A stretch of 64,000 bases of DNA from a virus. Under the pieces are notes generated by a model. It worked only from the letters and a program-made list of their open reading frames with translations. It did not search any database and had not been told where the DNA came from. A program made the translations under genes and the position numbers. Shown piece after piece: positions 1-64,000 of this stretch (positions are counted from its first letter, which is position 1; every line of letters starts with the position of its first letter). The stretch is from IMG/VR virus record IMGVR_UViG_3300013132_000028, positions 32,001 to 96,000 of that record; one strand, given 5' to 3'.

Positions 1-1
1 C

Positions 2-382
2 TTGTGGATTAAAGTAAAAAACACCGTTATCGTAGAAGTCGCCAATTTCTGGAAGCCAAGGCTGGTCGGTCACATCTACAATTGTGGGACTGCTCTGCAG
101 GGCTGCAGAAAGTCGCTCTGTTGCCATGAGAGCCTCTACCACGGCTCCATCTATGACTATGACTACAAAACGCTGTCCTGGTATTGTCGGTGGCTTGTGT
201 CTATCTCGTGGTAGGCCTAGCGTCGGCGGCTGCTGCGCGACTGTAGCTGTTGTTGCGCCGACCTGCGGCATGTTAAGCGGCAGTGGCGCAGGTTTCCCTT
301 CCGCGGCTGCTTTTCTCGCGAGAGCTGCTTGCAACTCTGCAGAATCAAGCACAGAAAAACCGTTGTTGTTTGTATTATTCAT
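2..382 (-). CDS. Hypothetical protein, possible tail-fibre assembly/accessory protein (runs off the window)
   Basis: Not in the ORF track because it has no stop in the window. Its ATG overlaps the upstream TGA (ATGA, 379-382). Manual translation MNNTNNNGFS...VIVIDGAVVEALMATERLSAALQSSPTIVDVT...IGDFYDNGVF stays open to the edge. Confidence 0.65.
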   Translation of the reverse strand, partial: MNNTNNNGFSVLDSAELQAALARKAAAEGKPAPLPLNMPQVGATTATVAQQPPTLGLPRDRHKPPTIPGQRFVVIVIDGAVVEALMATERLSAALQSSPTIVDVTDQPWLPEIGDFYDNGVFYFNPQ

Positions 383-654
383 GACTGCACCTGAGGATTG
401 TTGTTTCCGTAGTCGCTAACGTTTACGGCTAGCCACTTGGGTGGGTCTAACGGACACTGGGCGTGCGGCAACTTTGTTTTGGCCGGCATAAAGCAACCAC
501 ACTTGGTGCACTGCTTAGTCAGGCCAATAAAGTGTGGACAACCTTTGCAGATTTCCATTCGATCGACTTGTAGTTGTTCTTCTACACGTCCATACTTGCT
601 CATGAACAAATCCCACGGTCTAGCGGGCTTTGGCTTGAATGCGTCCTCAGTCAT
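379..654 (-). CDS. Small Cys-rich metal-binding protein (DUF6171-like)
   Basis: RMEICKGCPHF...QCTKCGCFMPAKTKLPHAQCP..KW pattern; RBS AGGGAG upstream. Confidence 0.7.
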   Translation of the reverse strand: MTEDAFKPKPARPWDLFMSKYGRVEEQLQVDRMEICKGCPHFIGLTKQCTKCGCFMPAKTKLPHAQCPLDPPKWLAVNVSDYGNNNPQVQS

Positions 655-710
655 TTAGTCTCCCTGTCTTTTTAGTGTACGTCGTAGTGGTAATACCATA
701 TCGCACAGCA

Positions 711-5909
<5,199 letters not shown>

Positions 5910-5916
5910 GTTGCTA

Positions 5917-5925
5917 AGTGTACCA
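5917..5925 (-). promoter_or_regulatory. Putative extended -10 (TGG TACACT) driving a leaderless transcript of the 1732-aa gene
   Basis: TACACT lies 7 nt before the GTG start at 5909; no SD. Confidence 0.5.
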
Positions 5926-5960
5926 GAGAGTAGTCGTCAGTGCGTCCATGAAGCGCGGCC

Positions 5961-7430
5961 TCAGTTGCTAAACCAGATTAAAATGTCTCCCGCCCTGGCG
6001 GAGCCAGGGTAGCTGTTGGAGTTGTTGTAGAAGATTCTGTTGTTCAACGTGCCGGGAGAGGAGCCGTTGAAGTAGCCGGCCGTGCCGGTGCCGCCGCCGC
6101 CGTTTACCAGCACTACGTTGCTGCTTTCATTGTCGTATCCGAGTGCGAAGTACCGCGCGGTATCTACTTCTTTTATGGATTCTGGGTTCATGTCATTAGT
6201 TATTATTTTCATCACGCCTGCTGCCAGTATTAGCACGCCCGCCTGTTCTTCCGGGTCCTCCGATTGCGAAGAACCAGACGCCGATATGTAGGTCTGGTCG
6301 CCTAGGAGATCGATCTGCGGTGAAAATATAGTGGCGTACCTGCTGCTTCCATACTTAGTTGTTGCTATGTAGTTCTGTGCTGCGTAGTCGTCGCCAGCGT
6401 CATCCGAGTACATGTAGGCTCCGTCATTCTCGGCAAGAATCACTCTAGGGCCAGCCAGGCCTGTGCCAGACTGTAGACGGATTACTGGAAGGTTTCCGCC
6501 AGAAGGATTCTCAGACTCTCCTACAGTTTCCGTGGTCTGCTCCAGCGCGCCGACGAAGGTTCCATTTCGATAAAAGTTTACCTTGTCATTTGTGGCTAGC
6601 TCAATGCGGGTGCCGCCGGCGGAGGTCCTTATCGTCTTACCGGTAATGGTGTTGCCCGTGATGTTCTCGGCCTGCACGCTGTCCGCGATGATCGAGCGGC
6701 CGGCGATGACGTCCGCGCCCATCTGGCCGGCGAGAATCTTGTCTGCCGCCACTGTGCCGGCGTACACCACTCCGGCGGCCAGGGTGCCCGCGGTGATCTT
6801 TCCGGCGTTCAGTCCCGCGATCGCGCCGTCGCCGAAGGTCGCCGGGACCCACTGCGGCACCTTGACCGTGCCGCCCGACGGGATGAAGTCCGGGTCCCAC
6901 TTGTACGGCTTGTTGCCGTCGTCCGTGTCGAACCAGAGGTCGCTCTTTCGCAGGCTGTAGGAGACGGTGCCCGGGCCGCCTGGGTTTGGCACCGTGGACG
7001 GATTGCCAGGCGCGCTGTTTTGGTAGAAGACGCGGTTTGAGTTGTTCGCGGCGACACTCGCGGCGTTGGCAGCGACCAGCGCAGCCTGCCCGGCCTCGTT
7101 GACCAGTGGCTTCCAGGCGTCAAACGGCGTGCTGTCTTCTTCGCTGGGCGCGTATACTTTTTCCTCGTACTGCCCGTCTGAGTTTGCCTTGAGCCAGGTG
7201 TCTCCCTCGTTTACGTCGCTCGGGTCTGGAGCGTCGTCGCTGATTATGGTACCGGACGCAGATACGGTGTCTCTTATGTCGGCGGCGTCGTCTGGGTCGA
7301 GCAGCGCCGCCGTGATGTACCTCGGCGCGATTCTCTTTACGGACGGCCTGCGCTCTATGTCTCGTAGGCGTGAGTCGACCGCGGTCAGCAGCGCGCCTAG
7401 GTTTGCTCTGCGAGTTCTTCTAATCGCCAA
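5961..7430 (-). CDS. Minor tail protein / tail fibre
   Basis: N-terminal coiled coil (RLRDIERR), DLWFDTDDGNKPYKW, ITAGTL/ITGNTI beta-repeats; follows the tail-tip genes. Confidence 0.75.
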   Translation of the reverse strand: MAIRRTRRANLGALLTAVDSRLRDIERRPSVKRIAPRYITAALLDPDDAADIRDTVSASGTIISDDAPDPSDVNEGDTWLKANSDGQYEEKVYAPSEEDSTPFDAWKPLVNEAGQAALVAANAASVAANNSNRVFYQNSAPGNPSTVPNPGGPGTVSYSLRKSDLWFDTDDGNKPYKWDPDFIPSGGTVKVPQWVPATFGDGAIAGLNAGKITAGTLAAGVVYAGTVAADKILAGQMGADVIAGRSIIADSVQAENITGNTITGKTIRTSAGGTRIELATNDKVNFYRNGTFVGALEQTTETVGESENPSGGNLPVIRLQSGTGLAGPRVILAENDGAYMYSDDAGDDYAAQNYIATTKYGSSRYATIFSPQIDLLGDQTYISASGSSQSEDPEEQAGVLILAAGVMKIITNDMNPESIKEVDTARYFALGYDNESSNVVLVNGGGGTGTAGYFNGSSPGTLNNRIFYNNSNSYPGSARAGDILIWFSN

Positions 7431-9450
7431 CTCTGTCCACCGCCCCTTCTACTTCTAGCTGTAGGTCTACTTTTTCTGGAAAGTTGGTTCCGTCTGGTAC
7501 GGTTACTTTTACTTTTTGTATTTTGCGCACCAGTACTGTGTCTCTGGGCTCCAGGTCGCTTGCCAGACGCATGAGCACAAAGTCGTCGTCTATGATTATG
7601 GTGCACCAGTCTCCGGGTGCGTAGCTGCCGACCACTGGTGTCACCGAGCCGTTTACCTCTATCTTAATGTTAGAGATCGGTGGTCTGGACTCTTCTAAAA
7701 AGGTCTGGGCGTACGTGGCCAGAGTTCCTTCGTCTCCGGTGTCGTTTAGGCTCTCCACCTCTTCTAGCAGCGGCCACCCCGCGTTGAGTAGGTCGTAGGC
7801 AGACGCGGCCGAGTACGGCTGGCTTACGTCGCCGCCTAGGTCGCCTATGTTGCCCTTTACCCACATTCTAGTCGCGGCTCCTTCCGCGGTCTCGTCCATG
7901 CTCACGCTGGTGATGTTGCCAGGCCACTCGAATATGAACTCGTCTGAGATCAGACGAATTGGGTCGTCCGTCTCCATCTCTGCCGTCGTCAGCGTGCTCA
8001 GTATGTTTATCGGTCTTAGGACCAGCGTTTTCTTAAAAGTTTTTGTGGTGGCGTCGTAGCTGCAGTCAATTCTGTACTCAAAGCCGTCAATTTGATTGGA
8101 GTATTTTTCCAGCTCTTCTCCCAGCATACGTACCTCGAAGCCTCTAAAATTTGTGTTTGCCACTCTGCTTCCGCTGTATGCCTCCGTCGAAAACTCTATG
8201 CCCACGTCGGTGTTTGACAAAAATGGTCCGTATGAGTCGTAGATGAGCCTCGGCCTGGTGGACGCGGTGGCGAGCGTCGGCGTGGTGCTGAGTTTAAGCT
8301 CTGGAATGGTGTCAATCACGTACCTAAAGGTCGTTGCGTTTGGTACGCCGTCTACCACGTACTTTCCGTCAAGGTCAACCTGCGTAGTCGTGTTGCCAGG
8401 CGAGGCACCGGTGACGCCGCCAGCGCCGGCAATAGTTACTACGTGACCCGGCTGCAGGCCGTGCGGTGCGGACGTAGTCATAGTTACGTAGGTCAGAGCC
8501 AGTGCCTTAGTGGCTATCGGTATTACTCTTTCGGTTGTGGTCGTGTTTGGCACAGCCGCTCCAGCTTTTACAAAAGTAATACTTTGCGGTGTTGGGATGC
8601 TTGTTACGTTGTAGTAACCGTCTAGCTCCGCTATTCCAGAGACTTCTACGGTCTGTCCAGGTATAACACCGTGCCTGGTCGTGGTTGTGACTGTCGCGGT
8701 TGCTGTAGTCTTGGAGTAGCTCGCTATGTCTACGTCGAACTGTTGGCCAGGCTCTATCTCGTCGTTTGGAAACGAGGTTGACTGCAGGTCGCTGAGAACG
8801 GCCTGGACCAGAGTTCTGGTGTAGTCGTACGTGTCTGCTCGTACGTACACCGTGAGGTCCGGGTCGGTCAAGCTCACGCCTGCAAGGAGTGGTACGTCTA
8901 CGGTAAAGCTGGTAGTGGTCGGCGCGGGCGACGAGTTTATTGTGTAGTAGCCACTGGCCTTGACGGTGTTTACTGGGTTTAGCTGCCCAAAAAATATGCG
9001 CACGGAGGACCCTGCCTGAAAGCCTGATGGGTACGTCATGGCATTTTTCAGCGTCACTGTCGCTACTCCGCCTGAGATTTGCGCAGAGGCGCTGAAGTCG
9101 TGCGTCCAGGTTTTCCAGATGGCCCTGTGCTGTAGGTACTTGGTGAACTCTACGGCGGTCACTGCCAGGCTGAAGTCGGCCGCTTTGTACGACCTGCTCC
9201 AGACTATTCCGCCCCAGACGCAGTCGTCGTTGCGCATGACGTACAGGCCGCAGCGCCCTGGCATGGTGTTCTCGTACAGGTCCAGACCGTTGGTGGTTTG
9301 TATGGCGGGAATGGTTCCCGTAAAAGTGCCAGCAGTGCGTATGGCGCGTTCAAAACTTACGCCCTTGAAGGGAATCTCGGCGAGTACGTCCTGCGTCAAG
9401 AGGTCAGTGGTGAAGTACCGGTAGCTTGGCTTAGAGTTGTCTACTGGCAT
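7420..9450 (-). CDS. Minor tail (baseplate hub/Tal-like) protein with inserted beta-barrel repeats
   Basis: YRYFTTDLLT..LAEIP, CVWGGIVW, EWPGNI, GWPLLE; second gene after tape measure; T..HG..PG..V.I.G repeats. Confidence 0.8.
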   Translation of the reverse strand: MPVDNSKPSYRYFTTDLLTQDVLAEIPFKGVSFERAIRTAGTFTGTIPAIQTTNGLDLYENTMPGRCGLYVMRNDDCVWGGIVWSRSYKAADFSLAVTAVEFTKYLQHRAIWKTWTHDFSASAQISGGVATVTLKNAMTYPSGFQAGSSVRIFFGQLNPVNTVKASGYYTINSSPAPTTTSFTVDVPLLAGVSLTDPDLTVYVRADTYDYTRTLVQAVLSDLQSTSFPNDEIEPGQQFDVDIASYSKTTATATVTTTTRHGVIPGQTVEVSGIAELDGYYNVTSIPTPQSITFVKAGAAVPNTTTTERVIPIATKALALTYVTMTTSAPHGLQPGHVVTIAGAGGVTGASPGNTTTQVDLDGKYVVDGVPNATTFRYVIDTIPELKLSTTPTLATASTRPRLIYDSYGPFLSNTDVGIEFSTEAYSGSRVANTNFRGFEVRMLGEELEKYSNQIDGFEYRIDCSYDATTKTFKKTLVLRPINILSTLTTAEMETDDPIRLISDEFIFEWPGNITSVSMDETAEGAATRMWVKGNIGDLGGDVSQPYSAASAYDLLNAGWPLLEEVESLNDTGDEGTLATYAQTFLEESRPPISNIKIEVNGSVTPVVGSYAPGDWCTIIIDDDFVLMRLASDLEPRDTVLVRKIQKVKVTVPDGTNFPEKVDLQLEVEGAVDRVGD

Positions 9451-9499
9451 TGGTCTGTCCCCTTCTCTCTAGTGTGTGTCGGTCGTCTTGCCCGTGCGT

Positions 9500-10441
9500 T
9501 TAACCCAGCCAGCCAGACCGATAGTAGATACCCAGTTTGGCTGTGCTCGCAGAGTTGTTTGTCTCGTACACTTTTATCACGTTTGTACCCGGCACGAGCA
9601 TAATCCAGTCCACCAGAGCGTCTAAGTACGAGCGCGCACCGTTAGTGTCGTAGAAGGACTCGTCGCTCACCTTGCTCAGCGCGGCCTCGTGGTCTCTGGT
9701 GTCTAGCTCGAGTATGTTGTCGGACGTCAGTGCCTTCCTGGTTGTGATCTGTTGCTCGAGAGGATGGCTGCTGTTTATTATTACTACAGAGTTTGTGGTT
9801 GGCCCGCTCAGCTGTAGTATGCAGGGTACCTCTGCGTTTCCAGTGTTGTTTATGGTTATCGTCGCCGGACTAGCAGGCGTGCCGCCAAGCAGCGGTGTCT
9901 CGTCGTAGCGGTAGCCGTCGATGTCTAGGTCGTACCATTCGTACTTGACGGGGTCTGCCGCTCGCAGACCGACGTCAAACTCTGTTCGTCCTCTGGCGTT
10001 TACCGTTTTAATGTTTGGAGCTCCGCTTAGTCGTACGTACGAGGCTTTTGTCGGTCCCTCTTCCGTCTTTAACCAAGCTCCGGTGTAGACTAAGTTAGTC
10101 GCGCTGATTAGCATGTCTCTGGCGTACGCCACCTGAGACGGGTTTTGTGGTAGAAAAGCGCCCTTCAGTGTTATTTGTCTGGCCTTGTACCGTCCAAATA
10201 CTTCGTACGAGCCGTCTGCGTAGCCTCTGTCCAGGTCGGGAACGTCGGTGTCTGGGTGCGACCACCAGCCTTCTATGTCGGTGACAACCCAGATCACTCC
10301 GTTGTCGTCTATGGTGTTCAGTTTGAGGTCGCCTAGACGTATGTCTCCGTCCAGCTTCATGCCCGTTTTTATCGGCGGTGATACAGGCGAGAGCGCGTTG
10401 TTTACTAGGTAGTTTTCTTCTTTTTGGCTACGCGTGGTCAT
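9500..10441 (-). CDS. Distal tail protein (Dit-like)
   Basis: Directly after tape measure; ARQITLKG, LRAADPVKY, LVPGTN, terminal RSGW. Start set at ATG 10441. Confidence 0.8.
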   Translation of the reverse strand: MTTRSQKEENYLVNNALSPVSPPIKTGMKLDGDIRLGDLKLNTIDDNGVIWVVTDIEGWWSHPDTDVPDLDRGYADGSYEVFGRYKARQITLKGAFLPQNPSQVAYARDMLISATNLVYTGAWLKTEEGPTKASYVRLSGAPNIKTVNARGRTEFDVGLRAADPVKYEWYDLDIDGYRYDETPLLGGTPASPATITINNTGNAEVPCILQLSGPTTNSVVIINSSHPLEQQITTRKALTSDNILELDTRDHEAALSKVSDESFYDTNGARSYLDALVDWIMLVPGTNVIKVYETNNSASTAKLGIYYRSGWLG

Positions 10442-10442
10442 T

Positions 10443-13400
10443 TTATATTCCTCCACGTCTCATTTGAAACGCAATTTGTCTTGACACCAACGAGGCCAGC
10501 TCTGATTCGTCCATGCCCTCGGAAGGGTACACGTTTATCGTCGCGCCTGACCCCTGGCCGCCCGAGATCATCTCTATGATTGCACGGTCGCGCTTTGACA
10601 GTCCGTCCTCGTCCAGTGGCTCTACGCGCTCCGGTCGTCCGGCCTCGCCTATCCTCGCTAGAGTACCGCCTGGTGTCGGTCTTACGATTCCGCCCTGTGC
10701 CAGTGTTGGTATGTTCGGCGTGTCCAGCGTGAAGCCTTTGCCTCTCAGGAACGGAACTATGAAGTCGGGCGGAAAGCGCGCTTCAAGTCTAAATGCGTTC
10801 CACTTGTTGATAATGTAGTTCAGCGCGTCTTTGAAGCTGTTCTTAAAGCTCACCCAAAGATTGCTTGCGGCGCTGGCTATGCGTCCGGGTAGGCCCTTCA
10901 CCCATCCGACTAAGTTGTCAAAATTGCTTTTTACCGCTGCTATGGCCGTTCTCAGCTTGTCGCCTATCCAGTCCCACAGTTTCTTACCTATTTCAACAAG
11001 TTTACCTGGCAGTCCTCTTATGAAGTCAAACACTGCGCTCCACGCCGCGATGTACAGCTGCACAGCTATCTTGAACTTGTCTACTATCCAGTCCCAAATT
11101 TTTCCTGCAATTTCACCTAGCTTGGCAGGCAGTCCTTTTATGAAGTCAAATATCTCGGTCCACGCCAGGATGTATGCCTGCACGATTATCTTGAACTTGT
11201 CTACTATCCAGTCCCACAGTTTGCCGGCTAGCTCCGCGAGCTTGGCAGGCAAATTTTTGAAGAACTCCGTTATCGTGTCCCAGTTCTTGATGATTGCTAA
11301 TATCGCCAGGCCTATGGGTCCGGTCAAGATGGCCAGCACGACTGGCCAGTTTTCTTTCAGCCAGCCTATGAACTTTGCAATCGCTTCTTTGATCTTGTCC
11401 CAGTTTGAAATGATGAGAGGCAGAAGCAGCAGGATTATTCCGATCGGCCCGCCCAACATCGCAAGACCGCGTCCTACGGCGCTCAGTCCTCTGCCGGCTA
11501 TTGTGCCGGCCGTGCCTAGTGCGCTCAGCGCTCCGGCTTTCATTCTTGACGCGACTGTTGCTTTTTGTATTGGAACTATTGCGGCTGCGGAGGCGGTGCC
11601 GGTCGCTTTGATTCCGACGGCAGCTCTCTGTCCTGCCGTGCCGACGGCTTCCATTGCTGTCTTTTTCTGCGCGTCTACTATGAGCTGCTTCTTTAGCTCT
11701 GTGCGCGTTAGGCCAGAGCTCTTAGTTACATTGTCAAACGGTCTTTTTCCAGCTATGGCCCCAAATATCCCGAGCAGTGCTTGAACTTTTTTTATTACGA
11801 AAAGAATTGAGCCAGCGACTGCTTTGCCAAAGAACGTTACGGCAGTAATTATTAAACCTAGCGCCAGGGTAATTGCCTTAAATTTTCCAGTAAACTCTAA
11901 AATTTTTGCGCCTATCTCACTGCCAAAAATTTTATTTAGCAGCCCCAGCGCGTCTTTGAGGATGTTGAAAAACAGTTGAATCGCGCCGGACTCTGTGGTT
12001 AGCCGCACGAACTTGGCAAACTCTGTTAGGAAACCGGCAAATGCAGGTCCTGCTTTTAAGGCTTCTATGCCTGCCTTGGTGAACTCCTGAACTACCGGCT
12101 CGAGAGCTCTTAAGAATATGCCTAGGTTTGGGTCTGCGCCCAGCTTTAAGAAGCCCTTTAGAATTTCGTTTAGTAGCGAGCCTAGTGCGAGAAAGTTTGT
12201 TGCCGAGTCGTCAAAAAACTTTTTTAGGCCGGCTTGGTTTTCAGGTCCCTTTGCGTATTTTTCAAAGTCCTCTGCGGATTTTTTTAGCCCATTGAGCACC
12301 GTGTCGATTGCGTCTGAGGCCGGCTTGGCCAGCGCCTTTAGACCGCCAAATACGGCGCCAAATATGTCGCCAAATGTCGCTAGTCGGTCGCCTGCTTTGT
12401 TAAACGTCTCTGTTAGTTTGCCTGTCTCCCTGTTTATTTCGGCAGTTTCTTTCCATCCCCTGGTCAGGGTTTCTACCCACGTAAAGAAGCGACGTATGAG
12501 CGGGTCAGCTGCTATTAGCAGCTCGCTGAACAGTCCAATCAAATTTTCTAGTATCTTGCCAAACTTTTCTATGACAAACACGTTTGTGTCGGAGATTAGC
12601 TCAAAGTTTTTTAGCTGTCTTTGTGTAGCTAGGAAGTTTAGCAGACTCTCTCCGGCCCTGCCTAGAGCTCCGGCCGTGTCTCCTACTATCTTCTTGAAAG
12701 TTTCTTCGCCTGCAGTAACTAGATTTTTTAGCCCGCGTGTGAACGGAGTAAAAAACTCTGTGGCAGCTATTTCATTCAGCTCTTTGAACAGAGGCTTGAG
12801 TCCGACTATAAACTTGACAAACTCCTGTGCGGCTTTTGGCAGGTTAGCAAGTGCGTTTTGATATTCGTTAACTTGTTTATTTGAGTTTTTTACGGCGTCT
12901 GCTAGTCGCTCTTCTGCGTCTCGTACTGCATCCTGCGCGTCTTTAAGTTCCCACGCCTGGTCTCTGACCATGCGGGCAAGCATAAGTTCTTCGCGGAATA
13001 TGTCTTGTTGTTTTTTCGCAAGTCTTTCTTTTACCGCGGCTTCTTCCTGTTTTGCATCTACAACTTCTTTGGTTCCTTCTACGCCGGCTAATTGTGCTTT
13101 TTCATTTTCAGCTTGCAGTTTTTTATTTGTGTCGGTGGCACGGCGAAATGCTAGCTCTGCCTCTTTGAACTGTAGTTCTGCTTCTCGACGCGCTCTACTG
13201 TTTGGTGGCAGGTCCTGCACTCTTGCGAGAGCTTCTCTTGCTTTTTCTAGGCTTATTCCAGCGCCCTCTTGCTTTAGTGCTGCGTCTTCTGCGCTGAATG
13301 CAAGTTCTTCGAGGGCACGTTTGCCGTCTATGTATGCCTGTGTTACTCTCTTTTGCGCTTCTGCCGCTTCTTTTTCTATTTCGATTAACTCTTCTTTTGA

Positions 13401-13988
13401 CTCGGCCAGTCTCTCCTCTGCGTCCGTGAGAGACTCTGCTTGTCTGGTTTCTGTGCGCGCTAGAGCTTCTTTTGCTTTTTGTACACCTTGCTGTGCGTCT
13501 CGTATTGCTTTTTTGGCGTTGTCTGCCCCTTCTTTCGTAGGCTTAAGTCCCAGCTTGATTGCCTCGCCTACGCCCTTGAACGCCAGCTTAAGCGCGATGG
13601 CAGACTGAGCTATTGCAGTTAGCGCGCTTGGAATTAGTATAAGCGCGGGAAGAGTCTGACCGGCGGCAGTACTGAGCAGGAATAGTCCAGTAACTAACGC
13701 TCCAATCGAGCCCACTAGCAGTACGATTACTTGACCTAGTGAGTAGCCTATCCTAATTAGCCTATTAAATTTTGTTCTCGCTGCTTCTGCTTCTTTTGCA
13801 AACTTTGAACCAAAAAGTCCGCCGCCGCGTGTGCTGGAGCTTTGAAAGGCGCGGCCGAAGGCGGTACCGCTTTCGTCTCCAGCGTCAAAACCTACACTCC
13901 GCGCGCCGCTAAACGCGCGAGCAATGTCGTCTTCTACGCCTGTTGTGACTGCACGTACGACAACGTACGCATCGCCTACTATGGCCAT
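10443..13988 (-). CDS. Tape measure protein
   Basis: 1181 aa, VGDAYVVVR N-terminus, long coiled coils, W/F-periodic repeats, C-terminal GEAGRPERVEPL; follows the tail chaperones. Confidence 0.93.
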   Translation of the reverse strand: MAIVGDAYVVVRAVTTGVEDDIARAFSGARSVGFDAGDESGTAFGRAFQSSSTRGGGLFGSKFAKEAEAARTKFNRLIRIGYSLGQVIVLLVGSIGALVTGLFLLSTAAGQTLPALILIPSALTAIAQSAIALKLAFKGVGEAIKLGLKPTKEGADNAKKAIRDAQQGVQKAKEALARTETRQAESLTDAEERLAESKEELIEIEKEAAEAQKRVTQAYIDGKRALEELAFSAEDAALKQEGAGISLEKAREALARVQDLPPNSRARREAELQFKEAELAFRRATDTNKKLQAENEKAQLAGVEGTKEVVDAKQEEAAVKERLAKKQQDIFREELMLARMVRDQAWELKDAQDAVRDAEERLADAVKNSNKQVNEYQNALANLPKAAQEFVKFIVGLKPLFKELNEIAATEFFTPFTRGLKNLVTAGEETFKKIVGDTAGALGRAGESLLNFLATQRQLKNFELISDTNVFVIEKFGKILENLIGLFSELLIAADPLIRRFFTWVETLTRGWKETAEINRETGKLTETFNKAGDRLATFGDIFGAVFGGLKALAKPASDAIDTVLNGLKKSAEDFEKYAKGPENQAGLKKFFDDSATNFLALGSLLNEILKGFLKLGADPNLGIFLRALEPVVQEFTKAGIEALKAGPAFAGFLTEFAKFVRLTTESGAIQLFFNILKDALGLLNKIFGSEIGAKILEFTGKFKAITLALGLIITAVTFFGKAVAGSILFVIKKVQALLGIFGAIAGKRPFDNVTKSSGLTRTELKKQLIVDAQKKTAMEAVGTAGQRAAVGIKATGTASAAAIVPIQKATVASRMKAGALSALGTAGTIAGRGLSAVGRGLAMLGGPIGIILLLLPLIISNWDKIKEAIAKFIGWLKENWPVVLAILTGPIGLAILAIIKNWDTITEFFKNLPAKLAELAGKLWDWIVDKFKIIVQAYILAWTEIFDFIKGLPAKLGEIAGKIWDWIVDKFKIAVQLYIAAWSAVFDFIRGLPGKLVEIGKKLWDWIGDKLRTAIAAVKSNFDNLVGWVKGLPGRIASAASNLWVSFKNSFKDALNYIINKWNAFRLEARFPPDFIVPFLRGKGFTLDTPNIPTLAQGGIVRPTPGGTLARIGEAGRPERVEPLDEDGLSKRDRAIIEMISGGQGSGATINVYPSEGMDESELASLVSRQIAFQMRRGGI

Positions 13989-14021
13989 TTATCTCACCTC
14001 CCCGTCGTCTTGGTAAGTTTA

Positions 14022-14480
14022 CTAGTTTAGCGGTGGCTCCAGCGCTGCGCTGAGCGCGTCTTCCGTGAGAAGCGTTGGCCGTAGGTACGGCTTAGTTGCT
14101 TCTTTCTTGTCTGTCTTCTTAAGATCGTATTGAACTTCGTCTGGGATGTCAAAGTCCTTTAGACGATCTTTGCCCACGCGCCCAGACGCCTCGGTACTGC
14201 TGGTACCCTGCAAAGCGTAGTTGTACTTCTTTTCGTACAAATCTCTGTAGAGTAGCTGCCGCATCGTGCTCCGTGACTCCGCCTGTTCGGCTGACGAGTA
14301 TGTAACGTCTGTCTCTAGTATAAAATGAATTACGTCCAGCATGTCTGACGTTTCCATTTCTGCTAGTCTTAATCCGCTCATTAGGGCTTTTCCGTTTACG
14401 TATGGCCAGAGGTCTATGCACCAGTCGAGGAGGCCTCTGGCCCCGGCATAGGGCGGTTTGAGTACTCCTCCACTAGCCAC
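14022..14480 (-). CDS. Tail assembly chaperone T frame (probably expressed as a G-T frameshift fusion)
   Basis: Overlaps the upstream chaperone in the -1 frame, immediately before tape measure. Confidence 0.65.
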   Translation of the reverse strand: MASGGVLKPPYAGARGLLDWCIDLWPYVNGKALMSGLRLAEMETSDMLDVIHFILETDVTYSSAEQAESRSTMRQLLYRDLYEKKYNYALQGTSSTEASGRVGKDRLKDFDIPDEVQYDLKKTDKKEATKPYLRPTLLTEDALSAALEPPLN

Positions 14481-14770
14481 GCGACAATGTCGCCTAGCGT
14501 TTCCATTTTTACAATCGTGTCCGCACTGTCTATTAGCGCCTGGAAGCGGGTGTTGTCTTCTGCCTGTAGCACTCTTTCAAAGAAGTTGAAGACCATCTGT
14601 GCGGTCTCGGCTGGCTTGCTGTCGTCTGACTTTGAGATCAGCTCTAGCATAACTTTTCCCTGAATTGCTGGTTTGCAATTGAAGGTTTGTCCGTGTAGCT
14701 TGAATGACAACGGTGCGGCAGACTCTAGCCCGCCTGTTCCGAAGTCTCTGTACCTTGGTGTATTAGTCAC
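14414..14770 (-). CDS. Tail assembly chaperone (G)
   Basis: Position and size; ends LVEEYSNRP. Confidence 0.75.
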   Translation of the reverse strand: MTNTPRYRDFGTGGLESAAPLSFKLHGQTFNCKPAIQGKVMLELISKSDDSKPAETAQMVFNFFERVLQAEDNTRFQALIDSADTIVKMETLGDIVAWLVEEYSNRPMPGPEASSTGA

Positions 14771-14837
14771 TTTTTACCTTTCGTCTATTTCGATGGTTGT
14801 CTTTAGCTTGGCCTCTTGGCTTTGCCATACTGCAGAG

Positions 14838-15224
14838 CTATAGTATCAAACGTAAGTTACGGCTTAGGAAACGATTTGGCTTAGTTCCTGGGTGCATGAC
14901 GGCGTGTGCGTAGAACACTTTTCCGCCCTTTGTGTACTTGAGTACACTTTTTCTATCCGGCCGTATTAAATGCGGTCTAGTGCCGCGGTGGTGGTCCCAG
15001 GCGTAGTCCAGCGGAGAGCCTACGCGTATGAACTGTCCCCGAGCGTCCCTGCGGTGCTGCAAGTGTATGGAAGCTCTAAGTGCTCCCGTCTCTACGCCTA
15101 CCTGAGTCTTGGCTGCAGTTCTTATTAGCTCACCGCGACGTTTTAGGTACCTTCCAGTGTCGCCGGTTGGGTTGTTTAGCATCTTGTCCATTTCGGCTTT
15201 TCTGGCAACAAATACGGTTGGCAT
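14838..15224 (-). CDS. HK97 gp10-like head-tail / tail completion protein
   Basis: VETGALRASI, YA..HH.GT.PH.I.P, HPGTKPNRFL. Confidence 0.8.
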   Translation of the reverse strand: MPTVFVARKAEMDKMLNNPTGDTGRYLKRRGELIRTAAKTQVGVETGALRASIHLQHRRDARGQFIRVGSPLDYAWDHHRGTRPHLIRPDRKSVLKYTKGGKVFYAHAVMHPGTKPNRFLSRNLRLIL

Positions 15225-15227
15225 TTT

Positions 15228-15749
15228 TTACGGCACCGCCGCAGTGCAGCTTAGGGTTACGACTTGAAAGCCACCTTCTGGTTGCAGGGTGTCCACGGTT
15301 GCTATTACTCCCACGCCAAAACCGCCTTCTTCCCACTGGTCTAGCGCTGCTGCCGACTCTATTAAAATCCAGGCGTCGTACGCTGCCACCGTTGCTGCTT
15401 TGGTCAAGCTAGCGGTGCTCGGGGCAGCCCCGGTGTGTCCACCGCTCGGTACCGGACGTGCAACAGAAACGCTAAAAGTGGCTGTTCGCGGGGCCTCGCA
15501 TTTTTGCGGCGTGGCCACCTGCGAGCCGGGCGCGCCTAAGTACATCTGGTTAAACGAAACCACCAGTTGTTCGCAATCCACCGGCGGCAGACCAATGGAC
15601 CAGTACCTGCGTGTTGGAAGAGGCATGCCGTAGGCTGTGTACTGAGCGACAACGGTTTCTAGCACTCTCTCCAGGAATACCTTTAGGTGCTTCGCATCGT
15701 CTGAGACTTCTTCGTCAAAAGTAGGAGCTGCTCCGGGACTGTAGCTCAT
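15228..15749 (-). CDS. Putative tail terminator
   Basis: Position in the neck cluster; DCEQLVV, PEGG motif. Confidence 0.6.
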   Translation of the reverse strand: MSYSPGAAPTFDEEVSDDAKHLKVFLERVLETVVAQYTAYGMPLPTRRYWSIGLPPVDCEQLVVSFNQMYLGAPGSQVATPQKCEAPRTATFSVSVARPVPSGGHTGAAPSTASLTKAATVAAYDAWILIESAAALDQWEEGGFGVGVIATVDTLQPEGGFQVVTLSCTAAVP

Positions 15750-15928
15750 GGTGACTCTGTTTCTGGTTCACCAAGAAGCAAATTTGCTTGTCTGTCCGCT
15801 TCAATCTGCTCTGGAGTTCTACCGCTTCTCGGCGCCTGTCCTGCACGTATCGTGTGTAGCACACGCATCTGCTCTAACAGTGGCAGGTGGGCGTACTCGT
15901 CTGGTACGTCTCTGTGTACTTTTCTCAC
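15746..15928 (-). CDS. Hypothetical protein
   Basis: Translationally coupled inside the late operon. Confidence 0.55.
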   Translation of the reverse strand: MRKVHRDVPDEYAHLPLLEQMRVLHTIRAGQAPRSGRTPEQIEADRQANLLLGEPETESP

Positions 15929-15930
15929 TG

Positions 15931-16059
15931 TTATTCCTTGTCTGCTTCTGGCTCAGGGTTAGGGTTAACAACGACTGGGGCGGCTTTTGCTTTTGGCTTC
16001 CGCTTCGTCTGCTGAGTCGGCTGGCCTGTTTTCATGTCTGCTGATCTGAAGTTTTTCAT
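15931..16059 (-). CDS. Small hypothetical protein (42 aa, MKNFRSADMK...)
   Basis: Manually translated; RBS AAAGGA; fills an operon gap. Confidence 0.5.
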   Translation of the reverse strand: MKNFRSADMKTGQPTQQTKRKPKAKAAPVVVNPNPEPEADKE

Positions 16060-16079
16060 GCTTTTTTCCTTTCTTAGTT

Positions 16080-17219
16080 TTATAGAGTGTAGACCGGTTC
16101 GGTAGACTCGGCTAGCTGAACTGACAGGTTGCCGGAGATTAGGTTAATTACCTCGTCTACACTTGGATTGTTTGGCGTCGGACGTGATACGTACAAGTCC
16201 CAGGTACCAGGGTCGTGCAGACCTAAAATTGATTTTGCGTCCGCGTAGGGGACAGCAACTGTCACCCGTGAACCGACAGTGTCTAGCGTCGCGGCGTTCT
16301 CTACGACTCTCGTATACGTACCGGCCCAATTAGTTATGCGGACTTCTAGGTCCCAGCTGTTGTCGTCTAGCAGGAACAGTCCGCTCACGTCTTCCAGCTC
16401 TATGACTCGTGCGCCGACTTGGTTAGGCTTCGTAGCAATGTCAAACAAGCTCTGTGGCAGCACGAACGGTTTTGGGTTTACTCTGCGTGCTCTAGGCACG
16501 TCTGGTGAGAACACCCTGGCGCGCGCTCTAGCTCTGTCTGGGTTTACGGCGCGCAGGAACAAGTCTACCGCGTAGATACCTGAGCGCAGTTCGTCGATGA
16601 AATCTTGGTTGTCTAGTACAGTGTAGGTTACGCCTTGACGTGCGATTGACGTGACACGGTTTGGCAGCGCGCAGTCGTCTGTGCCTTCATACAGCTTAAC
16701 CAGCTCTAGCGCCAGGGTTCTTGCGGCCATGCGGCCCGCTGTCGGTGGCGGAGCTCCATACGTGTAGGTTACTTCTACGTTGCATGGAAAAAAGTTTTTA
16801 CCAAACGTAGCCTCGAGAGTCGAGTGCTCTACTAGTCTGTAGTTCATCGGGTCCACCAAGTCGCCCCTTAGGGTCCTTACGTTGTGTACCTCGATGACTC
16901 TTCGGCCGCGCAGACGGAGTCTGGACCTGGCTGAGTTTGCCTCAGAGGAGAACTCTGTACCGAATCTGTCTATGTCTCCTACTGGAATGTTGAATATGGT
17001 GCCTTCTAGCAAAGCAGGGGTAAACGTCTGAGCCGATGCCCCCAGCAAACGAATGTTGCTGGCGCACACGTATCTTTCGGTGACCGTAGTGATACCCGTA
17101 AATTTTCTACCGGACAAGGCCCACAGCATGTAGGACGCGGTTTTACACGCCTCGTAAGAGTGCGTAGAACTTGAGTACTCACCCAGTTCTTCCACGTTAG
17201 TCCATAAATTTGTTGCCAT
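16080..17219 (-). CDS. Head-to-tail adaptor with C-terminal extension
   Basis: AS.MLWALSGRKF.G, VTYTYG.PPP, CALP.RVTSIARQGV. Confidence 0.8.
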   Translation of the reverse strand: MATNLWTNVEELGEYSSSTHSYEACKTASYMLWALSGRKFTGITTVTERYVCASNIRLLGASAQTFTPALLEGTIFNIPVGDIDRFGTEFSSEANSARSRLRLRGRRVIEVHNVRTLRGDLVDPMNYRLVEHSTLEATFGKNFFPCNVEVTYTYGAPPPTAGRMAARTLALELVKLYEGTDDCALPNRVTSIARQGVTYTVLDNQDFIDELRSGIYAVDLFLRAVNPDRARARARVFSPDVPRARRVNPKPFVLPQSLFDIATKPNQVGARVIELEDVSGLFLLDDNSWDLEVRITNWAGTYTRVVENAATLDTVGSRVTVAVPYADAKSILGLHDPGTWDLYVSRPTPNNPSVDEVINLISGNLSVQLAESTEPVYTL

Positions 17220-17252
17220 GTCTGTGTCCTTTGGTTAGCTTACTCTACCGAT

Positions 17253-17305
17253 AAAAGAGGGCGACGTACCTGTGTCTACAATTTGACACAGTAGGTACGT
17301 CGCCC
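17253..17305 (-). terminator. Intrinsic terminator after the major tail gene
   Basis: GGGCGACGTACC/GGTACGTCGCCC stem plus TGTGTC/GACACA inner stem, followed by TCTTTT on the minus strand. Confidence 0.8.
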
Positions 17306-17319
17306 CGTTCTTGGCCCTG

Positions 17320-18360
17320 CTACAGGGTTGGGTCTTCGGTAGAAGAAACTATGTAGTCGGATGGCAGCTCTGGGTTGTAGCCCTCGTTGCCTGGGATGTT
17401 GTAAGCTGTCTGTGATCCGGAGTCGGTGAAGGCGGCGACTGCACGTCCTGCAGCTGCGACAACCGAGGTTCCACTATCTGCAGTGGACGGGATGTTGTCA
17501 CCCGTCTTGCTGTAGGTAAAGGTTGTGTCGGACGGTGCGGCTGTGATGGTGTACGTACCGTCAATAGATGGGTCTAGGTTGCTTACTACCACGCGGTCGC
17601 CGGCTAGATAGTTGTGTGCGGCAGCCGTGGTTAGGGTAACTACGTTGTTTGTACGTGCCTTGTTGCTGATCGTAGCAGATAGCTGTGGGTGCCACTTGTG
17701 GAAGCCCTTGTATCCGGTAGGAGCCCAAGTCGTACGTGCGTAGGCGTATGGACGGTCAGACGCCACTGGGAACTCCCAGCGCTCGTCTAGGCCGGAACCG
17801 AATGTCTCGTTTCCAAGTCCGTAGCCTTCAAAAGTGTTTGCCAATAGGCCGTTCTCAATCACACGGTCGCCTGACTGACGTAGCTTGACGTATGGGAAGA
17901 TCCAGTGGAAGTAAGGCAGTGTTAGCGCCTTCTTTCCGTCCTTGATTGCCAGCGACCAGACTTCTACGGCTACGCCGTTTGCCTGTGGGTCGTCGCCAAC
18001 GTTAGGTGCTGCCCAACCTACGCTCTTTACGTTTGGTGATGCGTATGTGCCGAGGTTCTTGCGTAGTAACAAACCGCCGGAAAGTAGTTGTGAAAGTTCT
18101 GGGTCTGGCTCGCAGATCGCGATTTCCATAGTGACACGCTTTAATGTGTCTGGTGCCTGGTAGGCTACACATACAGTGCCATCCGCGGCCTTTTCAGTGA
18201 TCTCGTCGCCTGCTTCGTACTCCGGCGTGAATGATGCACGGATGAAGGCTGATGTTGTGTATACGTCGTTTTCACCATTTAAGAGAGCACCGTTTGCGTC
18301 TAAGCGGGTTACCCGTATAGACACACCTTGGATGCTCGCTGCGTAGTCCTGGGTAGCCAT
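17320..18360 (-). CDS. Major tail protein with C-terminal accessory beta-barrel
   Basis: IRVTRLD..G, YEAGDEI.EKAADG.VCV, YFHWIFP; strong RBS; terminator after. Confidence 0.88.
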   Translation of the reverse strand: MATQDYAASIQGVSIRVTRLDANGALLNGENDVYTTSAFIRASFTPEYEAGDEITEKAADGTVCVAYQAPDTLKRVTMEIAICEPDPELSQLLSGGLLLRKNLGTYASPNVKSVGWAAPNVGDDPQANGVAVEVWSLAIKDGKKALTLPYFHWIFPYVKLRQSGDRVIENGLLANTFEGYGLGNETFGSGLDERWEFPVASDRPYAYARTTWAPTGYKGFHKWHPQLSATISNKARTNNVVTLTTAAAHNYLAGDRVVVSNLDPSIDGTYTITAAPSDTTFTYSKTGDNIPSTADSGTSVVAAAGRAVAAFTDSGSQTAYNIPGNEGYNPELPSDYIVSSTEDPTL

Positions 18361-18402
18361 TTAGCTGTCTCCTTGATTCTGGTTTTTTAACCTGGGGTTA
18401 TC

Positions 18403-19281
18403 TTACGCCGTTATATCTACCCTGATAGTTTGGTAGACAGAGGTATCTACGTAGATACCGGCGGCACGGGTTGCCTTGATTCTCATGTCGTTAACACTGG
18501 CGGCAACGCCCTGGGCCAGCGATTCGTTTATTACTTCTGACTTGCCGAGATGAACCTCGACAGTTCCGGTAGCAAAAATCCACTTGTGGGTGGCGTCCGC
18601 AGCTGCCTGGGCATTCCCGATTGGACCGCCTCCGGAGTATCCGGAGCCTACCACTACGGGAGTTCCTAGACGTGTTCTAATTTGGTTTTCTGCTATTACT
18701 AGCCTGTTTCCCAGGATAGAAGCTACGTCACGTGTCATGTGGATTACTGCCTTTTCACCGCATGGAGAGCCGGCAATACCTTGTTCCAACTTAGCTAAGC
18801 AGATGTCTGCTCTTACGTTGGCAGCGTTAGAAATTACTGTGGCTCCACCAGTTTTAATTAGGTATGCTGTAGTGTTGGCTGCTGCACCGGTTCCGGTGTC
18901 GCCGCGAACTGCTACTCCTTCCCACAGTTCTTTCTCTAGTGCTTTCTGAGTGGCTGCCTCTAGCTGGCGTAAGACGCGGGCAAAACGGTCTTCTCCGAGT
19001 ACACCGAACGTCGAAATGAAGTCCTCTGTCTCGATGAAAAACGGTACGACGCGCTGAAAACGTGTCGTGCCTGACTGGTTTGCTAGCGGATTGCCATCTA
19101 CAGCCTCGTCATTTTTGTTGAGAATACGAATTGTTGGATTTGACTCATCTTCCTGGTCAAACCCGCGAATCCAGCGTTCTCCGTCTTCTGAGGTGCTGTG
19201 GTTGTACACCTTTGCGACACTCAGAAGCCCGTAGGGGTTCGGAATGAGCTCTGGAGCTTTTACTACTCCCGTGAACGGCAT
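18403..19281 (-). CDS. Second capsid protein (pentamer/minor capsid-like)
   Basis: Directly after the major capsid gene; PYGLLSVA, LE.ELW.G, T.LGTPVVVGSGY; layout of cluster-B-like actinophages. Confidence 0.7.
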   Translation of the reverse strand: MPFTGVVKAPELIPNPYGLLSVAKVYNHSTSEDGERWIRGFDQEDESNPTIRILNKNDEAVDGNPLANQSGTTRFQRVVPFFIETEDFISTFGVLGEDRFARVLRQLEAATQKALEKELWEGVAVRGDTGTGAAANTTAYLIKTGGATVISNAANVRADICLAKLEQGIAGSPCGEKAVIHMTRDVASILGNRLVIAENQIRTRLGTPVVVGSGYSGGGPIGNAQAAADATHKWIFATGTVEVHLGKSEVINESLAQGVAASVNDMRIKATRAAGIYVDTSVYQTIRVDITA

Positions 19282-19348
19282 CTTTATGTTTCTCCTTTGT
19301 GCTTCCGAGTGTTCGCTTAAGTTACTACTTAACTAGCTAAGTTCTATC

Positions 19349-21358
19349 CTAGAGCTCAACTGTTGATGCTGCTACGCCGCCCAACGTGTCACGGAGAGCT
19401 GCTGCTGCACCGTTGACAGAGATGGTGGATGTAACTGCGAGGCTTTCGATACCGACCTTGGCGATACCCTCGAAGGTCTCAACGAACATCTTGTAGTCGT
19501 TGGTTCCGACGAGCGTGGAGTCGCGGATGATACCTAGGTCTAGTGTTCCGCCGTCTAGGAACAGGAATGTTCCCTCGGCAAACAGACGCCATGTGAAGGT
19601 GTCTGGGAATTCGACCATGCCACCTGCGCTCTGTGCACCAAAGACACCTGCGTCCGTCGTAAACGTAATGTTTACGTTGCGGCTTGCAAGGTAGCCTTCG
19701 ATCTCAGAGTAGGTTGCACCTAGGTTGCCATCACCAGGCATGTTTAGTGCCAAGTCAGCGATTATCGCATCTCGTACCCATGCAGGAACGATTGCTGCGA
19801 GTGGTGCGTCTGCCTCTAGGCGGTGACGTGAACGGTAACCAGCAGCAGCGCGACCAATTTGTACTAGGAAGTCGCGTGCTACACCGATTACGTTGGTAGA
19901 TGTAACTGCTACTGAGCCTGCGTCGATCTTGTCAAGTAGGTACTGCTCAGCAATACGTGAGTGCTGAATCAGACCTAGCTCGTTGTGTCGAGCTACAAGC
20001 TCTGGATATGCACGAGACATCAAGTTACCAAACTGCATTTGCATCGTGATTGCATCAGTTGCAACGGTGTTTTCACCGGCTGCAGTAACGGTCAAGCTAG
20101 CCTTTGTAGCGCCGGCTGGAGTGGTGTCTGTGGCGTTTGTCCAAGTTCCGACAGCGTTTGCTGCACCTGACAGAGTCGGTGGAGTGATGAAGCGGATACC
20201 GCCTCGATCTGCTTGGAACTTAGGAAGTGAGTCACGCACCGGACGGCCTGTTGTGCCAAAGCCAAAGATGTCGTAACGAACTTCGAATGGTGCGGCATGG
20301 CCACCGGAAGCGACGAGCGCTTCAGGTCCGGCTACTGCCTGTATCTTATTCCAGTTTGCTTCTGCATCCTGGGTTAGTTGACGGTCCTCTGGATATGAAG
20401 TTGCCAGAGATGCGACGATGTGCTGCTCTCCGTCGCCACCATTTACACGGCGTAGGCCGTGTAGGCGCTTGACGAAAGCGTCTGCTACATCTGTCATGTT
20501 TGTCATTGGTGCTCCCGCTGTATAGCCAGGAATGTCAGCGCCTGCCGTGATCGCCACGGGCGCGGCTTCTGTCGTCCTGTCTGTAGGGCGGCGGTCAGCT
20601 GGAGCTTGGACTTCCAAGCTTTCTGACTCGGTTACGGCGGCTGTCACTGTTGTTGCCTCCTGGGTTTCTACTGCGGTTTCTTCCACAGTCTCGTTGCTGG
20701 TTGCTGCGGCTTCGGCTTCTTTTGCCGGTTCTGCTACTGCTTCTGCAGTTGCAGCTGTCGCTAGCTCCGCGACCTCATTAGAGGCCTCGGACTTTTCTTT
20801 CTTTTCTTCTTCTTCTTTTGCCTCTTTAGCCTTTAGTTCTTCGGCTGAATCGGCTTTTACAGTATTCTCGTCAGCGGCTGCCTCTGTGGCTGCTGCTGCT
20901 TCGACTACTGGTTCAGCTGTTGCTGGTTGTTCTGGTTGTTCGGATGAAAGCTCCGCAGCCTTCTCCGTCTCAGTTGACGCCTCGGTCGTTGCTGCTTCTT
21001 CCTTCTTTTCCTCGGCTTTTTCTTCCTCGGCTGGCACTTCTGCTTCGCCTTCGGCTTTGGCCGGCTCTTCTTCAGGTTGATTTGCAGCTTGTTCCGTGTT
21101 GTCTGCGTTGCCACGCACTCTTGCGGCAGCTTCTGCTGCACGCGCTGCTAGCTCTGAAAGCTCTGCCTCGCGGCGAGCTACTTCTGAGCGAACAGTGTCG
21201 AGCATGTCGGCAAGCGACGTCATCGCGTCGACTGTCTGTGGAGATGGCTCTTCGCCTTCAACCGTTTCGAATTCGCTGACGATAGCACTCTGTAGCTCTG
21301 TGAGTTGTTCCTCAGTGAGCTCAGACAGCTTGTCTAGCATTTCTTTGATACGGTCCAC
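19349..21358 (-). CDS. Major capsid protein with fused N-terminal acidic scaffold
   Basis: About 265 aa Glu/Ala-rich N-terminus, then ALVASGG..AP, RPVRDSLP.F.A.RGG, GGTLDLGIIRDS.L...ND...F.E.FEG. Confidence 0.9.
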   Translation of the reverse strand: MDRIKEMLDKLSELTEEQLTELQSAIVSEFETVEGEEPSPQTVDAMTSLADMLDTVRSEVARREAELSELAARAAEAAARVRGNADNTEQAANQPEEEPAKAEGEAEVPAEEEKAEEKKEEAATTEASTETEKAAELSSEQPEQPATAEPVVEAAAATEAAADENTVKADSAEELKAKEAKEEEEKKEKSEASNEVAELATAATAEAVAEPAKEAEAAATSNETVEETAVETQEATTVTAAVTESESLEVQAPADRRPTDRTTEAAPVAITAGADIPGYTAGAPMTNMTDVADAFVKRLHGLRRVNGGDGEQHIVASLATSYPEDRQLTQDAEANWNKIQAVAGPEALVASGGHAAPFEVRYDIFGFGTTGRPVRDSLPKFQADRGGIRFITPPTLSGAANAVGTWTNATDTTPAGATKASLTVTAAGENTVATDAITMQMQFGNLMSRAYPELVARHNELGLIQHSRIAEQYLLDKIDAGSVAVTSTNVIGVARDFLVQIGRAAAGYRSRHRLEADAPLAAIVPAWVRDAIIADLALNMPGDGNLGATYSEIEGYLASRNVNITFTTDAGVFGAQSAGGMVEFPDTFTWRLFAEGTFLFLDGGTLDLGIIRDSTLVGTNDYKMFVETFEGIAKVGIESLAVTSTISVNGAAAALRDTLGGVAASTVEL

Positions 21359-21363
21359 TTACT

Positions 21364-21434
21364 GTCCCTCCTCCGGGCCAGTCACGACAGGCTAATTGTT
21401 AGCCGGTCTCGCTGATCAGTCGAGGTCGAGGGAC
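21364..21434 (-). promoter_or_regulatory. Structured 5' leader occluding the capsid gene SD
   Basis: GTCCCT/AGGGAC, CCTC/GAGG, GAC/GTC and GGCTAA/TTAGCC nested stems; GGAGG SD lies in the 3' arm. Confidence 0.6.
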
Positions 21435-21522
21435 TCTTAAAAAACCACATGGGCCAGAGGCACTCTACCTGATCTGTATATTACTTTGGGTTTATCAGGT
21501 CAATCTGTGAGATTTTGCGCAC

Positions 21523-24450
21523 TCAGGTCAGTAACCTCAGTAACTTGCTCATCTCGGAAGAGACCTCGCTCTGTGTGAGCAAGTCTCCTCCTGACATGAA
21601 AGACTCAAGTCCGGCGATTGCCTCCTTGGCGTCTTCCCTGCCAATCTTGTCTACCACCCGGTCAATCATCTCTTTGACCAGGTCTCTCAGGGCTGGTGGC
21701 AGCTCTGAGTACTTTAACTTCATTGTCTCGTTGCCAAACGGTAGCGGCAGGTTGGCCAAGACCTCTCCGAGCTGTCTAGCGCCCTCGCGGACGTTCTCCA
21801 GCGCCTTGGAGTTTAGGGCACCTGTGTCGATACGTTCAACTACGTTGATTAGCTTTCCAGCGGCTTTGGCGGCCTCGTTGTAGTCTCCGGCTTGTGCCAG
21901 GCGGTCGGCCTCTTTAATTTCTTCTACCACTCCCTGGTTTCCACTTTCGCCTAGGTCAGCCTTCAGACGTGCCAGCACGTCTCTAAACTTTCCCATTTCG
22001 TCGCGTGGTTGAGTCTGCGGAGTGTACTTTCCACCCTCGTAGACCATCGGAGGCATGTTTTCAGCTGCGGCAGCAATACCGGCTGCTCGCACTCTCAAGT
22101 CCTCGGTCTCGGCGGCTAGCTCGACGGAGTTGCTCTTCCACTTCTCCGGAATCAAGTCAGGCCTGTCCAGCCCTCTGGCGCGGCGCATGATGTGTCTCTT
22201 TACCGCGGCTTTTCTGCTGTCTTTGGCCAGTCCGTATGACGAGATCGCGTTCTTCAGGTCCTGTACGTTCCTGATCGGGAACGAGCCGTCCGGCATCGCC
22301 TTTTTCTCGGCTGCTAGCTTCTTTCTGACTCTGCGTGAGATAAAGCCTAGCTCGTTCATGTTGTCGTCCCAGGCAGTCTCCTCGCCGTCCACTCGCAGGG
22401 CTAGCTCGGCTGCGCGGATTCGTAGTCGCTCGTTACGCTCGGCTCTGGCGGCAGCCATTCTCTCGGTTGCGGCAGCGCTCGCTGCTAGCAGTGGCTGTTT
22501 TTCTAACTGTTCCAACTTTTCAATTCTTTGTGCCAATTCGGTCACCGGATCGGACTTCAAACGCGCCAAAACTCCGGCGCCAGCGGCAACAAGTGCCATG
22601 ACCTGACCAGAGGCAACTCGTGCTCTGGCGATTGGGAAGCCAGGCACGTTTACCTGGCACACGGCTACTAGCTCTAGCCCGCCCTTGATTGGTCGCCAGT
22701 CACCGGACGGTGCCGACGCGCGGAGAGCTCTGATCTGCTCAGGCGTGGTGCCTGGACGTACTGCACCGGCTACCCAGATACCAAAAGCGTCCTCTCCAGC
22801 GTGCACGTCTGCGACTGCGGAAGCGGTGTCGTCGTAGTGCTTGGCGGCCTCGGCGGCTGTAGCGCTCAGCGAGGCGTGTCCACCTGCCAGTGTCAACTGT
22901 CCGACGGCAACATCGTTATTGTCGTCTGTACGTACCACACCGGTGTGGAAGTATGCGTACTTGCTCTTGCTCTTCGGCGGCTTAGTGCCGTAGGACATGC
23001 CTATGTGGTCGACGTGCCAGGCTGCAATGTGGCCGAACACCTGTCCCTCGTCGGTTACTGTCAGCGGAGTTGGCTTAGACAAGTTTTGGTCAAAAAACCA
23101 CGTTGCCGGTGGAACTACTGGTATCGAACCAGCGATTAAACCGCACGCGACTAACGCGGACGCCTCCATCGGGTCCATCTCTTCTGCGTACACTCCGTCT
23201 GGTATGCTCACTTGGCTCTCCTGCTCTGTCTCGGCTTGTTCGTCGAGGTAAATACGGCATTCTTGGAACGCCGGTTTTGACACTAACGTAACTGCCATAA
23301 CTCTAGCTTTGTTGATCGTAATTTTACCCCCACCTAGGTCTTGGCTTGCTTCTTCTGAGTCGTCTTTTTCTTTCTTTTCTTCCTTCGCCTCAAACTGGTC
23401 TAGGTCTGCAGACACACCCCTGATAAAGCCGCTACGCACCAGTCTCTCTGCCTCTGCACCGTAGGGGCCAGTGTCAAACACACCCACCGCGTTACCTATT
23501 CCGTTTTCCACGCGCTCCATCTGGTCTATTCGACCTACCACTACAGAACCAGCGTGGCCTTCGCCAGTCTTTATCTGCCATAGGAGCGGAAGAGGCAGCT
23601 CTCGCATCTCAATCGCGCCCTGCTCAAAAATTCTTCCGTCTCCCGACTCGACACCTTCCGGTATTACTAGAGGAATCTTAAAAGAGCCCGGCTCTGTCGG
23701 CTGTATCTCGATCTTGCCGGTCGCTACCAGATTGGCGGTAAACTTTTGAACTGCTTCTTTATGTCTGGCAGCCAGCACGCTTCTAGCCATGTACGAGTCG
23801 CTGTCTATTAAAAAGTCGGCAGTAGAAAAGTACTTTCCGCCCCTCTTTCCGTGCATCTGACGGTGACGCTTGTCTCCAGTCCACATGCCGGTTGCCTCTT
23901 TGTGCCTCAGGGCGCAGTAGCCCTTGGCGCGAGGTCCTAGGTATTTTGACAGTTGTCTAAAGCACCTGGTCCAGTCACCAGGAGTGTTCCAACGAATTTT
24001 TGCGGCACCCCTGCCATACAGCCAGTAGCGTCTCAGTTGTTCGGCCTTGCCTCTGTTTCGGTCTAGTCCGCCTGCAGCCGCAACCGCCACTAAGTCGCCG
24101 GTGCTAGAGCTGTATATCGCGGTCAGACGACAGTCCACCGGCTCTACCCATGAGTACGCTGCCGCTGCCACTGCCTCTGCACCGTCTATCTGCTCCAGAA
24201 CCTGGGTCAGCGACTGGTCGTCGAGCACGACGATAGGCGGGGGCGTAGGAGAGTTTAGGTCGGCAAGTACTCGCTCGTCCTTCTCCCACTTTCCTGGCTT
24301 ACGTGTAAACGTGGTTGGTTTGGTGGAGTCAGAGGAGGCGGGAATAAGCGCCACTAGGTCCAGGACCGCCAGCGGGTCGTCTGGCGCGACGATCGCCATG
24401 TACACGGCGGCCATGTCTGAGGTTTCTGGCGTCAACTCTTTTGTGCTCAT
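21523..24450 (-). CDS. Capsid maturation protease, multi-domain
   Basis: EGVESGDGR.F, LPLPL, GH...VVVGRI, GVSADLD, LVSKPAF (HK97-type protease); second module GHIAAW..SGDWR..VNVPGF; DUF6582-like MPDGSFPI..LIPEKW. Confidence 0.85.
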   Translation of the reverse strand: MSTKELTPETSDMAAVYMAIVAPDDPLAVLDLVALIPASSDSTKPTTFTRKPGKWEKDERVLADLNSPTPPPIVVLDDQSLTQVLEQIDGAEAVAAAAYSWVEPVDCRLTAIYSSSTGDLVAVAAAGGLDRNRGKAEQLRRYWLYGRGAAKIRWNTPGDWTRCFRQLSKYLGPRAKGYCALRHKEATGMWTGDKRHRQMHGKRGGKYFSTADFLIDSDSYMARSVLAARHKEAVQKFTANLVATGKIEIQPTEPGSFKIPLVIPEGVESGDGRIFEQGAIEMRELPLPLLWQIKTGEGHAGSVVVGRIDQMERVENGIGNAVGVFDTGPYGAEAERLVRSGFIRGVSADLDQFEAKEEKKEKDDSEEASQDLGGGKITINKARVMAVTLVSKPAFQECRIYLDEQAETEQESQVSIPDGVYAEEMDPMEASALVACGLIAGSIPVVPPATWFFDQNLSKPTPLTVTDEGQVFGHIAAWHVDHIGMSYGTKPPKSKSKYAYFHTGVVRTDDNNDVAVGQLTLAGGHASLSATAAEAAKHYDDTASAVADVHAGEDAFGIWVAGAVRPGTTPEQIRALRASAPSGDWRPIKGGLELVAVCQVNVPGFPIARARVASGQVMALVAAGAGVLARLKSDPVTELAQRIEKLEQLEKQPLLAASAAATERMAAARAERNERLRIRAAELALRVDGEETAWDDNMNELGFISRRVRKKLAAEKKAMPDGSFPIRNVQDLKNAISSYGLAKDSRKAAVKRHIMRRARGLDRPDLIPEKWKSNSVELAAETEDLRVRAAGIAAAAENMPPMVYEGGKYTPQTQPRDEMGKFRDVLARLKADLGESGNQGVVEEIKEADRLAQAGDYNEAAKAAGKLINVVERIDTGALNSKALENVREGARQLGEVLANLPLPFGNETMKLKYSELPPALRDLVKEMIDRVVDKIGREDAKEAIAGLESFMSGGDLLTQSEVSSEMSKLLRLLT

Positions 24451-26330
24451 TTTTTGGCCTTAGGTACTACTGAGGGAGTGGCAATCGGAATCTGGTTTGG
24501 CTGGTAGTAGACGTTCGGTCCCTTTCCGATAGCGGCTCGTTGTTCGCCTGCTTTGTCGCGTTTAGCAGTTATCTTAGAGGCGTCTTCTTCCGGTTTATCG
24601 ATCGTTCCCTCCCGGCCCTTAGTGATTATAGGGTTGTACCAACCCCTGTTTACGTATCTCTCTACTCCGTCTTTTCCCTTGTACTTCTGGTCTAGCCAGT
24701 CACGCAGCATCGGGTCATTGTAGGCGTTTGGCGCGGTTCTCACCGTTCCGAAAGTCACTGGCTTGGCTGGCGTCGCTGCTGGTGCCGTTGCTGCGTCTGC
24801 GTTTCCAGTCTTTAAGTTGCTGCCTTGGGCAGGCGTCGTACTTACGTTGGACGCTGCCTCCGGACTCACGCGCTGAGCTGCTGCCCAAGCGCTCCAGTCT
24901 CTCATCAGAAGCGAGACGTCGTTCTGTGTCAGCGCCGGTAACAGTCCTGGCAGCGATATTGCAGAACTGCCCTGCGGCACTCTAGGCTTGGCCAGTAGTC
25001 CAGTCGTGTCTAGCCTGCCTCCATCAAATCTTTCGGCCTGACTTTGCACCTCAGTCTTGTCGTCCACGCCCTGTGTAAACTGTGCTCCGACGGTAACTAG
25101 TTTGCCGTCAGACAGCTCCACGCTAACCTGACCGGTCTTGCTGTCTACGGACTTGACGGTGCCGACCGCGGACCTGTCGCCGCCTATGAATACTTTTGTA
25201 CCGGCCGTCGCAAACTTTCCGGCCGCGTCTCTGACCTGTACTTTCGCGTTGTCTGAGCGCTCGTCGGACGTGTACACTCCGGGAGTGCTGTCTTTGCTCA
25301 GACCCTCTTCGCCCGCTGCGGTGACCGAGGCCCGGTCTATGAGCTCCCAGTCTATCTCGTCGGCAGCGTCGGCTACCAGCATAGCCTCCTCTGGGTCTAG
25401 CATGGACGGTCCGATACTTGAGTACGGATTTTGCTTTAGGAATGCAGAAACTTTCATGGCAGACATCGCGTCTATGGAGACGTGGATTCTGGGCGCCTTG
25501 TCGTACGGTTCGTCCAAAGATTTATCGTACGTATTGAAGTCGTGCGCAGTGTGCCCTAGGTCTTCCCATCCATCGCCGTCCCAAACAAAAACTTCTCCTT
25601 CTGGCTGTACTTTGTACAAACGGTCGATGCCGCCGTTCTCTAGATTTACGCGGACTACAAACTCTGGAGCTAGCTCTACGTTTATCGACTCAGCGTCAAA
25701 AAATTCTTTAACGTCTTGGGTGTTGTCGCCGTATAAATCGTATTCCGCCTCGAGCATGCCGGAGTATGCGTCAGCGCGAACACTTTTCTTCTTTTTATTT
25801 TCTCGTTCGACGATTGCTCTCGCCCAGCGCCAGGCAGGGTCTCCACCCCAAAGTGCCCAGGCAATACGACCTCTGCTAGGGTAGCCGTCTTCTCCTGGGC
25901 CCCAACCCTTGCCCTTCTTGTCTACCTCGTGACGTGGGAAGTACTTTGCAATGTGCCTAATCTTTCTGATGCCGATCTGTCCGCCGCGGGCCAGTGTTCT
26001 GGCGCTGTTCACGCCGACCGGAGTTCCACCGCGGTTGTGTTTTGCACGCCACTCTAGTCCTCGTTTTGCCTCTGCCTGTGCGGCCTTTGGCACAGTGTAC
26101 ATGCGGTCTCCGCTTGCAACTATACGAATGTCGAGGTCTGTCAGTGCGCCTAACGCGAGGTCTGTCATCGCCCTAGTCGGTTTGTCGTGCGGCTTCTGCC
26201 ACTTTGCACTTGCCAGCAGGACACCGGTAGTTCCAGTACGTACAATCGTATTGGTCTCAGTGTCAAGCACGGCTGCACGACTTTCATCTACGAACAGATA
26301 AAGACTTCCGTACTGACCCGCTAGCCTCAC
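24447..26330 (-). CDS. Modular head-associated protein
   Basis: AKRGLEW..GGT.VG..YF.RHE..IAWALWGG module; QVRDAAGKF followed by an SH3-like barrel; between portal and protease. Confidence 0.7.
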   Translation of the reverse strand: MRLAGQYGSLYLFVDESRAAVLDTETNTIVRTGTTGVLLASAKWQKPHDKPTRAMTDLALGALTDLDIRIVASGDRMYTVPKAAQAEAKRGLEWRAKHNRGGTPVGVNSARTLARGGQIGIRKIRHIAKYFPRHEVDKKGKGWGPGEDGYPSRGRIAWALWGGDPAWRWARAIVERENKKKKSVRADAYSGMLEAEYDLYGDNTQDVKEFFDAESINVELAPEFVVRVNLENGGIDRLYKVQPEGEVFVWDGDGWEDLGHTAHDFNTYDKSLDEPYDKAPRIHVSIDAMSAMKVSAFLKQNPYSSIGPSMLDPEEAMLVADAADEIDWELIDRASVTAAGEEGLSKDSTPGVYTSDERSDNAKVQVRDAAGKFATAGTKVFIGGDRSAVGTVKSVDSKTGQVSVELSDGKLVTVGAQFTQGVDDKTEVQSQAERFDGGRLDTTGLLAKPRVPQGSSAISLPGLLPALTQNDVSLLMRDWSAWAAAQRVSPEAASNVSTTPAQGSNLKTGNADAATAPAATPAKPVTFGTVRTAPNAYNDPMLRDWLDQKYKGKDGVERYVNRGWYNPIITKGREGTIDKPEEDASKITAKRDKAGEQRAAIGKGPNVYYQPNQIPIATPSVVPKAKK

Positions 26331-27370
26331 TGGGACTCTCCCTTCCGACTATCGTCGGTAATCGGTCCGCCTGAAATCCACGCATCGCACGTGCGAGCAG
26401 ACGCACACTTGAAGTCTAGCGCCTCGCAGTAGCCTAGGTCTGCGGCTTCGATCGTGTCCCAGCCAGCGGAGGCGGCTAGTCCACTCGCTATGCACTCTTT
26501 CATCTCTGAGGTCTGAATAAAGGCCGCGCAGTTGCCGCAGCGGCTTGTCTTTGCCTCTTCGATCGTGACCGACCACTTTTCAGCCTTCTTCTGCCAGAAC
26601 TCTTCGTTTGGTTCCTCTGGGTTCATGGGACCGTATCCGATGTCGTCTATCGCATTCTGACGATTCTCTAGGTTTAGCGCCAAGTCCTGTGTCGCCGGCG
26701 GGCAGACAAACTCCCCGGCGGCTTTAATCGTTTTTTCTTTTGCTGGACGTTCTACGTCCTCGCGGGAGAGCGGCTTTCCACTTTTTTCTGCCTTGTCAAA
26801 CGTCTCTATGAAGTCAGGAGAAACCTCTACGATAGTCATGCCGTCGAACTCTGTGTGCTCAGGCGGAACCCTGAACCAGGCCGAATTATTACGGCTAAAC
26901 ATTCCGGCGTCAGAGGTGTAAACTAGTTCCTGCACGTCTTGCGCGCTCTCGTCGAGTAGGGCGATTAGTGACTCTCCGTCTCCCGGGTCCCCTGGACTAA
27001 ACGCCATAATAGTCTCCCTCATGTACATACCTTCTAGGGCTTCGGCTGGAACTGGTACTCGAAGAGTCGATGCCCAAGACCCGTCTGAGTCTTGAAACGC
27101 CCTAACAGTGTACGCCTTGCCGTAGCTATTGAACGTTATTGTGCCACTACTTCTGTCTACTGTTACGTCGTTTTTGCTCCCTAGAGGATACTCTAGCACC
27201 TCAGATAGAGTAAACAGCGCCATTACTGGACCGTCCTCGTCGTGGTCAAACCAGGCAACCTCCGACACGGCGAAGGTCTCTCTCGGCTTGTCTAGAGTTT
27301 CAACTACGGCAGGGCCTAAGTATCCAGTTTTGTAGTCTTCCGGTATGGTAAGTTTTCTCTGCTCGGTCAT
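26327..27370 (-). CDS. Modular head-associated protein with C-terminal Cys-rich (HiPIP-like) domain
   Basis: CPPATQD..N..NRQ.AI..YGP.NP, CGNC..F, GYC..FKC..RTC.AW. Confidence 0.7.
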   Translation of the reverse strand: MTEQRKLTIPEDYKTGYLGPAVVETLDKPRETFAVSEVAWFDHDEDGPVMALFTLSEVLEYPLGSKNDVTVDRSSGTITFNSYGKAYTVRAFQDSDGSWASTLRVPVPAEALEGMYMRETIMAFSPGDPGDGESLIALLDESAQDVQELVYTSDAGMFSRNNSAWFRVPPEHTEFDGMTIVEVSPDFIETFDKAEKSGKPLSREDVERPAKEKTIKAAGEFVCPPATQDLALNLENRQNAIDDIGYGPMNPEEPNEEFWQKKAEKWSVTIEEAKTSRCGNCAAFIQTSEMKECIASGLAASAGWDTIEAADLGYCEALDFKCASARTCDAWISGGPITDDSRKGESQ

Positions 27371-27386
27371 GGTTGCCTCTGTCTCT

Positions 27387-30300
27387 TTACTTCTTCACCG
27401 GTATAAGGTCGTCCCACGATGAGGCGCCGTACTTCTCTGGCGGTACTCCATTGTCGAGTAGCATTTTAACTAGACGTTCACGCACCGCCGGGGACACACT
27501 TATGATGGCCAGGTCTGCCCACGATATTCCGTTCTTAAACATCAGTTCGTAGGTGCCTGATCCTGAAGTGGGCTTGGCTGGTTTTATCTCACCGATCGGG
27601 TCGGTCTCCTTCATGCGCTTTCCGTACTGGTCCTTGAAGTTGGCCCAGAAGTCCAGCCGTGAGTACAGCTTCAGCGGGTCAAAGTGAAAGTACGCGTGAC
27701 TGTCTGCTGCTACAGAGTAGGGCTTCATGGTTGCCTTAGGCTTCGTGAATAGGTAGTCTGCTCCCCCTGTTCTTATGTCTGCGTCGCTTGAGTCGCCCTG
27801 GCCACCAATTCCCTCTGTCCAGCGGACTGACGTGGCTTTTAGGCCGTCTTCCAGCATGAGCAGGTTGAACATCTCCTGGGCCGCTGAGTCTGCATTGTTT
27901 GCACCCTTGATTCCAAAAGAGTGAGTTATGGCGCCAGTCTCTGTTTTTTTAACCATGTACTCTGCTATTGCATTGCTCGTTCTGTACGACAGTCTGTCGT
28001 TTAGGTCGTAGGCCGGAGTGTCTAGGTTTAGCCACATCTGTTCATAAGGCAGTCCCAGCAGCTTCTCTATCGCCTTGAGCTTCGCCTTGCGGGCAGCTCC
28101 AACTACGTTTTTTGCCGGATCAATTTCTTTGCCAAAGATGCTAATTAGACGGTTTTCAGCCAGAACTCTTACGTCCTCTTTGGTTGCCGGTCTAGGGGCA
28201 CGCACTCCGCCTAGCTTCATGCCTCTTGCGATTGCGTTGGCGGTGGAGGTTGCGTCCTGCTGCTCTGGCACTAGTACCTCTACCCTATTGTGAAAAGCAA
28301 GTCCTTCTCGACTAGTATTCAGACTGCTCACCGGCTTTGAGTCTCTATTTGCTCTGTATACTCTGATAACTGCACCGGTAATTTTGTCCGTTATTACGTA
28401 TGTAGTTGTTTCATTGTAGGAAGAAGAGTACTCCACGTCCATCTGGCTACCAGACTTTACTATTGCCATGCTACCGTCTGCGTTTCTTCGCATCTTGGGC
28501 ATTCTTATGCCTTGGTTTATGAGTAGATCGTACTCGTCTGTGTTCGGCACTTTTTTGAGGAGCTCAGCTACTAGATCGTCTCCAGCCCAAGACGTGAGTT
28601 TGAAGCTGGCGCGTGTGTAGGTCTTGTCGCCGTCTACTATAGTCATCATGTGCACGTCTAGGTCTTCAACGTCTCCTGCGTCTACTGCAGCAGACCGACC
28701 GCGTGCTCCGGCGGCTGGGCTGCTCTGCACGTGCGCAACTGCGTCTACTAGAGACTTGACGCCTGCACCCGTGAGCTCGCTCTGCGACCAGTCTACGCTA
28801 GCTAAGTCTGGGTCGTCTAGCTCTGGTACGTTTACTCCGGGACCCGCCTCTGTCAGTTTTGTCTGGTCAAACAGCCTGCCACCCGTTACTTTGTCGACGG
28901 AGCGGACTTTTTTACTTCCGTCTAAGAACTGTACCTGTACGTAGTTCTCGTAGCCCTTTGCACCTGGAAAACCGTAGATCACACCCTCGTCGCCATTTGC
29001 GTCGGTCACGGTTACGCCTTTGTACAACCAGTTATTAAATCTGTCTTTCTTAAACTTTTGATTTGCGCCCGGCGGCGGTGCAAACTGGTCCTTAATCGGG
29101 GCAAGATCGTCTTTCTCAAAAGCTAAGCCCAGCCAGGTAGCGTGCGGACTGTCTGCCTGTACATGCTGAAAGTGTGGATTATCCTTGTAGTATTCGTTGG
29201 TCTCTGACGCCACCGTAATTTTTCCGTCGCTCGTAATTATTCCTGGTTTTGGTTGATCTTTTACACCAACTATAAAAACACCACTGTACTGAGAGTAAGC
29301 TACGTAGTCTATCTGCGACTTTTCTTTAGTGGTCTCTAGTGCGTTGTAGCGAGTAAACTCTTCTATGTAATTTTTTGCAGCGAGTGCGCCGTATTTAAGC
29401 GCAGAGTTTGTGTCAAATGGACCAAAGTCAATCTCGTTGTTGGCTACTGTTTTCTTGGTGGCGTCTGCCCACTCGTCTGGAGTGTACGACTTTAACGGAG
29501 ACTCAGACTGGCTGGACGAAGACGGCGGCGGTGGTGGATTAGGTACGGTCGGCTGCGGTGTGTTTATTTCGGTGCCGCTCTTTGGTGAACGAGTGCTCTT
29601 TATTACTGTCTTTCCACTGTACTCTACGTACTGTTGATTTCCGTTAGTGTGCTGTAGAAACATGCGAAACTTGTGCGTCTTCTTTCCTTTGTTGTAGGCA
29701 GCACCGTGCGACGACACGCGCGCCCAGCCGGAGCCGTACGGAATGTAGTCTCCAACTTTAAGATTTTCTACCTTGGTGTCTTTCTTTTCGTACAACTCTG
29801 GGTTGTCTAAGTCCTTCTTGTCTAGAGCCAGCGCTGGATTGCCAACCGGCGTCTTCGTGGTAGAACTCTTCGGCTCGGCTGCGCCGCTCTTTTCTTTCTT
29901 CTTTGCTTCGAGCAGGTTCTTGACTAGCTCCACCGCCTTGGCGTTGTTTCCGCCGATGTGCCAGTCGTACTTCTTGTCCGGGTCAAGCGAGTCCGGTGTT
30001 TTCCAGTCGTACAGCCTGGCGAATATAGCTGCACCGTCCGGGCTCTCAAAACGCATTGACCACTCTTGCTGTACTTTGTCGCCAGAGCCGTACTCGTACG
30101 GCTTGCCTAGAAGCTCGGTCAACTCTTTTGGAGTGTACTCCACGGTCTCGTTGAGAAAATAGCTACCAGACACAAACGTAGTCGTGTCGTTTATGTTTGT
30201 AACCTTGTACGAGTCTGTCGTGCCTAGCTGTGGCTCCGGCGGTGCGGTGTACTTTTGTTCGGCCGAAAGTTCTGCGGGCTTTGGCTTGACCGGGTCTGCA

Positions 30301-33300
30301 GACGCGCTTGCGCTTGACTCTATTAGGTGCGTAGAAAAGTTTTTCTTCTTTCCGCCGTCTCCTAGGTCTTCTGCAACTAGGTTTTTAGTTCCTGTTTTTG
30401 GGTTGTCCCAGCTGTTGAGCGGACGCACGGTGCGTTCCTTGCCGTTGTACACAAACTTCAACAGCTTTTTGTCTTTGATGGCCTTGCTTATCTGGTCGTG
30501 CAGTGCCTCTAGTGTTTCAGAAGTTTTCAGTACTACTGCGTCGTCAGCTGCTGTCGGCGCTGGCTCAGGGGATAAAGGGACGGCAGGCTCACTGCTCGGT
30601 GCTGGCGTTGTCGGTGCCGGTGTGTCTGGTTCACCGCCTCCAGGTCCCCCCTCCGGGAAACCTCCGTCGTCTACGATTTGCAGCGTCTTTGTCGTTTTCA
30701 GCTGCTTGTCTTTTTTGCCGTCAAACTTTACCCAGGCGTAGTCGGGGAACACGACACCTTTCTTTTTGTACACGTCTAACTTAGAGACTACGCCGACTTC
30801 GCCAGTCTTTGTAGACTTTACCTTCATGCCGGCCGCGATCGGTGTCTTGCCGTCAGCGGAGAGGCTCTTACCGACCGGACTACTGCCTTCGGCCGGAGTT
30901 TCGACTGCAAGTTTTTCTGGCTTGGGTGCGGACGCGTCTGCCTTGGCGTTTCTGTAGACGTCGCCGAAGAAGTTTTCTGGCTTCTCGTAGTAGCCAGCGG
31001 GCGCTTGTGTGTACGGACCTAGGTCAGCCTGTCTTAGCTCATTCCAGGTTTCGGTAAACTCGTCCATCTTGTCTAGCGGCACGCGTACTTGTATGTCGTA
31101 GGTGTTGTCTTGTGCCGTTCCTTCTGCAACGATGTACGGCACGCCGCGCTCTGCCAGGTCTACTGGTCCCTCGTCGCCGCCAAACCTAGGCATGTCGCCG
31201 CCTATGTCGTTCAGCGTTACCTCTACAAAGTTACCGTCGTCTGACAGCTTAGGCGGGTTGGCGTCGTCAAACCACTGCGTGTCTCCGGCTTTCTTTGCGT
31301 ACTTACTTGTGTCCACCTCTTCGGCCGTGATAACTGGTGACTTTACTACGTCTATCTTGTCTTTCTTGGCTACGTCGCCTGCTATGCGTAGATTTTCTGC
31401 GATGCTCTTAAACTCGCCGCCTTTGCCGTGCTTTTCTTGCATGTAGTCTGCAACTTTTTCTACTTCGTCCTGTATCTCTGCAATGTCGCCTGGATTGTCG
31501 ACTGGCTTTTTTTGTTGTACTGTCTTCTCTAGCTCGTCTAGTTTTTCTTTAAGGTCCAGGTCTTCTACCGGCAGGTCGGTCTGCTCCCTGTACATTTTAA
31601 TTGCATCCAGTGTCTCGTCTGCAAAGTCTTCTGCTATGACGTACGCGTCACCTGGTGTAAGCTCGTCTTCGTCAGCTGGTGCGGGTGCGTCTTTCAGGTT
31701 TTTGACCGTGACGGTGGTGTCTTTGTCAGTGAGTCCAGCGCGCTCGAGGATGTCCATTCTGCGCATCTCTAGCTTGTCTGCGACGGTCTTCTGCAGCACC
31801 GGCTCGTCTGGAAACGCGGCTGCCACGAGGCTGTCGATGTCTGCTCTGGTTATGTCCAGCAGCTTGGAGGCGCTGGCCTTTAGTTCTGGTTCGGTCATGT
31901 CTCCAAAGATTTTTGCGGCCTGCGGGTTCATGTCCGGGTCGCGAAGCGTCTCCCACTCGTCGGCCTTGTCGCCGAACAGCTCGCCCTTTGGCTTTCCCAT
32001 GGCGCGCATCAGCAGCGCACCGCCGGTGTCTACGCGGTTTGGCTTGCCGTCTACTGAGACTACGTTGTCCATGGCAAGACCGGCGACGTCCCAGTTGGCG
32101 AGCCAGGCGTCGACAGCAAAGCCGTTCTGCAGTGCCTTTTTGTAGCTAGGCTCGTCGATCTTCTTGGCCATGTCTGGCTTTGCGTCCGGCAGTATAGGCG
32201 AGACGGTGACCATGTTACCCGCCTCGTCCACGCCGAAGAACGTGTCGGCGCCGTCTACGTCTGCGCGGCGGTAGAGTGCCGAGGCCAGCACCTCGTTGCC
32301 GGCGTGCAGTGGACTCTTCGGTGTCTTTACGTAGTACTTGCTGCCGTCTGGAGCTTCGTACGTGCCGCCCTCGTTGGAGCCGAGCTGGTTGCCGACTTTC
32401 TTCCACCCTGTGATGTCGAAAGAGCTACCTACGCTGGTGCCGATTGCGCCAGTTGGGTTCTTAGACTTGCTGAGCGCTGGCTTGTTCTGTCGCGCTACGT
32501 CTTCTTCCGACGGTGGAGCTACCTCGTCTCCGGTGCCAGCCAGGTCGCGGAAAAACAGATTTGTGTTGACGCCCTGTATCTGCAGCGCGTCGCGAATGGC
32601 CTGACCGCTGACTAGGATGTCGGTGCCACCGTCGAGCGGATACTCGAGTATCGCGTATCCGGCGCTCTCTTCTTCTAGGTCTGGCTCGACTGCAATTCTT
32701 AGTGAGTCTATCAGCGTTTCAGTGTCCCAGTTGTCCGCGATGTACAGCGGACTGTCCGTGAATCCCTCTGGAAAGCCGGCTGCGACTTCGTTGCCGTCTG
32801 CCCCGTTGTACTCCGAGGCGTAGGCGTCGGTGTCTGGTAGGTTGTAGCCTTCCGGCAGGTCTATGCTTTCGTTCGGTATCAAGTAAGGCAGGTAGTTGCC
32901 ATCCTCGTTGATGCTAATGTTTTCGGCGGGCGTCAGCTTACGCAGTCGCACGATTCTTCGTCCGTCCTTGTCTACGACACTCTCGACCGCGTACTGACCC
33001 CAGACCAGCTCTCGTTCTTCTCCTATCGGTGTGCTGGTGCCATTGCCCTCGTCGATCACGACTACAAACGTGCCGTCTCCACTCTTGCCCTCTAGCACAT
33101 CGTCAATGTCTCCAGTAGCTTTTTTCCACGAGTCAGGTGGGAACGAGACCACGTTGCCCTCCTCGGACAGCGCGTCTGCAAAGCCCTGGTCATCTGAGAG
33201 GTCGTACGACTTCCAGACTTTCGTGGCGTTAGTGCCGGAATTTACTGCGGACATTTTTAGCAGCGCCTGCGCGGTTGCGTACTTAGCGTCGCTCGAGTTG

Positions 33301-36300
33301 AATAGCTCCGGCTCCGCCTCTATTGCGGCTATCGCCTCTTCCAACTCTCCTGGGTTGCCGTAGGCGTCGATCACTCCTTCGGTGAAGTCGTTGGCTTCGT
33401 CCTCGTCCATGCCGAGGGTGTCTTGCGCGTACTGGCGCAGCGCTGGGTTTACTCTCTTTTGTCCGTTGTCCGGACCCTCCATCATCCACGAGCCCCACAC
33501 TGCGCGGAACGGATCGTCGGCACTGCCAAACTTGTCCTGGTCGAAGTGCTTCTCCAGCTGTGTGATGTAGTCCTTGTCTCCGGGGTCAGCTCCAATAAAG
33601 TCGTTGTAGACTGCTTCGGTTGCCTCGTCTACTTCACCAGCAGCTATTTTTTCGTTGTACTGCTTCTTGTAGGCGTTCATAGCTGTAGAAAGTTCAAACG
33701 TCTTAGCCTGCTCCTCGTTTGTCTCGTCTATTTGCAGCTTGTCGTTGCCCTCGCTCAAAATCTTGACGGAGTCCATCTCGTCCAGGTCTGCCTGCGTAGG
33801 AAATACGTCTGCCAGGTCTGGAGACTCTTGGCCGACGGTCTCCTCACCCTTGCGGGAGTCTAGCAGCGCCTTTACATTTTTGTTTTCACCCAGCTTTGCG
33901 TCATACAGCTGTGCCACGTAGAGCTCTGCGTCTACGCCCTGTTCCTCGAGCGCCTTGTACAGCGCCTCAGCCGGCACGTACTCCGAGCCAGCGTTGAACT
34001 CGAGCATGCCGAAGCCAGAGGCAGGAGCAGTGTCCTTGTCCATGGTCTTGACGCCAGAGTCGGCGGCCTGCTTCTTTTTACTCTTTGGCTTTGGTCCAGG
34101 TTTTTTAGGCGCGTCTTCGTCCATCATCTCGTCGGGGTCAAAGTCGTCTATATCAGAGTCAAAGTCCTCGTCTGCGTATGCGTCAAACTCACTCTGCTTG
34201 TTTATGAGCGCCTTGGCCAGACTCTCGCGTAGCTCCGCCTCTGCGTAGCGGTTGCCGATCTCTACCGGGTCGTCAGTGTAGTCCGAGCTTTCCTGTCCCT
34301 CTGCTGGTCCCTCCGGAGAAAACGTTTCTAAGTTCATCTTGTAGGCGGTGCTCGGTACGCTGTACGAGAACGGTTTGGACTCTGTCGGCACTGTCTTCTT
34401 CTGCTGCTGCGGTGCTGCAGGCTTCTCAACGTCTTCTGGGCCGTCTAGTCGTGGCTTGCCAGCGACCATCTCGTCTATCTCGGTCGAGCTCCACAGGTTT
34501 CCGTTCTGTAGTCTCTCTGAGAGTTTTACTACTGATTTTTCGTCAGGACTCTGCTTGTCTGCCCAGGCTGCGTCAGCTGCTCTCTGTCTGATGTCATCTA
34601 CCTTTGCGTCTTTAGCTAGCGCCTCGACTATGTCTGCTCGTCTGGCGCTCTCTGCCTTTACCGCGTCGATAGTTTTTTGTTCTGCACCGATCTCTTCTAG
34701 GGTCTTGACTAGCTTGGCTCTCTTTTCAGCTGCGCTTTGTTTTAGTGCCTCGATAAACTCTGGTCTGTCTTTGAAGGTTTTGAACTCTAGGCCATCGGAC
34801 TGTCCAAACACGTACGGTGCACGGAGCGAGCCGTCTTCATTCTGTTCGAGTCGGGCCACTACTATGTCGCCGCCGTCGCTAAGCTCGAGTGCGTTGTTCT
34901 TTACAAACTCCGTGTCGTTGACGTCGTACTTTTTCGGAGTAGGGTCTGCGTCAAACAACTCTCCTTGGCCTGGGTCCAACGGGTTTAGTTCCTTGCCCAT
35001 GCCGCTGTCTTTGTACATTCCTGGTATGCTGACTACTTCGCTTGGTGGACGAACGTTCTTCTCGTCCGGCGTCACTGCTGACCAGCCTGGCTCGAGCGGA
35101 TTGCCCTGGTTGTCTATGCGGTCTGCGGCCTGTTTTTTGAGCATGGCCATGCGCTCTGCTACGTGCTCGGCGTGCAGTGCCTTGGCCTGCTCGTTGAACT
35201 TATCTACTTTTACCTGCCAGGCGTCCCACGTGTCGCTCTTTAGTCTGGCCTTTACCTCGCGCTCTTCTACGCTCTTGTCGAGTCTAGGCTCGTCGGTCTT
35301 AATGATTTTCTGTGTGTCTGCCCAGTTTTGTGCAACGCCGATCGGAACTAACTTTGGTTTACCGTTTGAGTCTTGGTCCATTCGGGTTGCGATGTAGTAC
35401 GGCTTTTGCTTGTCCCAGGCGCCGTTCTCGCCGTCGCCGATTAGCTCACGTACCTCACGCTTGTCAGGCTCTAGACTTTCCTGTGACTCGTTGTGTTTGC
35501 GTATTTCTGCGATGGTGTCTTTCAAACTTTGGTCTGGCTTGTCTACCTTTGTCACCGCGTACTCGTCGTCTGTGCTCATGTACGTCGTGCGACCCTGCAG
35601 AGTGTCCTTGTAAACTCTGAAGCCGGCTGGTGCCTCTACTAGTTTGATGTCTGCTTCAGTCAAAACTTTGTCTTTTGAGCTGTAGCGTGCTTCGCCCTTT
35701 TTATCTACGTCTACGCTTGGCTTGAGTACGGCCTTTACGCCGGAGGTGGCTTGGGCCGGTACTCTGTAAATCTTTCCGTCTGGTGTTTGTACGTCAAACG
35801 TGTCTGTGTCTACGTCTGCCGCCACAGTGCGTCCAGTTACCCAGCTGACCAAACCGTCTGCTGCCTTTAGCAGCCACCTAAGTCCGCCACCCATCTCGGC
35901 AAACTGTCCCTCTGAGTCGCGGCGTTGTAGCATTGCACGAGCTCTGCGGGCGGCTGACGAGTTACCGTCTTTTAGAGCTGCAACTATTGTCTGTGCTTCT
36001 ACACTTAGTACGTCGTTTGGTACAAATCGACCAATTACCGACTGAAGCTGTGCTACGGCGTGAACTTGCGCAGGAGTTCCAACAGGAGCGCCAAACGCAG
36101 ACGCTACGACTGTGCGAAGGTCGTCTTCCAGCCTTGGGTCCGTGGACAGCCATCGACCACGAGCCTGGCGCAGCGCCGAGGCAGTCATCGAGTGGGTGCG
36201 GCTGCACAGCGGGTGTGACAGTGGCAGCAGGTCTGTATTCTCTGCAAAAGTCGCCGTCTTGTTGCTTGGGTTCTGGCTCATGGAGATAAAGGTGCCTAAG

Positions 36301-36560
36301 TCGCGCAGCGCCTGGTACTCTCTGATAGAGAAGGACAGTCCTCGCGTGCGGTCCAGCGACCTGCGTACTACTGTCATGGCCGCGCGTTTCGTGACGCGAC
36401 GTTCTGGCAGCACCTTTGGATTCTCGTTGGCTAAGTACGCCAACACGCTGTTGTACAGCAGCTGCGCCTGCTTTTGTACGGTGAGTCGCTGTGGTCTCTT
36501 GGCCGTGGCCGCTTTTTTGTCGATGGCGTTTACGAGCTTGTTTAGTATGTCGCTGCTCAC
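27387..36560 (-). CDS. Giant multi-domain head-associated protein (HipA/PI-kinase-like, WYL, ADP-ribosyltransferase-like domains)
   Basis: 3057 aa. Kinase GSNEGG..YYVK..NEVLA..DAWLANWD..DN..RVD.GG; WYL-like KFVYNGKERTVRP..LVAED..KNF; C-terminal H..GL..DY.F..ELMF. Confidence 0.8.
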   Translation of the reverse strand: MSSDILNKLVNAIDKKAATAKRPQRLTVQKQAQLLYNSVLAYLANENPKVLPERRVTKRAAMTVVRRSLDRTRGLSFSIREYQALRDLGTFISMSQNPSNKTATFAENTDLLPLSHPLCSRTHSMTASALRQARGRWLSTDPRLEDDLRTVVASAFGAPVGTPAQVHAVAQLQSVIGRFVPNDVLSVEAQTIVAALKDGNSSAARRARAMLQRRDSEGQFAEMGGGLRWLLKAADGLVSWVTGRTVAADVDTDTFDVQTPDGKIYRVPAQATSGVKAVLKPSVDVDKKGEARYSSKDKVLTEADIKLVEAPAGFRVYKDTLQGRTTYMSTDDEYAVTKVDKPDQSLKDTIAEIRKHNESQESLEPDKREVRELIGDGENGAWDKQKPYYIATRMDQDSNGKPKLVPIGVAQNWADTQKIIKTDEPRLDKSVEEREVKARLKSDTWDAWQVKVDKFNEQAKALHAEHVAERMAMLKKQAADRIDNQGNPLEPGWSAVTPDEKNVRPPSEVVSIPGMYKDSGMGKELNPLDPGQGELFDADPTPKKYDVNDTEFVKNNALELSDGGDIVVARLEQNEDGSLRAPYVFGQSDGLEFKTFKDRPEFIEALKQSAAEKRAKLVKTLEEIGAEQKTIDAVKAESARRADIVEALAKDAKVDDIRQRAADAAWADKQSPDEKSVVKLSERLQNGNLWSSTEIDEMVAGKPRLDGPEDVEKPAAPQQQKKTVPTESKPFSYSVPSTAYKMNLETFSPEGPAEGQESSDYTDDPVEIGNRYAEAELRESLAKALINKQSEFDAYADEDFDSDIDDFDPDEMMDEDAPKKPGPKPKSKKKQAADSGVKTMDKDTAPASGFGMLEFNAGSEYVPAEALYKALEEQGVDAELYVAQLYDAKLGENKNVKALLDSRKGEETVGQESPDLADVFPTQADLDEMDSVKILSEGNDKLQIDETNEEQAKTFELSTAMNAYKKQYNEKIAAGEVDEATEAVYNDFIGADPGDKDYITQLEKHFDQDKFGSADDPFRAVWGSWMMEGPDNGQKRVNPALRQYAQDTLGMDEDEANDFTEGVIDAYGNPGELEEAIAAIEAEPELFNSSDAKYATAQALLKMSAVNSGTNATKVWKSYDLSDDQGFADALSEEGNVVSFPPDSWKKATGDIDDVLEGKSGDGTFVVVIDEGNGTSTPIGEERELVWGQYAVESVVDKDGRRIVRLRKLTPAENISINEDGNYLPYLIPNESIDLPEGYNLPDTDAYASEYNGADGNEVAAGFPEGFTDSPLYIADNWDTETLIDSLRIAVEPDLEEESAGYAILEYPLDGGTDILVSGQAIRDALQIQGVNTNLFFRDLAGTGDEVAPPSEEDVARQNKPALSKSKNPTGAIGTSVGSSFDITGWKKVGNQLGSNEGGTYEAPDGSKYYVKTPKSPLHAGNEVLASALYRRADVDGADTFFGVDEAGNMVTVSPILPDAKPDMAKKIDEPSYKKALQNGFAVDAWLANWDVAGLAMDNVVSVDGKPNRVDTGGALLMRAMGKPKGELFGDKADEWETLRDPDMNPQAAKIFGDMTEPELKASASKLLDITRADIDSLVAAAFPDEPVLQKTVADKLEMRRMDILERAGLTDKDTTVTVKNLKDAPAPADEDELTPGDAYVIAEDFADETLDAIKMYREQTDLPVEDLDLKEKLDELEKTVQQKKPVDNPGDIAEIQDEVEKVADYMQEKHGKGGEFKSIAENLRIAGDVAKKDKIDVVKSPVITAEEVDTSKYAKKAGDTQWFDDANPPKLSDDGNFVEVTLNDIGGDMPRFGGDEGPVDLAERGVPYIVAEGTAQDNTYDIQVRVPLDKMDEFTETWNELRQADLGPYTQAPAGYYEKPENFFGDVYRNAKADASAPKPEKLAVETPAEGSSPVGKSLSADGKTPIAAGMKVKSTKTGEVGVVSKLDVYKKKGVVFPDYAWVKFDGKKDKQLKTTKTLQIVDDGGFPEGGPGGGEPDTPAPTTPAPSSEPAVPLSPEPAPTAADDAVVLKTSETLEALHDQISKAIKDKKLLKFVYNGKERTVRPLNSWDNPKTGTKNLVAEDLGDGGKKKNFSTHLIESSASASADPVKPKPAELSAEQKYTAPPEPQLGTTDSYKVTNINDTTTFVSGSYFLNETVEYTPKELTELLGKPYEYGSGDKVQQEWSMRFESPDGAAIFARLYDWKTPDSLDPDKKYDWHIGGNNAKAVELVKNLLEAKKKEKSGAAEPKSSTTKTPVGNPALALDKKDLDNPELYEKKDTKVENLKVGDYIPYGSGWARVSSHGAAYNKGKKTHKFRMFLQHTNGNQQYVEYSGKTVIKSTRSPKSGTEINTPQPTVPNPPPPPSSSSQSESPLKSYTPDEWADATKKTVANNEIDFGPFDTNSALKYGALAAKNYIEEFTRYNALETTKEKSQIDYVAYSQYSGVFIVGVKDQPKPGIITSDGKITVASETNEYYKDNPHFQHVQADSPHATWLGLAFEKDDLAPIKDQFAPPPGANQKFKKDRFNNWLYKGVTVTDANGDEGVIYGFPGAKGYENYVQVQFLDGSKKVRSVDKVTGGRLFDQTKLTEAGPGVNVPELDDPDLASVDWSQSELTGAGVKSLVDAVAHVQSSPAAGARGRSAAVDAGDVEDLDVHMMTIVDGDKTYTRASFKLTSWAGDDLVAELLKKVPNTDEYDLLINQGIRMPKMRRNADGSMAIVKSGSQMDVEYSSSYNETTTYVITDKITGAVIRVYRANRDSKPVSSLNTSREGLAFHNRVEVLVPEQQDATSTANAIARGMKLGGVRAPRPATKEDVRVLAENRLISIFGKEIDPAKNVVGAARKAKLKAIEKLLGLPYEQMWLNLDTPAYDLNDRLSYRTSNAIAEYMVKKTETGAITHSFGIKGANNADSAAQEMFNLLMLEDGLKATSVRWTEGIGGQGDSSDADIRTGGADYLFTKPKATMKPYSVAADSHAYFHFDPLKLYSRLDFWANFKDQYGKRMKETDPIGEIKPAKPTSGSGTYELMFKNGISWADLAIISVSPAVRERLVKMLLDNGVPPEKYGASSWDDLIPVKK

Positions 36561-37357
36561 TGTGCCACCTCCTGTCTCGGCAGTAGGTCTAGGTCCTTGG
36601 AGGCGGTGCTCAGCTCAGCCAGTGCCAGTGCACGCTCGAACGGAGACTCTCCGTCTCGTACGGCGCGTAGCCAGGCCGCTCTGATGGCCGGCTCGGCTTG
36701 GTAGCCTAGTCCAGAAAACTCTGTCAGGGCGAGGACTGCTTGCTCTGGGTTCTCGTACTCACTCGGCTCTAGCAGCACGACAGAAAGTTCATCGGTCCAC
36801 GCTACTTCGGCCGAAGCAAGTATCGAGTTGCTTTTCTTGGTCGAACGCGGGTGCTTTGCAGGAAGCAAGTCGTTGTCAGTGGTGTAGTTCGCGTTCTTTG
36901 GCCTGCCGCTCCTCAGCAGTTTTAGAAAAGCGTTGACCCTAGCTGCGGCCCACTGGTCGCGCGTCATGCCTGGACGGTGACTGCCGGAGAATGCTCCTGC
37001 GCCGCGTCTGTACACTGCCTTGAGCATAGCGCTTGACGCCTTGCGTCCCTCCGGTGCCTTCTCGTTGTGCTTGCGTACTTTCTCGGCGAGCATGGCTTCA
37101 GTCCGCTTTGAAAACTTAATTGACTTTGACTTTTTTGCGGTGGCAGACTTTGGCTTGTTTTTACTGGAGCCACGTACGCGCTCGCTGCGCTTTGCCTTCG
37201 GATGACGCTTGCCGACGGCCAGTTTCTCGATGTTCGAGGCTTCGTCTGGCACGCAGTTAGGAACTAGCTTTCCGTTTTTTCTTTTCATTCCGACTTGTTT
37301 GTAGCCCTTCCAACACGGCTTGGCGGCGCTCACGATGCTCTCTTCTTCGTACGACAC
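36557..37357 (-). CDS. Modular head-associated protein
   Basis: PCWKGYKQVGMK..VPNCVP module and basic VYRRGAGAF..SHRP..QWA.ARVNAFL module; directly after portal. Confidence 0.7.
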   Translation of the reverse strand: MSYEEESIVSAAKPCWKGYKQVGMKRKNGKLVPNCVPDEASNIEKLAVGKRHPKAKRSERVRGSSKNKPKSATAKKSKSIKFSKRTEAMLAEKVRKHNEKAPEGRKASSAMLKAVYRRGAGAFSGSHRPGMTRDQWAAARVNAFLKLLRSGRPKNANYTTDNDLLPAKHPRSTKKSNSILASAEVAWTDELSVVLLEPSEYENPEQAVLALTEFSGLGYQAEPAIRAAWLRAVRDGESPFERALALAELSTASKDLDLLPRQEVAQ

Positions 37358-37359
37358 GT

Positions 37360-39147
37360 CTAGGCCTTTGGCTCAGTTGGCAGTTCACCTGGGTCGGGTG
37401 CCTGTGCTGGCTCCCGTTCCGCCGGTGGTGCTACGTCTGTTGTCGGCTCCTCTGTCGTTTCTGTCGCTTCTGGTTGTGTTGCTCCTCGTGCAAGGTCCAT
37501 GACTCGTTGTACGTCTGCAGGCAAATCTTCGGTGGCGTTACCACGAACTCTGGCCATGGTGTCCGGTGTAAACACTGTAAGCATGGCTTCTGTAAGCTCT
37601 GGAGTAATCTGACCCTTCTCTACTAGTATGCGAAGCGCTACCTCTGTCTCCGACGGTGCGTCGGCGCTTGAAAAGCCGTGAGCGCTGCGCCAAGCGTCTC
37701 CAGAAATAATGTGTCGGTCGTAGCCTAGATCTGCGTCTGATGCGCGGTCGTTGCGCGTGGACACGGCGCTCGGGTCATACCAAATAGTTAGCTTGTCTAC
37801 CTCTGACGGAGTGTACCCATTGCTGATTAGGTACGGTCTGAAGTACACTACGGTGAGCGCGTCTACAATCAGCAGCATCAGCGGCTCGATGTGGGCTTTG
37901 TACATAGACTCGTCGATCTGCAGCGCGTTTGAGTACTTGATGTTTGCCATGCCGGTGACTACGTCCTTAGGAATGTCAATACCCTGCAAGATACGCTCCA
38001 GCACTCTGTCGGCACGCTGAGCCAGCTCAGGGTCAAACGAGCGCTCAAACTTGAACTGCTTGATCTTGTCGCCGAGCTCTGCAGGTCCGCGAATGATGAG
38101 CGGAACGACTGCGCTGGCGGAGTCCTCGTCGCGGATTGGCGTGGTCATCGCGTCGATGAGCTGGTCCTCGAACTCGTCTTCTGCTTCCTGCGTGACTGCT
38201 CCCGGGTTGAGCAAGTCGTCGTCAATTACGTCCGGGTCACCGCTGGCGGCGACGGACAAACCGTCTGGTAGGTACAGTGCTCCAGCGTTTAGGCGCGAAC
38301 GAGCTGTGGCACGAAATGTTCTGTTTAGCAGTAGCAGCTCAGCGCAGAGATCGAGCATGCCGCGTAGGCTGGAGTCTGCCTCGTCGGAGAAGCGAGGGTG
38401 TGCTCTCCAAATGCGTCCGACAAACGCGTTGCCAGGTAGCTCATAGCCGCCTCGTCTCGAGCCGGCCTGTCCACCGCCCATCTGCTCACGACGGCTGATG
38501 AGTGAGAATGATCTGTTCTTGTTGGTGACGGCGACCACCTCGTCGGTGCTTTTAATGTCCCAAGACTCTGGAATACCGGAACCAGGTCTAGCCGGTACCT
38601 GTACTAAATAGCACTCGCCACAAACACTGAGATTCAGCGCTGCGTCTCGCAGTAAACCAGGTTGACCACCGTACGCGGAGTCCAGGCGGGTGATTGCGCG
38701 CTCCGCCGCCATTGCTAGGTTTTTGTCTACACTTTGTACGTCTCTCACTGACTTAGGCGCCTCTGACGGATCGTCGATTATTGCGGGATAGAGACGAATA
38801 CGCGAGATTACTGAGGCCACTAGATTGAAGGCGTACTTGATCTCGCCGATGGCGTCGTAGTACTCCCACGCTTCTCTCTGCCAAGCAGAGCTGGCGGAGT
38901 TGCGGCGAAGTCTAAATTGTTCGTACTCGTCGCGGCTGTTCATCTTTACCTGCACCGCAGCCGCGGTCATTACACGCGGTGAGTTAAAGGGCCCTGCCGT
39001 TGCCGGAGAAAGAAATATAGACGACAGTCCTCTTGAACTGGGAATGACTGTGTTAGAAATAGTTTTGTCAGCCGCGGAAGATGCACGCAAAGAAACGGCC
39101 GATGTCGTAGGTTCGTCAGAGCTTGGAGTACGTCTGAATATGCTCAA
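37360..39147 (-). CDS. Portal protein
   Basis: WQREAWEYYD.IGE, RIWRAHP..ADS, RSRL..G.L.LP, SA.VP.II, LTIWYD; TTG start with AGGAG RBS. Confidence 0.88.
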   Translation of the reverse strand: MSIFRRTPSSDEPTTSAVSLRASSAADKTISNTVIPSSRGLSSIFLSPATAGPFNSPRVMTAAAVQVKMNSRDEYEQFRLRRNSASSAWQREAWEYYDAIGEIKYAFNLVASVISRIRLYPAIIDDPSEAPKSVRDVQSVDKNLAMAAERAITRLDSAYGGQPGLLRDAALNLSVCGECYLVQVPARPGSGIPESWDIKSTDEVVAVTNKNRSFSLISRREQMGGGQAGSRRGGYELPGNAFVGRIWRAHPRFSDEADSSLRGMLDLCAELLLLNRTFRATARSRLNAGALYLPDGLSVAASGDPDVIDDDLLNPGAVTQEAEDEFEDQLIDAMTTPIRDEDSASAVVPLIIRGPAELGDKIKQFKFERSFDPELAQRADRVLERILQGIDIPKDVVTGMANIKYSNALQIDESMYKAHIEPLMLLIVDALTVVYFRPYLISNGYTPSEVDKLTIWYDPSAVSTRNDRASDADLGYDRHIISGDAWRSAHGFSSADAPSETEVALRILVEKGQITPELTEAMLTVFTPDTMARVRGNATEDLPADVQRVMDLARGATQPEATETTEEPTTDVAPPAEREPAQAPDPGELPTEPKA

Positions 39148-39254
39148 GTTTTTCTCCTGCACGGTCGTTTGGGCACGGAGTATGACGTCTGTCCCGGAGA
39201 ACAATTTTCATACGCGGTGATGCGGCAATCATACACGCAAAATGGGCAGTGCTA

Positions 39255-39542
39255 CTACAGTTTTTGAACCTCGTGCAGCGTCCTCGCCAGGTCGGCTATG
39301 TCCTCGAGTGAGAGCACCACGGCCACTTCTGGCCCGGCCATCTCCTCTATCTGGTCCAGCAGGGGAGAGAGCTCCTCCCGGCTGAGACCGCTCCTTTGGC
39401 AGAGGTATCTCTGCATTTCTTCCAGCACCCTGGCCAGGTTGTTCTGCACGTCGTCTATGGACATCTGTATCAGCTCCAGCCTGAGCTTCATGTCCTCTAC
39501 ACTGTCCTGCTTGTCATACTTCCAGGCATCATCGTGGTGCAT
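39255..39542 (-). CDS. Hypothetical coiled-coil protein
   Basis: ORF upstream of portal. Confidence 0.5.
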   Translation of the reverse strand: MHHDDAWKYDKQDSVEDMKLRLELIQMSIDDVQNNLARVLEEMQRYLCQRSGLSREELSPLLDQIEEMAGPEVAVVLSLEDIADLARTLHEVQKL

Positions 39543-39594
39543 ATTCAGCCTCGTTTCCCCCGGATGTTTGGCTTCCAGATGGTATTATTTTAGT

Positions 39595-40224
39595 ATGACG
39601 TGTATAGTCGCAGTTACGGCAGCAGGCCGAGTTATTATGGCGGCCGAGCGAGGCAACAGCGACGACTCGCTTATAGTATCGTCTTTAGATTCAAAGATCG
39701 TTACCCGCGGTGAGTTTCTTTTTGGCTACTCGGGCAGCACAGGGGTCGGGCAAGCGTTTCAATACGGATTTACGATACCACCGATAAAGAACAGAAAAAA
39801 CATCACTGCGCACATGGTAAGCGTGGTCGTACCTGCTATGCGCGAGTTCTACAGAGAAAACAGCCTCAGCTGGACCGGGGACCCGAAGGAGGACGACGGG
39901 TGCACTCTGCTCTTTGGTGTGTCCGGAAGAATATACGAGTGTGACCTTTCTGACTTCCAGATGGTTGAGTACAAGGAGCTGGCCATCGGCTCTGGCGGCA
40001 ACTACGCCCTGGGCTCACTCTACTCCACTAAGCACATAAAAGACCCAAAAATCCGTCTGCGGCTAGCGGTAGAGGCCGCCATCGAGTACAGTCCCTCCTG
40101 CCGAGGACCGATAGACTACTTCTACGAAAACCCGTCCAAGGTCCGCAGGAAAAAAAGTACGAAGACTAAAACTGGTAAAAATAAAAAATCAAAAGGTCAG
40201 GCGTCTAAATCTAAGTCTTCTTGA
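39595..40224 (+). CDS. Ntn-hydrolase, HslV/proteasome beta-subunit-like protease
   Basis: True start MTCIVAV gives Thr1 after Met removal; SKIV, FGYSGS, AIGSGG.YALGSL; leaderless (TATTAT 6 nt before ATG). Confidence 0.82.
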   Translation: MTCIVAVTAAGRVIMAAERGNSDDSLIVSSLDSKIVTRGEFLFGYSGSTGVGQAFQYGFTIPPIKNRKNITAHMVSVVVPAMREFYRENSLSWTGDPKEDDGCTLLFGVSGRIYECDLSDFQMVEYKELAIGSGGNYALGSLYSTKHIKDPKIRLRLAVEAAIEYSPSCRGPIDYFYENPSKVRRKKSTKTKTGKNKKSKGQASKSKSS

Positions 40225-40314
40225 TTCTTCAGTACGTTCCAGGTAGTCAGGGCAAAGACCACTCCGCCGGCCATCAGTACCAGCAGAACTAGTAGCAGCT
40301 TCTTCAGTCTCATG

Positions 40315-40680
40315 TTATCTGGTGGACGTGACGTTCTGGTAGGGGTTCCAAGCTCTGAGGCGACTGCCGCAGCCACAGTTGTCGTCGCGCTGCCAGGCCA
40401 GCGACTTACCGCTGAGAGTCCTGATGTGGTGCACTCCGTTGCTTTTATTGGCCGGCGCAATCCTGTGCTTGTACTCCTCCTTGAAGATTAGCTCTGGACC
40501 CTGCAGAGAGTCCACTGCGATGGCGACTGTCGTGTCTGTGACGAACACGCGGGCACGGGATACCCGGTACACCCCTTGCGGGAGAGCGTTGTCATTCAGC
40601 TCAAGAGTGCCTAGGGCTTTTGTGTAGGTGTTGTCAGCCAAGACGCAGTTAGCGGGAAAGGTGTCGCTTAGAATACGCAT
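40315..40680 (-). CDS. Hypothetical protein
   Basis: 121 aa ending NCGCGSRLRAWNP. Confidence 0.6.
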   Translation of the reverse strand: MRILSDTFPANCVLADNTYTKALGTLELNDNALPQGVYRVSRARVFVTDTTVAIAVDSLQGPELIFKEEYKHRIAPANKSNGVHHIRTLSGKSLAWQRDDNCGCGSRLRAWNPYQNVTSTR

Positions 40681-40698
40681 TTGTGTTATTCGTCCCTG

Positions 40699-40986
40699 TC
40701 ATTTTTGTGTAAACTCGTAGTGTGCCCACCCTAGCACACTTTTAGCCACCTCGAGTGGTAAAACTATGGTCTGCTCCACGGGGGCGCTGTTGAGAATGTC
40801 GATGGCCTCTTCTGAGGAGCCTGCTAGCAGACAGTCCGCGTAGGCTGGGTCCGCGAGAAGTACGTCGAGCGGTCGTGCCAGGGGAACCTGTGAAGCAGCG
40901 CTGGTGACCGTCGACATAGTTCGTGCACGCGGGTGCTTGGCGTTCGGCTTGTTTATCCAGACGGTGACTACGTAGTTCTTGCTCAA
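40699..40986 (-). CDS. Hypothetical protein
   Basis: Coupled to the upstream HTH gene. Confidence 0.55.
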   Translation of the reverse strand: MSKNYVVTVWINKPNAKHPRARTMSTVTSAASQVPLARPLDVLLADPAYADCLLAGSSEEAIDILNSAPVEQTIVLPLEVAKSVLGWAHYEFTQK

Positions 40987-41504
40987 GTTGGTATCTCCAC
41001 TCTTCTCACCACGGCCCGGTACGAGACGCCCATGGCCTTGGCCACCTCACGCAGAGGAACGCCGCGACTGTACAGGTCTCTCACTATCTCGGTCAGCTCC
41101 TGGTTTGCTCTTGCGTACGGAGAGTCCGGTCTTGTTTTAGAGCGGTAGCGTCTAGCTAGGACAGACAGCTGAGCAAGTGTTTCTAATAGTTCCGGTGGAA
41201 CCCCTGGTGAAATCGGTCTGCGCTTTATGGGTATAGAAGCAGTACGAACCGGGGACGGTGAGGCGGGCATCGGAACCAGGACGGCAACCTCTAGTCCCTG
41301 ATCTCCCCGGGTTATCCAAGAACGAATTGTCGTACGCGCCTTGCTTGGATTAAAAGCATCTGCAATGCTAGACAATGACCAGCCCGCTCTGTACAGCACG
41401 TTGACGCGCTGGTGCAGTTCCTTGTCCTGCAGAGTAGACAGGTATTCCTGTTCTGCAGTCGGCAGAGTCGCCTTTCTCGCTGGCGGTCTAGTTCTATTTA
41501 GCAT
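40983..41504 (-). CDS. Double HTH DNA-binding protein
   Basis: LYRAGWSLSSIA..RTTIRSW and LYSRGVPLREVAKAMGVSYRAV. Confidence 0.75.
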   Translation of the reverse strand: MLNRTRPPARKATLPTAEQEYLSTLQDKELHQRVNVLYRAGWSLSSIADAFNPSKARTTIRSWITRGDQGLEVAVLVPMPASPSPVRTASIPIKRRPISPGVPPELLETLAQLSVLARRYRSKTRPDSPYARANQELTEIVRDLYSRGVPLREVAKAMGVSYRAVVRRVEIPT

Positions 41505-41937
41505 GTTTAGTATCGTACACCTCCTAGATACTTCTGTGCGGCTCAGAGTGTGCGGTGTATTTGTACGATTAAGCTAAAAAAGTGAAGGTTAAGTAAAAAT
41601 GACTTTGCCGCGAGAGAAGGCAGTCCTTACTGTTTTTCGAGCTCCGAAACGTCTCGGCCCCCTGATGCCCTTCAAGCTTGCTCGTTCTTTTTGTTTCGGA
41701 TTCGTGGAACTGCAACCGAGTAGCTGAGCCTAGTGCTTAGTGCCTAGGCTAGGGGGGCGGGGGTATGGCCGGGCTAGTGCTCTTGACTGTGGAGTTGCGT
41801 GCTAGGCTGGCTTCGTCTGGGGACAAGACTAGTGGGCAAGCTTGTTCCCTCTGTCTCTGGGGTTGTAGCTTGGGATGTGGCTACGAGCTATGAGCGCTGG
41901 GCCTTGAGCTGGTTCGAGCTGGCTCGAGCTTGGACAT

Positions 41938-41986
41938 GAAGAAAGCCTGGTCCTAGCTTTCCTCGGGAGAAAGTCTAGGCCAGGCT
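41938..41986 (-). terminator. Intrinsic terminator
   Basis: AGCCTGG-CCTAG-CTTTC stem followed by TTTCTT on the minus strand. Confidence 0.7.
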
Positions 41987-42022
41987 GTCAACTGGTTTTA
42001 CGACTGGCTGTGGCTGGCTGGC

Positions 42023-42616
<594 letters not shown>

Positions 42617-42625
42617 GTGTGTATC

Positions 42626-43258
42626 CTACACCTTCTTTTTGTCGACGATGCACTGCTCGCTTGCACTCGGAAACACGGCCGACCACTCAGCCGCACGCTT
42701 GCCACCGTACGTGGACCAGGCGGACCAGTTGGTTCCAGCCTTGCTCATGTAGTACGTGATGGCGGCGTTGGTCACCGGGTCGAGCAGGTCCCTCGGGTGG
42801 TCGAGGCCGAACTTCTTGACCCGCTCGATGCCGAGGTCGCCTATCATGTTTATCTGAAAAACTCCCATGGAGTTGTCGCCGCTAAGCGCGTTCTTGTTCC
42901 AGGCCAGCGGTCTGCCGTTCGACTCGGCCTTGGCGATGGTCCAGGCTGTCTTCAGGCTCTTGCCCTGGAAACCCACGGCCTCCAGCAGCTGCCGCAGCTG
43001 TACGTCAGTCAGCGGCTCTTTTCTGTCTTTGAATTGGGCCAGGCGCTCTGCGTCTGCCTTCGGTGCCAGCTTGTGCAGCACGTCGCGGACGTAGTCGGCC
43101 GGCATCAGCAGCCGCACGGGGTCTTGCTCGGGCTGCTCTACTGTCTTGCTCTCTGCCCTGAGCACCGTGACGCTCGGGTTCCAGACGGCCAGACACAGCG
43201 CTATCTGTACCAGCAGTATCACTGCCGGCCTTGGCTTCTTGTTCAGGATGTTTCGCAA
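42626..43258 (-). CDS. Lytic transglycosylase / lysozyme-like protein with N-terminal signal or anchor
   Basis: AKAESNG, GVFQIN, DPVTNA, WSAWSTY; TTG start at 43258 after GGAGG; hydrophobic N-terminus. Confidence 0.85.
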   Translation of the reverse strand: MRNILNKKPRPAVILLVQIALCLAVWNPSVTVLRAESKTVEQPEQDPVRLLMPADYVRDVLHKLAPKADAERLAQFKDRKEPLTDVQLRQLLEAVGFQGKSLKTAWTIAKAESNGRPLAWNKNALSGDNSMGVFQINMIGDLGIERVKKFGLDHPRDLLDPVTNAAITYYMSKAGTNWSAWSTYGGKRAAEWSAVFPSASEQCIVDKKKV

Positions 43259-43369
43259 GTTTCCTCCAATGTAGGGGTGGGCAGACGGACGCAGCGTAGT
43301 GCTTGGGGTTCTGCGGCTCATGGGACGCCGATTGCGACGTCGCCTCTGCTTATGCCGACTTGTAGTTGG

Positions 43370-43426
43370 CTATGCTGACTGGTCTCCGACCAAGTTCAAC
43401 AGGTTTGGATGGGACAGGTACTTCAT
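43370..43426 (-). CDS. 18-aa upstream ORF (MKYLSHPNLLNLVGDQSA)
   Basis: AGGAG RBS 5 nt before the ATG; sits in the transglycosylase leader. Confidence 0.4.
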   Translation of the reverse strand: MKYLSHPNLLNLVGDQSA

Positions 43427-43452
43427 TTGTTCTCCTAGTCTTTTCCTCTGCT

Positions 43453-43866
43453 TTAGTTTAGCACGTTGTGAGCTGTAGGAAGGTAAGAAACGCCGGCGTC
43501 CTCGTCAAATTCGAGCAATCGTGCCTCCGCATCCTCTACCTGGTGCATTACCGACCACACGTCGTGGAGGGCGTTCTGGTACTCTACCGGCAGCGTGCTG
43601 ACGCACCTGCCCTTGAAGTTTGTGTAGGTGATGTCGCGAGCGGCATGTGCCACCCAGCGTGCAAATACACTTTGGTCTGTGTGCAGTCTGTACGGGTAGT
43701 CCGCATTCGGCGTGTTGAGAATGTCTACCTCGATTTCTTGCATGGCGAAGATGGCCACCTGCAGCGGCTCAAGCGCTGCTCGGTCACGAGCGCGCACGAC
43801 CAGCTGGCCGGGGTTCTTCGAGTCTGACACCGCAGACACGAAACCTGTTTCGGTGAATATCCACAT
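43453..43866 (-). CDS. Conserved hypothetical phage protein
   Basis: MWIFT..GF.SAV, LVVRAR, DYPYR, Y.NFK. Confidence 0.7.
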   Translation of the reverse strand: MWIFTETGFVSAVSDSKNPGQLVVRARDRAALEPLQVAIFAMQEIEVDILNTPNADYPYRLHTDQSVFARWVAHAARDITYTNFKGRCVSTLPVEYQNALHDVWSVMHQVEDAEARLLEFDEDAGVSYLPTAHNVLN

Positions 43867-43900
43867 AGTTTATACGTCCTTTCGTCTTGTTTCGTCGCGT

Positions 43901-44350
43901 TTAAGCGGCTGGGGGAAAGTACTTCACGCACTCAGGACCGAGCAGTCGATTTCGACTTTTCTGGTCGGTGAGTTGCGCACCGCATCTGGCGCAGCACTTG
44001 TGGCGCTCGCCGAAGAGTCGGGCGTACTTGTACGGGTCGTGGACGACTAGGTTCACGAGTGCCTGCTGCTGTGCTGGCGTCAGCTTGGACCGGTTGAAGC
44101 GTCCAGGCGCACCATGCAGTCGACGCATGTACGTGGTTCCCATGTACACTCGCACCTCGAAGAAGACCAGGTCGTTCTGCGCCGGGTCGTTCAACACGTG
44201 TGCGACTGCCTCACTGGGCACCGCATACTTAGAAACAGGTATGCGAGAAAGTGCCTCTCTTGTGCCCAGCCAGGCGGCCTTTGGGACCGGTTTATCCGCC
44301 GGTCTAGGGCCAGGGCCGAACAGGGTGAGCTGCTCTGCTACTGTCGTCAT
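43901..44350 (-). CDS. DUF6011-like zinc-binding protein
   Basis: C..CG..LTD..S....LGPEC. Confidence 0.7.
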   Translation of the reverse strand: MTTVAEQLTLFGPGPRPADKPVPKAAWLGTREALSRIPVSKYAVPSEAVAHVLNDPAQNDLVFFEVRVYMGTTYMRRLHGAPGRFNRSKLTPAQQQALVNLVVHDPYKYARLFGERHKCCARCGAQLTDQKSRNRLLGPECVKYFPPAA

Positions 44351-44541
44351 TTTGTCCTCCGTACAGGGAGCAGGCCTTCTACTCCCAGTACTATTATACC
44401 ATACCAGCGCTGGAAAGTAAAGCTCAGTCCTTGGATAACTCGAGCTGCCTGGCCGGGTATCTCTTCTTCATGGAGCGCTGCAGGCGCTTGACCACCCAGC
44501 AGTTCAGCTTGAGCATCAGGTTGAAATAGAGGCGCCTCATG

Positions 44542-44709
44542 TCAGACTCGCTCTCTGATGGAGAGCACGGCGGCTGCGATGGCGGCCAGGCCGGAGGCCA
44601 GCACCGCACGGTCGTTGCCCAGCACGGCGGCGACGAGCGAAGCTGCGCCGAGGACCACAGCCAAGACCGCAGACCAAACTACGTCTCGGAACTTAAGCCC
44701 GTTAATCAT
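44542..44709 (-). CDS. Small two-TM membrane protein (55 aa)
   Basis: Manual translation MINGLKFRDVVWSAVLAVVLG...; ATGA coupling. Confidence 0.6.
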   Translation of the reverse strand: MINGLKFRDVVWSAVLAVVLGAASLVAAVLGNDRAVLASGLAAIAAAVLSIRERV

Positions 44710-44897
44710 TGCAGTGGAGATTTTCTTGTGCGGCCCTTGAGGCGCTCGGATGGGTCTCGCAGCTCCACGCCCGAGAGTTGCACTGCCTTGCGAGCTGTGC
44801 GGTAGGTGACGCTGAGTTCTTTCGCGATGGCTTCCACCGCGAGGCCTTGCGTGTAGAGCTGTCCTGCCTTGGTTGATAGGTCGACTGCTGTTGCCAT
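44706..44897 (-). CDS. Small HTH DNA-binding protein
   Basis: LY.QG..V..IA.EL.V.Y.T......SGVELR. Confidence 0.7.
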   Translation of the reverse strand: MATAVDLSTKAGQLYTQGLAVEAIAKELSVTYRTARKAVQLSGVELRDPSERLKGRTRKSPLQ

Positions 44898-45023
44898 GAG
44901 TTGTCAGTTCCTGTTCTGTGTAGTTTGTCTTTTACGCCCTCGGAGGGCCGGTTGGTGTATAGGATGCACTGTTTTCGTCGGAAAGTAAAGCCTGACTCCC
45001 GGTGTTTCTTACTGATTTCGCGA

Positions 45024-45134
45024 CTTCCTGGCCCAGCCTGCCATGTCGAGGTACAGGCTGAGACGCAGGAAGGCTGCTGCGGGGAGACGAAGCAACTAAG
45101 TCGACCCGCAGCTTACCGGCTCACTGACCGGTAA
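45024..45134. ncRNA. Candidate structured RNA (three adjacent hairpins)
   Basis: CTTCCTG/CAGGAAG with CAGCCTG/CAGGCTG; GCTGCGGG/CCCGCAGC; TTACCGG/CCGGTAA; intergenic. Confidence 0.4.
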
Positions 45135-45136
45135 AT

Positions 45137-45532
45137 CTATGAGTTCGCGAAGAGTTTTCGTGTCCGTCTGCCCATGGGCGCACGGTCGCGTTCCTCTTTT
45201 GGCACTCTGTCCGCAATCGTGACGAGGGCCTGGTTGAAGGACTCTACGTCCTGCAGACTCTCCCACTCCTCGGCGCGCACGTCGAGCATGAACTCTACCG
45301 GCGTCGGGTCTTGGTTTGGCTCTAGGTTCTCCCACTTTTTTGCGAGTACGTTGATGCGGTGATGGACTATGTCCCTATTAGTAAGCCCCTCGTGATTGAG
45401 CAGCACGAGTTTGGCTACGTGAAAACCGTCTGGGTCCAGGCGCATTGCGCCTAGGTCTACCGCAGAAGGGTATCTGTTGAAGCCCAGCTCCTCTGCCTGC
45501 TTGCACAGACGCTGAAGGTCGGGCGTGTTCAT
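45137..45532 (-). CDS. Hypothetical protein
   Basis: Start reassigned to MNTPDL (45532) to avoid overlap. Confidence 0.6.
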   Translation of the reverse strand: MNTPDLQRLCKQAEELGFNRYPSAVDLGAMRLDPDGFHVAKLVLLNHEGLTNRDIVHHRINVLAKKWENLEPNQDPTPVEFMLDVRAEEWESLQDVESFNQALVTIADRVPKEERDRAPMGRRTRKLFANS

Positions 45533-45549
45533 TACTCTTATGTCTTCTT

Positions 45550-45795
45550 TTATGGTTTCTCCGTTCCGACGGGGAACACTGATTCCAGTAGCTCGTCTGT
45601 TGTCATAACTTGGCATGGGGTCACGCCCTGTCTCCAGTCACAGATTAGGTGCCTGTCTCCAATCGCGTGGTTAATCCCGATGGCCACAAGCAGCATCGCC
45701 AGACCCAGCACTACCCAACCGCGTGTGGTCACGCGCCAGGTGGTCTCAGGCTTGGTCTCTGCCTCGCGTATCGGGGACTGATACACTTTCGTCAT
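45550..45795 (-). CDS. Small membrane protein
   Basis: TRGWVVLGLAMLLVAI TM segment; own promoter. Confidence 0.65.
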   Translation of the reverse strand: MTKVYQSPIREAETKPETTWRVTTRGWVVLGLAMLLVAIGINHAIGDRHLICDWRQGVTPCQVMTTDELLESVFPVGTEKP

Positions 45796-45845
45796 CGTTG
45801 CTCCGTCTCTTTGTCATTTGGCCGGACTGTCCGGCGCTAGGATTA

Positions 45846-46187
45846 TTATACCGCATCTCCCTGCCCAAGTACAGCAGCCTTGTCTTGTATAGCAGCCTCG
45901 TCTAGGCTGGCGACTCTTTTACGGACCCTCTCGTACAGCTCCGCGGGTATGAAGCCACTGGCCATACCGGTGAGCCAGAAGTTCTTCATGTACGCTACCA
46001 GCTCTCGTATCTCCGCACTGTCCTTGAGCGTGCACTCGTTCTCGCACGCGTCTAGGCCGTGGAATGCTCGGTGGATTAGCCTACCCAGCTCGGTGTCTGC
46101 TCTTTGCTCTCTTATCAAGTCCAGGATGTGGACAGCCCAGCGGTCGACCATCTCGTCGTCGGTCACGACCATCTCGTCGTCGGTCAT
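45846..46187 (-). CDS. Hypothetical protein
   Basis: Coupled to the DUF2958 gene; stop codon lies inside the next TATAAT box. Confidence 0.6.
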
Positions 46188-46492
46188 TTGTCCAGCAGCT
46201 CGCGCAGGGTCTTTGGTTCCCAGTTGCGGTCTCGCTCGATGCTAGGCACCTCGACCGCGCCGAAGCTGGTGGTCAGGCTCTCCAGCTCCTTGAGGGAGAA
46301 GTATCCCAGCTCTCGCTCCAGTCCATCGACCAGTCCGAAGAACAGGTCCTCTCCGTCGAACTCGGACGCGTACCAAGTCCAGCTTGAGTACGGCGTGAAA
46401 AACTTGACCAGCGCCTTGGCGTCTAGGCCCTTGTCCTCTTGTGAGTACAGCTTGGGCAGCTTGGCCCGCAGCTCCTTGGTGAGCAGCATCAT
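46184..46492 (-). CDS. DUF2958-like protein
   Basis: VKFFTP..SWTWY..E.DG..FFGLV.G.E.ELGYFSL.EL..IERD. Confidence 0.8.
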
Positions 46493-46513
46493 GTGTCGTT
46501 CCTCCTTGTTAGG

Positions 46514-46600
46514 TACAGTCCACCAGGTGTCGGAGTTGTTTGCCGGGGCTCCTAGGATTTCGACCCCTCAGTTTGGCCACCGAACTCCTGGTGAACTGTA
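46514..46600 (-). ncRNA. Candidate structured leader RNA, motif copy 1
   Basis: 14-bp closing stem at the predicted TSS; UGGCCAAAC..GA / AAACAA loops. Confidence 0.55.
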
Positions 46601-46666
46601 TAGATGTATTATAGCGCAGGAGGGTGACAATGTACACCCTAGCCGGCAGGTGTTTCTAAAAAGGTT

Positions 46667-46762
46667 GGTGTGCGCTAGTCCGATGCTTCGTATAGGCAGC
46701 CCGAAGCTGCCCCATCGCTCACTGCAGGGACGAGACTAGTTCGACAACACGTCACGCACACC
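46667..46762 (-). ncRNA. Candidate multibranch ncRNA (96 nt)
   Basis: GGTGTGCG/CGCACACC, CTAGTC/GACTAG, CGATG/CATCG, GGCAGC/GCTGCC nested; followed by a T-run. Confidence 0.55.
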
Positions 46763-46803
46763 TTGTCTCGTTTGCGCAGGTTTCTAAGGCTTACCCGGGA
46801 ATA

Positions 46804-47094
46804 CTAGCCTTCGGCAGTCAAGCTGCTTGCCCCTGCGGGCTCCTGAGATGTCTTCCCGGAGTTCTTTTTGGTTTTGTTCTCGTACTCGTCTCTGGTCGGG
46901 TGCTTCTTGTGCAGCTGCACGAAGCTCTCGTCCGCACAGCCGAGCTTGCAGCTGCAGACGTAGAGACGCTCGTAGTAGCGGATGGACGGCTTGCACTTGT
47001 CGTGCTCGCCCATCATGCACCAGCCACAGAGGGTACCGGCACTCCGCACGATGTAGTCGATTGGAGTGTTGTACGGGTCTTCTATCTTTGCCAC
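46804..47094 (-). CDS. Small Cys/His-rich protein
   Basis: CGWC..G.H..C ... C.C..C. Confidence 0.6.
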   Translation of the reverse strand: MAKIEDPYNTPIDYIVRSAGTLCGWCMMGEHDKCKPSIRYYERLYVCSCKLGCADESFVQLHKKHPTRDEYENKTKKNSGKTSQEPAGASSLTAEG

Positions 47095-47258
47095 GCTGGC
47101 GCTTTGGCCATTTCTTCTACGTCTTTCTTAATCATCGCGTATGCGTTTCCGCACCGGTAGCAGTACGTCTCGGTGGGAATGCCGCCGAGAATAAAGGCGT
47201 CTACTCCCGAGAAGACCAGTTCGGTGTTGTGGCAGTTAAAGGTTTTGCACTGCTTCAC
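47082..47258 (-). CDS. Small zinc-finger protein
   Basis: GTG start; CKTFNC ... YCYRC. Confidence 0.55.
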   Translation of the reverse strand: MKQCKTFNCHNTELVFSGVDAFILGGIPTETYCYRCGNAYAMIKKDVEEMAKAPAWQR

Positions 47259-47419
47259 GATAAGACCTCGCTCTTGCGTTGCAGTTCGGCGTATGCACGC
47301 TCTAGTTGAATGTGCTCTCTCATCAGCGTTCCGTACGCGCGGATGCTGATTATGATTACAGTGCACGCTCCAAGGAGCGCAATAATGATTGCAAGAATGT
47401 CAGTTGTCAACAGCGTCAT
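47255..47419 (-). CDS. Small membrane-anchored coiled-coil protein (54 aa)
   Basis: Manual translation MTLLTTDILAIIIALLGAC...; AAGGAG RBS. Confidence 0.55.
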   Translation of the reverse strand: MTLLTTDILAIIIALLGACTVIIISIRAYGTLMREHIQLERAYAELQRKSEVLS

Positions 47420-47425
47420 CTTTTG

Positions 47426-47716
47426 TTATCTCCTTTTTGCTTTGCGAAGAAAGTAAACGAATCCACCGAGTGGACTTGCCAGGACGTACGCTACCACGAA
47501 ACCGGTGAAGCCGTCTAGTATGAAACCGACGACCAAGATTGCGATTGCAAACAGTTTCGCGAACCGTGCCCAGGTCAACATGGACCAGAACATTCCGAAA
47601 AGCATGGTGAACTCTTCGCGGTCTTCTTCGACGGTGTGGAAGGACTTGCGCTTTGAGCGCATGGCCTTCTTGCCGACGGTTAGAATCGCCGAGTCGTGCA
47701 TTGCTCCGTATAGCAT
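47426..47716 (-). CDS. Membrane protein
   Basis: Two TM segments; start MLYG after promoter 47757. Confidence 0.6.
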   Translation of the reverse strand: MLYGAMHDSAILTVGKKAMRSKRKSFHTVEEDREEFTMLFGMFWSMLTWARFAKLFAIAILVVGFILDGFTGFVVAYVLASPLGGFVYFLRKAKRR

Positions 47717-47795
47717 TTTGTCCTCGTTCCTCGAACCGCTTTGGTTCGATAGATGTATTATACCGTAATGGACCGACAAAGTACACCCTGAAAGG

Positions 47796-47829
47796 AAGAA
47801 ACCCCCGGGAGATGAAACCGGGGGTTCTT
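47796..47829. terminator. Intrinsic terminator, possibly bidirectional
   Basis: AACCCCCGG/CCGGGGGTT stem. Confidence 0.7.
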
Positions 47830-47842
47830 CGGGGAGACCTGC

Positions 47843-48172
47843 TTACTTGGCTTGGAGGACCGTGTAAGGTGTCTCGGTTAGGCAGGCAGTGTATGCCTCT
47901 GGGAATGATACTTGCAGGGTCTCGCGGTCAATGCCGCTGCGATTGCGCTTGAGAATGCGTACTCGTTCTACGCCGTTGATGGTTCCAGTCTCCGCGTCGC
48001 CTAGGAGCTCTCTGATTTGACCCTCGACCTCTAGCTTTTGAGCTTCTAGAGCCTTCAGGGCGGCTTTGGTGCTGTTGAAGCTAACGATTAGCTTCTCTGC
48101 TTCTTTACCGAGCTCGACCGAGTCGGTAGTTGTGGAGACCACTACTTTGGTCTCTATCTTGGTGCTGGCCAT
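47843..48172 (-). CDS. Coiled-coil protein (Gam/YqaJ C-terminus-like), paralog of 58166-58507
   Basis: LE..K.E....I...LGDA...TING..RV......S.IDR..L. Confidence 0.65.
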   Translation of the reverse strand: MASTKIETKVVVSTTTDSVELGKEAEKLIVSFNSTKAALKALEAQKLEVEGQIRELLGDAETGTINGVERVRILKRNRSGIDRETLQVSFPEAYTACLTETPYTVLQAK

Positions 48173-48263
48173 TCGACCACTTCCCTTCGTCTTTCGTCTT
48201 TGTCCAACCGGTTGGTTGAATAGATGTATTATACTATAGTGGAGCGACAAAGTAAAGCATCTG

Positions 48264-48336
48264 AGCCGCCTTCGGGAGTCGAACCCGAGGCCTTCGCTTT
48301 ACGAGAGCGACGCTCTACCGACTGAGCTAAGGCGGC
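48264..48336 (-). tRNA. tRNA-Thr(CGT), CCA not encoded
   Basis: GCCGCCT/AGGCGGC acceptor stem, TAGCTCAGTCGGTAGAGC D arm, loop CTCGTAA, GGTTCGACTCC T arm. Confidence 0.95.
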
Positions 48337-48340
48337 AGGC

Positions 48341-48616
48341 TCAGTCCATTTCGCGGTCATCCGCGCCGGTCTCGCCGGGGAACAGGAGCTCCCGCAACCG
48401 CTCTTCGTACCTCGAAGCGGTCCAGTCTCCTGACAGGTCTTCGTTGTTGGACAGGTCCTCCAGCGAGAACACCGCACAGTAGCCGGGCTCTTCGAAAAGA
48501 ACCGCGAGCTTGGTGTCGCTCTCGGCGGGGTCGTCGAAAATTGCGACAGTGTAAGGCATTCCGCCTCGGCCATTCCTGTGCGAAGCAGAGGCCACAATCT
48601 CGATTTTCGAGGTCAT
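48341..48616 (-). CDS. Hypothetical protein
   Basis: HRNG..G motif; probably leaderless (TAGAGT 6 nt before ATG). Confidence 0.6.
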   Translation of the reverse strand: MTSKIEIVASASHRNGRGGMPYTVAIFDDPAESDTKLAVLFEEPGYCAVFSLEDLSNNEDLSGDWTASRYEERLRELLFPGETGADDREMD

Positions 48617-48637
48617 GGCCCTACTCTACCGCACGAT

Positions 48638-48844
48638 TTAGCCTACCTGGGTAAGCTCTCCGCAGCCGGTACACCAGTACCAGTCTCCGAGTACTGAGTC
48701 CTCGTCGAACTCGTGCTGCCACTCGAACTTGTCGTGGTCGCAGTTTTCTGGGTTTTTCGACCCGTCTCCCCGCACGACTTCAGAGTCGTCCACACGAACT
48801 AACCCGTCTGGTTCCATTCTAAATCTGACTATTCCGTCTACCAC
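48638..48844 (-). CDS. Small zinc-ribbon protein
   Basis: C.H ... WCTGCGE. Confidence 0.55.
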   Translation of the reverse strand: MVDGIVRFRMEPDGLVRVDDSEVVRGDGSKNPENCDHDKFEWQHEFDEDSVLGDWYWCTGCGELTQVG

Positions 48845-49074
48845 AGGTCTTCCGCCTCCATTCGGTAGATGTGTCCTGGACCATTTCCCTCTGGGTCTTG
48901 ACTCGGTACCATCACGGTACCGTCATCTAGGGTGAACACCACCGGCACACTTCCGCCGCCTTGGTACCAACCCATGTTTTCTACTTCTTCTTCGGTCATC
49001 TCCCGCACAGACTTTATGGTACGACCAACCAGTGGTCCCCACTCGTCTTGCACGTAGTCTTTACGTACTGCCAT
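48838..49074 (-). CDS. Conserved hypothetical phage protein
   Basis: LVGRTI..VR.MT.EE...GW, PSQDPEGNGPG. Confidence 0.7.
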   Translation of the reverse strand: MAVRKDYVQDEWGPLVGRTIKSVREMTEEEVENMGWYQGGGSVPVVFTLDDGTVMVPSQDPEGNGPGHIYRMEAEDLW

Positions 49075-49356
49075 ACGAGTCCTTCCGTCGTTTCGCGAAT
49101 AGGTTTCGCGTTAGACCTATTATACCGCAAGGTGGGGTCAAAGTGTACGCCCTAGGAGAGTCCGCGCTACTCACGGGTAATGTTACCGGTGGGTAGCGAG
49201 CTTTTCTAAGTCGGGGATTTACCCAGGGGTACCGCAAAAAACTTTTCTGAGAATCTGCTCCCCTAGGGTGTACAAACGTCAGTGCTAAATGGTATAATAC
49301 AGTTATTGAATCAAACAGACGGGTTTGGTTCTCTTAACGAGATGGAGATGGATTAG

Positions 49357-49644
49357 ATGAATACTAATCTGAAGGAGCTTCAGTCCTTCTCACTTGAGAC
49401 CGCATTCAAGGCGGGCGAAGAGTGGACAAGCGCTGAGACTGATGTTCTTGCCAAAGCAAGAGCAGAAGGCATAAACTACTTTGCAATAGCAAAGATGTTA
49501 AACCGCACTGTTTACTCAGTGACGACTCAAGCAAGAGTGGTGGGAATTGCAAAACCACACTCAAATGCTCGCAAGAGCAAGAAAGTCCCAGTGCCTGCTT
49601 GTGTAAACTGCAACTTAGTGCACTCTTACAAGGAGTGCGACTAA
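49357..49644 (+). CDS. Myb/HTH-like DNA-binding protein with C-terminal zinc knuckle
   Basis: WT..E...L....G.....IA..L.RT..SV; CxxC..H....C; own promoter. Confidence 0.7.
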   Translation: MNTNLKELQSFSLETAFKAGEEWTSAETDVLAKARAEGINYFAIAKMLNRTVYSVTTQARVVGIAKPHSNARKSKKVPVPACVNCNLVHSYKECD

Positions 49645-49735
49645 ACTAAATGCCAGAAGGGCATTGACTAAATGTCAGTGCCCTAAGGTATAATAGAACT
49701 ACAACTGAATACAGAAACCAACCAACGACAAAGAG

Positions 49736-49993
49736 ATGGAGAAACAAATGAGCGCTAAATGGTGCTTGATGAACACCAGCGATGGAAGTCGCGGTGAGAG
49801 CGGCAAGAAGAAGGTCTACGAGGTAATCCTCGAAGGCAAAAAGGTTCGCATGATTTGGGGCATGGCAGAGAAAGATTCTCGCCAGTCAAAGACCATGGAG
49901 TTTGCTACTGAACTCGCTGCTAAGTGGTTTGCTCAAGACAAGGTTCGTGAAAAGATTCAAGAACGCGGATACGAGTTGGTCTACTCAGTCTAA
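49736..49993 (+). CDS. WGR-domain-like protein
   Basis: K.YEV......V...WG......Q.....F....A.......EK....GY. Confidence 0.72.
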   Translation: MEKQMSAKWCLMNTSDGSRGESGKKKVYEVILEGKKVRMIWGMAEKDSRQSKTMEFATELAAKWFAQDKVREKIQERGYELVYSV

Positions 49994-50005
49994 AACAAAA
50001 AACAC

Positions 50006-50038
50006 AAACCCTCTGCTGGAAGGCGGAGGGTTTTTTTT
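50006..50038 (+). terminator. Intrinsic terminator
   Basis: AAACCCTCTGC/GCGGAGGGTTT followed by T8. Confidence 0.85.
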
Positions 50039-50064
50039 ACGCTCGCGCGCTTTTGGCGGCAAAA

Positions 50065-50116
50065 GCATTTCGCGATTATCCGCGCAAACTCTTTGGCATT
50101 TCGCGATTATCCGCGC
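50065..50116. repeat. Two identical 21-bp direct repeats, 31-bp period
   Basis: GCATTTCGCGATTATCCGCGC at 50065 and 50096. Confidence 0.9.
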
Positions 50117-50269
50117 GGACTACATGTTTATTTACAGAATGAGCAGTAGTTATTAACCCGTATGTCTGAAACAGGGATGCTAAATAGTCTAGCGCAATGG
50201 AAGCATCTGACCGTTGCTAATCTATTTCTAGACCTAACAAGAGTTTTTAATTTGGTTAAATTCACAGCG

Positions 50270-50512
50270 CTAGTTCTTGACTTCAGCGCGGTAGTACTGG
50301 ATTCCTTCTGCTTCCTGCGTCAGGTCTTTGACCCAAGGCAGACGGTGTCTCGGCGCGTCAAGCATCGAGCTGGCGAACTCCACGGCCGCACGCTTCGCGG
50401 CGCCGAGAGTCGAGCAGGCGGCACGGCGGTACGTGTCTGTGTCTGCGTCCTTCACTTCTACCAGCCACGCCGACTGTGGCGCCTTGTTTTTCAGCATTGT
50501 TGCGACTATCAT
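50270..50512 (-). CDS. Hypothetical protein
   Basis: ATGA-coupled to the upstream gene. Confidence 0.55.
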   Translation of the reverse strand: MIVATMLKNKAPQSAWLVEVKDADTDTYRRAACSTLGAAKRAAVEFASSMLDAPRHRLPWVKDLTQEAEGIQYYRAEVKN

Positions 50513-51162
50513 TTGCGTCCTTTCACTCTGTTTTTCTTCAAGACTTTTCTGAGCGCCCGGCTCTTTCCGGTTGTCTTCTTGTAGCCGTACCGTACCATAC
50601 GATGTGACACGGCCGCGTTAGTGACTCCCAGCAACCTTGCCAGCGTGGCAAGCTTCACCTTCTCTACCCGCACTGAGTAGTTCAGCAGGCGCACGAACTC
50701 GTCCGCCTCCGCACGGTTTTTTGGGCTGTGCCCGCGTACGGCCGCGGCGTTCGGGAGCAGCTCCAGCAGTCGCCGTTTCGTTTGCTCGCTGGGCTGTGGC
50801 GTTTTTCTCTCGTACCTGCCGGCAGACCTCTCCGCGTAGACCGGCGGAAGTGGCAGCGGGTAGTGTGTAAGCACGTAGTCGAGCCAGGCGTCTTTCGGCT
50901 TGGTTAGAGTTATCTGCCGCACTCTTTCGCGGGTCAAGTCCATCGCGCCGGCGACCGCGCTGAGTGTCCAGCCCAGTTTTACGAGCTTCCAGGCGTATGC
51001 GCTCCGCATGTGGTTGCCGCCGAGGTACATGTGCGACCCGGGCCGGAGCGAGTTCTTTAATTCTTTTTTGAACACCGCGTGGACCTCAGGCGGCAGGGCC
51101 TGGTGTGCCTTCTTGATTTGTCCCCACTTGCCGTACGGGACTGTGTCTACCACTTCTTGCAT
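50509..51162 (-). CDS. Double HTH (sigma4-like) DNA-binding protein
   Basis: GWTLSAVAGAMDLTRERVRQI; LATLARLLGVT..AV..R..RYGY. Confidence 0.72.
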   Translation of the reverse strand: MQEVVDTVPYGKWGQIKKAHQALPPEVHAVFKKELKNSLRPGSHMYLGGNHMRSAYAWKLVKLGWTLSAVAGAMDLTRERVRQITLTKPKDAWLDYVLTHYPLPLPPVYAERSAGRYERKTPQPSEQTKRRLLELLPNAAAVRGHSPKNRAEADEFVRLLNYSVRVEKVKLATLARLLGVTNAAVSHRMVRYGYKKTTGKSRALRKVLKKNRVKGRK

Positions 51163-51270
51163 GTAAGCCTTTCGTTTTGCCGGTTGGTAATCGTATGGAC
51201 AGTTTTAAGCCGTATCCAGGGCTCTCCCAGCGCTACTAGCCCGAGATGGGATAGGGCGAGCGCTAGAAAC

Positions 51271-51735
51271 CTATTTATTCTGAAACAGAATGGGAAACTG
51301 CCGTTCGAACAAGTCCTCCTCGGAGAGGCAGCCGCCTTCTTCGTGCGCTTTTTGCGTGAACTCTTCGCCGGTGATTGCCCTGTACACTACCTTTGCCTGC
51401 TCGAAGCCGGCTTCGCCGCCGTCGGAACTCAGCAGGATTGCATCCGCGAAGTGTCGCTTTGCCAGCAGGAGTGCCGTCGTGACGACTACGTCGTAGTCGT
51501 ACTGATTTGTTTTGCAGAAGTCAAAGCCAGAGTCCTTGGGTTGGATTACCAGCGACTCGCACGGACCGGTTATGACGACCTCGTGTTGATTCGCGAGTAT
51601 CCCGCACTTGATGTTGACGCCAGCGGACTTGGTCCGCGACACTTCTACCTTCAACTTTTTTATGTCCGTCACGAACTTGCTGAAACTCTGTGGGTCCAGC
51701 GGTTTCTTGACGTTCCAGTAGTGGGTGTATCCCAT
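51271..51735 (-). CDS. Conserved hypothetical phage protein
   Basis: MGYTHYW ... FDFCKT....YD..V ... SSDG. Confidence 0.72.
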   Translation of the reverse strand: MGYTHYWNVKKPLDPQSFSKFVTDIKKLKVEVSRTKSAGVNIKCGILANQHEVVITGPCESLVIQPKDSGFDFCKTNQYDYDVVVTTALLLAKRHFADAILLSSDGGEAGFEQAKVVYRAITGEEFTQKAHEEGGCLSEEDLFERQFPILFQNK

Positions 51736-51822
51736 CTTTGTCCTTTCGTCTTTTTGCGGACTGTCCGCATAAACTATTATACCGCAAGGGGGTGACGTTT
51801 GTCAACCCCCTGCAGTTTAATG

Positions 51823-52077
51823 TTATAGATACTGGATGTGTTCTCCAGTGGTTGGGTCGAACGTCAGTTCGACCACGAAGTCGAGGACCTCGACTGGGAC
51901 TTCGTCCCGGTCTATCTCCTCTTCGTCTCCCTCTAACCAGAAGTTGACGTTTGTGTCTTCGACTCCCTCGTCGTCAGACAGTAGTTGAATCACGTAGGTT
52001 TTACCCTCGAACTCAACCGTGAAGTTTTGGTACCAACGACAAGGTGTCGGTGTTTCCATCTTCTTTAGGTTTACCAT
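51823..52077 (-). CDS. Small acidic protein
   Basis: Own promoter and RBS; D/E-rich. Confidence 0.6.
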   Translation of the reverse strand: MVNLKKMETPTPCRWYQNFTVEFEGKTYVIQLLSDDEGVEDTNVNFWLEGDEEEIDRDEVPVEVLDFVVELTFDPTTGEHIQYL

Positions 52078-52156
52078 GGTTCTCCCATCTCCAGTCTACT
52101 TCTTGTTCGACTGAATAAATGTATTATACCGTGCAGGACTGACGTTTTGTACACCC

Positions 52157-52396
52157 TCAGTTGGCGTGTTGTCTTGCGTCCTCGAGCATCATCACCATCA
52201 GTTTCTTGAGTGGTTTTGGGATTTCCTCGTACGGGATTTCGAGTACGGAGTCTTCGTCTCCGAACGTCATCATGTAGCAGATTTGGTCGACTATGTCCTC
52301 GCTGGAGTATTCCAGTTTTACCGGCACTAGGTCTCTGCCCGCGAGCAGCAGCGCCTTTGCCGCTTGGGAGATTTGCGTTGCCTCGTTCTTTCTCAT
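52157..52396 (-). CDS. Hypothetical protein
   Basis: GGAG RBS. Confidence 0.55.
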   Translation of the reverse strand: MRKNEATQISQAAKALLLAGRDLVPVKLEYSSEDIVDQICYMMTFGDEDSVLEIPYEEIPKPLKKLMVMMLEDARQHAN

Positions 52397-52399
52397 CGC

Positions 52400-52546
52400 C
52401 TACTCCTCCTCGTTCAGTACGTACAGCAGGGTTCCCATGTCGAACCCGAGACCAGTCCGCACTATGATTTCTTCGCCGTCTAACACCACGGTTGCACCGG
52501 GCATGTTCTCGCTCACGAAGTCCTTCAGGTCTTGCAGTGTGTCCAT
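52400..52546 (-). CDS. Small acidic protein (48 aa, MDTLQDLKDFV...)
   Basis: Manual translation; AAAAGGA RBS after a structured leader. Confidence 0.55.
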   Translation of the reverse strand: MDTLQDLKDFVSENMPGATVVLDGEEIIVRTGLGFDMGTLLYVLNEEE

Positions 52547-52579
52547 CTCTTGCCGTCCTTTTCGTCGTTGGGTTTAAGG

Positions 52580-52660
52580 TTCAACACGGAGCGGCGTATT
52601 GTTTCGGACCCTGCGCAGTAGCAGTCTTTCGTTTGACCAGCGCCTGTCCTCCGTGTTGAA
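52580..52660 (-). ncRNA. Candidate structured leader RNA, motif copy 2
   Basis: Perfect 12-bp TTCAACACGGAG/CTCCGTGTTGAA closing stem at the TSS; UGGUCAAAC..GA / AAACAA loops. Confidence 0.55.
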
Positions 52661-52696
52661 TAACTGTATTATACCGTGTTGCACCGACAAAGTAAA

Positions 52697-52951
52697 CTAG
52701 ACAGACTTGTCGCCCTCTAGTAGAGTGATGAAGTCGGAGTGCATCTCTTCTATCGGAGTGCCGAACTCCCAGATTGTCTTCTCAAACTTGTCCGGTGCCT
52801 CGTAGATGACGCCGTCGCGGATGTCCAGCTCACGGTCTGTTGCCACGTCTGCTGGAATGTCGGATGCCCGCATTACGTAGATGACACTGTCGGGATTGAA
52901 CTCCCACCAGTCGCCGTTCTCGTTTGCCAGGTACAGAGGTTTGGTCGCCAT
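52697..52951 (-). CDS. Hypothetical protein
   Basis: Start MATKPL coupled to the upstream stop. Confidence 0.55.
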   Translation of the reverse strand: MATKPLYLANENGDWWEFNPDSVIYVMRASDIPADVATDRELDIRDGVIYEAPDKFEKTIWEFGTPIEEMHSDFITLLEGDKSV

Positions 52952-53190
52952 CAGACTTTCGCCTTTTTCTCGTTGTCGACGCCCTCTGACAAGTAGGTGA
53001 AGAGTTCGTCCGGGCTTGGGAAGTATTCGTCTGACTCTGCGCGTTCGCAGGCGTATTTCCACGCCGCATCTGGGATGTCGTCGTTCCAGTACTCGAAGTG
53101 TTCTTTCAAGTAATACTGAAAGCAGACGTACTGGGTCTTGTCCTCAATCTCGTTGAGATTGTCGATTAGGTCTTGGACCGTCCTTGCCAT
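52951..53190 (-). CDS. Small acidic protein
   Basis: TVQDLI..L N-terminus; own promoter. Confidence 0.6.
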   Translation of the reverse strand: MARTVQDLIDNLNEIEDKTQYVCFQYYLKEHFEYWNDDIPDAAWKYACERAESDEYFPSPDELFTYLSEGVDNEKKAKV

Positions 53191-53265
53191 CGTCTTTTCG
53201 TCCTTTTCCGGTCAGACTGTCTGACCATCTGGTTGTATTATACCATAATGGAGCGACGAAGTAAA

Positions 53266-53448
53266 CTACTCCAGGCCAGTCTGTCCAGAGTCGGTTGACA
53301 CCGACACCGAGTCGACCGTGGCCGTGCCGACCGGACAGTTCACCGAGACTCCGGCCATGGTCGCCTTTTCCACGGCTTGTGCCATGTCGTCAGCTTCGAT
53401 AGACAGGTCTGCCCAGATGTTTACTCGTACTGTGAATGTTTCACTCAT
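53266..53448 (-). CDS. Hypothetical protein
   Basis: V.....IEA....A...A pattern; coupled. Confidence 0.55.
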   Translation of the reverse strand: MSETFTVRVNIWADLSIEADDMAQAVEKATMAGVSVNCPVGTATVDSVSVSTDSGQTGLE

Positions 53449-53687
53449 GATGCTCCTCTGTTTTGGACTATCTCTTGCCCGTATCCTACGCCTAGTTTGC
53501 CGTTGCCCAGCGACGCGAAGTGCGTTTCGCAGAAGTAGCCCCAGGCACCCGTGAAGCTCGCCGCGTCGTACCTGGCCTCGCGTACGCAGAAGTCACACCG
53601 TGGAGCAGGGTCTATGACCACCTGCCGTCTCGCGCCGACCCAGACTGGACCTGGCAGACTCTTCGGCCGCTTACTCTTGCCGCTCAT
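53445..53687 (-). CDS. Small zinc-finger protein
   Basis: CDFC...ARYDA....G.WGYFC..HF....LG.G.GQ. Confidence 0.68.
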   Translation of the reverse strand: MSGKSKRPKSLPGPVWVGARRQVVIDPAPRCDFCVREARYDAASFTGAWGYFCETHFASLGNGKLGVGYGQEIVQNRGAS

Positions 53688-54094
53688 CAGACCTTCTCCA
53701 GGATGCCAACCGGTGCCACTACCGGTGCCGAGTACACGGCACCAGACGAGTCTCTCCGTGCAAACCGGCCGACTGGGTCATCGAGAGTCACCACTACTTT
53801 GGTTCTCCGCTTCGACTTGACCGTGCCGGTCTGGCCAATCATGTACTTCGTGCCGCAGTCCGAGTTGAACTTGACCCGGTCGCCGACCGACAGGTCGGTT
53901 ATGGCCAGCTTCTTGGATGGGGCACTGGCGAACGTCCGCGAGGGCGTGAGGCCGCTCGACGCCGTCTTCGGTAGTTTTCCGAGGTCTTGAAGCCGCATGT
54001 TGACCGCGGTCGAGAGCTGGTCTATGTCCACGTCGAAGGCGCCGGCATGAATCATGTCGGTTATCTGTAGTACGTCGGGTGTCGTTTGGTTCAT
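53687..54094 (-). CDS. Protein with SH3/KOW-like domain, leaderless
   Basis: LSVGDRVKF....Y..GQTGTV....RTKVVV.LD; TATAAT 6 nt before ATG. Confidence 0.65.
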   Translation of the reverse strand: MNQTTPDVLQITDMIHAGAFDVDIDQLSTAVNMRLQDLGKLPKTASSGLTPSRTFASAPSKKLAITDLSVGDRVKFNSDCGTKYMIGQTGTVKSKRRTKVVVTLDDPVGRFARRDSSGAVYSAPVVAPVGILEKV

Positions 54095-54139
54095 GGCTAT
54101 ATTATATCATGTTTGACCGACGAAGTAAAGTCCTTCGCG

Positions 54140-54323
54140 CCGGCTTTCCGCAGGTCCGCCGAGATGTGCCGGAGCCAGTGGCCGTACGACCACAGTCCCA
54201 TGAGGAGGCTGCTTCGCTCCAGCCCAGTTGGCCGGTAGTCCGACACGAATGTCGACGACACGTACTCGTGCCGTCGTGTCTTGCCCGCGCGACGCCCGAG
54301 AGAAGTGTACGAGTGTCGCGCGG
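54140..54323 (-). ncRNA. Candidate structured RNA after the VWA gene
   Basis: Five hairpins including CCGCGCGAC/GTCGCGCGG and GACACGA/TCGTGTC. Confidence 0.4.
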
Positions 54324-54340
54324 AGTTTGTCCCGCCGGCC

Positions 54341-56131
54341 TTACGCCGCGGAATTCTTGACACCAATCTTTGCCAGCAATTTACTCGCCGCCATGCCAAT
54401 CTGCTTTGAGACGTACTCCACCTCAGAGGTTTCATCAGTCTTGATGACTACGCCGTCTGCAATTTCGGCGTATGTGCGCGAGGAACTGTGATGTGTAAAC
54501 GGTACCCAGAGTACGGCGACGCCGGCACTCTTGCAGGCGTTCATCCACTTGGCGGTGTGTTGGCGCTCTTCTGGAGTGTACTCACCGTCGCTTACGACGA
54601 CGAGCATGCGTGCACCTGAGCCGTGCAGAAGGTTGAGTGCGCCATCGAGTGCCTTGAATGCTTTGTCGAACTTCTCAGTTCCGTCGTGCGCGGTGTAGAC
54701 GTTTACTTCGTACTCTCTTGCGAGTGGTTTGCTCGTGTAGAACACGTCGTTGCCATAGTACACCTGGGCATAGCGACCCTGCACGCGGTGTGCAGCCTCG
54801 CTCATTACCCACGCAGTGGTTGCCATTGGCTGCATCGCTGAGTCCATAGAGCCAGAGATGTCTACCATTACACCTACTGAAAGCGTTGGGTCATCTGTGT
54901 GCTTGCGTGTGGTCTTGCGCCAAGGAGTGACTGGCGTACGTACACCTACAGACTTTTGAGCAGCACCCTGCACTACTGTGCGAGTGTGTAGACGTCCTGG
55001 AGGCAACTGCGAAGCGGAGACAGTGATGTCGCGCTCGCGGTACTTTGCCTTTTCTAGGGCGTTGCCAATTAGAACTGCTGCTGCTCGTTCCTGTGGAGTC
55101 GGTGGACGATGTGTTGCTAGGCGTGAAGATGTCTCTGAGGCACCAGGACCACTTGACTTGCCAAATACCTTGTTGTAAGTATCTTTGTGGTCTTGCTGCT
55201 CGGCTGAGGCTCGGTAGCGTTCAGCGACTGCCTGACGACGTGCTTCTTCGTCCTGGGCGTCGTGAATGTCACCAGTGACACCTACTGCTACGCAGTCGGC
55301 TGCTTCTGCCAATGCTTCAGTCAGTGCTTCAATTAAACCTTTGCTAGGTGCGTCGTTCAAGGTCTCGCCGTGCTCTTGTGCTGCGTCTTTTAGAATGTCT
55401 AGCCACTCGTCTACGAGAGGATACAACGCAGTGATGTCTTTGTCGTCTGTGTGTGCGCGAGTCTTGTTTAGAATTTCGCGAAGGCGAGAAACTCGGTCGT
55501 CGCCGAGCCAGTCACTGCATACGTCGAAGACAGCCTGTACGTCACGTTGGTCGAGAATACCTGCGTCGACTCTAGAGTGTACGAGAGCGACAAGCATACC
55601 TGCACTTCTAGTTGTAGAGTTCTTTGTGAACTGTTCGGCTGCGTCGTCAATCGCAATTTCGAGCGCACTTGCACGGAGGAAGTTAACGTACTCGGGCGCG
55701 ATTGTAAGGGCGCGAGACTCGACTCTGGACTCTTCGAACAGGACGAGTGTCTGGTGCTGGGATTCATTAAGGTCATCTGCTGCTTTCGCTAGGTCCCACA
55801 GGGAGTATCGTGCGTGCATTGCCTCGTGGAAGATACAGCCTGTGGCTTTTGGCCACTCGTACTGAGTGCTCTTGTCGAGCAGTGAGCCAATATCTCCTGG
55901 CTTGACATAGGGGGTGAATGCCATTGGAATGCTTACTTCAACCTCTGCAGTAGCAGGGGTGAAGAATGCGGCGGTCTGTCCGCCGGCGCCGGGGCCAACG
56001 AAGGCAACGATGTCCGAGCGGTTGGACCAGGTGTTTACCAGTTCAGAAATCTCTCGACTGAGAGGCAGCCACTCGGGAGGAGTGCTAGCTTTCCGACCAA
56101 GCACACCGGGTGTGTAGTCTACGTGGTTCAT
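54341..56131 (-). CDS. VWA (MIDAS) protein with N-terminal HExxH peptidase-like domain (CobT-like)
   Basis: IFHEAMH, FEESRVE; VMVDISGSM, GTE, VVVSDG. Confidence 0.85.
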   Translation of the reverse strand: MNHVDYTPGVLGRKASTPPEWLPLSREISELVNTWSNRSDIVAFVGPGAGGQTAAFFTPATAEVEVSIPMAFTPYVKPGDIGSLLDKSTQYEWPKATGCIFHEAMHARYSLWDLAKAADDLNESQHQTLVLFEESRVESRALTIAPEYVNFLRASALEIAIDDAAEQFTKNSTTRSAGMLVALVHSRVDAGILDQRDVQAVFDVCSDWLGDDRVSRLREILNKTRAHTDDKDITALYPLVDEWLDILKDAAQEHGETLNDAPSKGLIEALTEALAEAADCVAVGVTGDIHDAQDEEARRQAVAERYRASAEQQDHKDTYNKVFGKSSGPGASETSSRLATHRPPTPQERAAAVLIGNALEKAKYRERDITVSASQLPPGRLHTRTVVQGAAQKSVGVRTPVTPWRKTTRKHTDDPTLSVGVMVDISGSMDSAMQPMATTAWVMSEAAHRVQGRYAQVYYGNDVFYTSKPLAREYEVNVYTAHDGTEKFDKAFKALDGALNLLHGSGARMLVVVSDGEYTPEERQHTAKWMNACKSAGVAVLWVPFTHHSSSRTYAEIADGVVIKTDETSEVEYVSKQIGMAASKLLAKIGVKNSAA

Positions 56132-56258
56132 GTCTTGTGTCCTCTTCTCTTAGGGTTTAGACTCTTGAATGTATTATATCGTGTTTGGGTCTAGAAGTAA
56201 AGTTAGGGGGTGGAGAGGGAGGTGACCCAGTACCTCCCCCTCCTCCAGCAACGAAGAG

Positions 56259-57329
56259 TTAAATCTTCGCTGGTCGGCACTCCTCACCGTAGACTCGACC
56301 TAACACGTCCGCAACGACGGCGCGGTCGTGCTCGGGAGCACTTGCGATGAGGTTCGCTAGTGCGAACTTTGTGCCGAACTTTGTTGAGATGTCACGGAAG
56401 GCGAGGAGTTCTCGCATCTGAGGTGCCCATGACACTTCACTTGATTGTTGTTTGCGTGCAAGATTTTGCGCCGCATTAACTAGTTGTACCGGTGTACCCA
56501 GTTTACGTGCAAGCGTCCAGTCTGTGGTCATCTCTGACTGCAGACGAAAGCGAGACACGAGCGCTTCAGAGAGACGAACTCCCGGAGCGTTTGGGTTTGT
56601 CGCAGCGACGACGAAGAAGTTTTCCTTCACCTTTATTGCGCCGCGGTCTGGGTTTGCGGTTATCAGCAACTCGGTACGACCGTCCATGATTCCGTAAACA
56701 CCGGCCATGACCTTAGGGTCAATCAGACCTACTTCGTCGATGAAGAAGACTGAGTCGTTTTCGAGTGCACGAACGAGTGGTCCATCAACCCATCTGAATG
56801 AGTCTTTGTCTTGTACGTAGCCACCAATGAAGTCAGAAAGTTCTGTGTCACCGGTACCAAGTACGGTTTCAATACCACCTGGTTCGCTGGAGAATGCTGC
56901 TTCTAGCAGAGCGGTTTTGCCGCAGCCAGGAGCACCATAGAGCAGAGTGTGAAGTTTACTTGCACGAGCTTCACGAAGTACCATTACGTCGTCGTGCTCA
57001 CCCCACTTGCGTGTGTAGTAGTCCTCACCATTAGGGCGAGTGTACTTTGTTGCTCCAGCAAGAGAGTCTACTTCGTTTTCCATTGCACTCTCTTTCTTTG
57101 AAGCAATAACAGTGTTGGCACGTATAACTACTCTACCAGAGTCTGAGACTAGAGAGTCGAGTATACTTTTGCCAGCAGGATACGCTTGTTGTACTACTGT
57201 CAACCCAAGCAGAGAAGCCACAGTGTCTGAGGTTCCTACTCCTGCCTTGAGTGACACCAAACTTGTGGCGCATACGCCAAGTTTGTCTTCGTACCTGGAA
57301 GTCCAGGGATTAGATGATGTTGTAGTCAC
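56259..57329 (-). CDS. MoxR-family AAA+ ATPase (CbbQ/CobS-like)
   Basis: Walker A GAPGCGKT, WVDGPL, Walker B FFIDE, ATNP, ALVSRF, sensor MRE. Confidence 0.9.
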   Translation of the reverse strand: MTTTSSNPWTSRYEDKLGVCATSLVSLKAGVGTSDTVASLLGLTVVQQAYPAGKSILDSLVSDSGRVVIRANTVIASKKESAMENEVDSLAGATKYTRPNGEDYYTRKWGEHDDVMVLREARASKLHTLLYGAPGCGKTALLEAAFSSEPGGIETVLGTGDTELSDFIGGYVQDKDSFRWVDGPLVRALENDSVFFIDEVGLIDPKVMAGVYGIMDGRTELLITANPDRGAIKVKENFFVVAATNPNAPGVRLSEALVSRFRLQSEMTTDWTLARKLGTPVQLVNAAQNLARKQQSSEVSWAPQMRELLAFRDISTKFGTKFALANLIASAPEHDRAVVADVLGRVYGEECRPAKI

Positions 57330-57338
57330 GTCGGCTCC

Positions 57339-57818
57339 TTACGCTGCAGGTACCGCGTCGGCAGGGAATCCGGCTTTTAGGCGGCACTGCTGCATACGGT
57401 ACATAAGTTTGTAGGGAGTCTTACCTTTTGCGATGTCATCTAGGTCTACTTGAGAGACCTCCATCACGAGTGGCTTTTGACGCAGTGTCCAGTGTTGAAT
57501 GACTATTGCGTCAAATAGCGGATTTGCGTAGTCAAGACGCATATATGCCTTTTGACCCCAGGTGGTTTCGTCGAGTTCTACAACTTCACCACTGAGTGCG
57601 TCTGCTACTATCTTTTCGTTTGTAGCAGTGACCTTCCACTGCTTTTTGCCTTCGCCAGGTTTCATACGTCGGCGGTACAGGTGCGTCTGAACGAGCACAC
57701 CTTCGCTGTTGTAGCCATCAGGTGTTATCAGCACCTGCTGGACTGCAAAGCCAGTGTCGTACGGCTTCTCGTACTCTAGGTAGAGAGCCAGACCCTGGAC
57801 ATGAGCTTTTTTGTCCAT
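57339..57818 (-). CDS. Hypothetical protein heading the MoxR operon
   Basis: Promoter 57866, RBS AAAGGA. Confidence 0.65.
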   Translation of the reverse strand: MDKKAHVQGLALYLEYEKPYDTGFAVQQVLITPDGYNSEGVLVQTHLYRRRMKPGEGKKQWKVTATNEKIVADALSGEVVELDETTWGQKAYMRLDYANPLFDAIVIQHWTLRQKPLVMEVSQVDLDDIAKGKTPYKLMYRMQQCRLKAGFPADAVPAA

Positions 57819-57876
57819 TTTGTCCTTTCGTCGTTTTCCACGGCTGGGTTAGCCGCAGTAGTCTTATTATATCGTA

Positions 57877-58071
57877 TTAGGCTGACGTTGTAAAGCCAAC
57901 GTCCTCTGCTATTCCCTTGAGCACTATCTTGTCCACGATCTCCTCGTGAATCAGTCTGGCGTCGGCGTCGTGTAGGCTGTTGAACTCTACCTCGTACGCG
58001 ACCTTGCGCTCAATCTCAGTGGCAATGCGCTTGCGCCAGTACCACTCTGTCTCTTTGTACTTGCTGCTCAT
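57877..58071 (-). CDS. Hypothetical protein
   Basis: GGAG RBS. Confidence 0.55.
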   Translation of the reverse strand: MSSKYKETEWYWRKRIATEIERKVAYEVEFNSLHDADARLIHEEIVDKIVLKGIAEDVGFTTSA

Positions 58072-58106
58072 AGATACTCCAAATTCTGTCGTCGTCGGAT
58101 TTTAGG

Positions 58107-58154
58107 GTGAAGTCCGGGGGCGGACGTCCTAGTCTGGAACCCCCGGGACTTCAC
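58107..58154 (-). terminator. Hairpin / probable terminator
   Basis: GTGAAGTCC-GGGGG / CCCCC-GGGACTTCAC directly after a stop codon. Confidence 0.55.
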
Positions 58155-58165
58155 TGCTTGCAACC

Positions 58166-58507
58166 TTAGGCCTTGAGGGTCTTAAGGTATGAGTAAGGAT
58201 TTGGCTTTGTGACTTTTGCGACAATCTCTGGCGCAACTAGCTCACTAAGCAACTTGCGGTCAATGTTGCTTGAATCGACGTGTTGGACAACTACTCGAGT
58301 GACGCCATTGACGCTTGCTGCGTCTGCATCACCAATTCGCGCTTTGAGCGCTTTTGTCACTTCGTCTTTTTCGGCTTCGTAAATTGAAAGCTGCTTGCGA
58401 GCGTTTTCTAGTCGCTCGACCAGCGCAGCACCTGCACCGTCAAGTTCAACAGTTGAGACAGTACGAGACACGGTCGTGCTCGTGGTCACAATGGTTGGCT
58501 TATCCAC
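58166..58507 (-). CDS. Coiled-coil protein, paralog of 47843-48172
   Basis: VEL...YEAEK.EV...L...IGDA...SVNGV.RV......S.IDR.LL. Confidence 0.65.
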   Translation of the reverse strand: MDKPTIVTTSTTVSRTVSTVELDGAGAALVERLENARKQLSIYEAEKDEVTKALKARIGDADAASVNGVTRVVVQHVDSSNIDRKLLSELVAPEIVAKVTKPNPYSYLKTLKA

Positions 58508-58591
58508 TTTTTCTCCTCTCCGTGTTCCGGGGTCAAACTCTCTTTTGTTTTGACCTTATGAATGTATTATACCGTAGGGCAGCGACAAACC

Positions 58592-58873
58592 TTAAATGGG
58601 CTCTCCTACGTCTGGTCCCTTGTACTCTGGGTGCATACTCCAGAATGTCTCCATATCCCAGTTTGTGTCTGTTCCACAGGAGGGGCAGTAGTCTGGCCAT
58701 ACGTCGTCTGGGTCAGACGTGTCTAGTTGCACGGTCTGTGGACCGCACGTGCCAAACTTGGACCCGATCTCGTTGAGGAGGTTTGGGCGAAACATAATTG
58801 CAAATCTCTCTAGGGGGGTTAGGCCCGACCACGGAGTGGCCGGACCCTTACACCAGATAGTCGCCTGGGTCAT
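58592..58873 (-). CDS. Cys-containing hypothetical protein
   Basis: CPSCG; start MTQAT. Confidence 0.5.
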   Translation of the reverse strand: MTQATIWCKGPATPWSGLTPLERFAIMFRPNLLNEIGSKFGTCGPQTVQLDTSDPDDVWPDYCPSCGTDTNWDMETFWSMHPEYKGPDVGEPI

Positions 58874-58875
58874 CG

Positions 58876-59058
58876 TTAATCGGCAATCTCTGCGTCGGGA
58901 AACCACTTCAGCATAGTTTGAAGTAAATGGTTGTAGTCGCCCGCAGTCATCTCTGCAGTGAACGCTGAGACTTCGTCTCCGCGTCCCGTACGCTCCAACT
59001 CACGGCGGCCAGCGCCGATAATTGCAAAAGCGTTTCCATCAGTTAGCATAATTGGCAT
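58876..59058 (-). CDS. Conserved small phage protein
   Basis: DGNAFAIIG..RR.L...G ... GDYNHLL. Confidence 0.7.
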   Translation of the reverse strand: MPIMLTDGNAFAIIGAGRRELERTGRGDEVSAFTAEMTAGDYNHLLQTMLKWFPDAEIAD

Positions 59059-59081
59059 TGCTTGTCCTTTCGTCGTTGTGT

Positions 59082-59161
59082 GTAGTCGGAACGAGATTCT
59101 TAGTTTTCCACCGCGGTGGTCTTCATCTCTATTCGGCGCCCTAAGGGTTTCCGCCGACTAC
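59082..59161 (-). ncRNA. Candidate switchable leader RNA
   Basis: GTAGTCGG/CCGACTAC closing stem competes with TCGGCG/CGCCGA; inner GAGAT/ATCTC and CCAC/GTGG. Confidence 0.45.
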
Positions 59162-59192
59162 TGAACTATTATACCACAGGGCAGTGACGTTT

Positions 59193-59396
59193 CTATAACT
59201 CCTCAAGCACTGAGACGCCGAAGTCAAGTTGAATTCCGCGGTTGCGCTCTTCTGCGTCTGGCAGGTCTGAGATGTTCATCTCTTCGTCTTGGCACTTCTC
59301 AAGAAGTTCTTCAGCGTGAGCAAAGTTCTCAGCGGTGAACCACACCTGGTTCATTGAGACTTCGTCAAACCTAAATGAGTACCTTGGCACAATCAC
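59193..59396 (-). CDS. Small acidic protein
   Basis: Own promoter, AGGAG RBS. Confidence 0.55.
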   Translation of the reverse strand: MIVPRYSFRFDEVSMNQVWFTAENFAHAEELLEKCQDEEMNISDLPDAEERNRGIQLDFGVSVLEEL

Positions 59397-59440
59397 TCCT
59401 TTCTAGTTGAGTAATTGTATTATACCATAGGGGAGCGACG

Positions 59441-59716
59441 TTATGGAACTCTGGTGCCCGGTGCGTCGCAAAGAGTACGGCGAACGTGTTTCCAGCAAAG
59501 ACGCTTCAGTCCGTCCGCACCGGTGACCACGCCGAGGAACTGCGCGTTGGCAGGCATGTTCATCCAAGCCGGTGGTTCTACCCAGTTCGGTGAGCTGGCC
59601 GTGATTGGAGTTTTCTTCGGCGGAGGAGTGCAGGTCTTGCAGGTGGCCGCGGAAACCGGGTGCATCGGGCCGAATATGGCCAGGACTGCGAGGACCGCGA
59701 TGGATCGGGCTTTCAC
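59441..59716 (-). CDS. Putative secreted small protein
   Basis: Signal-peptide-like MKARSIAVLAVLAIFG..VSA; four Cys. Confidence 0.55.
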   Translation of the reverse strand: MKARSIAVLAVLAIFGPMHPVSAATCKTCTPPPKKTPITASSPNWVEPPAWMNMPANAQFLGVVTGADGLKRLCWKHVRRTLCDAPGTRVP

Positions 59717-59952
59717 AGCATGCCCGCCTTAATCAGGATTTCCGTGGACGTGCCGAACGTGGCGACCCACTCCTGTGCTCTTTCTCTTGCAGCCTGTAGG
59801 TTGTCTACCGCTGTATCTTCAAACGTGTATAGGTGCTTTACCGGGACGCCGCTCTCGAGCTTCCATACTTCAAACTTCGTCGAGCCGTCCCAGCATACGA
59901 AGAGATGACGGTTCCGCGTCACGACCTCGCCGTGGTTGGTTTTCTGTGGCAT
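59713..59952 (-). CDS. Hypothetical protein
   Basis: Promoter 59985, AAAGGA RBS. Confidence 0.55.
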   Translation of the reverse strand: MPQKTNHGEVVTRNRHLFVCWDGSTKFEVWKLESGVPVKHLYTFEDTAVDNLQAARERAQEWVATFGTSTEILIKAGML

Positions 59953-59995
59953 TTCTTTCCTTTCGTCGTTTTGTCCTTGGCTCTATTATACCGTG

Positions 59996-60069
59996 TCGGG
60001 GTGACGAGATTTGAACTCGCGACCTCCTGGTCCCGAACCAGGCGCGCTACCAAGCTGCGCCACACCCCG
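59996..60069 (-). tRNA. tRNA-Pro(CGG), CCA not encoded
   Basis: CGGGGTG/CACCCCG acceptor stem, GGCGCAGCTTGGTAGCGC D arm, loop TTCGGGA, GTTCAAATC T loop. Confidence 0.95.
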
Positions 60070-60076
60070 CCGGTGC

Positions 60077-61063
60077 CTAGCCTAGGAGGGACCTCAGCTT
60101 GTCCTTGAGTGACGCCAGCTCGGAACGTAGTTCCACGGTGGCCTCCTCGATGAGCTGTGTGACCAGCTGTCCGATCTGCTCGACCCTGGGGTCCAGGCCC
60201 GATGCGCCTACGACAGGCCGGTTTCTGTCCGTCTCGCCTTCGGCTGCCGCCGTGACCATGTTGTTAAACAGCTTGCCGACCGTGCGCGGTGGAACGTGGT
60301 CGCCGTGTGCGTACAGCTGGGCGAACCGACCAGCCGGACCGCCGTTGCGCAGGATGCGCTCTTCCTCGGTCTCGGTCCTGCTGGACATCGAGCCGGCTTC
60401 GATGAGTGCGCTCAGGGCGAGCCGCACCGACCAGTCGCTGGCCTGTACGCTCTCGGTCCGCAGCGAGAAGAGAACCTCTTCCGCGGTCAGCGGTTGACTG
60501 GACTCGAGCATTATTACCTCGATGTAGTCCGCGGTTGTCTTTGCCGTGCCGCGCTTTGACTTGGCCTTAGCCTGGGCTGCCTTCGCGATTTCGAGCATCC
60601 TGGCCGCCGCGTCGGGCCGCATCAGGTCTCCGATAGATGTGTTCGAGCTGCCGCTGGAGAACGAGGTGGGCACGTCGACGGTGTCGCGGTTGGTGAAGTG
60701 CGGTACCGGGGCCGGCTTGGTCGTGTTCCACTTTTGAGCGACAAACCAGACTGGCGTCGCGTGGCGCTGCTCGAGCGCAGGATTGTAGACGCACGCCGCG
60801 TTGCTGGTCATGCGCAAGTATCTGTAGATGGGTGCTATAAAGGCGTCCAGCTCGGCGCGGCGTAGCTCGCCGGCGTACTGGGGCCAAATTTTCGTGCAGA
60901 CTCCGCGCATCACCAGTTCGCCCTCGAACCCGGACACGCCGTCATTGGTGGTCAGTTCCCACTTGTTTACCTGTGCGAAGCGGTGAACCCATTCGTATAG
61001 CTCCTTCGCCTGGCTTGCCACCTCGGCGTCGGTCCGTGCCTCATTGCTTGTTTTTGTTGTCAT
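60077..61063 (-). CDS. Hypothetical protein, possible winged-helix domain
   Basis: QPLTAEEV...L.......S.WSV..AL..L..AG pattern; C-terminal coiled coil. Confidence 0.55.
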   Translation of the reverse strand: MTTKTSNEARTDAEVASQAKELYEWVHRFAQVNKWELTTNDGVSGFEGELVMRGVCTKIWPQYAGELRRAELDAFIAPIYRYLRMTSNAACVYNPALEQRHATPVWFVAQKWNTTKPAPVPHFTNRDTVDVPTSFSSGSSNTSIGDLMRPDAAARMLEIAKAAQAKAKSKRGTAKTTADYIEVIMLESSQPLTAEEVLFSLRTESVQASDWSVRLALSALIEAGSMSSRTETEEERILRNGGPAGRFAQLYAHGDHVPPRTVGKLFNNMVTAAAEGETDRNRPVVGASGLDPRVEQIGQLVTQLIEEATVELRSELASLKDKLRSLLG

Positions 61064-61148
61064 TTGTCCTTTTTTCGTTTTTGGTATCCCGGGCCCGAGT
61101 GGAGCCGGGGTGTGTATTATGTCGTGTATAACTCCATAACGGTGCCTT

Positions 61149-61568
61149 TTATTCCCCGAAGGGCAGCTCTGGCTGGAGAGGCTCGGCCTGGGGCTTGGAC
61201 TCGACCCGTGGCTTGGAATTGAAGTACCAGGAAGTCATCGGCTGTATGTGGTTTGGGTACTGAATCCACCAGCAGAATACGAAGGCCCAGGCCAGGCCGG
61301 CGAGGAGGCCGGTGGCTATGTAGTTGAACGGGGAGACTATCAGGAGCACCGCGCCGACGGCCAGGTACCCGAGGCACCAGTTGTTTTTCCGCAGGGCGAG
61401 CGGCCAGGCGATGGCGAACGGCCAGAACAGGACTGCGAAGACGCCGACCAGCAGGCCCATCCCGAGGGCGGTCTCCTCCTCGACCGTGTACTGCACGTCG
61501 ACGGCACCGGCCGCCTTCCGCGCGGAAGAGGCGATGTCGTACAGCAGCAGGCCGGTTATTAGTCCCAT
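61149..61568 (-). CDS. Multi-pass membrane protein, leaderless
   Basis: Several TM segments; TATAAT 6 nt before ATG 61568. Confidence 0.62.
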   Translation of the reverse strand: MGLITGLLLYDIASSARKAAGAVDVQYTVEEETALGMGLLVGVFAVLFWPFAIAWPLALRKNNWCLGYLAVGAVLLIVSPFNYIATGLLAGLAWAFVFCWWIQYPNHIQPMTSWYFNSKPRVESKPQAEPLQPELPFGE

Positions 61569-61662
61569 ACCTTCATTATACCGCATAGGGGAGAAAATGG
61601 ACAGGGGCCCGCCGCCGGTTTCCTATGCCCGGCGAACAGGCCCCTGCTTCTGGTTTGGTTTG

Positions 61663-61851
61663 TTAGGCCAAGTTTTTCTTCGTAAGCATGCGTGTCTTCG
61701 GGTTACGAATCTTTTCGCCTGCCTGTATGATGTAGGACTTGGCTGTTGGGTAGGAGACCCCTAAGCGAAGTGCCACTGTCTCGACCGACATGTTATCTGC
61801 ATAAAGCTTCCCCGCCTTACGCACACGTGTCGCGATTTGTGCTTCCGTCAT
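61663..61851 (-). CDS. Small HTH protein, paralog of 44706-44897
   Basis: KAGKLY....VE.VA..LGVSY.TA......G..IR.P..R; AGGAGG RBS. Confidence 0.68.
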   Translation of the reverse strand: MTEAQIATRVRKAGKLYADNMSVETVALRLGVSYPTAKSYIIQAGEKIRNPKTRMLTKKNLA

Positions 61852-62067
61852 TGCGTCCCTCCTTCTTGGGAAGAATGTGGTCGTCGGCACCTTGCCGACA
61901 TGCCCTACAATAGCACGCCGCACTGTAAATGTAAAGGTGTAATAGAGTGATGCTTATCACTAAACTCGTTTCTAAAAAAGCCATCTTCGCGTACTCGCGT
62001 GACAGACGTCCCCAGGGATGTTTAGATTAGATCTAAGGCTTAGGCTTTTGGTTTGGTTTTTCCAAGG

Positions 62068-62126
62068 CACGCCGCCATAACTACGGGCCCGTGGTTCCCC
62101 ACGCCGCCGTAATTACGAGCCCGTGG
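62068..62126. repeat. Two 27-bp imperfect direct repeats, 32-bp period
   Basis: CACGCCGCC(A/G)TAA(C/T)TACG(G/A)GCCCGTGG at 62068 and 62100. Confidence 0.85.
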
Positions 62127-62127
62127 C

Positions 62128-62490
62128 TCAGTCCGACAGCTCTTCGATGGCCGGCCGGTGCTCGAGGGCACGCTGCAGCATTGGCTGAAAGGCCAGCATC
62201 CAGTCCGGCACGACGCCGTCCTCGGAAATCGCACCCGCCCTGGACAGCGAGATGTGCCGTGCCGCCTCTCGGAGGTGGCGCCAGGCCTGGTGGTGGTGAT
62301 AGTGGTGCTTGGAGTAGGCCGCCGTGGTTGCGGTCAGTCTGTTTCCCGGTTTCGGTGCTTCGGACGCCGCCTGTAGGCTTTCTTGCTGGGCGTCGAGCCG
62401 CTGGCCGACGAGCGTCGGAGTTCCTGCAGCCGTCTCAGGCGTTCCGGCAGGTACCGTGCCGCCCGGTAAATGTTGTTGTGTCTCATTCAT
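62128..62490 (-). CDS. Hypothetical protein with a His-rich patch
   Basis: KHHYHHHQAWRH; promoter directly upstream. Confidence 0.5.
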   Translation of the reverse strand: MNETQQHLPGGTVPAGTPETAAGTPTLVGQRLDAQQESLQAASEAPKPGNRLTATTAAYSKHHYHHHQAWRHLREAARHISLSRAGAISEDGVVPDWMLAFQPMLQRALEHRPAIEELSD

Positions 62491-62493
62491 ATA

Positions 62494-62664
62494 TTATACT
62501 GTATTTCTCTCCGTGTGTAAAGCGAGCAGCTCAGCGTATAGCCGGGCCGCCTCGTTGGCGCGCGCCGTCTGGCGCACGTGGTCTTCGCGGGTCCGGCAGA
62601 GCTCGATGTCCGCCTTCATGTCCTCCGCCAGCTCCTTCAGCTGCTGCAGGTGCTCCGCGCTCAT
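62494..62664 (-). CDS. Small hypothetical protein (56 aa, MSAEHL...)
   Basis: ATGA-coupled; stop overlaps a TATAAT box. Confidence 0.55.
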   Translation of the reverse strand: MSAEHLQQLKELAEDMKADIELCRTREDHVRQTARANEAARLYAELLALHTERNTV

Positions 62665-63572
62665 TCCGGGCCCTCCTTCTCGGGGACCGGCTCCGTCGGC
62701 TCGGCCTCCAGGATGTTCTGCTGCGCCAGCGCTGCGGCGCGCTGCTCCGCGGCCAGGGCGAGCCGCTGTAGTCGCTCGGCCACCACGATGTGGGGAGGCC
62801 GCTGGTCGTGGACGGTCAGGTTGGAGTCTATCTCCATGCCGCCCCTCACTCCGGCGCGGTCGAGTATCTCCGTGCTGGCCTTCAGCCGCACCGGCTCGCT
62901 CGCCGCCCCTTCCATGAGCTCCTCCAGCACGTCGACCGCGTAGGTCGCCGCCTGGACCAGCTTCTTGCGGGCCCGCTCGACGTCCTCGCCGGACCGTCGG
63001 CCCTGCCCGAGGTGCGGCCGGCACAGGCCGTCGTCCTTCGGGCGCCCGCTGCTCCACAGCATGCACCGCACGCCGTCCGCCTTGACGGAGCGGCAGCGGG
63101 CCGGCAGGGAGGCCGGCCGGGCCTTCCCGGCGGTCGGGTTGTTCTGCTCGGCGAGCCAGGCCCGCGTCGCGCCGACCACCCACGGCGGGGCGAGCCGCAT
63201 GGCGTGGTCGTCGACGATCAGGTCGACGCCGGTGACGTAGTCGGAGTTGTGGTTGGCGGGGTCGACCAGGAGGGGCCGCTTCTCCGCCAGCGACAGGAGC
63301 CGCCGCTCGCGGGCGGACTCGGGGGACCGGGCCGCGATCAGGCCGGTCGGCTTGCCCGTGCCGTCGTAGACGGGGTCCCAGTTCAGCTTGCCGCGGCGCA
63401 GGGCGGCGCGGTTCTCGAAGGTGTCCTCGCAGACGCCGCGCTCGACCTCGAGCAGCCCGAGCTCGGAGAGGTCGGGGCGCAGGTCGGCGGGGGACTCGAC
63501 GCGGGGCTGGAGGTCGGCGGGGTCTACCTCCACGACCGCCGGCGTGAGGCCGAAGTCGTCGGTGGTGGTCAA
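62661..63572 (-). CDS. Putative terminase small subunit-like protein
   Basis: RC.....DG.RC........LC..H.G zinc motif, then helical A..A...L..L....SE.VRL.A..EILDRAG. Confidence 0.55.
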   Translation of the reverse strand: MTTTDDFGLTPAVVEVDPADLQPRVESPADLRPDLSELGLLEVERGVCEDTFENRAALRRGKLNWDPVYDGTGKPTGLIAARSPESARERRLLSLAEKRPLLVDPANHNSDYVTGVDLIVDDHAMRLAPPWVVGATRAWLAEQNNPTAGKARPASLPARCRSVKADGVRCMLWSSGRPKDDGLCRPHLGQGRRSGEDVERARKKLVQAATYAVDVLEELMEGAASEPVRLKASTEILDRAGVRGGMEIDSNLTVHDQRPPHIVVAERLQRLALAAEQRAAALAQQNILEAEPTEPVPEKEGPE

Positions 63573-63587
63573 GGGCGGGTCCGCCTC

Positions 63588-63797
63588 CTAGCGCCGTCCG
63601 GCCCGGAGGAGCGCCACCAGGCGCGGGGCGGGGCGGGGCGGGAACAGGGCGGAGAAAGTCAGGGAGAGGGCGGCGGACAGGGCGCCGACCCGCAGCGCCT
63701 GGCCCGGGGACGCGACAAGGACCGACGCGGCGTCCGAGAGGACGACGGCGGCGGTGGTTGAGGCGGCCGAGGCGGCGGCGCGGCGGGTGGCGGTCAC
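63588..63797 (-). CDS. Small hydrophobic protein
   Basis: GTG start just after the holin stop. Confidence 0.4.
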   Translation of the reverse strand: MTATRRAAASAASTTAAVVLSDAASVLVASPGQALRVGALSAALSLTFSALFPPRPAPRLVALLRAGRR

Positions 63798-63801
63798 TGC
63801 G

Positions 63802-63999
63802 TTACTTCTTTTTCTGCTTGGCCTTGGCGGCGGCGTCGAGCTTTTTGCCGGCCTCCTTGGCAACGGCCTCGCCTACCTTTCCGAAGGCGGGGTCCTTCTT
63901 GTTGAGCCAGCGGAGGGCGGTCGGGATTACCGAGGCCCACAGCGCGTTGGCGACCAGGAGCCACTCTCCCTGTCCGAAGGCGAGCGGGGAGGCGACGCC
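63802..63999 (-). CDS. Putative holin (3' part, begins outside the window)
   Basis: Manual translation ...WLLVANALWASVIPTALRWLNKKDPAFGK...KKK*; TM segment plus basic tail. Confidence 0.6.
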   Translation of the reverse strand, partial: GVASPLAFGQGEWLLVANALWASVIPTALRWLNKKDPAFGKVGEAVAKEAGKKLDAAAKAKQKKK

Positions 64000-64000
64000 G

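Follow-up and report, generated by a model that had tools for sequence, protein, structure and literature searches.

Multi-enzyme proteins packaged in phage heads, among whose domains are ADP-ribosyltransferases (ARTs) and kinases, have been described as polyvalent proteins (Iyer, Burroughs, Anand, de Souza, Aravind 2017, PMC5512222). As set out there, they are very long polypeptides stringing together several (2-15) enzymatic or binding domains, they are encoded among the late or structural genes of portal-terminase phages, and their packaging in the head and subsequent injection are predicted. Section 9 of the same paper treats T4 Alt as a head-packaged, injected ART, and states that Alt/VIP2 ARTs are absent from genuine polyvalent proteins. 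In actinophages, MuF-VIP2 fusions have been reported in head-module proteins, as in Percival gp4 and Goodman (Jacobs-Sera et al. 2020, PMC7302621), and gp27 of Microbacterium phage Burro, a protein of >4400 aa whose gene adjoins that of the portal, is virion associated (PMC7302621, section 20). Nearly all that is known of polyvalent head proteins comes from comparative genomics, very few of them having been studied experimentally.

The window analysed in this study, 64,000 nucleotides of an IMG/VR phage record that is 88% complete, belongs to an uncultured siphovirus of Actinobacteria and encodes a giant protein, P0001 (Table 1). The 3057-aa ORF of the original prediction is real, as its 3057 codons are open from the GTG start, an AGGAGG ribosome-binding site precedes it, and relatives keep it as a single ORF (3135 aa in L005, 3289 aa in phage DSL-LC01, and 2800-3228 aa in P0153-P0157). 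Its start overlaps the stop of the upstream 266-aa gene as GTGA, and the two genes are predicted to be translationally coupled. The gene order is portal, 266-aa DUF5824 protein, giant, 347-aa protein, 627-aa protein, 975-aa protease/scaffold fusion, and capsid protein (phrog_777); hence the giant does lie between portal and protease, as had been proposed, but directly adjoins neither. The head module of DSL-LC01 has the same order, and promoter- and terminator-like sites were not in excess in the head-module operon. The passages on DSL-LC01 consulted in PMC10611076 do not treat its 3289-aa gene.

Table 1. Features of the giant ORF and of neighbouring head-module genes, with positions in the window
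Feature	Position	Strand	Basis
Portal protein	37360..39204	-	phrog_776, E 2.3e-101
Upstream 266-aa DUF5824 protein	36557..37357	-	Pfam DUF5824, E 1.3e-8; predicted to be coupled to giant
Giant ORF P0001, 3057 aa	27387..36560	-	GTG start; stop 27387-27389; full-length homologues
N-terminal DUF5824-like domain, res ~16-129	36174..36515	-	Invariant DLLPxxHP
RD module, res ~190-345	35526..35993	-	QRRDSEGQF motif at 35901-35921; starts many relatives
Acidic, poorly conserved region, res ~346-1079	33324..35525	-	Charge profile, consensus
Putative VIP2/Alt-type ART remnant, res ~1095-1208	32937..33278	-	Profile-profile comparison
Predicted atypical protein-kinase-like domain, res ~1376-1626	31683..32435	-	CtkA/PI4K-II/HipA-like, catalytic motifs intact
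Small beta-rich module a, res 1893-1965	30666..30884	-	33/149 best kinase matches; 'SH3-like' was the original prediction's label
Putative WYL-family domain, res ~2010-2095	30276..30533	-	Family HMM via relative P0174
DKV..EW..LYDWK..WHIGG module, res 2120-2225	29886..30203	-	ESM Atlas, tblastn
Small module b, res 2255-2325	29586..29798	-	Close relatives only, 5 matches
Small beta-rich module c, res 2502-2565	28866..29057	-	27/149 best kinase matches; precedes conserved C-terminal block
Alpha+beta domain, res ~2593-2789	28194..28784	-	AF2; START/TBP/T3SS-chaperone-like by VIA, Z 4.0-4.7, too weak to assign
Helical linker domain, res ~2793-2862	27975..28184	-	MMP-2 propeptide (PG-binding-like) bundle, weak VIA Z 5.0, 51 aa
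Predicted C-terminal ART-fold domain, res ~2863-3057	27390..27974	-	DarT/Tpt1-like, Foldseek and VIA
627-aa head-module protein	24447..26330	-	phrog_2859; Q.RD..G.F motif at 25212-25232
975-aa protease/scaffold fusion	21523..24450	-	phrog_859, phrog_18402; TIGR01543 weak; Q.RD..G.F motif at 21985-22005

The product of this gene is a strongly acidic protein of 330 kDa. Its charge profile bore out both the basic leader and the long acidic region described earlier, residues 1-100 having a net charge of +11 and the charges of residues 301-1900 summing to about -144. Compared as a whole with Pfam (E<=1), P0001 gave a sole row, PBP1_TM, at E 0.43 and under its cut-off, with no MuF, ArdC-N or ART-PolyVal; the MuF head protein model PF04233 had no match in it, and DUF5824-type domains occupy the MuF-like gene position instead. 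Comparisons of the whole protein with PHROGs, NCBIfam, PADLOC and PDB sequences gave no usable match, and megablast of the giant gene against phages gave none. A fold search in BFVD yielded nothing but weak matches to viral proteins without characterisation (best E 2.7e-3).

The gene position by the portal, the very large size and the long acidic region would suit a mainly structural protein belonging to an internal core or ejectosome on the portal, where it would aid DNA passage across the thick actinobacterial envelope, the enzyme-like domains being secondary or acting on the cell wall. The T7 core proteins and P22 ejection proteins are models for such a role. The weak PG-binding-like helical bundle near the C-terminus is in agreement with it, and there is a precedent in Microbacterium phage Burro, whose giant protein of ~250 kDa is virion associated (PMC7302621, section 20). 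However, conservation in P0001 is highest in enzyme-like parts whose catalytic residues are invariant, Pfam detected no lysozyme, peptidase or transmembrane signature in P0001, and the middle of the protein is freely shuffled among relatives, as is usual for arrays of effectors rather than for a fixed structural core. A mainly structural role is considered unlikely, and it is compatible with the explanation preferred here, which it does not exclude.

That explanation is that the giant is probably a polyvalent head-module protein, made late, delivered by the capsid, and acting as enzymes in the host. As in the polyvalent proteins of PMC5512222, P0001 is a very long polypeptide carrying several enzymatic or binding domains, and it is encoded among the late/structural genes of a portal-terminase phage; packaging and injection, predicted for that class, may reasonably be expected of the giant from its head-module context. 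P0001 would be a rich example of these already described proteins, and the concept is not new; the earlier statement that such a combination had not been described was too strong, given the protein classes that PMC5512222 and PMC7302621 describe. However, several differences were observed. The kinase described in PMC5512222 is of a truncated Ser/Thr/Tyr type from Verrucomicrobia-Chlamydia and Bacteroidetes, whereas the giant has a full domain resembling CtkA, HipA and PI4K-II, and the ART described there is of the H-Y-D Tox-ART-HYD2 clade, whereas the end domain of the giant is H-Y-E and DarT-like. The hallmark domains of the class (among them MuF, ArdC-N, and Tox-ART-HYD2/ART-PolyVal) gave no Pfam match in P0001 itself (E<=1), although Phage_Mu_F (3/35) and ART-PolyVal (1/35) accompany the kinase in the relatives scanned. 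The actinophage giants of PMC7302621, as presented there, had few recognisable domains, unlike P0001, which has no sequence similarity to the phages of that study by tblastn (E<=1e-3). What is new here is the family's fixed N- and C-terminal ends, the kinase family and the DarT-like end domain; none of them was found in the literature searched, and the domain-architecture supplements of PMC5512222 might list the kinase family or this architecture. The literature searched likewise yielded no paper on DUF5824, on HipA-like phage kinases with a virion ART, or on CtkA/actin-fragmin-type kinases in phages.

Judged by sequence, a large family has the end domains of P0001 in common. The best 149 kinase matches included 79 proteins with a VIP2-type ART, contrary to the polyvalent proteins as delimited in PMC5512222, 56 with the C-terminal block, 49 with both ends, and 20 with WYL. 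In cultured Gordonia phages, the portal is directly followed by a kinase-domain protein and then by a separate PF03496 ART protein; BLASTP of P0001 against one of these ART proteins, gp79 of Gordonia phage Mareelih, where gp77 has the kinase domain, gave only a small-module match (E 0.12). These arrangements bear on whether the giant is packaged at all, as it could be an enzyme of the cytoplasm, expressed late, that modifies components of the host or the phage while particles assemble; its location in the head operon would then reflect timing only. For instance, the kinase+ART protein gp117 of Pseudomonas phage Dolphis lies among small non-structural genes, outside the head module. However, the post-portal placement is conserved in DSL-LC01, the Gordonia phages and the IMG/VR relatives, a motif is common to the giant, the protease/scaffold and other head proteins, and the kinase domains of relatives are fused to MuF and minor capsid protein 2 domains, which makes an unpackaged enzyme improbable. 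The head-module position, together with those fusions, suggests that the packaged polyvalent protein could serve in host takeover or anti-defence.

The N-terminal part of the giant could be concerned with its packaging. The DUF5824-like domain matches the upstream 266-aa protein (BLASTP E 2e-5; family HMM E 7.7e-14) and is a paralogue of the domain found there. It is followed by the RD module, present in 65 of the best 149 kinase-bearing matches. The Q.RD..G.F motif occurs in four ORFs of the window, three of which are consecutive head-module genes, the giant included, and it recurs in four head proteins of phage DSL-LC01, where the homologue of the 627-aa protein likewise has it. This short motif of several head-module proteins is a candidate loading or cleavage signal. 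The acidic region beyond it contains two conserved islands, Y.P.G...S.D.TDDP and G.G.L.F..G.E.VPAEA. Complex prediction for residues 1-345 and the portal scored 0.00 in two runs made without controls, and is evidence neither way.

The domain first read as a HipA/PI3-4-kinase-like domain with intact motifs was upheld by modelling, which strongly supports a predicted bilobal kinase fold closest to CtkA, PI4K-II and HipA. Its AF2 model had a pLDDT of 90.1, and Foldseek on this model gave 142 matches at E<=0.001, with CtkA, a kinase of H. pylori, first (E 1.3e-6). VIA found 60 chains at Z>=8, including CtkA (Z 16.5, rmsd 3.4 over 210 aa), CotH (14.7), PI4K-IIalpha (14.3), MavQ (13.2) and HipA (12.2). 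The ATP-binding Lys, helix-C Glu, D..N catalytic loop and DxG of CtkA, HipA, PI4K-II and CotH are also present in P0001 as YYVK, NE, DAWLANWD and DTGG, with roles assigned from motif order and not from superposition; the K, NE, D..N.D and D.GG are invariant in alignments of 18 and of 35 sequences. Despite the same fold, identity to those four kinases is 8-15%, with no Pfam or PDB-sequence match: the curated HipA models PF07804 and PF20613 did not match P0001 (E<=1), and the kinase profile retrieved only chance ATP-synthase epsilon rows from PDB sequences. Unlike them, the P0001-type kinase sits inside giant phage proteins. Clustered at 50% identity, 4421 groups of proteins contain the domain at E<=1e-3 and 929 at E<=1e-30, most of them giant proteins, and it forms a very large atypical kinase family that went unrecognised in P0001 by Pfam, PHROGs, NCBIfam and PADLOC. 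Usually it accompanies ARTs in these proteins, PF03496 being found in 19 of the 35 relatives scanned; NUDIX (4/35) and Phage_min_cap2 (1/35) were also found beside it, and Pfam HipA_C was matched by 2/35 relatives and HipA_2 by 1/35.

The C-terminal domain is predicted to adopt an ART fold nearest to DarT and Tpt1, with modest scores and support at the level of fold only. DarT is the DNA ADP-ribosyltransferase of the DarTG system, and enzymes with DarT or Tpt1 folds act on DNA or RNA. Foldseek on the C-terminal model placed DarT first (E 6.7e-3, prob 1.0). The top five VIA matches of the same model (498 residues) were four DarT structures and Tpt1 (Z 7.2-6.2), the best being DarT at Z 7.2, rmsd 3.5 over 154 aa, a Z in the tool's 'common' range. 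In the alignment of the C-terminal block, H2880 and E3005 are present in 55/55 rows and Y2936 in 50/55, and each falls on a predicted strand (AF2), as an H-Y-E clade would have; R2913, S2924, D2928, R2968 and D2977 are also invariant. The C-terminal ART-like domain claimed at the outset is supported at the fold level and not at the sequence level, where similarity to DarT or Tpt1/KptA, its best structural matches, is lacking: the DarT HMM (PF14487) did not match the phage record, Pfam (E<=10) found an ART family in 0/14 C-terminal slices of members, and the ART profile gave one chance row against PDB sequences (E 0.27). ESM Atlas with the C-terminal 473 aa gave a top score of 0.76 and no lead. 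The domain is predicted to be an uncatalogued ART-fold end domain with a conserved H-Y-E, and the solved structures closest to it are those of enzymes modifying DNA or RNA. It ends a protein of the phage structural module, whereas DarT belongs to a toxin-antitoxin pair in which DarG supplies a macrodomain; the phage record has no DarG-like partner, and Macro, ADP-ribosylglycohydrolase (ARH) and NADAR hydrolases for self-protection were not found in this 88%-complete record. A VIP2-type ART was also considered for the C-terminal domain and rejected, because hhalign against an alignment of VIP2-type ARTs gave a Prob of only 0.08.

A second ART-related segment lies before the kinase, as had been noted, and is supported as a putative degenerate VIP2-type ART. 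The hhalign comparison with VIP2-type ARTs gave a Prob of 81% (E 1.2e-5, 98 columns), and an iterated HMM from the segment reached true ARTs, in a small database where drift is possible; direct HMM searches gave no match (Pfam; custom ART HMM, -3.6 bits), and the PF03496 model found nothing in the phage record (88% complete). T4 Alt, the functional model for a capsid-delivered ART, differs from this Alt-type segment in its catalytic residues: a K (VWKSY) aligns with the catalytic R, DSW replaces STS, and only the ExE is kept (EERE), so that the catalytic Arg and Ser-Thr-Ser motif would both be lost. This clear degeneration (R to K, STS lost), and the large acidic, poorly conserved stretches, could suggest that few of the enzyme domains are still active, the giant now serving as a bulk internal head protein or scaffold. 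However, the kinase motifs are invariant, as are the C-terminal H, R, S, D and E in 55/55 diverse relatives, and this invariance points to purifying selection on the active sites; a largely fossil array is very unlikely.

For the preferred polyvalent protein, the following course of infection can be proposed. The giant would be synthesised late, alongside the portal, protease and capsid proteins. Its N-terminal part, comprising the DUF5824-like domain and a QxRDxxGxF module common to neighbouring head proteins, would direct it into the procapsid, and the prohead protease may trim it. It would leave the capsid with the DNA, after which the CtkA/HipA-like domain could phosphorylate some host target and the DarT/Tpt1-like H-Y-E domain could transfer ADP-ribose from NAD+ onto a host macromolecule, possibly a nucleic acid, since DarT and Tpt1 act on DNA or RNA. 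The WYL domain and small modules might bind ligands or position the enzymes, and the VIP2-type segment would be a relic, no longer catalytic, of the kinase+ART pairing common in relatives. A more specific proposal, for which the chances seem small, is that the giant proteins with fixed ends form a distinct cargo system of actinophages abundant in the environment, with QxRDxxGxF as a capsid-loading or protease-recognition signal common to a set of head proteins and an invariant C-terminal DarT/Tpt1-like nucleic-acid ART that marks host DNA or RNA at entry, alongside the new kinase family. If true, a chemistry of bacterial defence (DarT) would be used as a phage weapon.

Several small modules lie between the kinase and the C-terminal block. 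The WYL-like domain of the original prediction was corroborated through a relative, with no direct Pfam match to WYL (PF13280) in P0001 itself: the family HMM from this segment matches P0174 at 834-937 (E 3e-34), where residues 858-918 score 34.3 bits for Pfam WYL against a cut-off of 21.8, which supports probable membership of the WYL-domain family. The DKV..WHIGG module, also pointed out before, is a real module akin to free-standing viral proteins of ~100 aa, with an Atlas score of 0.95 to hypothetical clusters without Pfam and one tblastn match, a 103-aa phage protein beside an antirestriction gene; a word-based search found no homologue of it. P0001 also holds repeated ~60-aa modules, and module a, which recurs in relatives, weakly matches module c (E 0.0056). 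Finally, at least 2001 relatives of the portal were found at E<=1e-20, with 62-93% identity among the 120 matches listed, which indicates that phages of this group are common in the environment.

The late head-operon gene analyzed here encodes a multi-domain protein of 3057 aa (the giant), in which an atypical kinase, an end with a probable ART fold, a WYL-family module and a probably dead ART are combined. The gene is a single open frame of 3057 codons, whose GTG start lies behind an AGGAGG site and shares the sequence GTGA with the stop codon of the gene upstream. Promoter-like sites (7 against 6.2 expected from shuffles) and terminator-like sites (20 against 26.2) show no excess in the 20-kb stretch around the giant, which therefore reads as a member of one long operon. 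The gene order bears out the original prediction that the giant lies between portal and protease, with other genes intervening. The capsid protein matches 840 phage records, with hosts that are nearly all actinobacterial by name (Mycobacterium 495, Gordonia 184, Microbacterium 114, and others). The nearest match, at 74% identity, belongs to the metagenome-assembled Actinomycetia phage DSL-LC01, in which the genes follow the same order and a 3289-aa "hypothetical protein" takes the place of the giant. At E<=1e-20, a database search with the portal found at least 2001 relatives (62-93% identity among the 120 matches listed), which indicates that this phage group is very common in metagenomes.

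Coordinates of the giant, its neighbors and other features of the window
Feature	Position	Strand	Basis or remark
308-aa HslV/proteasome-like peptidase	39298-40224	+	phrog_1040; Pfam Proteasome slightly below cut-off
Portal	37360-39204	-	phrog_776, E 2.3e-101
266-aa protein	36557-37357	-	Pfam DUF5824, E 1.3e-8; directly upstream of giant
Giant	27387-36560	-	3057 aa
DUF5824-paralogous part of giant (residues ~16-129)	36174-36515	-
347-aa protein	26327-27370	-	without any match
627-aa protein	24447-26330	-	phrog_2859
975-aa protein	21523-24450	-	phrog_859 and head-maturation-protease phrog_18402; weak TIGR01543
Major head protein (capsid)	19349-21358	-	phrog_777
Genes downstream of major head protein		-	major tail protein, adaptor, tape measure, Dit
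Q-x-R-D-x-x-G-[KRQ]-F in giant	35901-35921	-	pattern search
Q-x-R-D-x-x-G-[KRQ]-F in 627-aa protein	25212-25232	-	pattern search
Q-x-R-D-x-x-G-[KRQ]-F in 975-aa protease/scaffold protein	21985-22005	-	pattern search
Q-x-R-D-x-x-G-[KRQ]-F in 128-aa ORF (14838-15224)	15030-15050	-	pattern search
1732-aa ORF	711-5909	-	no PHROG match at E<=1e-5
tRNA-Thr (CGT)	48263-48336	-
tRNA-Pro (CGG)	59995-60069	-
High-GC stretch	62001-64000		G+C 0.70

Sequence comparisons indicate that the giant is a conserved gene. By BLASTP, it aligns with its DSL-LC01 counterpart at the N-terminus (residues 21-341, 36% identity), in the kinase region (residues 1337-1621, 44%, E 5e-61) and at the C-terminus (residues 2589-3039, 29%), and some of the middle aligns too. 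Copies of about 90% identity occur in IMG/VR, one of them as a 3135-aa ORF. In the protein database, the C-terminal 470 residues are common to 32 giant proteins of 1935-4934 aa, every one unnamed or "hypothetical", and other members of this C-terminal family additionally carry UvrD-type helicase, RNase T, KTSC, NUDIX or WYL domains; together they appear to form a large family in which the ends are fixed and the middle is freely shuffled. Pfam at E<=1 gave solely a sub-threshold PBP1_TM row for the giant, and PHROGs, NCBIfam, PADLOC and PDB sequences gave no match.

A tblastn search with residues 61-3057 of the giant against 50,697 phage records matched 20, and in all except DSL-LC01 the match was confined to the kinase domain (residues ~1376-1626) (11 Gordonia phage records and 8 phages of Gram-negative hosts). 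The AlphaFold2 model, obtained from an 18-sequence alignment, had a mean pLDDT of 90.1 and a pTM of 0.87. Foldseek returned 142 PDB matches at E<=0.001, led by H. pylori CtkA (E 1.3e-6) and followed by actin-fragmin kinase, WaaP, LepB, VPS34 and many eukaryotic-type kinases. Against 48,161 chains, VIA-align likewise gave CtkA (Z 16.5, rmsd 3.4 over 210 residues), together with CotH (Z 14.7), PI4K-IIalpha (14.3), MavQ (13.2), HipA (12.2), Fam20 (11.9) and actin-fragmin kinase (10.5). The YYVK lysine, the Asn-Glu pair in the next helix, D..WL.N.D and D.GG vary little or not at all across sets of 18 and 35 sequences, and the giant has each of them; catalytic roles were assigned by motif order rather than by superposition. 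The fold matches and motif conservation confirm the HipA/PI3-4-kinase-like domain first proposed from sequence, and the giant is predicted to contain an atypical kinase with intact motifs.

A HMMER search with this domain against 1.84 billion cluster representatives gave 4421 hits at E<=1e-3, 3334 at E<=1e-10 and 929 at E<=1e-30, and the best 149 (query left out) are mostly long proteins, with at least 1000 residues in 124 and at least 2000 in 75. In a Pfam survey of 35 kinase-bearing relatives, ADPrib_exo_Tox (PF03496, the VIP2-type ART) was found in 19, NUDIX in 4, Phage_Mu_F in 3, HipA_C in 2, and HipA_2, Phage_min_cap2, DUF2213, 2_5_RNA_ligase2 and ART-PolyVal in one each. Custom HMMs, built from these sequences, detected among the best 149 hits the VIP2-type ART in 79 (127 copies; 80 proteins at a looser threshold), an "RD module" corresponding to residues ~190-345 of the giant in 65, the giant's C-terminal block in 56 (49 with both of the latter), a DUF5824-like start in 37 and a WYL-type module in 20. 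For instance, Pseudomonas phage Dolphis gp117 (1222 aa) joins the kinase segment to a C-terminal PF03496 ART, and in Gordonia phage Mareelih the kinase-segment protein gp77 (734 aa) comes immediately after the portal, followed by a separate 1017-aa PF03496 ART protein, gp79.

Two regions of the giant itself had been proposed as ART-like. Residues ~1095-1208 had no direct match by Pfam or by the custom ART HMM, the best score being -3.6 bits at the EERELV stretch. An HMM iterated from residues 1080-1225 collected first the equivalent segment of giant relatives and, from round 4, genuine ART domains (28 of 63 hits overlapping ART-HMM hits in round 4, 115 of 150 in round 5), with profile drift possible because the database was small. 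In a cleaner comparison, made after every row overlapping an ART-HMM hit had been taken out, the 32-sequence family alignment matched 60 strong ARTs by hhalign (Prob 81%, E 1.2e-5, 98 columns), the family's "yRG", "RSF" and "E.E" aligning with the ART R, STS and ExE. Since the giant has K for Arg and DSW for STS, with E-R-E kept, the term "degenerate" is apt and the domain is unlikely to be active.

For the C-terminal block (residues ~2590-3057), a VIP2-type ART was ruled out (hhalign Prob 0.08). The model of residues 2560-3057 (32-row alignment; pLDDT 83.7, pTM 0.85) had no Foldseek match at E<=0.001; the first six rows were all DarT structures (E 6.7e-3 to 2.3e-2, prob 0.98-1.0, target TM ~0.5), followed by the ART effector SopF. 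VIA-align independently placed DarT1 first (rmsd 3.5, 154 residues) at Z 7.2, close to the range (7-8) in which unmatched models often have their best score, this model being long. Next came Thermosipho DarTG (Z 6.9), M. tuberculosis DarT (6.5), Thermus DarT (6.3) and yeast Tpt1 (6.2), with SopF, OspC3 and CopC lower down. The DarT/Tpt1 matches all span model residues ~304-498, i.e., protein residues ~2863-3057, in which H2880 and E3005 are present in 55/55 rows and Y2936 in 50/55, each on a predicted strand; R2913, S2924, D2928 and D2977 are likewise invariant (55/55). Because two aligners agree on one superfamily and the H, Y and E are conserved in this manner, we consider it likely that residues ~2863-3057 have an ART fold. 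The proposed C-terminal ART-like domain is thus supported by fold, although no sequence-level ART link was obtained by profile against PDB sequences, by the DarT HMM or by Pfam on 14 of 14 diverse slices. The preceding residues 2593-2789 (alpha+beta) and 2793-2862 (helical) gave weak VIA-align matches (Z 4-5). Neither a second ART nor antidote-type hydrolases (Macro, ARH, NADAR) were found in the source virus record, which comprises 117,837 bases and is estimated to be 88% complete.

The segment around LKFVYNGKERTVRPL, a WYL candidate, had no direct Pfam match. However, an HMM of this segment and its relatives found four tandem copies in P0174, a giant-family relative (best at 834-937, E 3e-34), overlapping a Pfam WYL match at 858-918 (34.3 bits against a cut-off of 21.8), so that the WYL-like assignment is supported through a one-step transitive link. 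The DKV..WHIGG module (residues 2120-2225) was related at 0.95 in the ESM Atlas to clusters of ~100-aa viral hypothetical proteins without a Pfam family; a word-based search found nothing, and the single tblastn match (E 6e-4) was a stand-alone 103-aa protein of an uncultured phage (MW202796.1, 1462-1773) directly after an annotated antirestriction gene, a neighbor that hints at an early or anti-defence role. Two of the supposed SH3-like segments, 1893-1965 and 2502-2565, weakly resemble one another (E 0.0056) and recur in relatives. The basic leader and acidic region are borne out by net charge, +11 over residues 1-100 and about -144 over residues 301-1900.

The N-terminus of the giant is paralogous to the DUF5824 domain of the upstream 266-aa protein (BLASTP E 2e-5; HMM of 54 relatives E 7.7e-14), with DLLPxxHP common to both. 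DUF5824-type domains here take the gene position that MuF has in many phages, and a literature search found no paper on DUF5824. The most conserved N-terminal feature is GGNS..AR..RA..Q.RD..G.FA.MGGG. Translated in six frames, the window contains the core of this feature, RD..G[KRQ]F, at four places, each inside a real ORF, against ~0.2 expected by chance from rough composition arithmetic rather than a shuffle test, and DSL-LC01 has it in four head-module proteins at equivalent places. A shared capsid-loading or protease/cleavage signal is plausible. The conserved position after the portal, the head-protein domains fused to relatives' kinase domains, this common motif and published precedent together suggest that the giant could be loaded into the capsid via its N-terminal part, exit with the DNA and modify host targets by phosphorylation and ADP-ribosylation. 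The precedents include polyvalent proteins (PMC5512222), head-packaged ARTs (PMC9503650), and both Burro gp27, a virion-associated giant whose gene adjoins the portal, and MuF-VIP2 fusions (PMC7302621).

Because multi-enzyme polyvalent proteins are thus a published class, the earlier statement that such a combination had not been described was too strong. Nevertheless, PMC5512222 describes a truncated Ser/Thr/Tyr-type kinase from other phyla, an H-Y-D clade ART and an absence of Alt/VIP2 ARTs from genuine polyvalent proteins, whereas the giant's kinase is a full CtkA/HipA/PI4K-II-like domain, its end domain would be of the DarT-like H-Y-E clade, and its family frequently carries VIP2-type ARTs. 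The fixed protein ends across the family are a further difference. Literature searches, whose reach did not extend to supplements such as the architecture lists of PMC5512222, turned up no work on this kinase family in phages.

Several further observations were made in the window. In the 975-aa protein, an N-terminal domain is fused to a prohead-protease-like region and to a helical scaffold-like tail; the DSL-LC01 counterpart of this protein is split into three genes, each annotated as capsid maturation protease, the last of which (183 aa) starts with the RD motif. Cysteines are abundant at the C-terminus (CGNCAAF...YCEALDFKC...C) of the 347-aa protein encoded immediately after the giant, and in DSL-LC01 a "high potential iron-sulfur protein", odd for a head module, is annotated downstream of its giant with one small gene between. 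The peptidase gene adjoins the portal gene divergently. Beyond the tail genes, the second very long ORF (1732 aa) may encode a tail fiber or host-recognition protein. Finally, G+C at 62001-64000 (0.70) is above the 0.49-0.62 of the remaining window, and many overlapping ORFs lie there on both strands, which suggests a high-GC insert or gene.

Follow-up and report, generated by a model that had tools for sequence, protein, structure and literature searches.

Two RNA elements lie on the minus strand of the 64-kb window (the whole stretch of phage DNA that was analyzed), at 46514–46600 and 52580–52660, and are present in the sequence as a preliminary description had drawn them. Both begin at the predicted start of a GTC-N12-TATAAT promoter, 6–8 nt past the TATAAT (−10) box. 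The genes behind them are, as previously remarked, unrelated: a DUF2958 gene follows copy 1 (54.6 bits against Pfam PF11171, cut-off 21), with the Shine-Dalgarno (SD) sequence AAGGAGG between the element and its ATG, and a 48-residue open reading frame (ORF) follows copy 2, a relative of which stands behind the element in record L394. The features are as follows.

46608–46640, minus strand: predicted promoter of copy 1, from sequence (TGTACA, GTC box in the spacer, TATAAT at 46608–46613)
46514–46600, minus strand: RNA element copy 1, 87 nt (sequence, folding, R2 covariance model)
46587–46600, minus strand: 5' strand of P1 of copy 1 (partner strand 46514–46527)
46568–46579, minus strand: 5' strand of the conserved internal loop of copy 1, UGGCCAAACUGA
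46550–46557, minus strand: 8-nt palindrome of copy 1, UCCUAGGA, in the P3 loop, directly adjoining the P3 3' strand
46534–46544, minus strand: 3' strand of the conserved internal loop of copy 1, GGCAAACAACU
46184–46492, minus strand: first gene after copy 1, 102-residue DUF2958 protein (PF11171)
52668–52700, minus strand: predicted promoter of copy 2, from sequence (TTTACT, GTC box in the spacer, TATAAT at 52668–52673)
52580–52660, minus strand: RNA element copy 2, AAC type, 81 nt (sequence, folding, R2 seed)
52649–52660, minus strand: 5' strand of P1 of copy 2 (partner strand 52580–52591)
52627–52640, minus strand: 5' strand of the conserved internal loop of copy 2, CUGGUCAAACGAAA
52611–52618, minus strand: 8-nt palindrome of copy 2, CUGCGCAG, in the P3 loop
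52597–52606, minus strand: 3' strand of the conserved internal loop of copy 2, CGAAACAAUA
52400–52546, minus strand: first ORF after copy 2, 48 residues, no family assignment (cluster 9)

Copy 1 is built from a 14-bp P1 that includes one G-U pair, a P2 of UCGG/CCGA and a P3 of GGGG(U)/(G)CCCC, with UGGCCAAACUGA and GGCAAACAACU as the 5' and 3' strands of its internal loop. It folds at −40.5 kcal/mol (z −3.66), a value equalled by 0 of 200 shuffles. Copy 2, with a 12-bp P1, a P2 of GGCG/CGCC and internal-loop strands CUGGUCAAACGAAA (5') and CCGAAACAAUA (3'), reaches −29.4 kcal/mol (z −2.23; equalled by 3 of 200 shuffles). Its apical stem had been described as CUGC/GCAG, a pairing that uses half of the 8-nt palindrome; the P3 consistent with the family is GACU/GGUC instead. 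A regular-expression scan of the 117,837-bp record returned copies 1 and 2 only.

That two copies are thin evidence had been conceded from the start, and a model made from copy 1 indeed finds copy 2 at a mere 14.2 bits. Relatives were gathered by pattern scans of IMG/VR with structure filters, and a covariance model, R2, was built from eight of them, with copy 2 among the seeds and copy 1 left out. On the 64-kb window, R2 retrieves copy 1 as the sole other match (32.2 bits, E = 2e-5), with every modelled pair standard, next to 77.6 bits for copy 2, itself a seed. Since the model never contained copy 1 and retrieves it alone in 64 kb, the likeness is more than chance. Copy 1 is nonetheless the most divergent member of the family; by its own pattern and covariance model, its type is limited to this phage and three near-identical records (L466, L475 and L487).

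R2 matched 18 of 50 phage records, which comprised 8 containing its seeds, 36 portal-related and 6 from a DUF2958 search. The portal-related set contributed ten matches (eight divergent members of CCU type, the other two being near-identical relatives of this phage), and the six DUF2958-derived records none. In addition, a 20-base CCU-type pattern hit 71 stretches in viral_contigs, where we estimate about 2 by chance; R2 backs 62 of them, inspection by eye adds 4 genuine ones, and the remaining 5 are false. Altogether, 71 instances were aligned, which gives the family 48 distinct sequences. One copy per record is the rule (23 of 25, with two copies in one and none in one), and this phage also has two. 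The family resides in uncultured phages of lakes, with portal proteins similar to those of actinobacteriophages. No member was found among cultured phages, which leaves no tractable system to work with. The Rfam 15 scan that had been called for gave no family match to either copy, and with E up to 10 neither site matched any family, known ribozymes included. The core of the preliminary description, an undescribed structured RNA, thus holds: without an Rfam 15 counterpart, and with covarying stems and conserved loops, both elements belong to a genuine RNA family, not catalogued before, in uncultured lake phages.

The family RNA is a rod of 72–87 nt. Its first and last bases make the terminal helix P1 (8–14 bp), which is followed by a short purine-rich bulge, the 4-bp P2 and a large asymmetric internal loop, near-invariant as UGGNCA-NNN-GAA-N on the 5' side and N-G-AAACAA-U-N on the 3' side. 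P3, of 4–5 bp, caps the rod with an apical loop of 11–13 nt, the 3' part of which carries a perfect palindrome of 6–8 nt. The RNA starts no more than a few bases from the predicted transcription start of an early promoter of host type. The conserved loops claimed earlier are thereby upheld, while the wording UGGYCAAAC..GA is not, the family core being UGGNCA-(AAC or CCU)-GAA on the 5' side and G-AAACAA on the 3' side. In the 62 CCU-type rows this near-invariance is partly imposed by the search pattern, and unbiased support for it comes only from the eight divergent records found by the covariance model alone.

All three stems covary strongly over the 48 distinct rows, as had been proposed from two. 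In an alignment that was fitted to the model and hence leans towards the modelled structure, P1 pairs in 98.1% with double changes in 10 of 10 pairs, and P3 in 96.7% with double changes in 4 of 5. If a register of 0 or 1 nt is allowed, all 48 sequences have a 4-bp P2, which comes in eight sequence types. The covariation score is 0.660 versus 0.206 in shuffles, with 0 of 500 shuffles reaching the observed score, and sliding the 3' partners gives at most 0.134. RNAalifold, unaided, recovers P1 and P3.

The apical loop deserves separate attention. Of the 48 loops, 45 contain a perfect palindrome that is 6 nt or longer (13% in loop shuffles), and in 36 it reaches 8 nt (2.5% in shuffles). Nine different palindromes occur, and every one adjoins the 3' strand of P3. 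Neither the palindromic loop nor the stand-alone versions of the element described below had been noticed in the preliminary description. Such a self-complementary tip should let two copies of the RNA pair, a class of interaction covered by a review of RNA dimerization (PMC7357161). Computed self-duplex energies range from −8.0 to −14.3 kcal/mol across the family, with −11.8 for the palindrome of copy 1 and −13.5 for that of copy 2; where one genome has two copies, the computed cross-duplexes come to −0.5 kcal/mol (copies 1 and 2) and −3.2 kcal/mol. The median predicted dimer gain is −10.4 kcal/mol versus −6.9 in loop-shuffled controls.

The closest analogy for this feature is the kissing-loop hairpin of HIV-1 DIS, the retroviral dimerization initiation site. 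It likewise has an apical-loop palindrome of at least 6 nt with flanking purines, and its palindrome is also lineage-specific yet self-complementary, variants not cross-pairing. There are several differences, however. The lake-phage RNA comes from a bacterial DNA phage and its dimer is a prediction; its palindrome of 6–8 nt sits in a loop of 11–13 nt, right next to the 3' strand of the stem; and its hairpin belongs to a rod of 80 nt that has another conserved loop. A role in genome packaging is inconceivable in a dsDNA phage.

A palindrome is also a feature at the DNA level. One may therefore ask whether the locus is a mobile promoter cassette, with inverted repeats and palindrome acting as a recombination site or protein operator and the RNA having no role. 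The element does move with its promoter among unrelated early genes, and T4-type phages have repeated promoter and stem-loop cassettes, the PeSLs, which similarly precede small, variable early genes and are titled composite promoter-terminator DNA motifs (PMC2839356, PMC4122927). Other features argue against this reading. Among 714 stem cells, 49 are G-U pairs, which would be A-C mismatches on the opposite strand and thus place the RNA on this one; consistently, hits of the covariance model are confined to a single strand, in every case the one lying downstream of the promoter. Moreover, the palindrome changes from phage to phage, unlike the fixed single-stranded loop bases, and it lies off-centre between the arms of P3. 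We regard a purely DNA-level element as highly improbable.

What surrounds the element across the family bears on its function. In 53 of 55 contexts, TAnnnT ends 3–11 nt upstream of the modelled P1 (background 10%). The 69 ORFs that come first downstream group into 27 unrelated clusters, which comprise small proteins without a known function. Of the 55 contexts, 46 show the element as a plain 5' leader, with SD and ORF 18–40 nt behind it. The other nine are stand-alone units with no directly attached ORF, in which a terminator or another promoter comes next (both called by eye from the sequence): L405 has a terminator, a 15-bp stem with a U-run, 15 nt past the element; in L392 and L419 a new promoter comes after a strong hairpin; and in L397, L420, L388, L410, L380 and L396 a new promoter follows. 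The identical RNA sequence stands before SD and ORF in L393 and before the terminator in L405.

These contexts weigh against a riboswitch, whose internal loop would bind a small molecule and control the following gene. Position in a 5' untranslated region and a conserved loop enclosed by covarying stems are what one would expect of it. Nevertheless, the 27 unrelated clusters and the nine contexts with no attached ORF argue against a switch for any particular pathway; no expression platform is visible, with an 8–14-bp P1 enclosing the element as a whole and the SD beyond it; and among 185,579 genomes of bacteria and archaea the CCU-type pattern gave 15 matches, 0 of them supported by the covariance model. 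A riboswitch is thus very unlikely.

A new class of self-cleaving ribozyme that frees itself from the mRNA, maybe as a dimer, would be less troubled by genes that are mutually unrelated. It would also account for a conserved purine-rich internal loop between covarying helices, which is typical of small ribozymes, and for the motif CU(A/U)A, present in 40 of 55 contexts no more than 9 nt past P1 (background 5%); the conserved CUAA just behind P1 might be the cleavage site. Yet the conserved loop is flanked by two helices only, no known Rfam ribozyme matches with E up to 10, and units that end in a terminator have no need of cleavage. Judged from sequence, this possibility is improbable, albeit less so than a riboswitch.

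A stronger contender is a purely cis-acting 5' leader, which would shield early mRNA from host RNases that depend on the 5' end, or tune translation. The predicted +1 position in 53 contexts and the nearby SD and ORF in 46 are what it demands, and ompA-type 5' stabilizer hairpins similarly lie a few bases from the 5' end. In this phage, about 12 other early promoters have simple 5' hairpins with the same ACGACGAAAGGACAA leader, so that a promoter-and-hairpin layout recurs at these sites in the window; because some 5' hairpin follows almost every early promoter, selection on P1 may be partly generic. The element itself, however, is found at only 1–2 of about 15 early promoters. For a stabilizer a stem suffices; the near-invariant internal loop (13/10 nt) and the palindrome in the apical loop would be superfluous, and neither ompA-type hairpins nor PeSLs are known to have these two features. 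In nine contexts a terminator or second promoter separates element from gene, and the L405 transcript would stop directly past the element.

In another version of the cis-acting leader, the RNA would modify the polymerase that has just made it and cause terminator read-through, as do putL and putR of phage HK022, which act on host RNA polymerase without a phage protein. The put RNAs are likewise cis-encoded right after early promoters, occur twice in a genome, just as the element does in this phage, and keep loop features on variable stems. They are made up of a pair of neighboring stem-loops, about 70 nt, and are not known to start at +1 or to have a palindromic loop, whereas most lake-phage genomes have one copy and some copies directly precede a terminator or second promoter. 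We found no sequence or Rfam relationship between the two. Taken together, a leader acting only in cis, put-like or not, seems unlikely to us, though more plausible than cleavage.

Of the three functions raised in the preliminary description (riboswitch, ribozyme, and protein-binding or decoy RNA), the last appears to fit best. Tentatively, and with sequence as our guide, we favor an autonomous module, an early small RNA of the phage or a leader, that would homodimerize and present its conserved loop to a putative protein partner. Such a module would not regulate any one gene. In most phages it would be fused as 5' leader to whichever small early gene comes next, and in some it would form its own transcription unit, closed by a terminator or preceding a second promoter. 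Two molecules would join through their palindromic loops, as kissing or extended duplex, with separate palindromes keeping the copies of two-copy genomes from cross-pairing. The dimer would display two conserved internal loops, each most likely binding a host or phage protein, and through this binding the RNA might act early in infection as decoy, scaffold or RNA directed at RNA polymerase. The long 5'-terminal P1 may additionally shield the 5' end of an attached mRNA. Admittedly, the 46 leader contexts fit a pure cis role equally well. A search of the genome for a candidate partner gene returned none, with no TROVE and no RNase III domain.

Two known RNAs offer parallels to the proposed dimeric module. 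The phi29 pRNA, of 120–174 nt and confined to small phi29-like podoviruses, forms rings through two different complementary loops. Like the lake-phage RNA, it is a small phage RNA from an early promoter with paired 5' and 3' ends; its loop-loop pairs covary between phages and make multimers, to which our predicted palindrome pairing corresponds. Unlike pRNA, the lake-phage RNA has a single palindrome, and no Rfam family matched it. The second is 6S RNA (Ms1 in mycobacteria), an abundant rod of about 150–300 nt that binds RNA polymerase and sequesters it. It too has both ends in a closing stem and a conserved central bubble between helices, and a decoy role as proposed here would likewise have an abundant small RNA sequester a protein. 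Rfam gave no match at either site with E up to 10, which covers 6S insofar as Rfam holds its models. The lake-phage monomer measures 72–87 nt, and only the dimer would attain 6S size.

The element occurs twice in the window, both times on the minus strand, and both copies combine a terminal helix (P1), a 4-bp second helix (P2), a large internal loop and an apical hairpin with stem P3. The two helices closing the rod differ in sequence between the copies; the 5′ loop strand UGGYCAAAC and the 3′ strand AAACAA are common to both. The copies, together with the two tRNA genes that the Rfam scan found, are as follows.

Structured RNAs of the window
46514–46600, minus strand: copy 1 of the RNA element; P1 of 14 bp with one G-U pair, P2 UCGG/CCGA
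52580–52660, minus strand: copy 2 of the RNA element; P1 of 12 bp, P2 GGCG/CGCC
48264–48336, minus strand: tRNA gene, 71.9 bits, just upstream of a promoter with its −10 box ending at 48228
59996–60069, minus strand: tRNA gene, 66.1 bits, ending beside the promoter at 59985

The sequence at both sites agrees with the preliminary description, which had drawn paired stems of differing sequence around shared loop strands. Copy 1 has a folding energy of −40.5 kcal/mol (z −3.66; equalled by 0 of 200 shuffles) and copy 2 one of −29.4 kcal/mol (z −2.23; equalled by 3 of 200). TATAAT lies 6–8 nt upstream of both, in a promoter class that carries GTC exactly 12 nt 5′ of the −10 box. The copies were said to precede unrelated genes, and so they do: a DUF2958 gene follows copy 1 and an unrelated 48-aa ORF copy 2. 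The window covers bases 32001–96000 of a 117,837-bp IMG/VR virus record, and a regex search of that whole record matches these two copies only. Regarding novelty, which was to be checked by an Rfam scan, Rfam 15 (4227 models) returned only the two tRNAs over the whole window at gathering thresholds, with no match at either copy; with E values up to 10 admitted, positions 46300–52900 gave four matches, none of them at either copy.

Two copies had been called thin evidence, and the numbers bear this out. A covariance model made from copy 1 and a near-identical variant (R1) missed copy 2 with default filters and, with filters off over 18 kb, scored it at 14.2 bits (E 0.075), at rank 4 and behind an ordinary hairpin. 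MAFFT, applied to these copies without relatives, gave alignments that were inconsistent with the structure and unfit to seed a joint model, and the alignment produced with R1 was unusable. The relatives known at first were three near-identical contigs carrying no informative change. Upstream regions of distant DUF2958 genes, examined at nine loci, held the element at three near-identical loci only; similarly, the pattern TGGYCAAAC-N10-40-AAACAA matched 7 of 50 portal-related records, of which three near-identical ones were genuine, the other matches being coding sequence.

Informative relatives came from scans of IMG/VR with IUPAC patterns for both loop strands, the matches then being filtered by flanking-helix energy. 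Among the matches listed were at least seven further distinct sequences (L143, identical to L258; L299, L272, L225, L349, L339 and L340), in which P1, P2 and P3 differ in sequence and the pairing and loop strands are kept. Each lies directly 3′ of a −10 box and 5′ of a different gene. Another locus, L271, passed the flank-duplex filter but was rejected, being coding-like and having no promoter. Two broad pattern scans were dominated by a widespread phage coding sequence (..IQRGQTDPNETLGAQIIKSNNAAGR..; L140-L286 and many other IMG/VR loci), which contains TGGTCAAAC..GA...AAACAA by coincidence and is unrelated to the element.

A second model (R2) was seeded with an alignment (A8) of copy 2 and the seven new sequences, copy 1 being left out. 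Searched up to E 10 over the 64-kb window, R2 found copy 2 at 77.6 bits and one other site only, which is copy 1, at 32.2 bits (E 2e-5) and with all modelled pairs standard. This recovery is an independent test that both copies belong together; the covariance-model search for homologues proposed in the preliminary description has joined them to each other and to further relatives in IMG/VR. R2 also matched 18 of 50 whole phage records. Eight of the 50 contain the seed sequences of R2 itself, 36 are related by portal protein and six came from the search with DUF2958. Matches were obtained in ten of the 36 portal-related records and in none of the six DUF2958-derived ones. The ten are two near-identical relatives of this phage and eight divergent members, which score 28.5–53.7 bits, start 7–9 nt after a −10 box and carry the 5′ loop UGGNCACCUGAAC in place of UGGUCAAACGAAA.

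Members fall into types according to the 5′ internal-loop strand, copy 2 being of the AAC type. A 20-base pattern for the CCU type retrieved 71 stretches from IMG/VR, against a chance expectation that we estimate at about 2. R2 supports 62 of them, four more share one genuine sequence below threshold, and the remaining five are coding-sequence false positives of two sequence families. By pattern and covariance model, the copy-1 type was found only in this phage and three near-identical relatives. The family is widespread: besides these four, it comprises at least 66 CCU-type IMG/VR contigs and at least nine further ones from the AAC-type scans (at least seven distinct sequences).

The fold was examined on an alignment fitted to the model (A10; 71 rows, 48 of them distinct). 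P1 cells are paired in 98.1% of cases, and all ten P1 pairs show changes on both sides; for P3, including the extra pair 33–55, the figures are 96.7% and four of five pairs. The covariation score of 0.660 compares with 0.206 in shuffles, none of 500 reaching the observed value, and falls to at most 0.134 when the 3′ partners are slid by 1–3 columns. Run on A10, RNAalifold predicted P1 and P3 unaided. P2 appears only 40% paired in the pair counts, because two family groups differ by one base in the P2-to-UGG spacing; with either register allowed, P2 has 4 bp in all 48 sequences, in eight sequence types. The internal loop (‘bubble’) measures 13/10 nt in an element of 72–87 nt. Among the 62 CCU-type rows, the constancy of its bases is in part a product of the retrieval pattern; the eight records found by the covariance model alone have the same core (UGGNCA..GAA / G-AAACAA). 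A chance origin of the family is effectively excluded. A cassette acting at the DNA level is contradicted by the presence of G-U pairs (49 of 714 stem cells) and by the confinement of R2 matches to the strand downstream of the promoter; these two facts place the constraint on the RNA of that strand, not on duplex DNA, and we consider such a cassette very improbable.

The element sits behind predicted promoters; these, like the terminators below, were called from sequence. Thus, TAnnnT ends 3–11 nt 5′ of the modelled P1 in 53 of 55 distinct genomic contexts (background 10%), and CU(A/U)A lies within 9 nt 3′ of P1 in 40 of them (background 5%). What follows is strikingly diverse. A first downstream ORF was found for 69 of the 71 aligned elements; these ORFs form 27 unrelated clusters and encode mostly proteins of 36–146 aa, with one of 305 aa; when ten of the proteins (that of the copy 1 gene and nine cluster representatives) were scanned against Pfam, only DUF2958 rose above the cut-off. 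The element is bound to no particular gene, and in nine of the 55 contexts no ORF is directly attached. In L405 the element is followed after 15 nt by a canonical terminator (15-bp stem and U run); in L392 and L419 a strong hairpin and then a fresh predicted promoter follow; and in L397, L420, L388, L410, L380 and L396 there is a fresh predicted promoter. An identical RNA sequence serves as a leader in L393 and as a terminated unit in L405. In a set of 25 pattern-ascertained records, 23 carry a single copy, G067 carries two and the remaining record carries none.

These data bear on two readings in which the RNA serves the gene behind it. A riboswitch would have a conserved, covarying fold that binds a ligand, and of these traits the conserved fold and the covariation are observed here; however, the 69 first ORFs in 27 unrelated clusters and the nine contexts lacking an attached ORF speak against it, no expression platform is visible, and the Shine-Dalgarno sequence lies outside the closed P1. 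Of the riboswitch, ribozyme and protein-binding roles suggested initially, the first is therefore contradicted and we hold it to be highly unlikely, and a protein-binding site is the simplest reading. A purely cis-acting leader, be it a stabiliser or a put-like antiterminator, is a more serious contender, albeit one that we judge rather unlikely. It accounts for the position at the predicted transcript start: the placement is similar to that of put RNAs and of 5′ stabiliser hairpins, with the predicted −10 box ending 3–11 nt upstream in the 53 contexts. A stabiliser hairpin has a stable stem that begins no more than a few nt from the 5′ end of its transcript. On the other hand, it leaves the conserved loops and the stand-alone units unexplained. 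Moreover, put of phage HK022 consists of two adjacent stem-loops that lie downstream of an early promoter and render RNA polymerase resistant to terminators, as opposed to the single rod with an internal loop described here. That a predicted terminator or fresh promoter comes directly after some copies would not readily accord with a put function.

The surroundings of the copies provide a caution and several side observations. About 15 GTC-type promoters, mostly on the minus strand and with GTC exactly 12 nt 5′ of TATAAT, lie between 46608 and 59985, and both tRNA genes sit within this early region. At nearly all of these promoters a short hairpin begins some 7 nt downstream of the −10 box, and then comes the leader ACGACGAAAGGACAA, ahead of the ATG. 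Selection for a 5′ stem thus appears generic, and a stem in itself is no proof of a specific motif. Among the 50 related records, this promoter type also occurs in G001, G003 and G038, and in promoters of relatives the spacer box is of the GTCAGGGAAGT type. In the window, a plain leader precedes the gene that starts VPRYSFRFDEVSMNQVWFTAEN behind the promoter at 59419 (~59330–59419, minus strand); homologues of this gene (MPKYSFRFNEVAMNQVWFTADN; L354, L355 and L357) have the RNA element upstream. The element must therefore have moved between early genes. A third long structured leader lies at ~59060–59160 (minus strand; −10 box ending at 59168), in which an 8-bp closing stem GUAGUCGG/CCGACUAC surrounds A-rich internal loops and two hairpins (CGGCG..CGCCG, CCACC-GC-GGUGG), and the usual ACGACGAAAGGACAA comes next; R2 over the 64-kb window gave no match here, and this leader may be a different RNA. 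Some 240 nt 5′ of copy 1, inside ORFs, lies the hairpin CGGGAAGACAUCUCAGGAGCCCG (46836–46858, minus strand), which bears a weak likeness to the P3 hairpin of that copy, probably by chance (R1 9 bits, E 1.8–6.4).

A further feature of the family is found at its tip. The 3′ portion of the P3 loop, which abuts the P3 3′ strand, is typically a perfect palindrome: 36 of the 48 distinct sequences have one of 8 nt, and 45 have one of 6 nt or longer; shuffled loops contain these in 2.5% and 13% of cases, respectively. Two of the three exceptions (CUCUAGGG) are, by eye, self-complementary if G-U pairs are allowed. The palindrome varies across the family yet remains self-complementary, in nine versions: CUUGCAAG, CUCUAGAG, CCUAGG, CCUGCAGG, CUGCGCAG, CGCAUGCG, CUCCGGAG, CGCUAGCG and UCCUAGGA. 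Since its central four bases cannot be paired within one hairpin, the retention of self-complementarity through this much change points to an intermolecular duplex. Self-duplex energies range from −8.0 to −14.3 kcal/mol, and the predicted gain of the dimer over two monomers has a median of 10.4 kcal/mol, compared with 6.9 in loop-shuffled controls. In the two-copy genomes, this phage and G067, the palindromes of the two copies show no cross-pairing, the duplex energies being −0.5 and −3.2 kcal/mol.

Comparison with known RNAs was made at two levels. At the tip, the closest likeness is the retroviral DIS hairpin, with which the element shares a self-complementary loop stretch of at least 6 nt kept through sequence change. 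As a whole it most resembles the small closed rods 6S RNA and phi29 pRNA. However, 6S-type RNAs are rods of ~150–200 nt with a large central bubble, as opposed to the 72–87 nt of the element; its bubble is of 13/10 nt, and a dimer would measure ~160 nt. A 6S-type RNA should also match the 6S models, and no Rfam family matches at either copy. The element belongs to none of the compared systems, and we therefore rate it a new RNA family within the already known broad category of phage-encoded structured RNA. At the title and abstract level of the literature, no description of the motif was found.

A new class of self-cleaving ribozyme, perhaps a dimer-dependent one, would agree with the conserved loop and the CUAA after P1. 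Nothing else supports it, and we regard it as quite unlikely. The hammerhead, hairpin, twister, twister-sister, pistol, hatchet and HDV-like ribozymes are all in Rfam, and none of these known classes matches at either copy, even with E up to 10. A partial CUGA..GAAAC likeness to the hammerhead core was noticed by eye; the hammerhead consensus has a third helix and the G8/A9 positions, both of which are absent from the element.

Our preferred reading, held tentatively and at a little less than even confidence as a whole, is that of a self-pairing early RNA presenting a conserved loop as a putative protein-binding site. The RNA would be transcribed by the host RNA polymerase at the onset of infection, two molecules would pair through the palindromic loop, and the dimer would offer its two conserved 13/10-nt internal loops as a working surface, most simply for a protein. 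A bolder form of this self-pairing RNA, which we put forward as speculative and on balance unlikely, is a new class of host-takeover RNA that would be transcribed during the first seconds of an infection and be a candidate for host-protein capture. Lineage-specific palindrome pairing would then create a ~160-nt rod with two conserved bubbles. The protein captured in the actinobacterial host might be the RNA polymerase holoenzyme as the most intriguing candidate, through a 6S-like action of the dimer; actinobacteria are not known to have Hfq, ProQ or CsrA. As to other partners, the genome encodes no TROVE domain, so the idea of a Y RNA was set aside, and no phage RNase III. Inspection by eye also led us to drop a K-turn, a GNRA-tetraloop receptor, a CRISPR-repeat mimic, a pseudoknot of CCU with the P3 loop (across the types there is no consistent complement) and a mimic of the anti-Shine-Dalgarno sequence. 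The latter had been considered for UGGUCACCU, which we take to resemble the 3′ end of 16S rRNA, and AAC-type members lack UGGUCACCU.

If the element is a decoy or scaffold, it would indicate that phages infecting freshwater actinobacteria, hosts that are abundant and poorly studied, have a new mechanism of early takeover; if it is a ribozyme, it would be a new class. Natural homodimeric RNAs are rare, and there are few phage small RNAs that show strong covariation and belong to no known family. The placement is telling as well, with the element occupying the predicted first bases of early transcripts and moving between genes as a module. Being a well-defined 80-nt object, it is open to in vitro work without the uncultured host.

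Judged by the portal protein, the nearest named relative is Actinomycetia phage DSL-LC01 (68% identity), presented in its published account as a metagenome-assembled genome (PMC10611076). Cultured Microbacterium, Arthrobacter and Gordonia phages follow at 42–57%. No significant R2 match was obtained in DSL-LC01, in Gordonia phage Sixama or in the Microbacterium phages Pumpernickel and Cece, and Arthrobacter phage Atuin gave a single non-significant one (E 0.54); under a relaxed pattern, DSL-LC01 had one match, which was unconvincing. Against 50,697 deposited phage records, blastn of one member produced only short chance matches in coding regions, and megablast of 7 kb of the window gave no match at all. 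The CCU-type pattern matched 15 times in 185,579 bacterial and archaeal genomes, about the chance estimate and with no support from R2. The complete records in our set measure 131–161 kb, and the sequencing runs in which at least half of the words sampled from this DNA occur (X1–X3) carry the label lake water metagenome. On the evidence obtained, the element occurs only in large lake phages of one uncultured clade.
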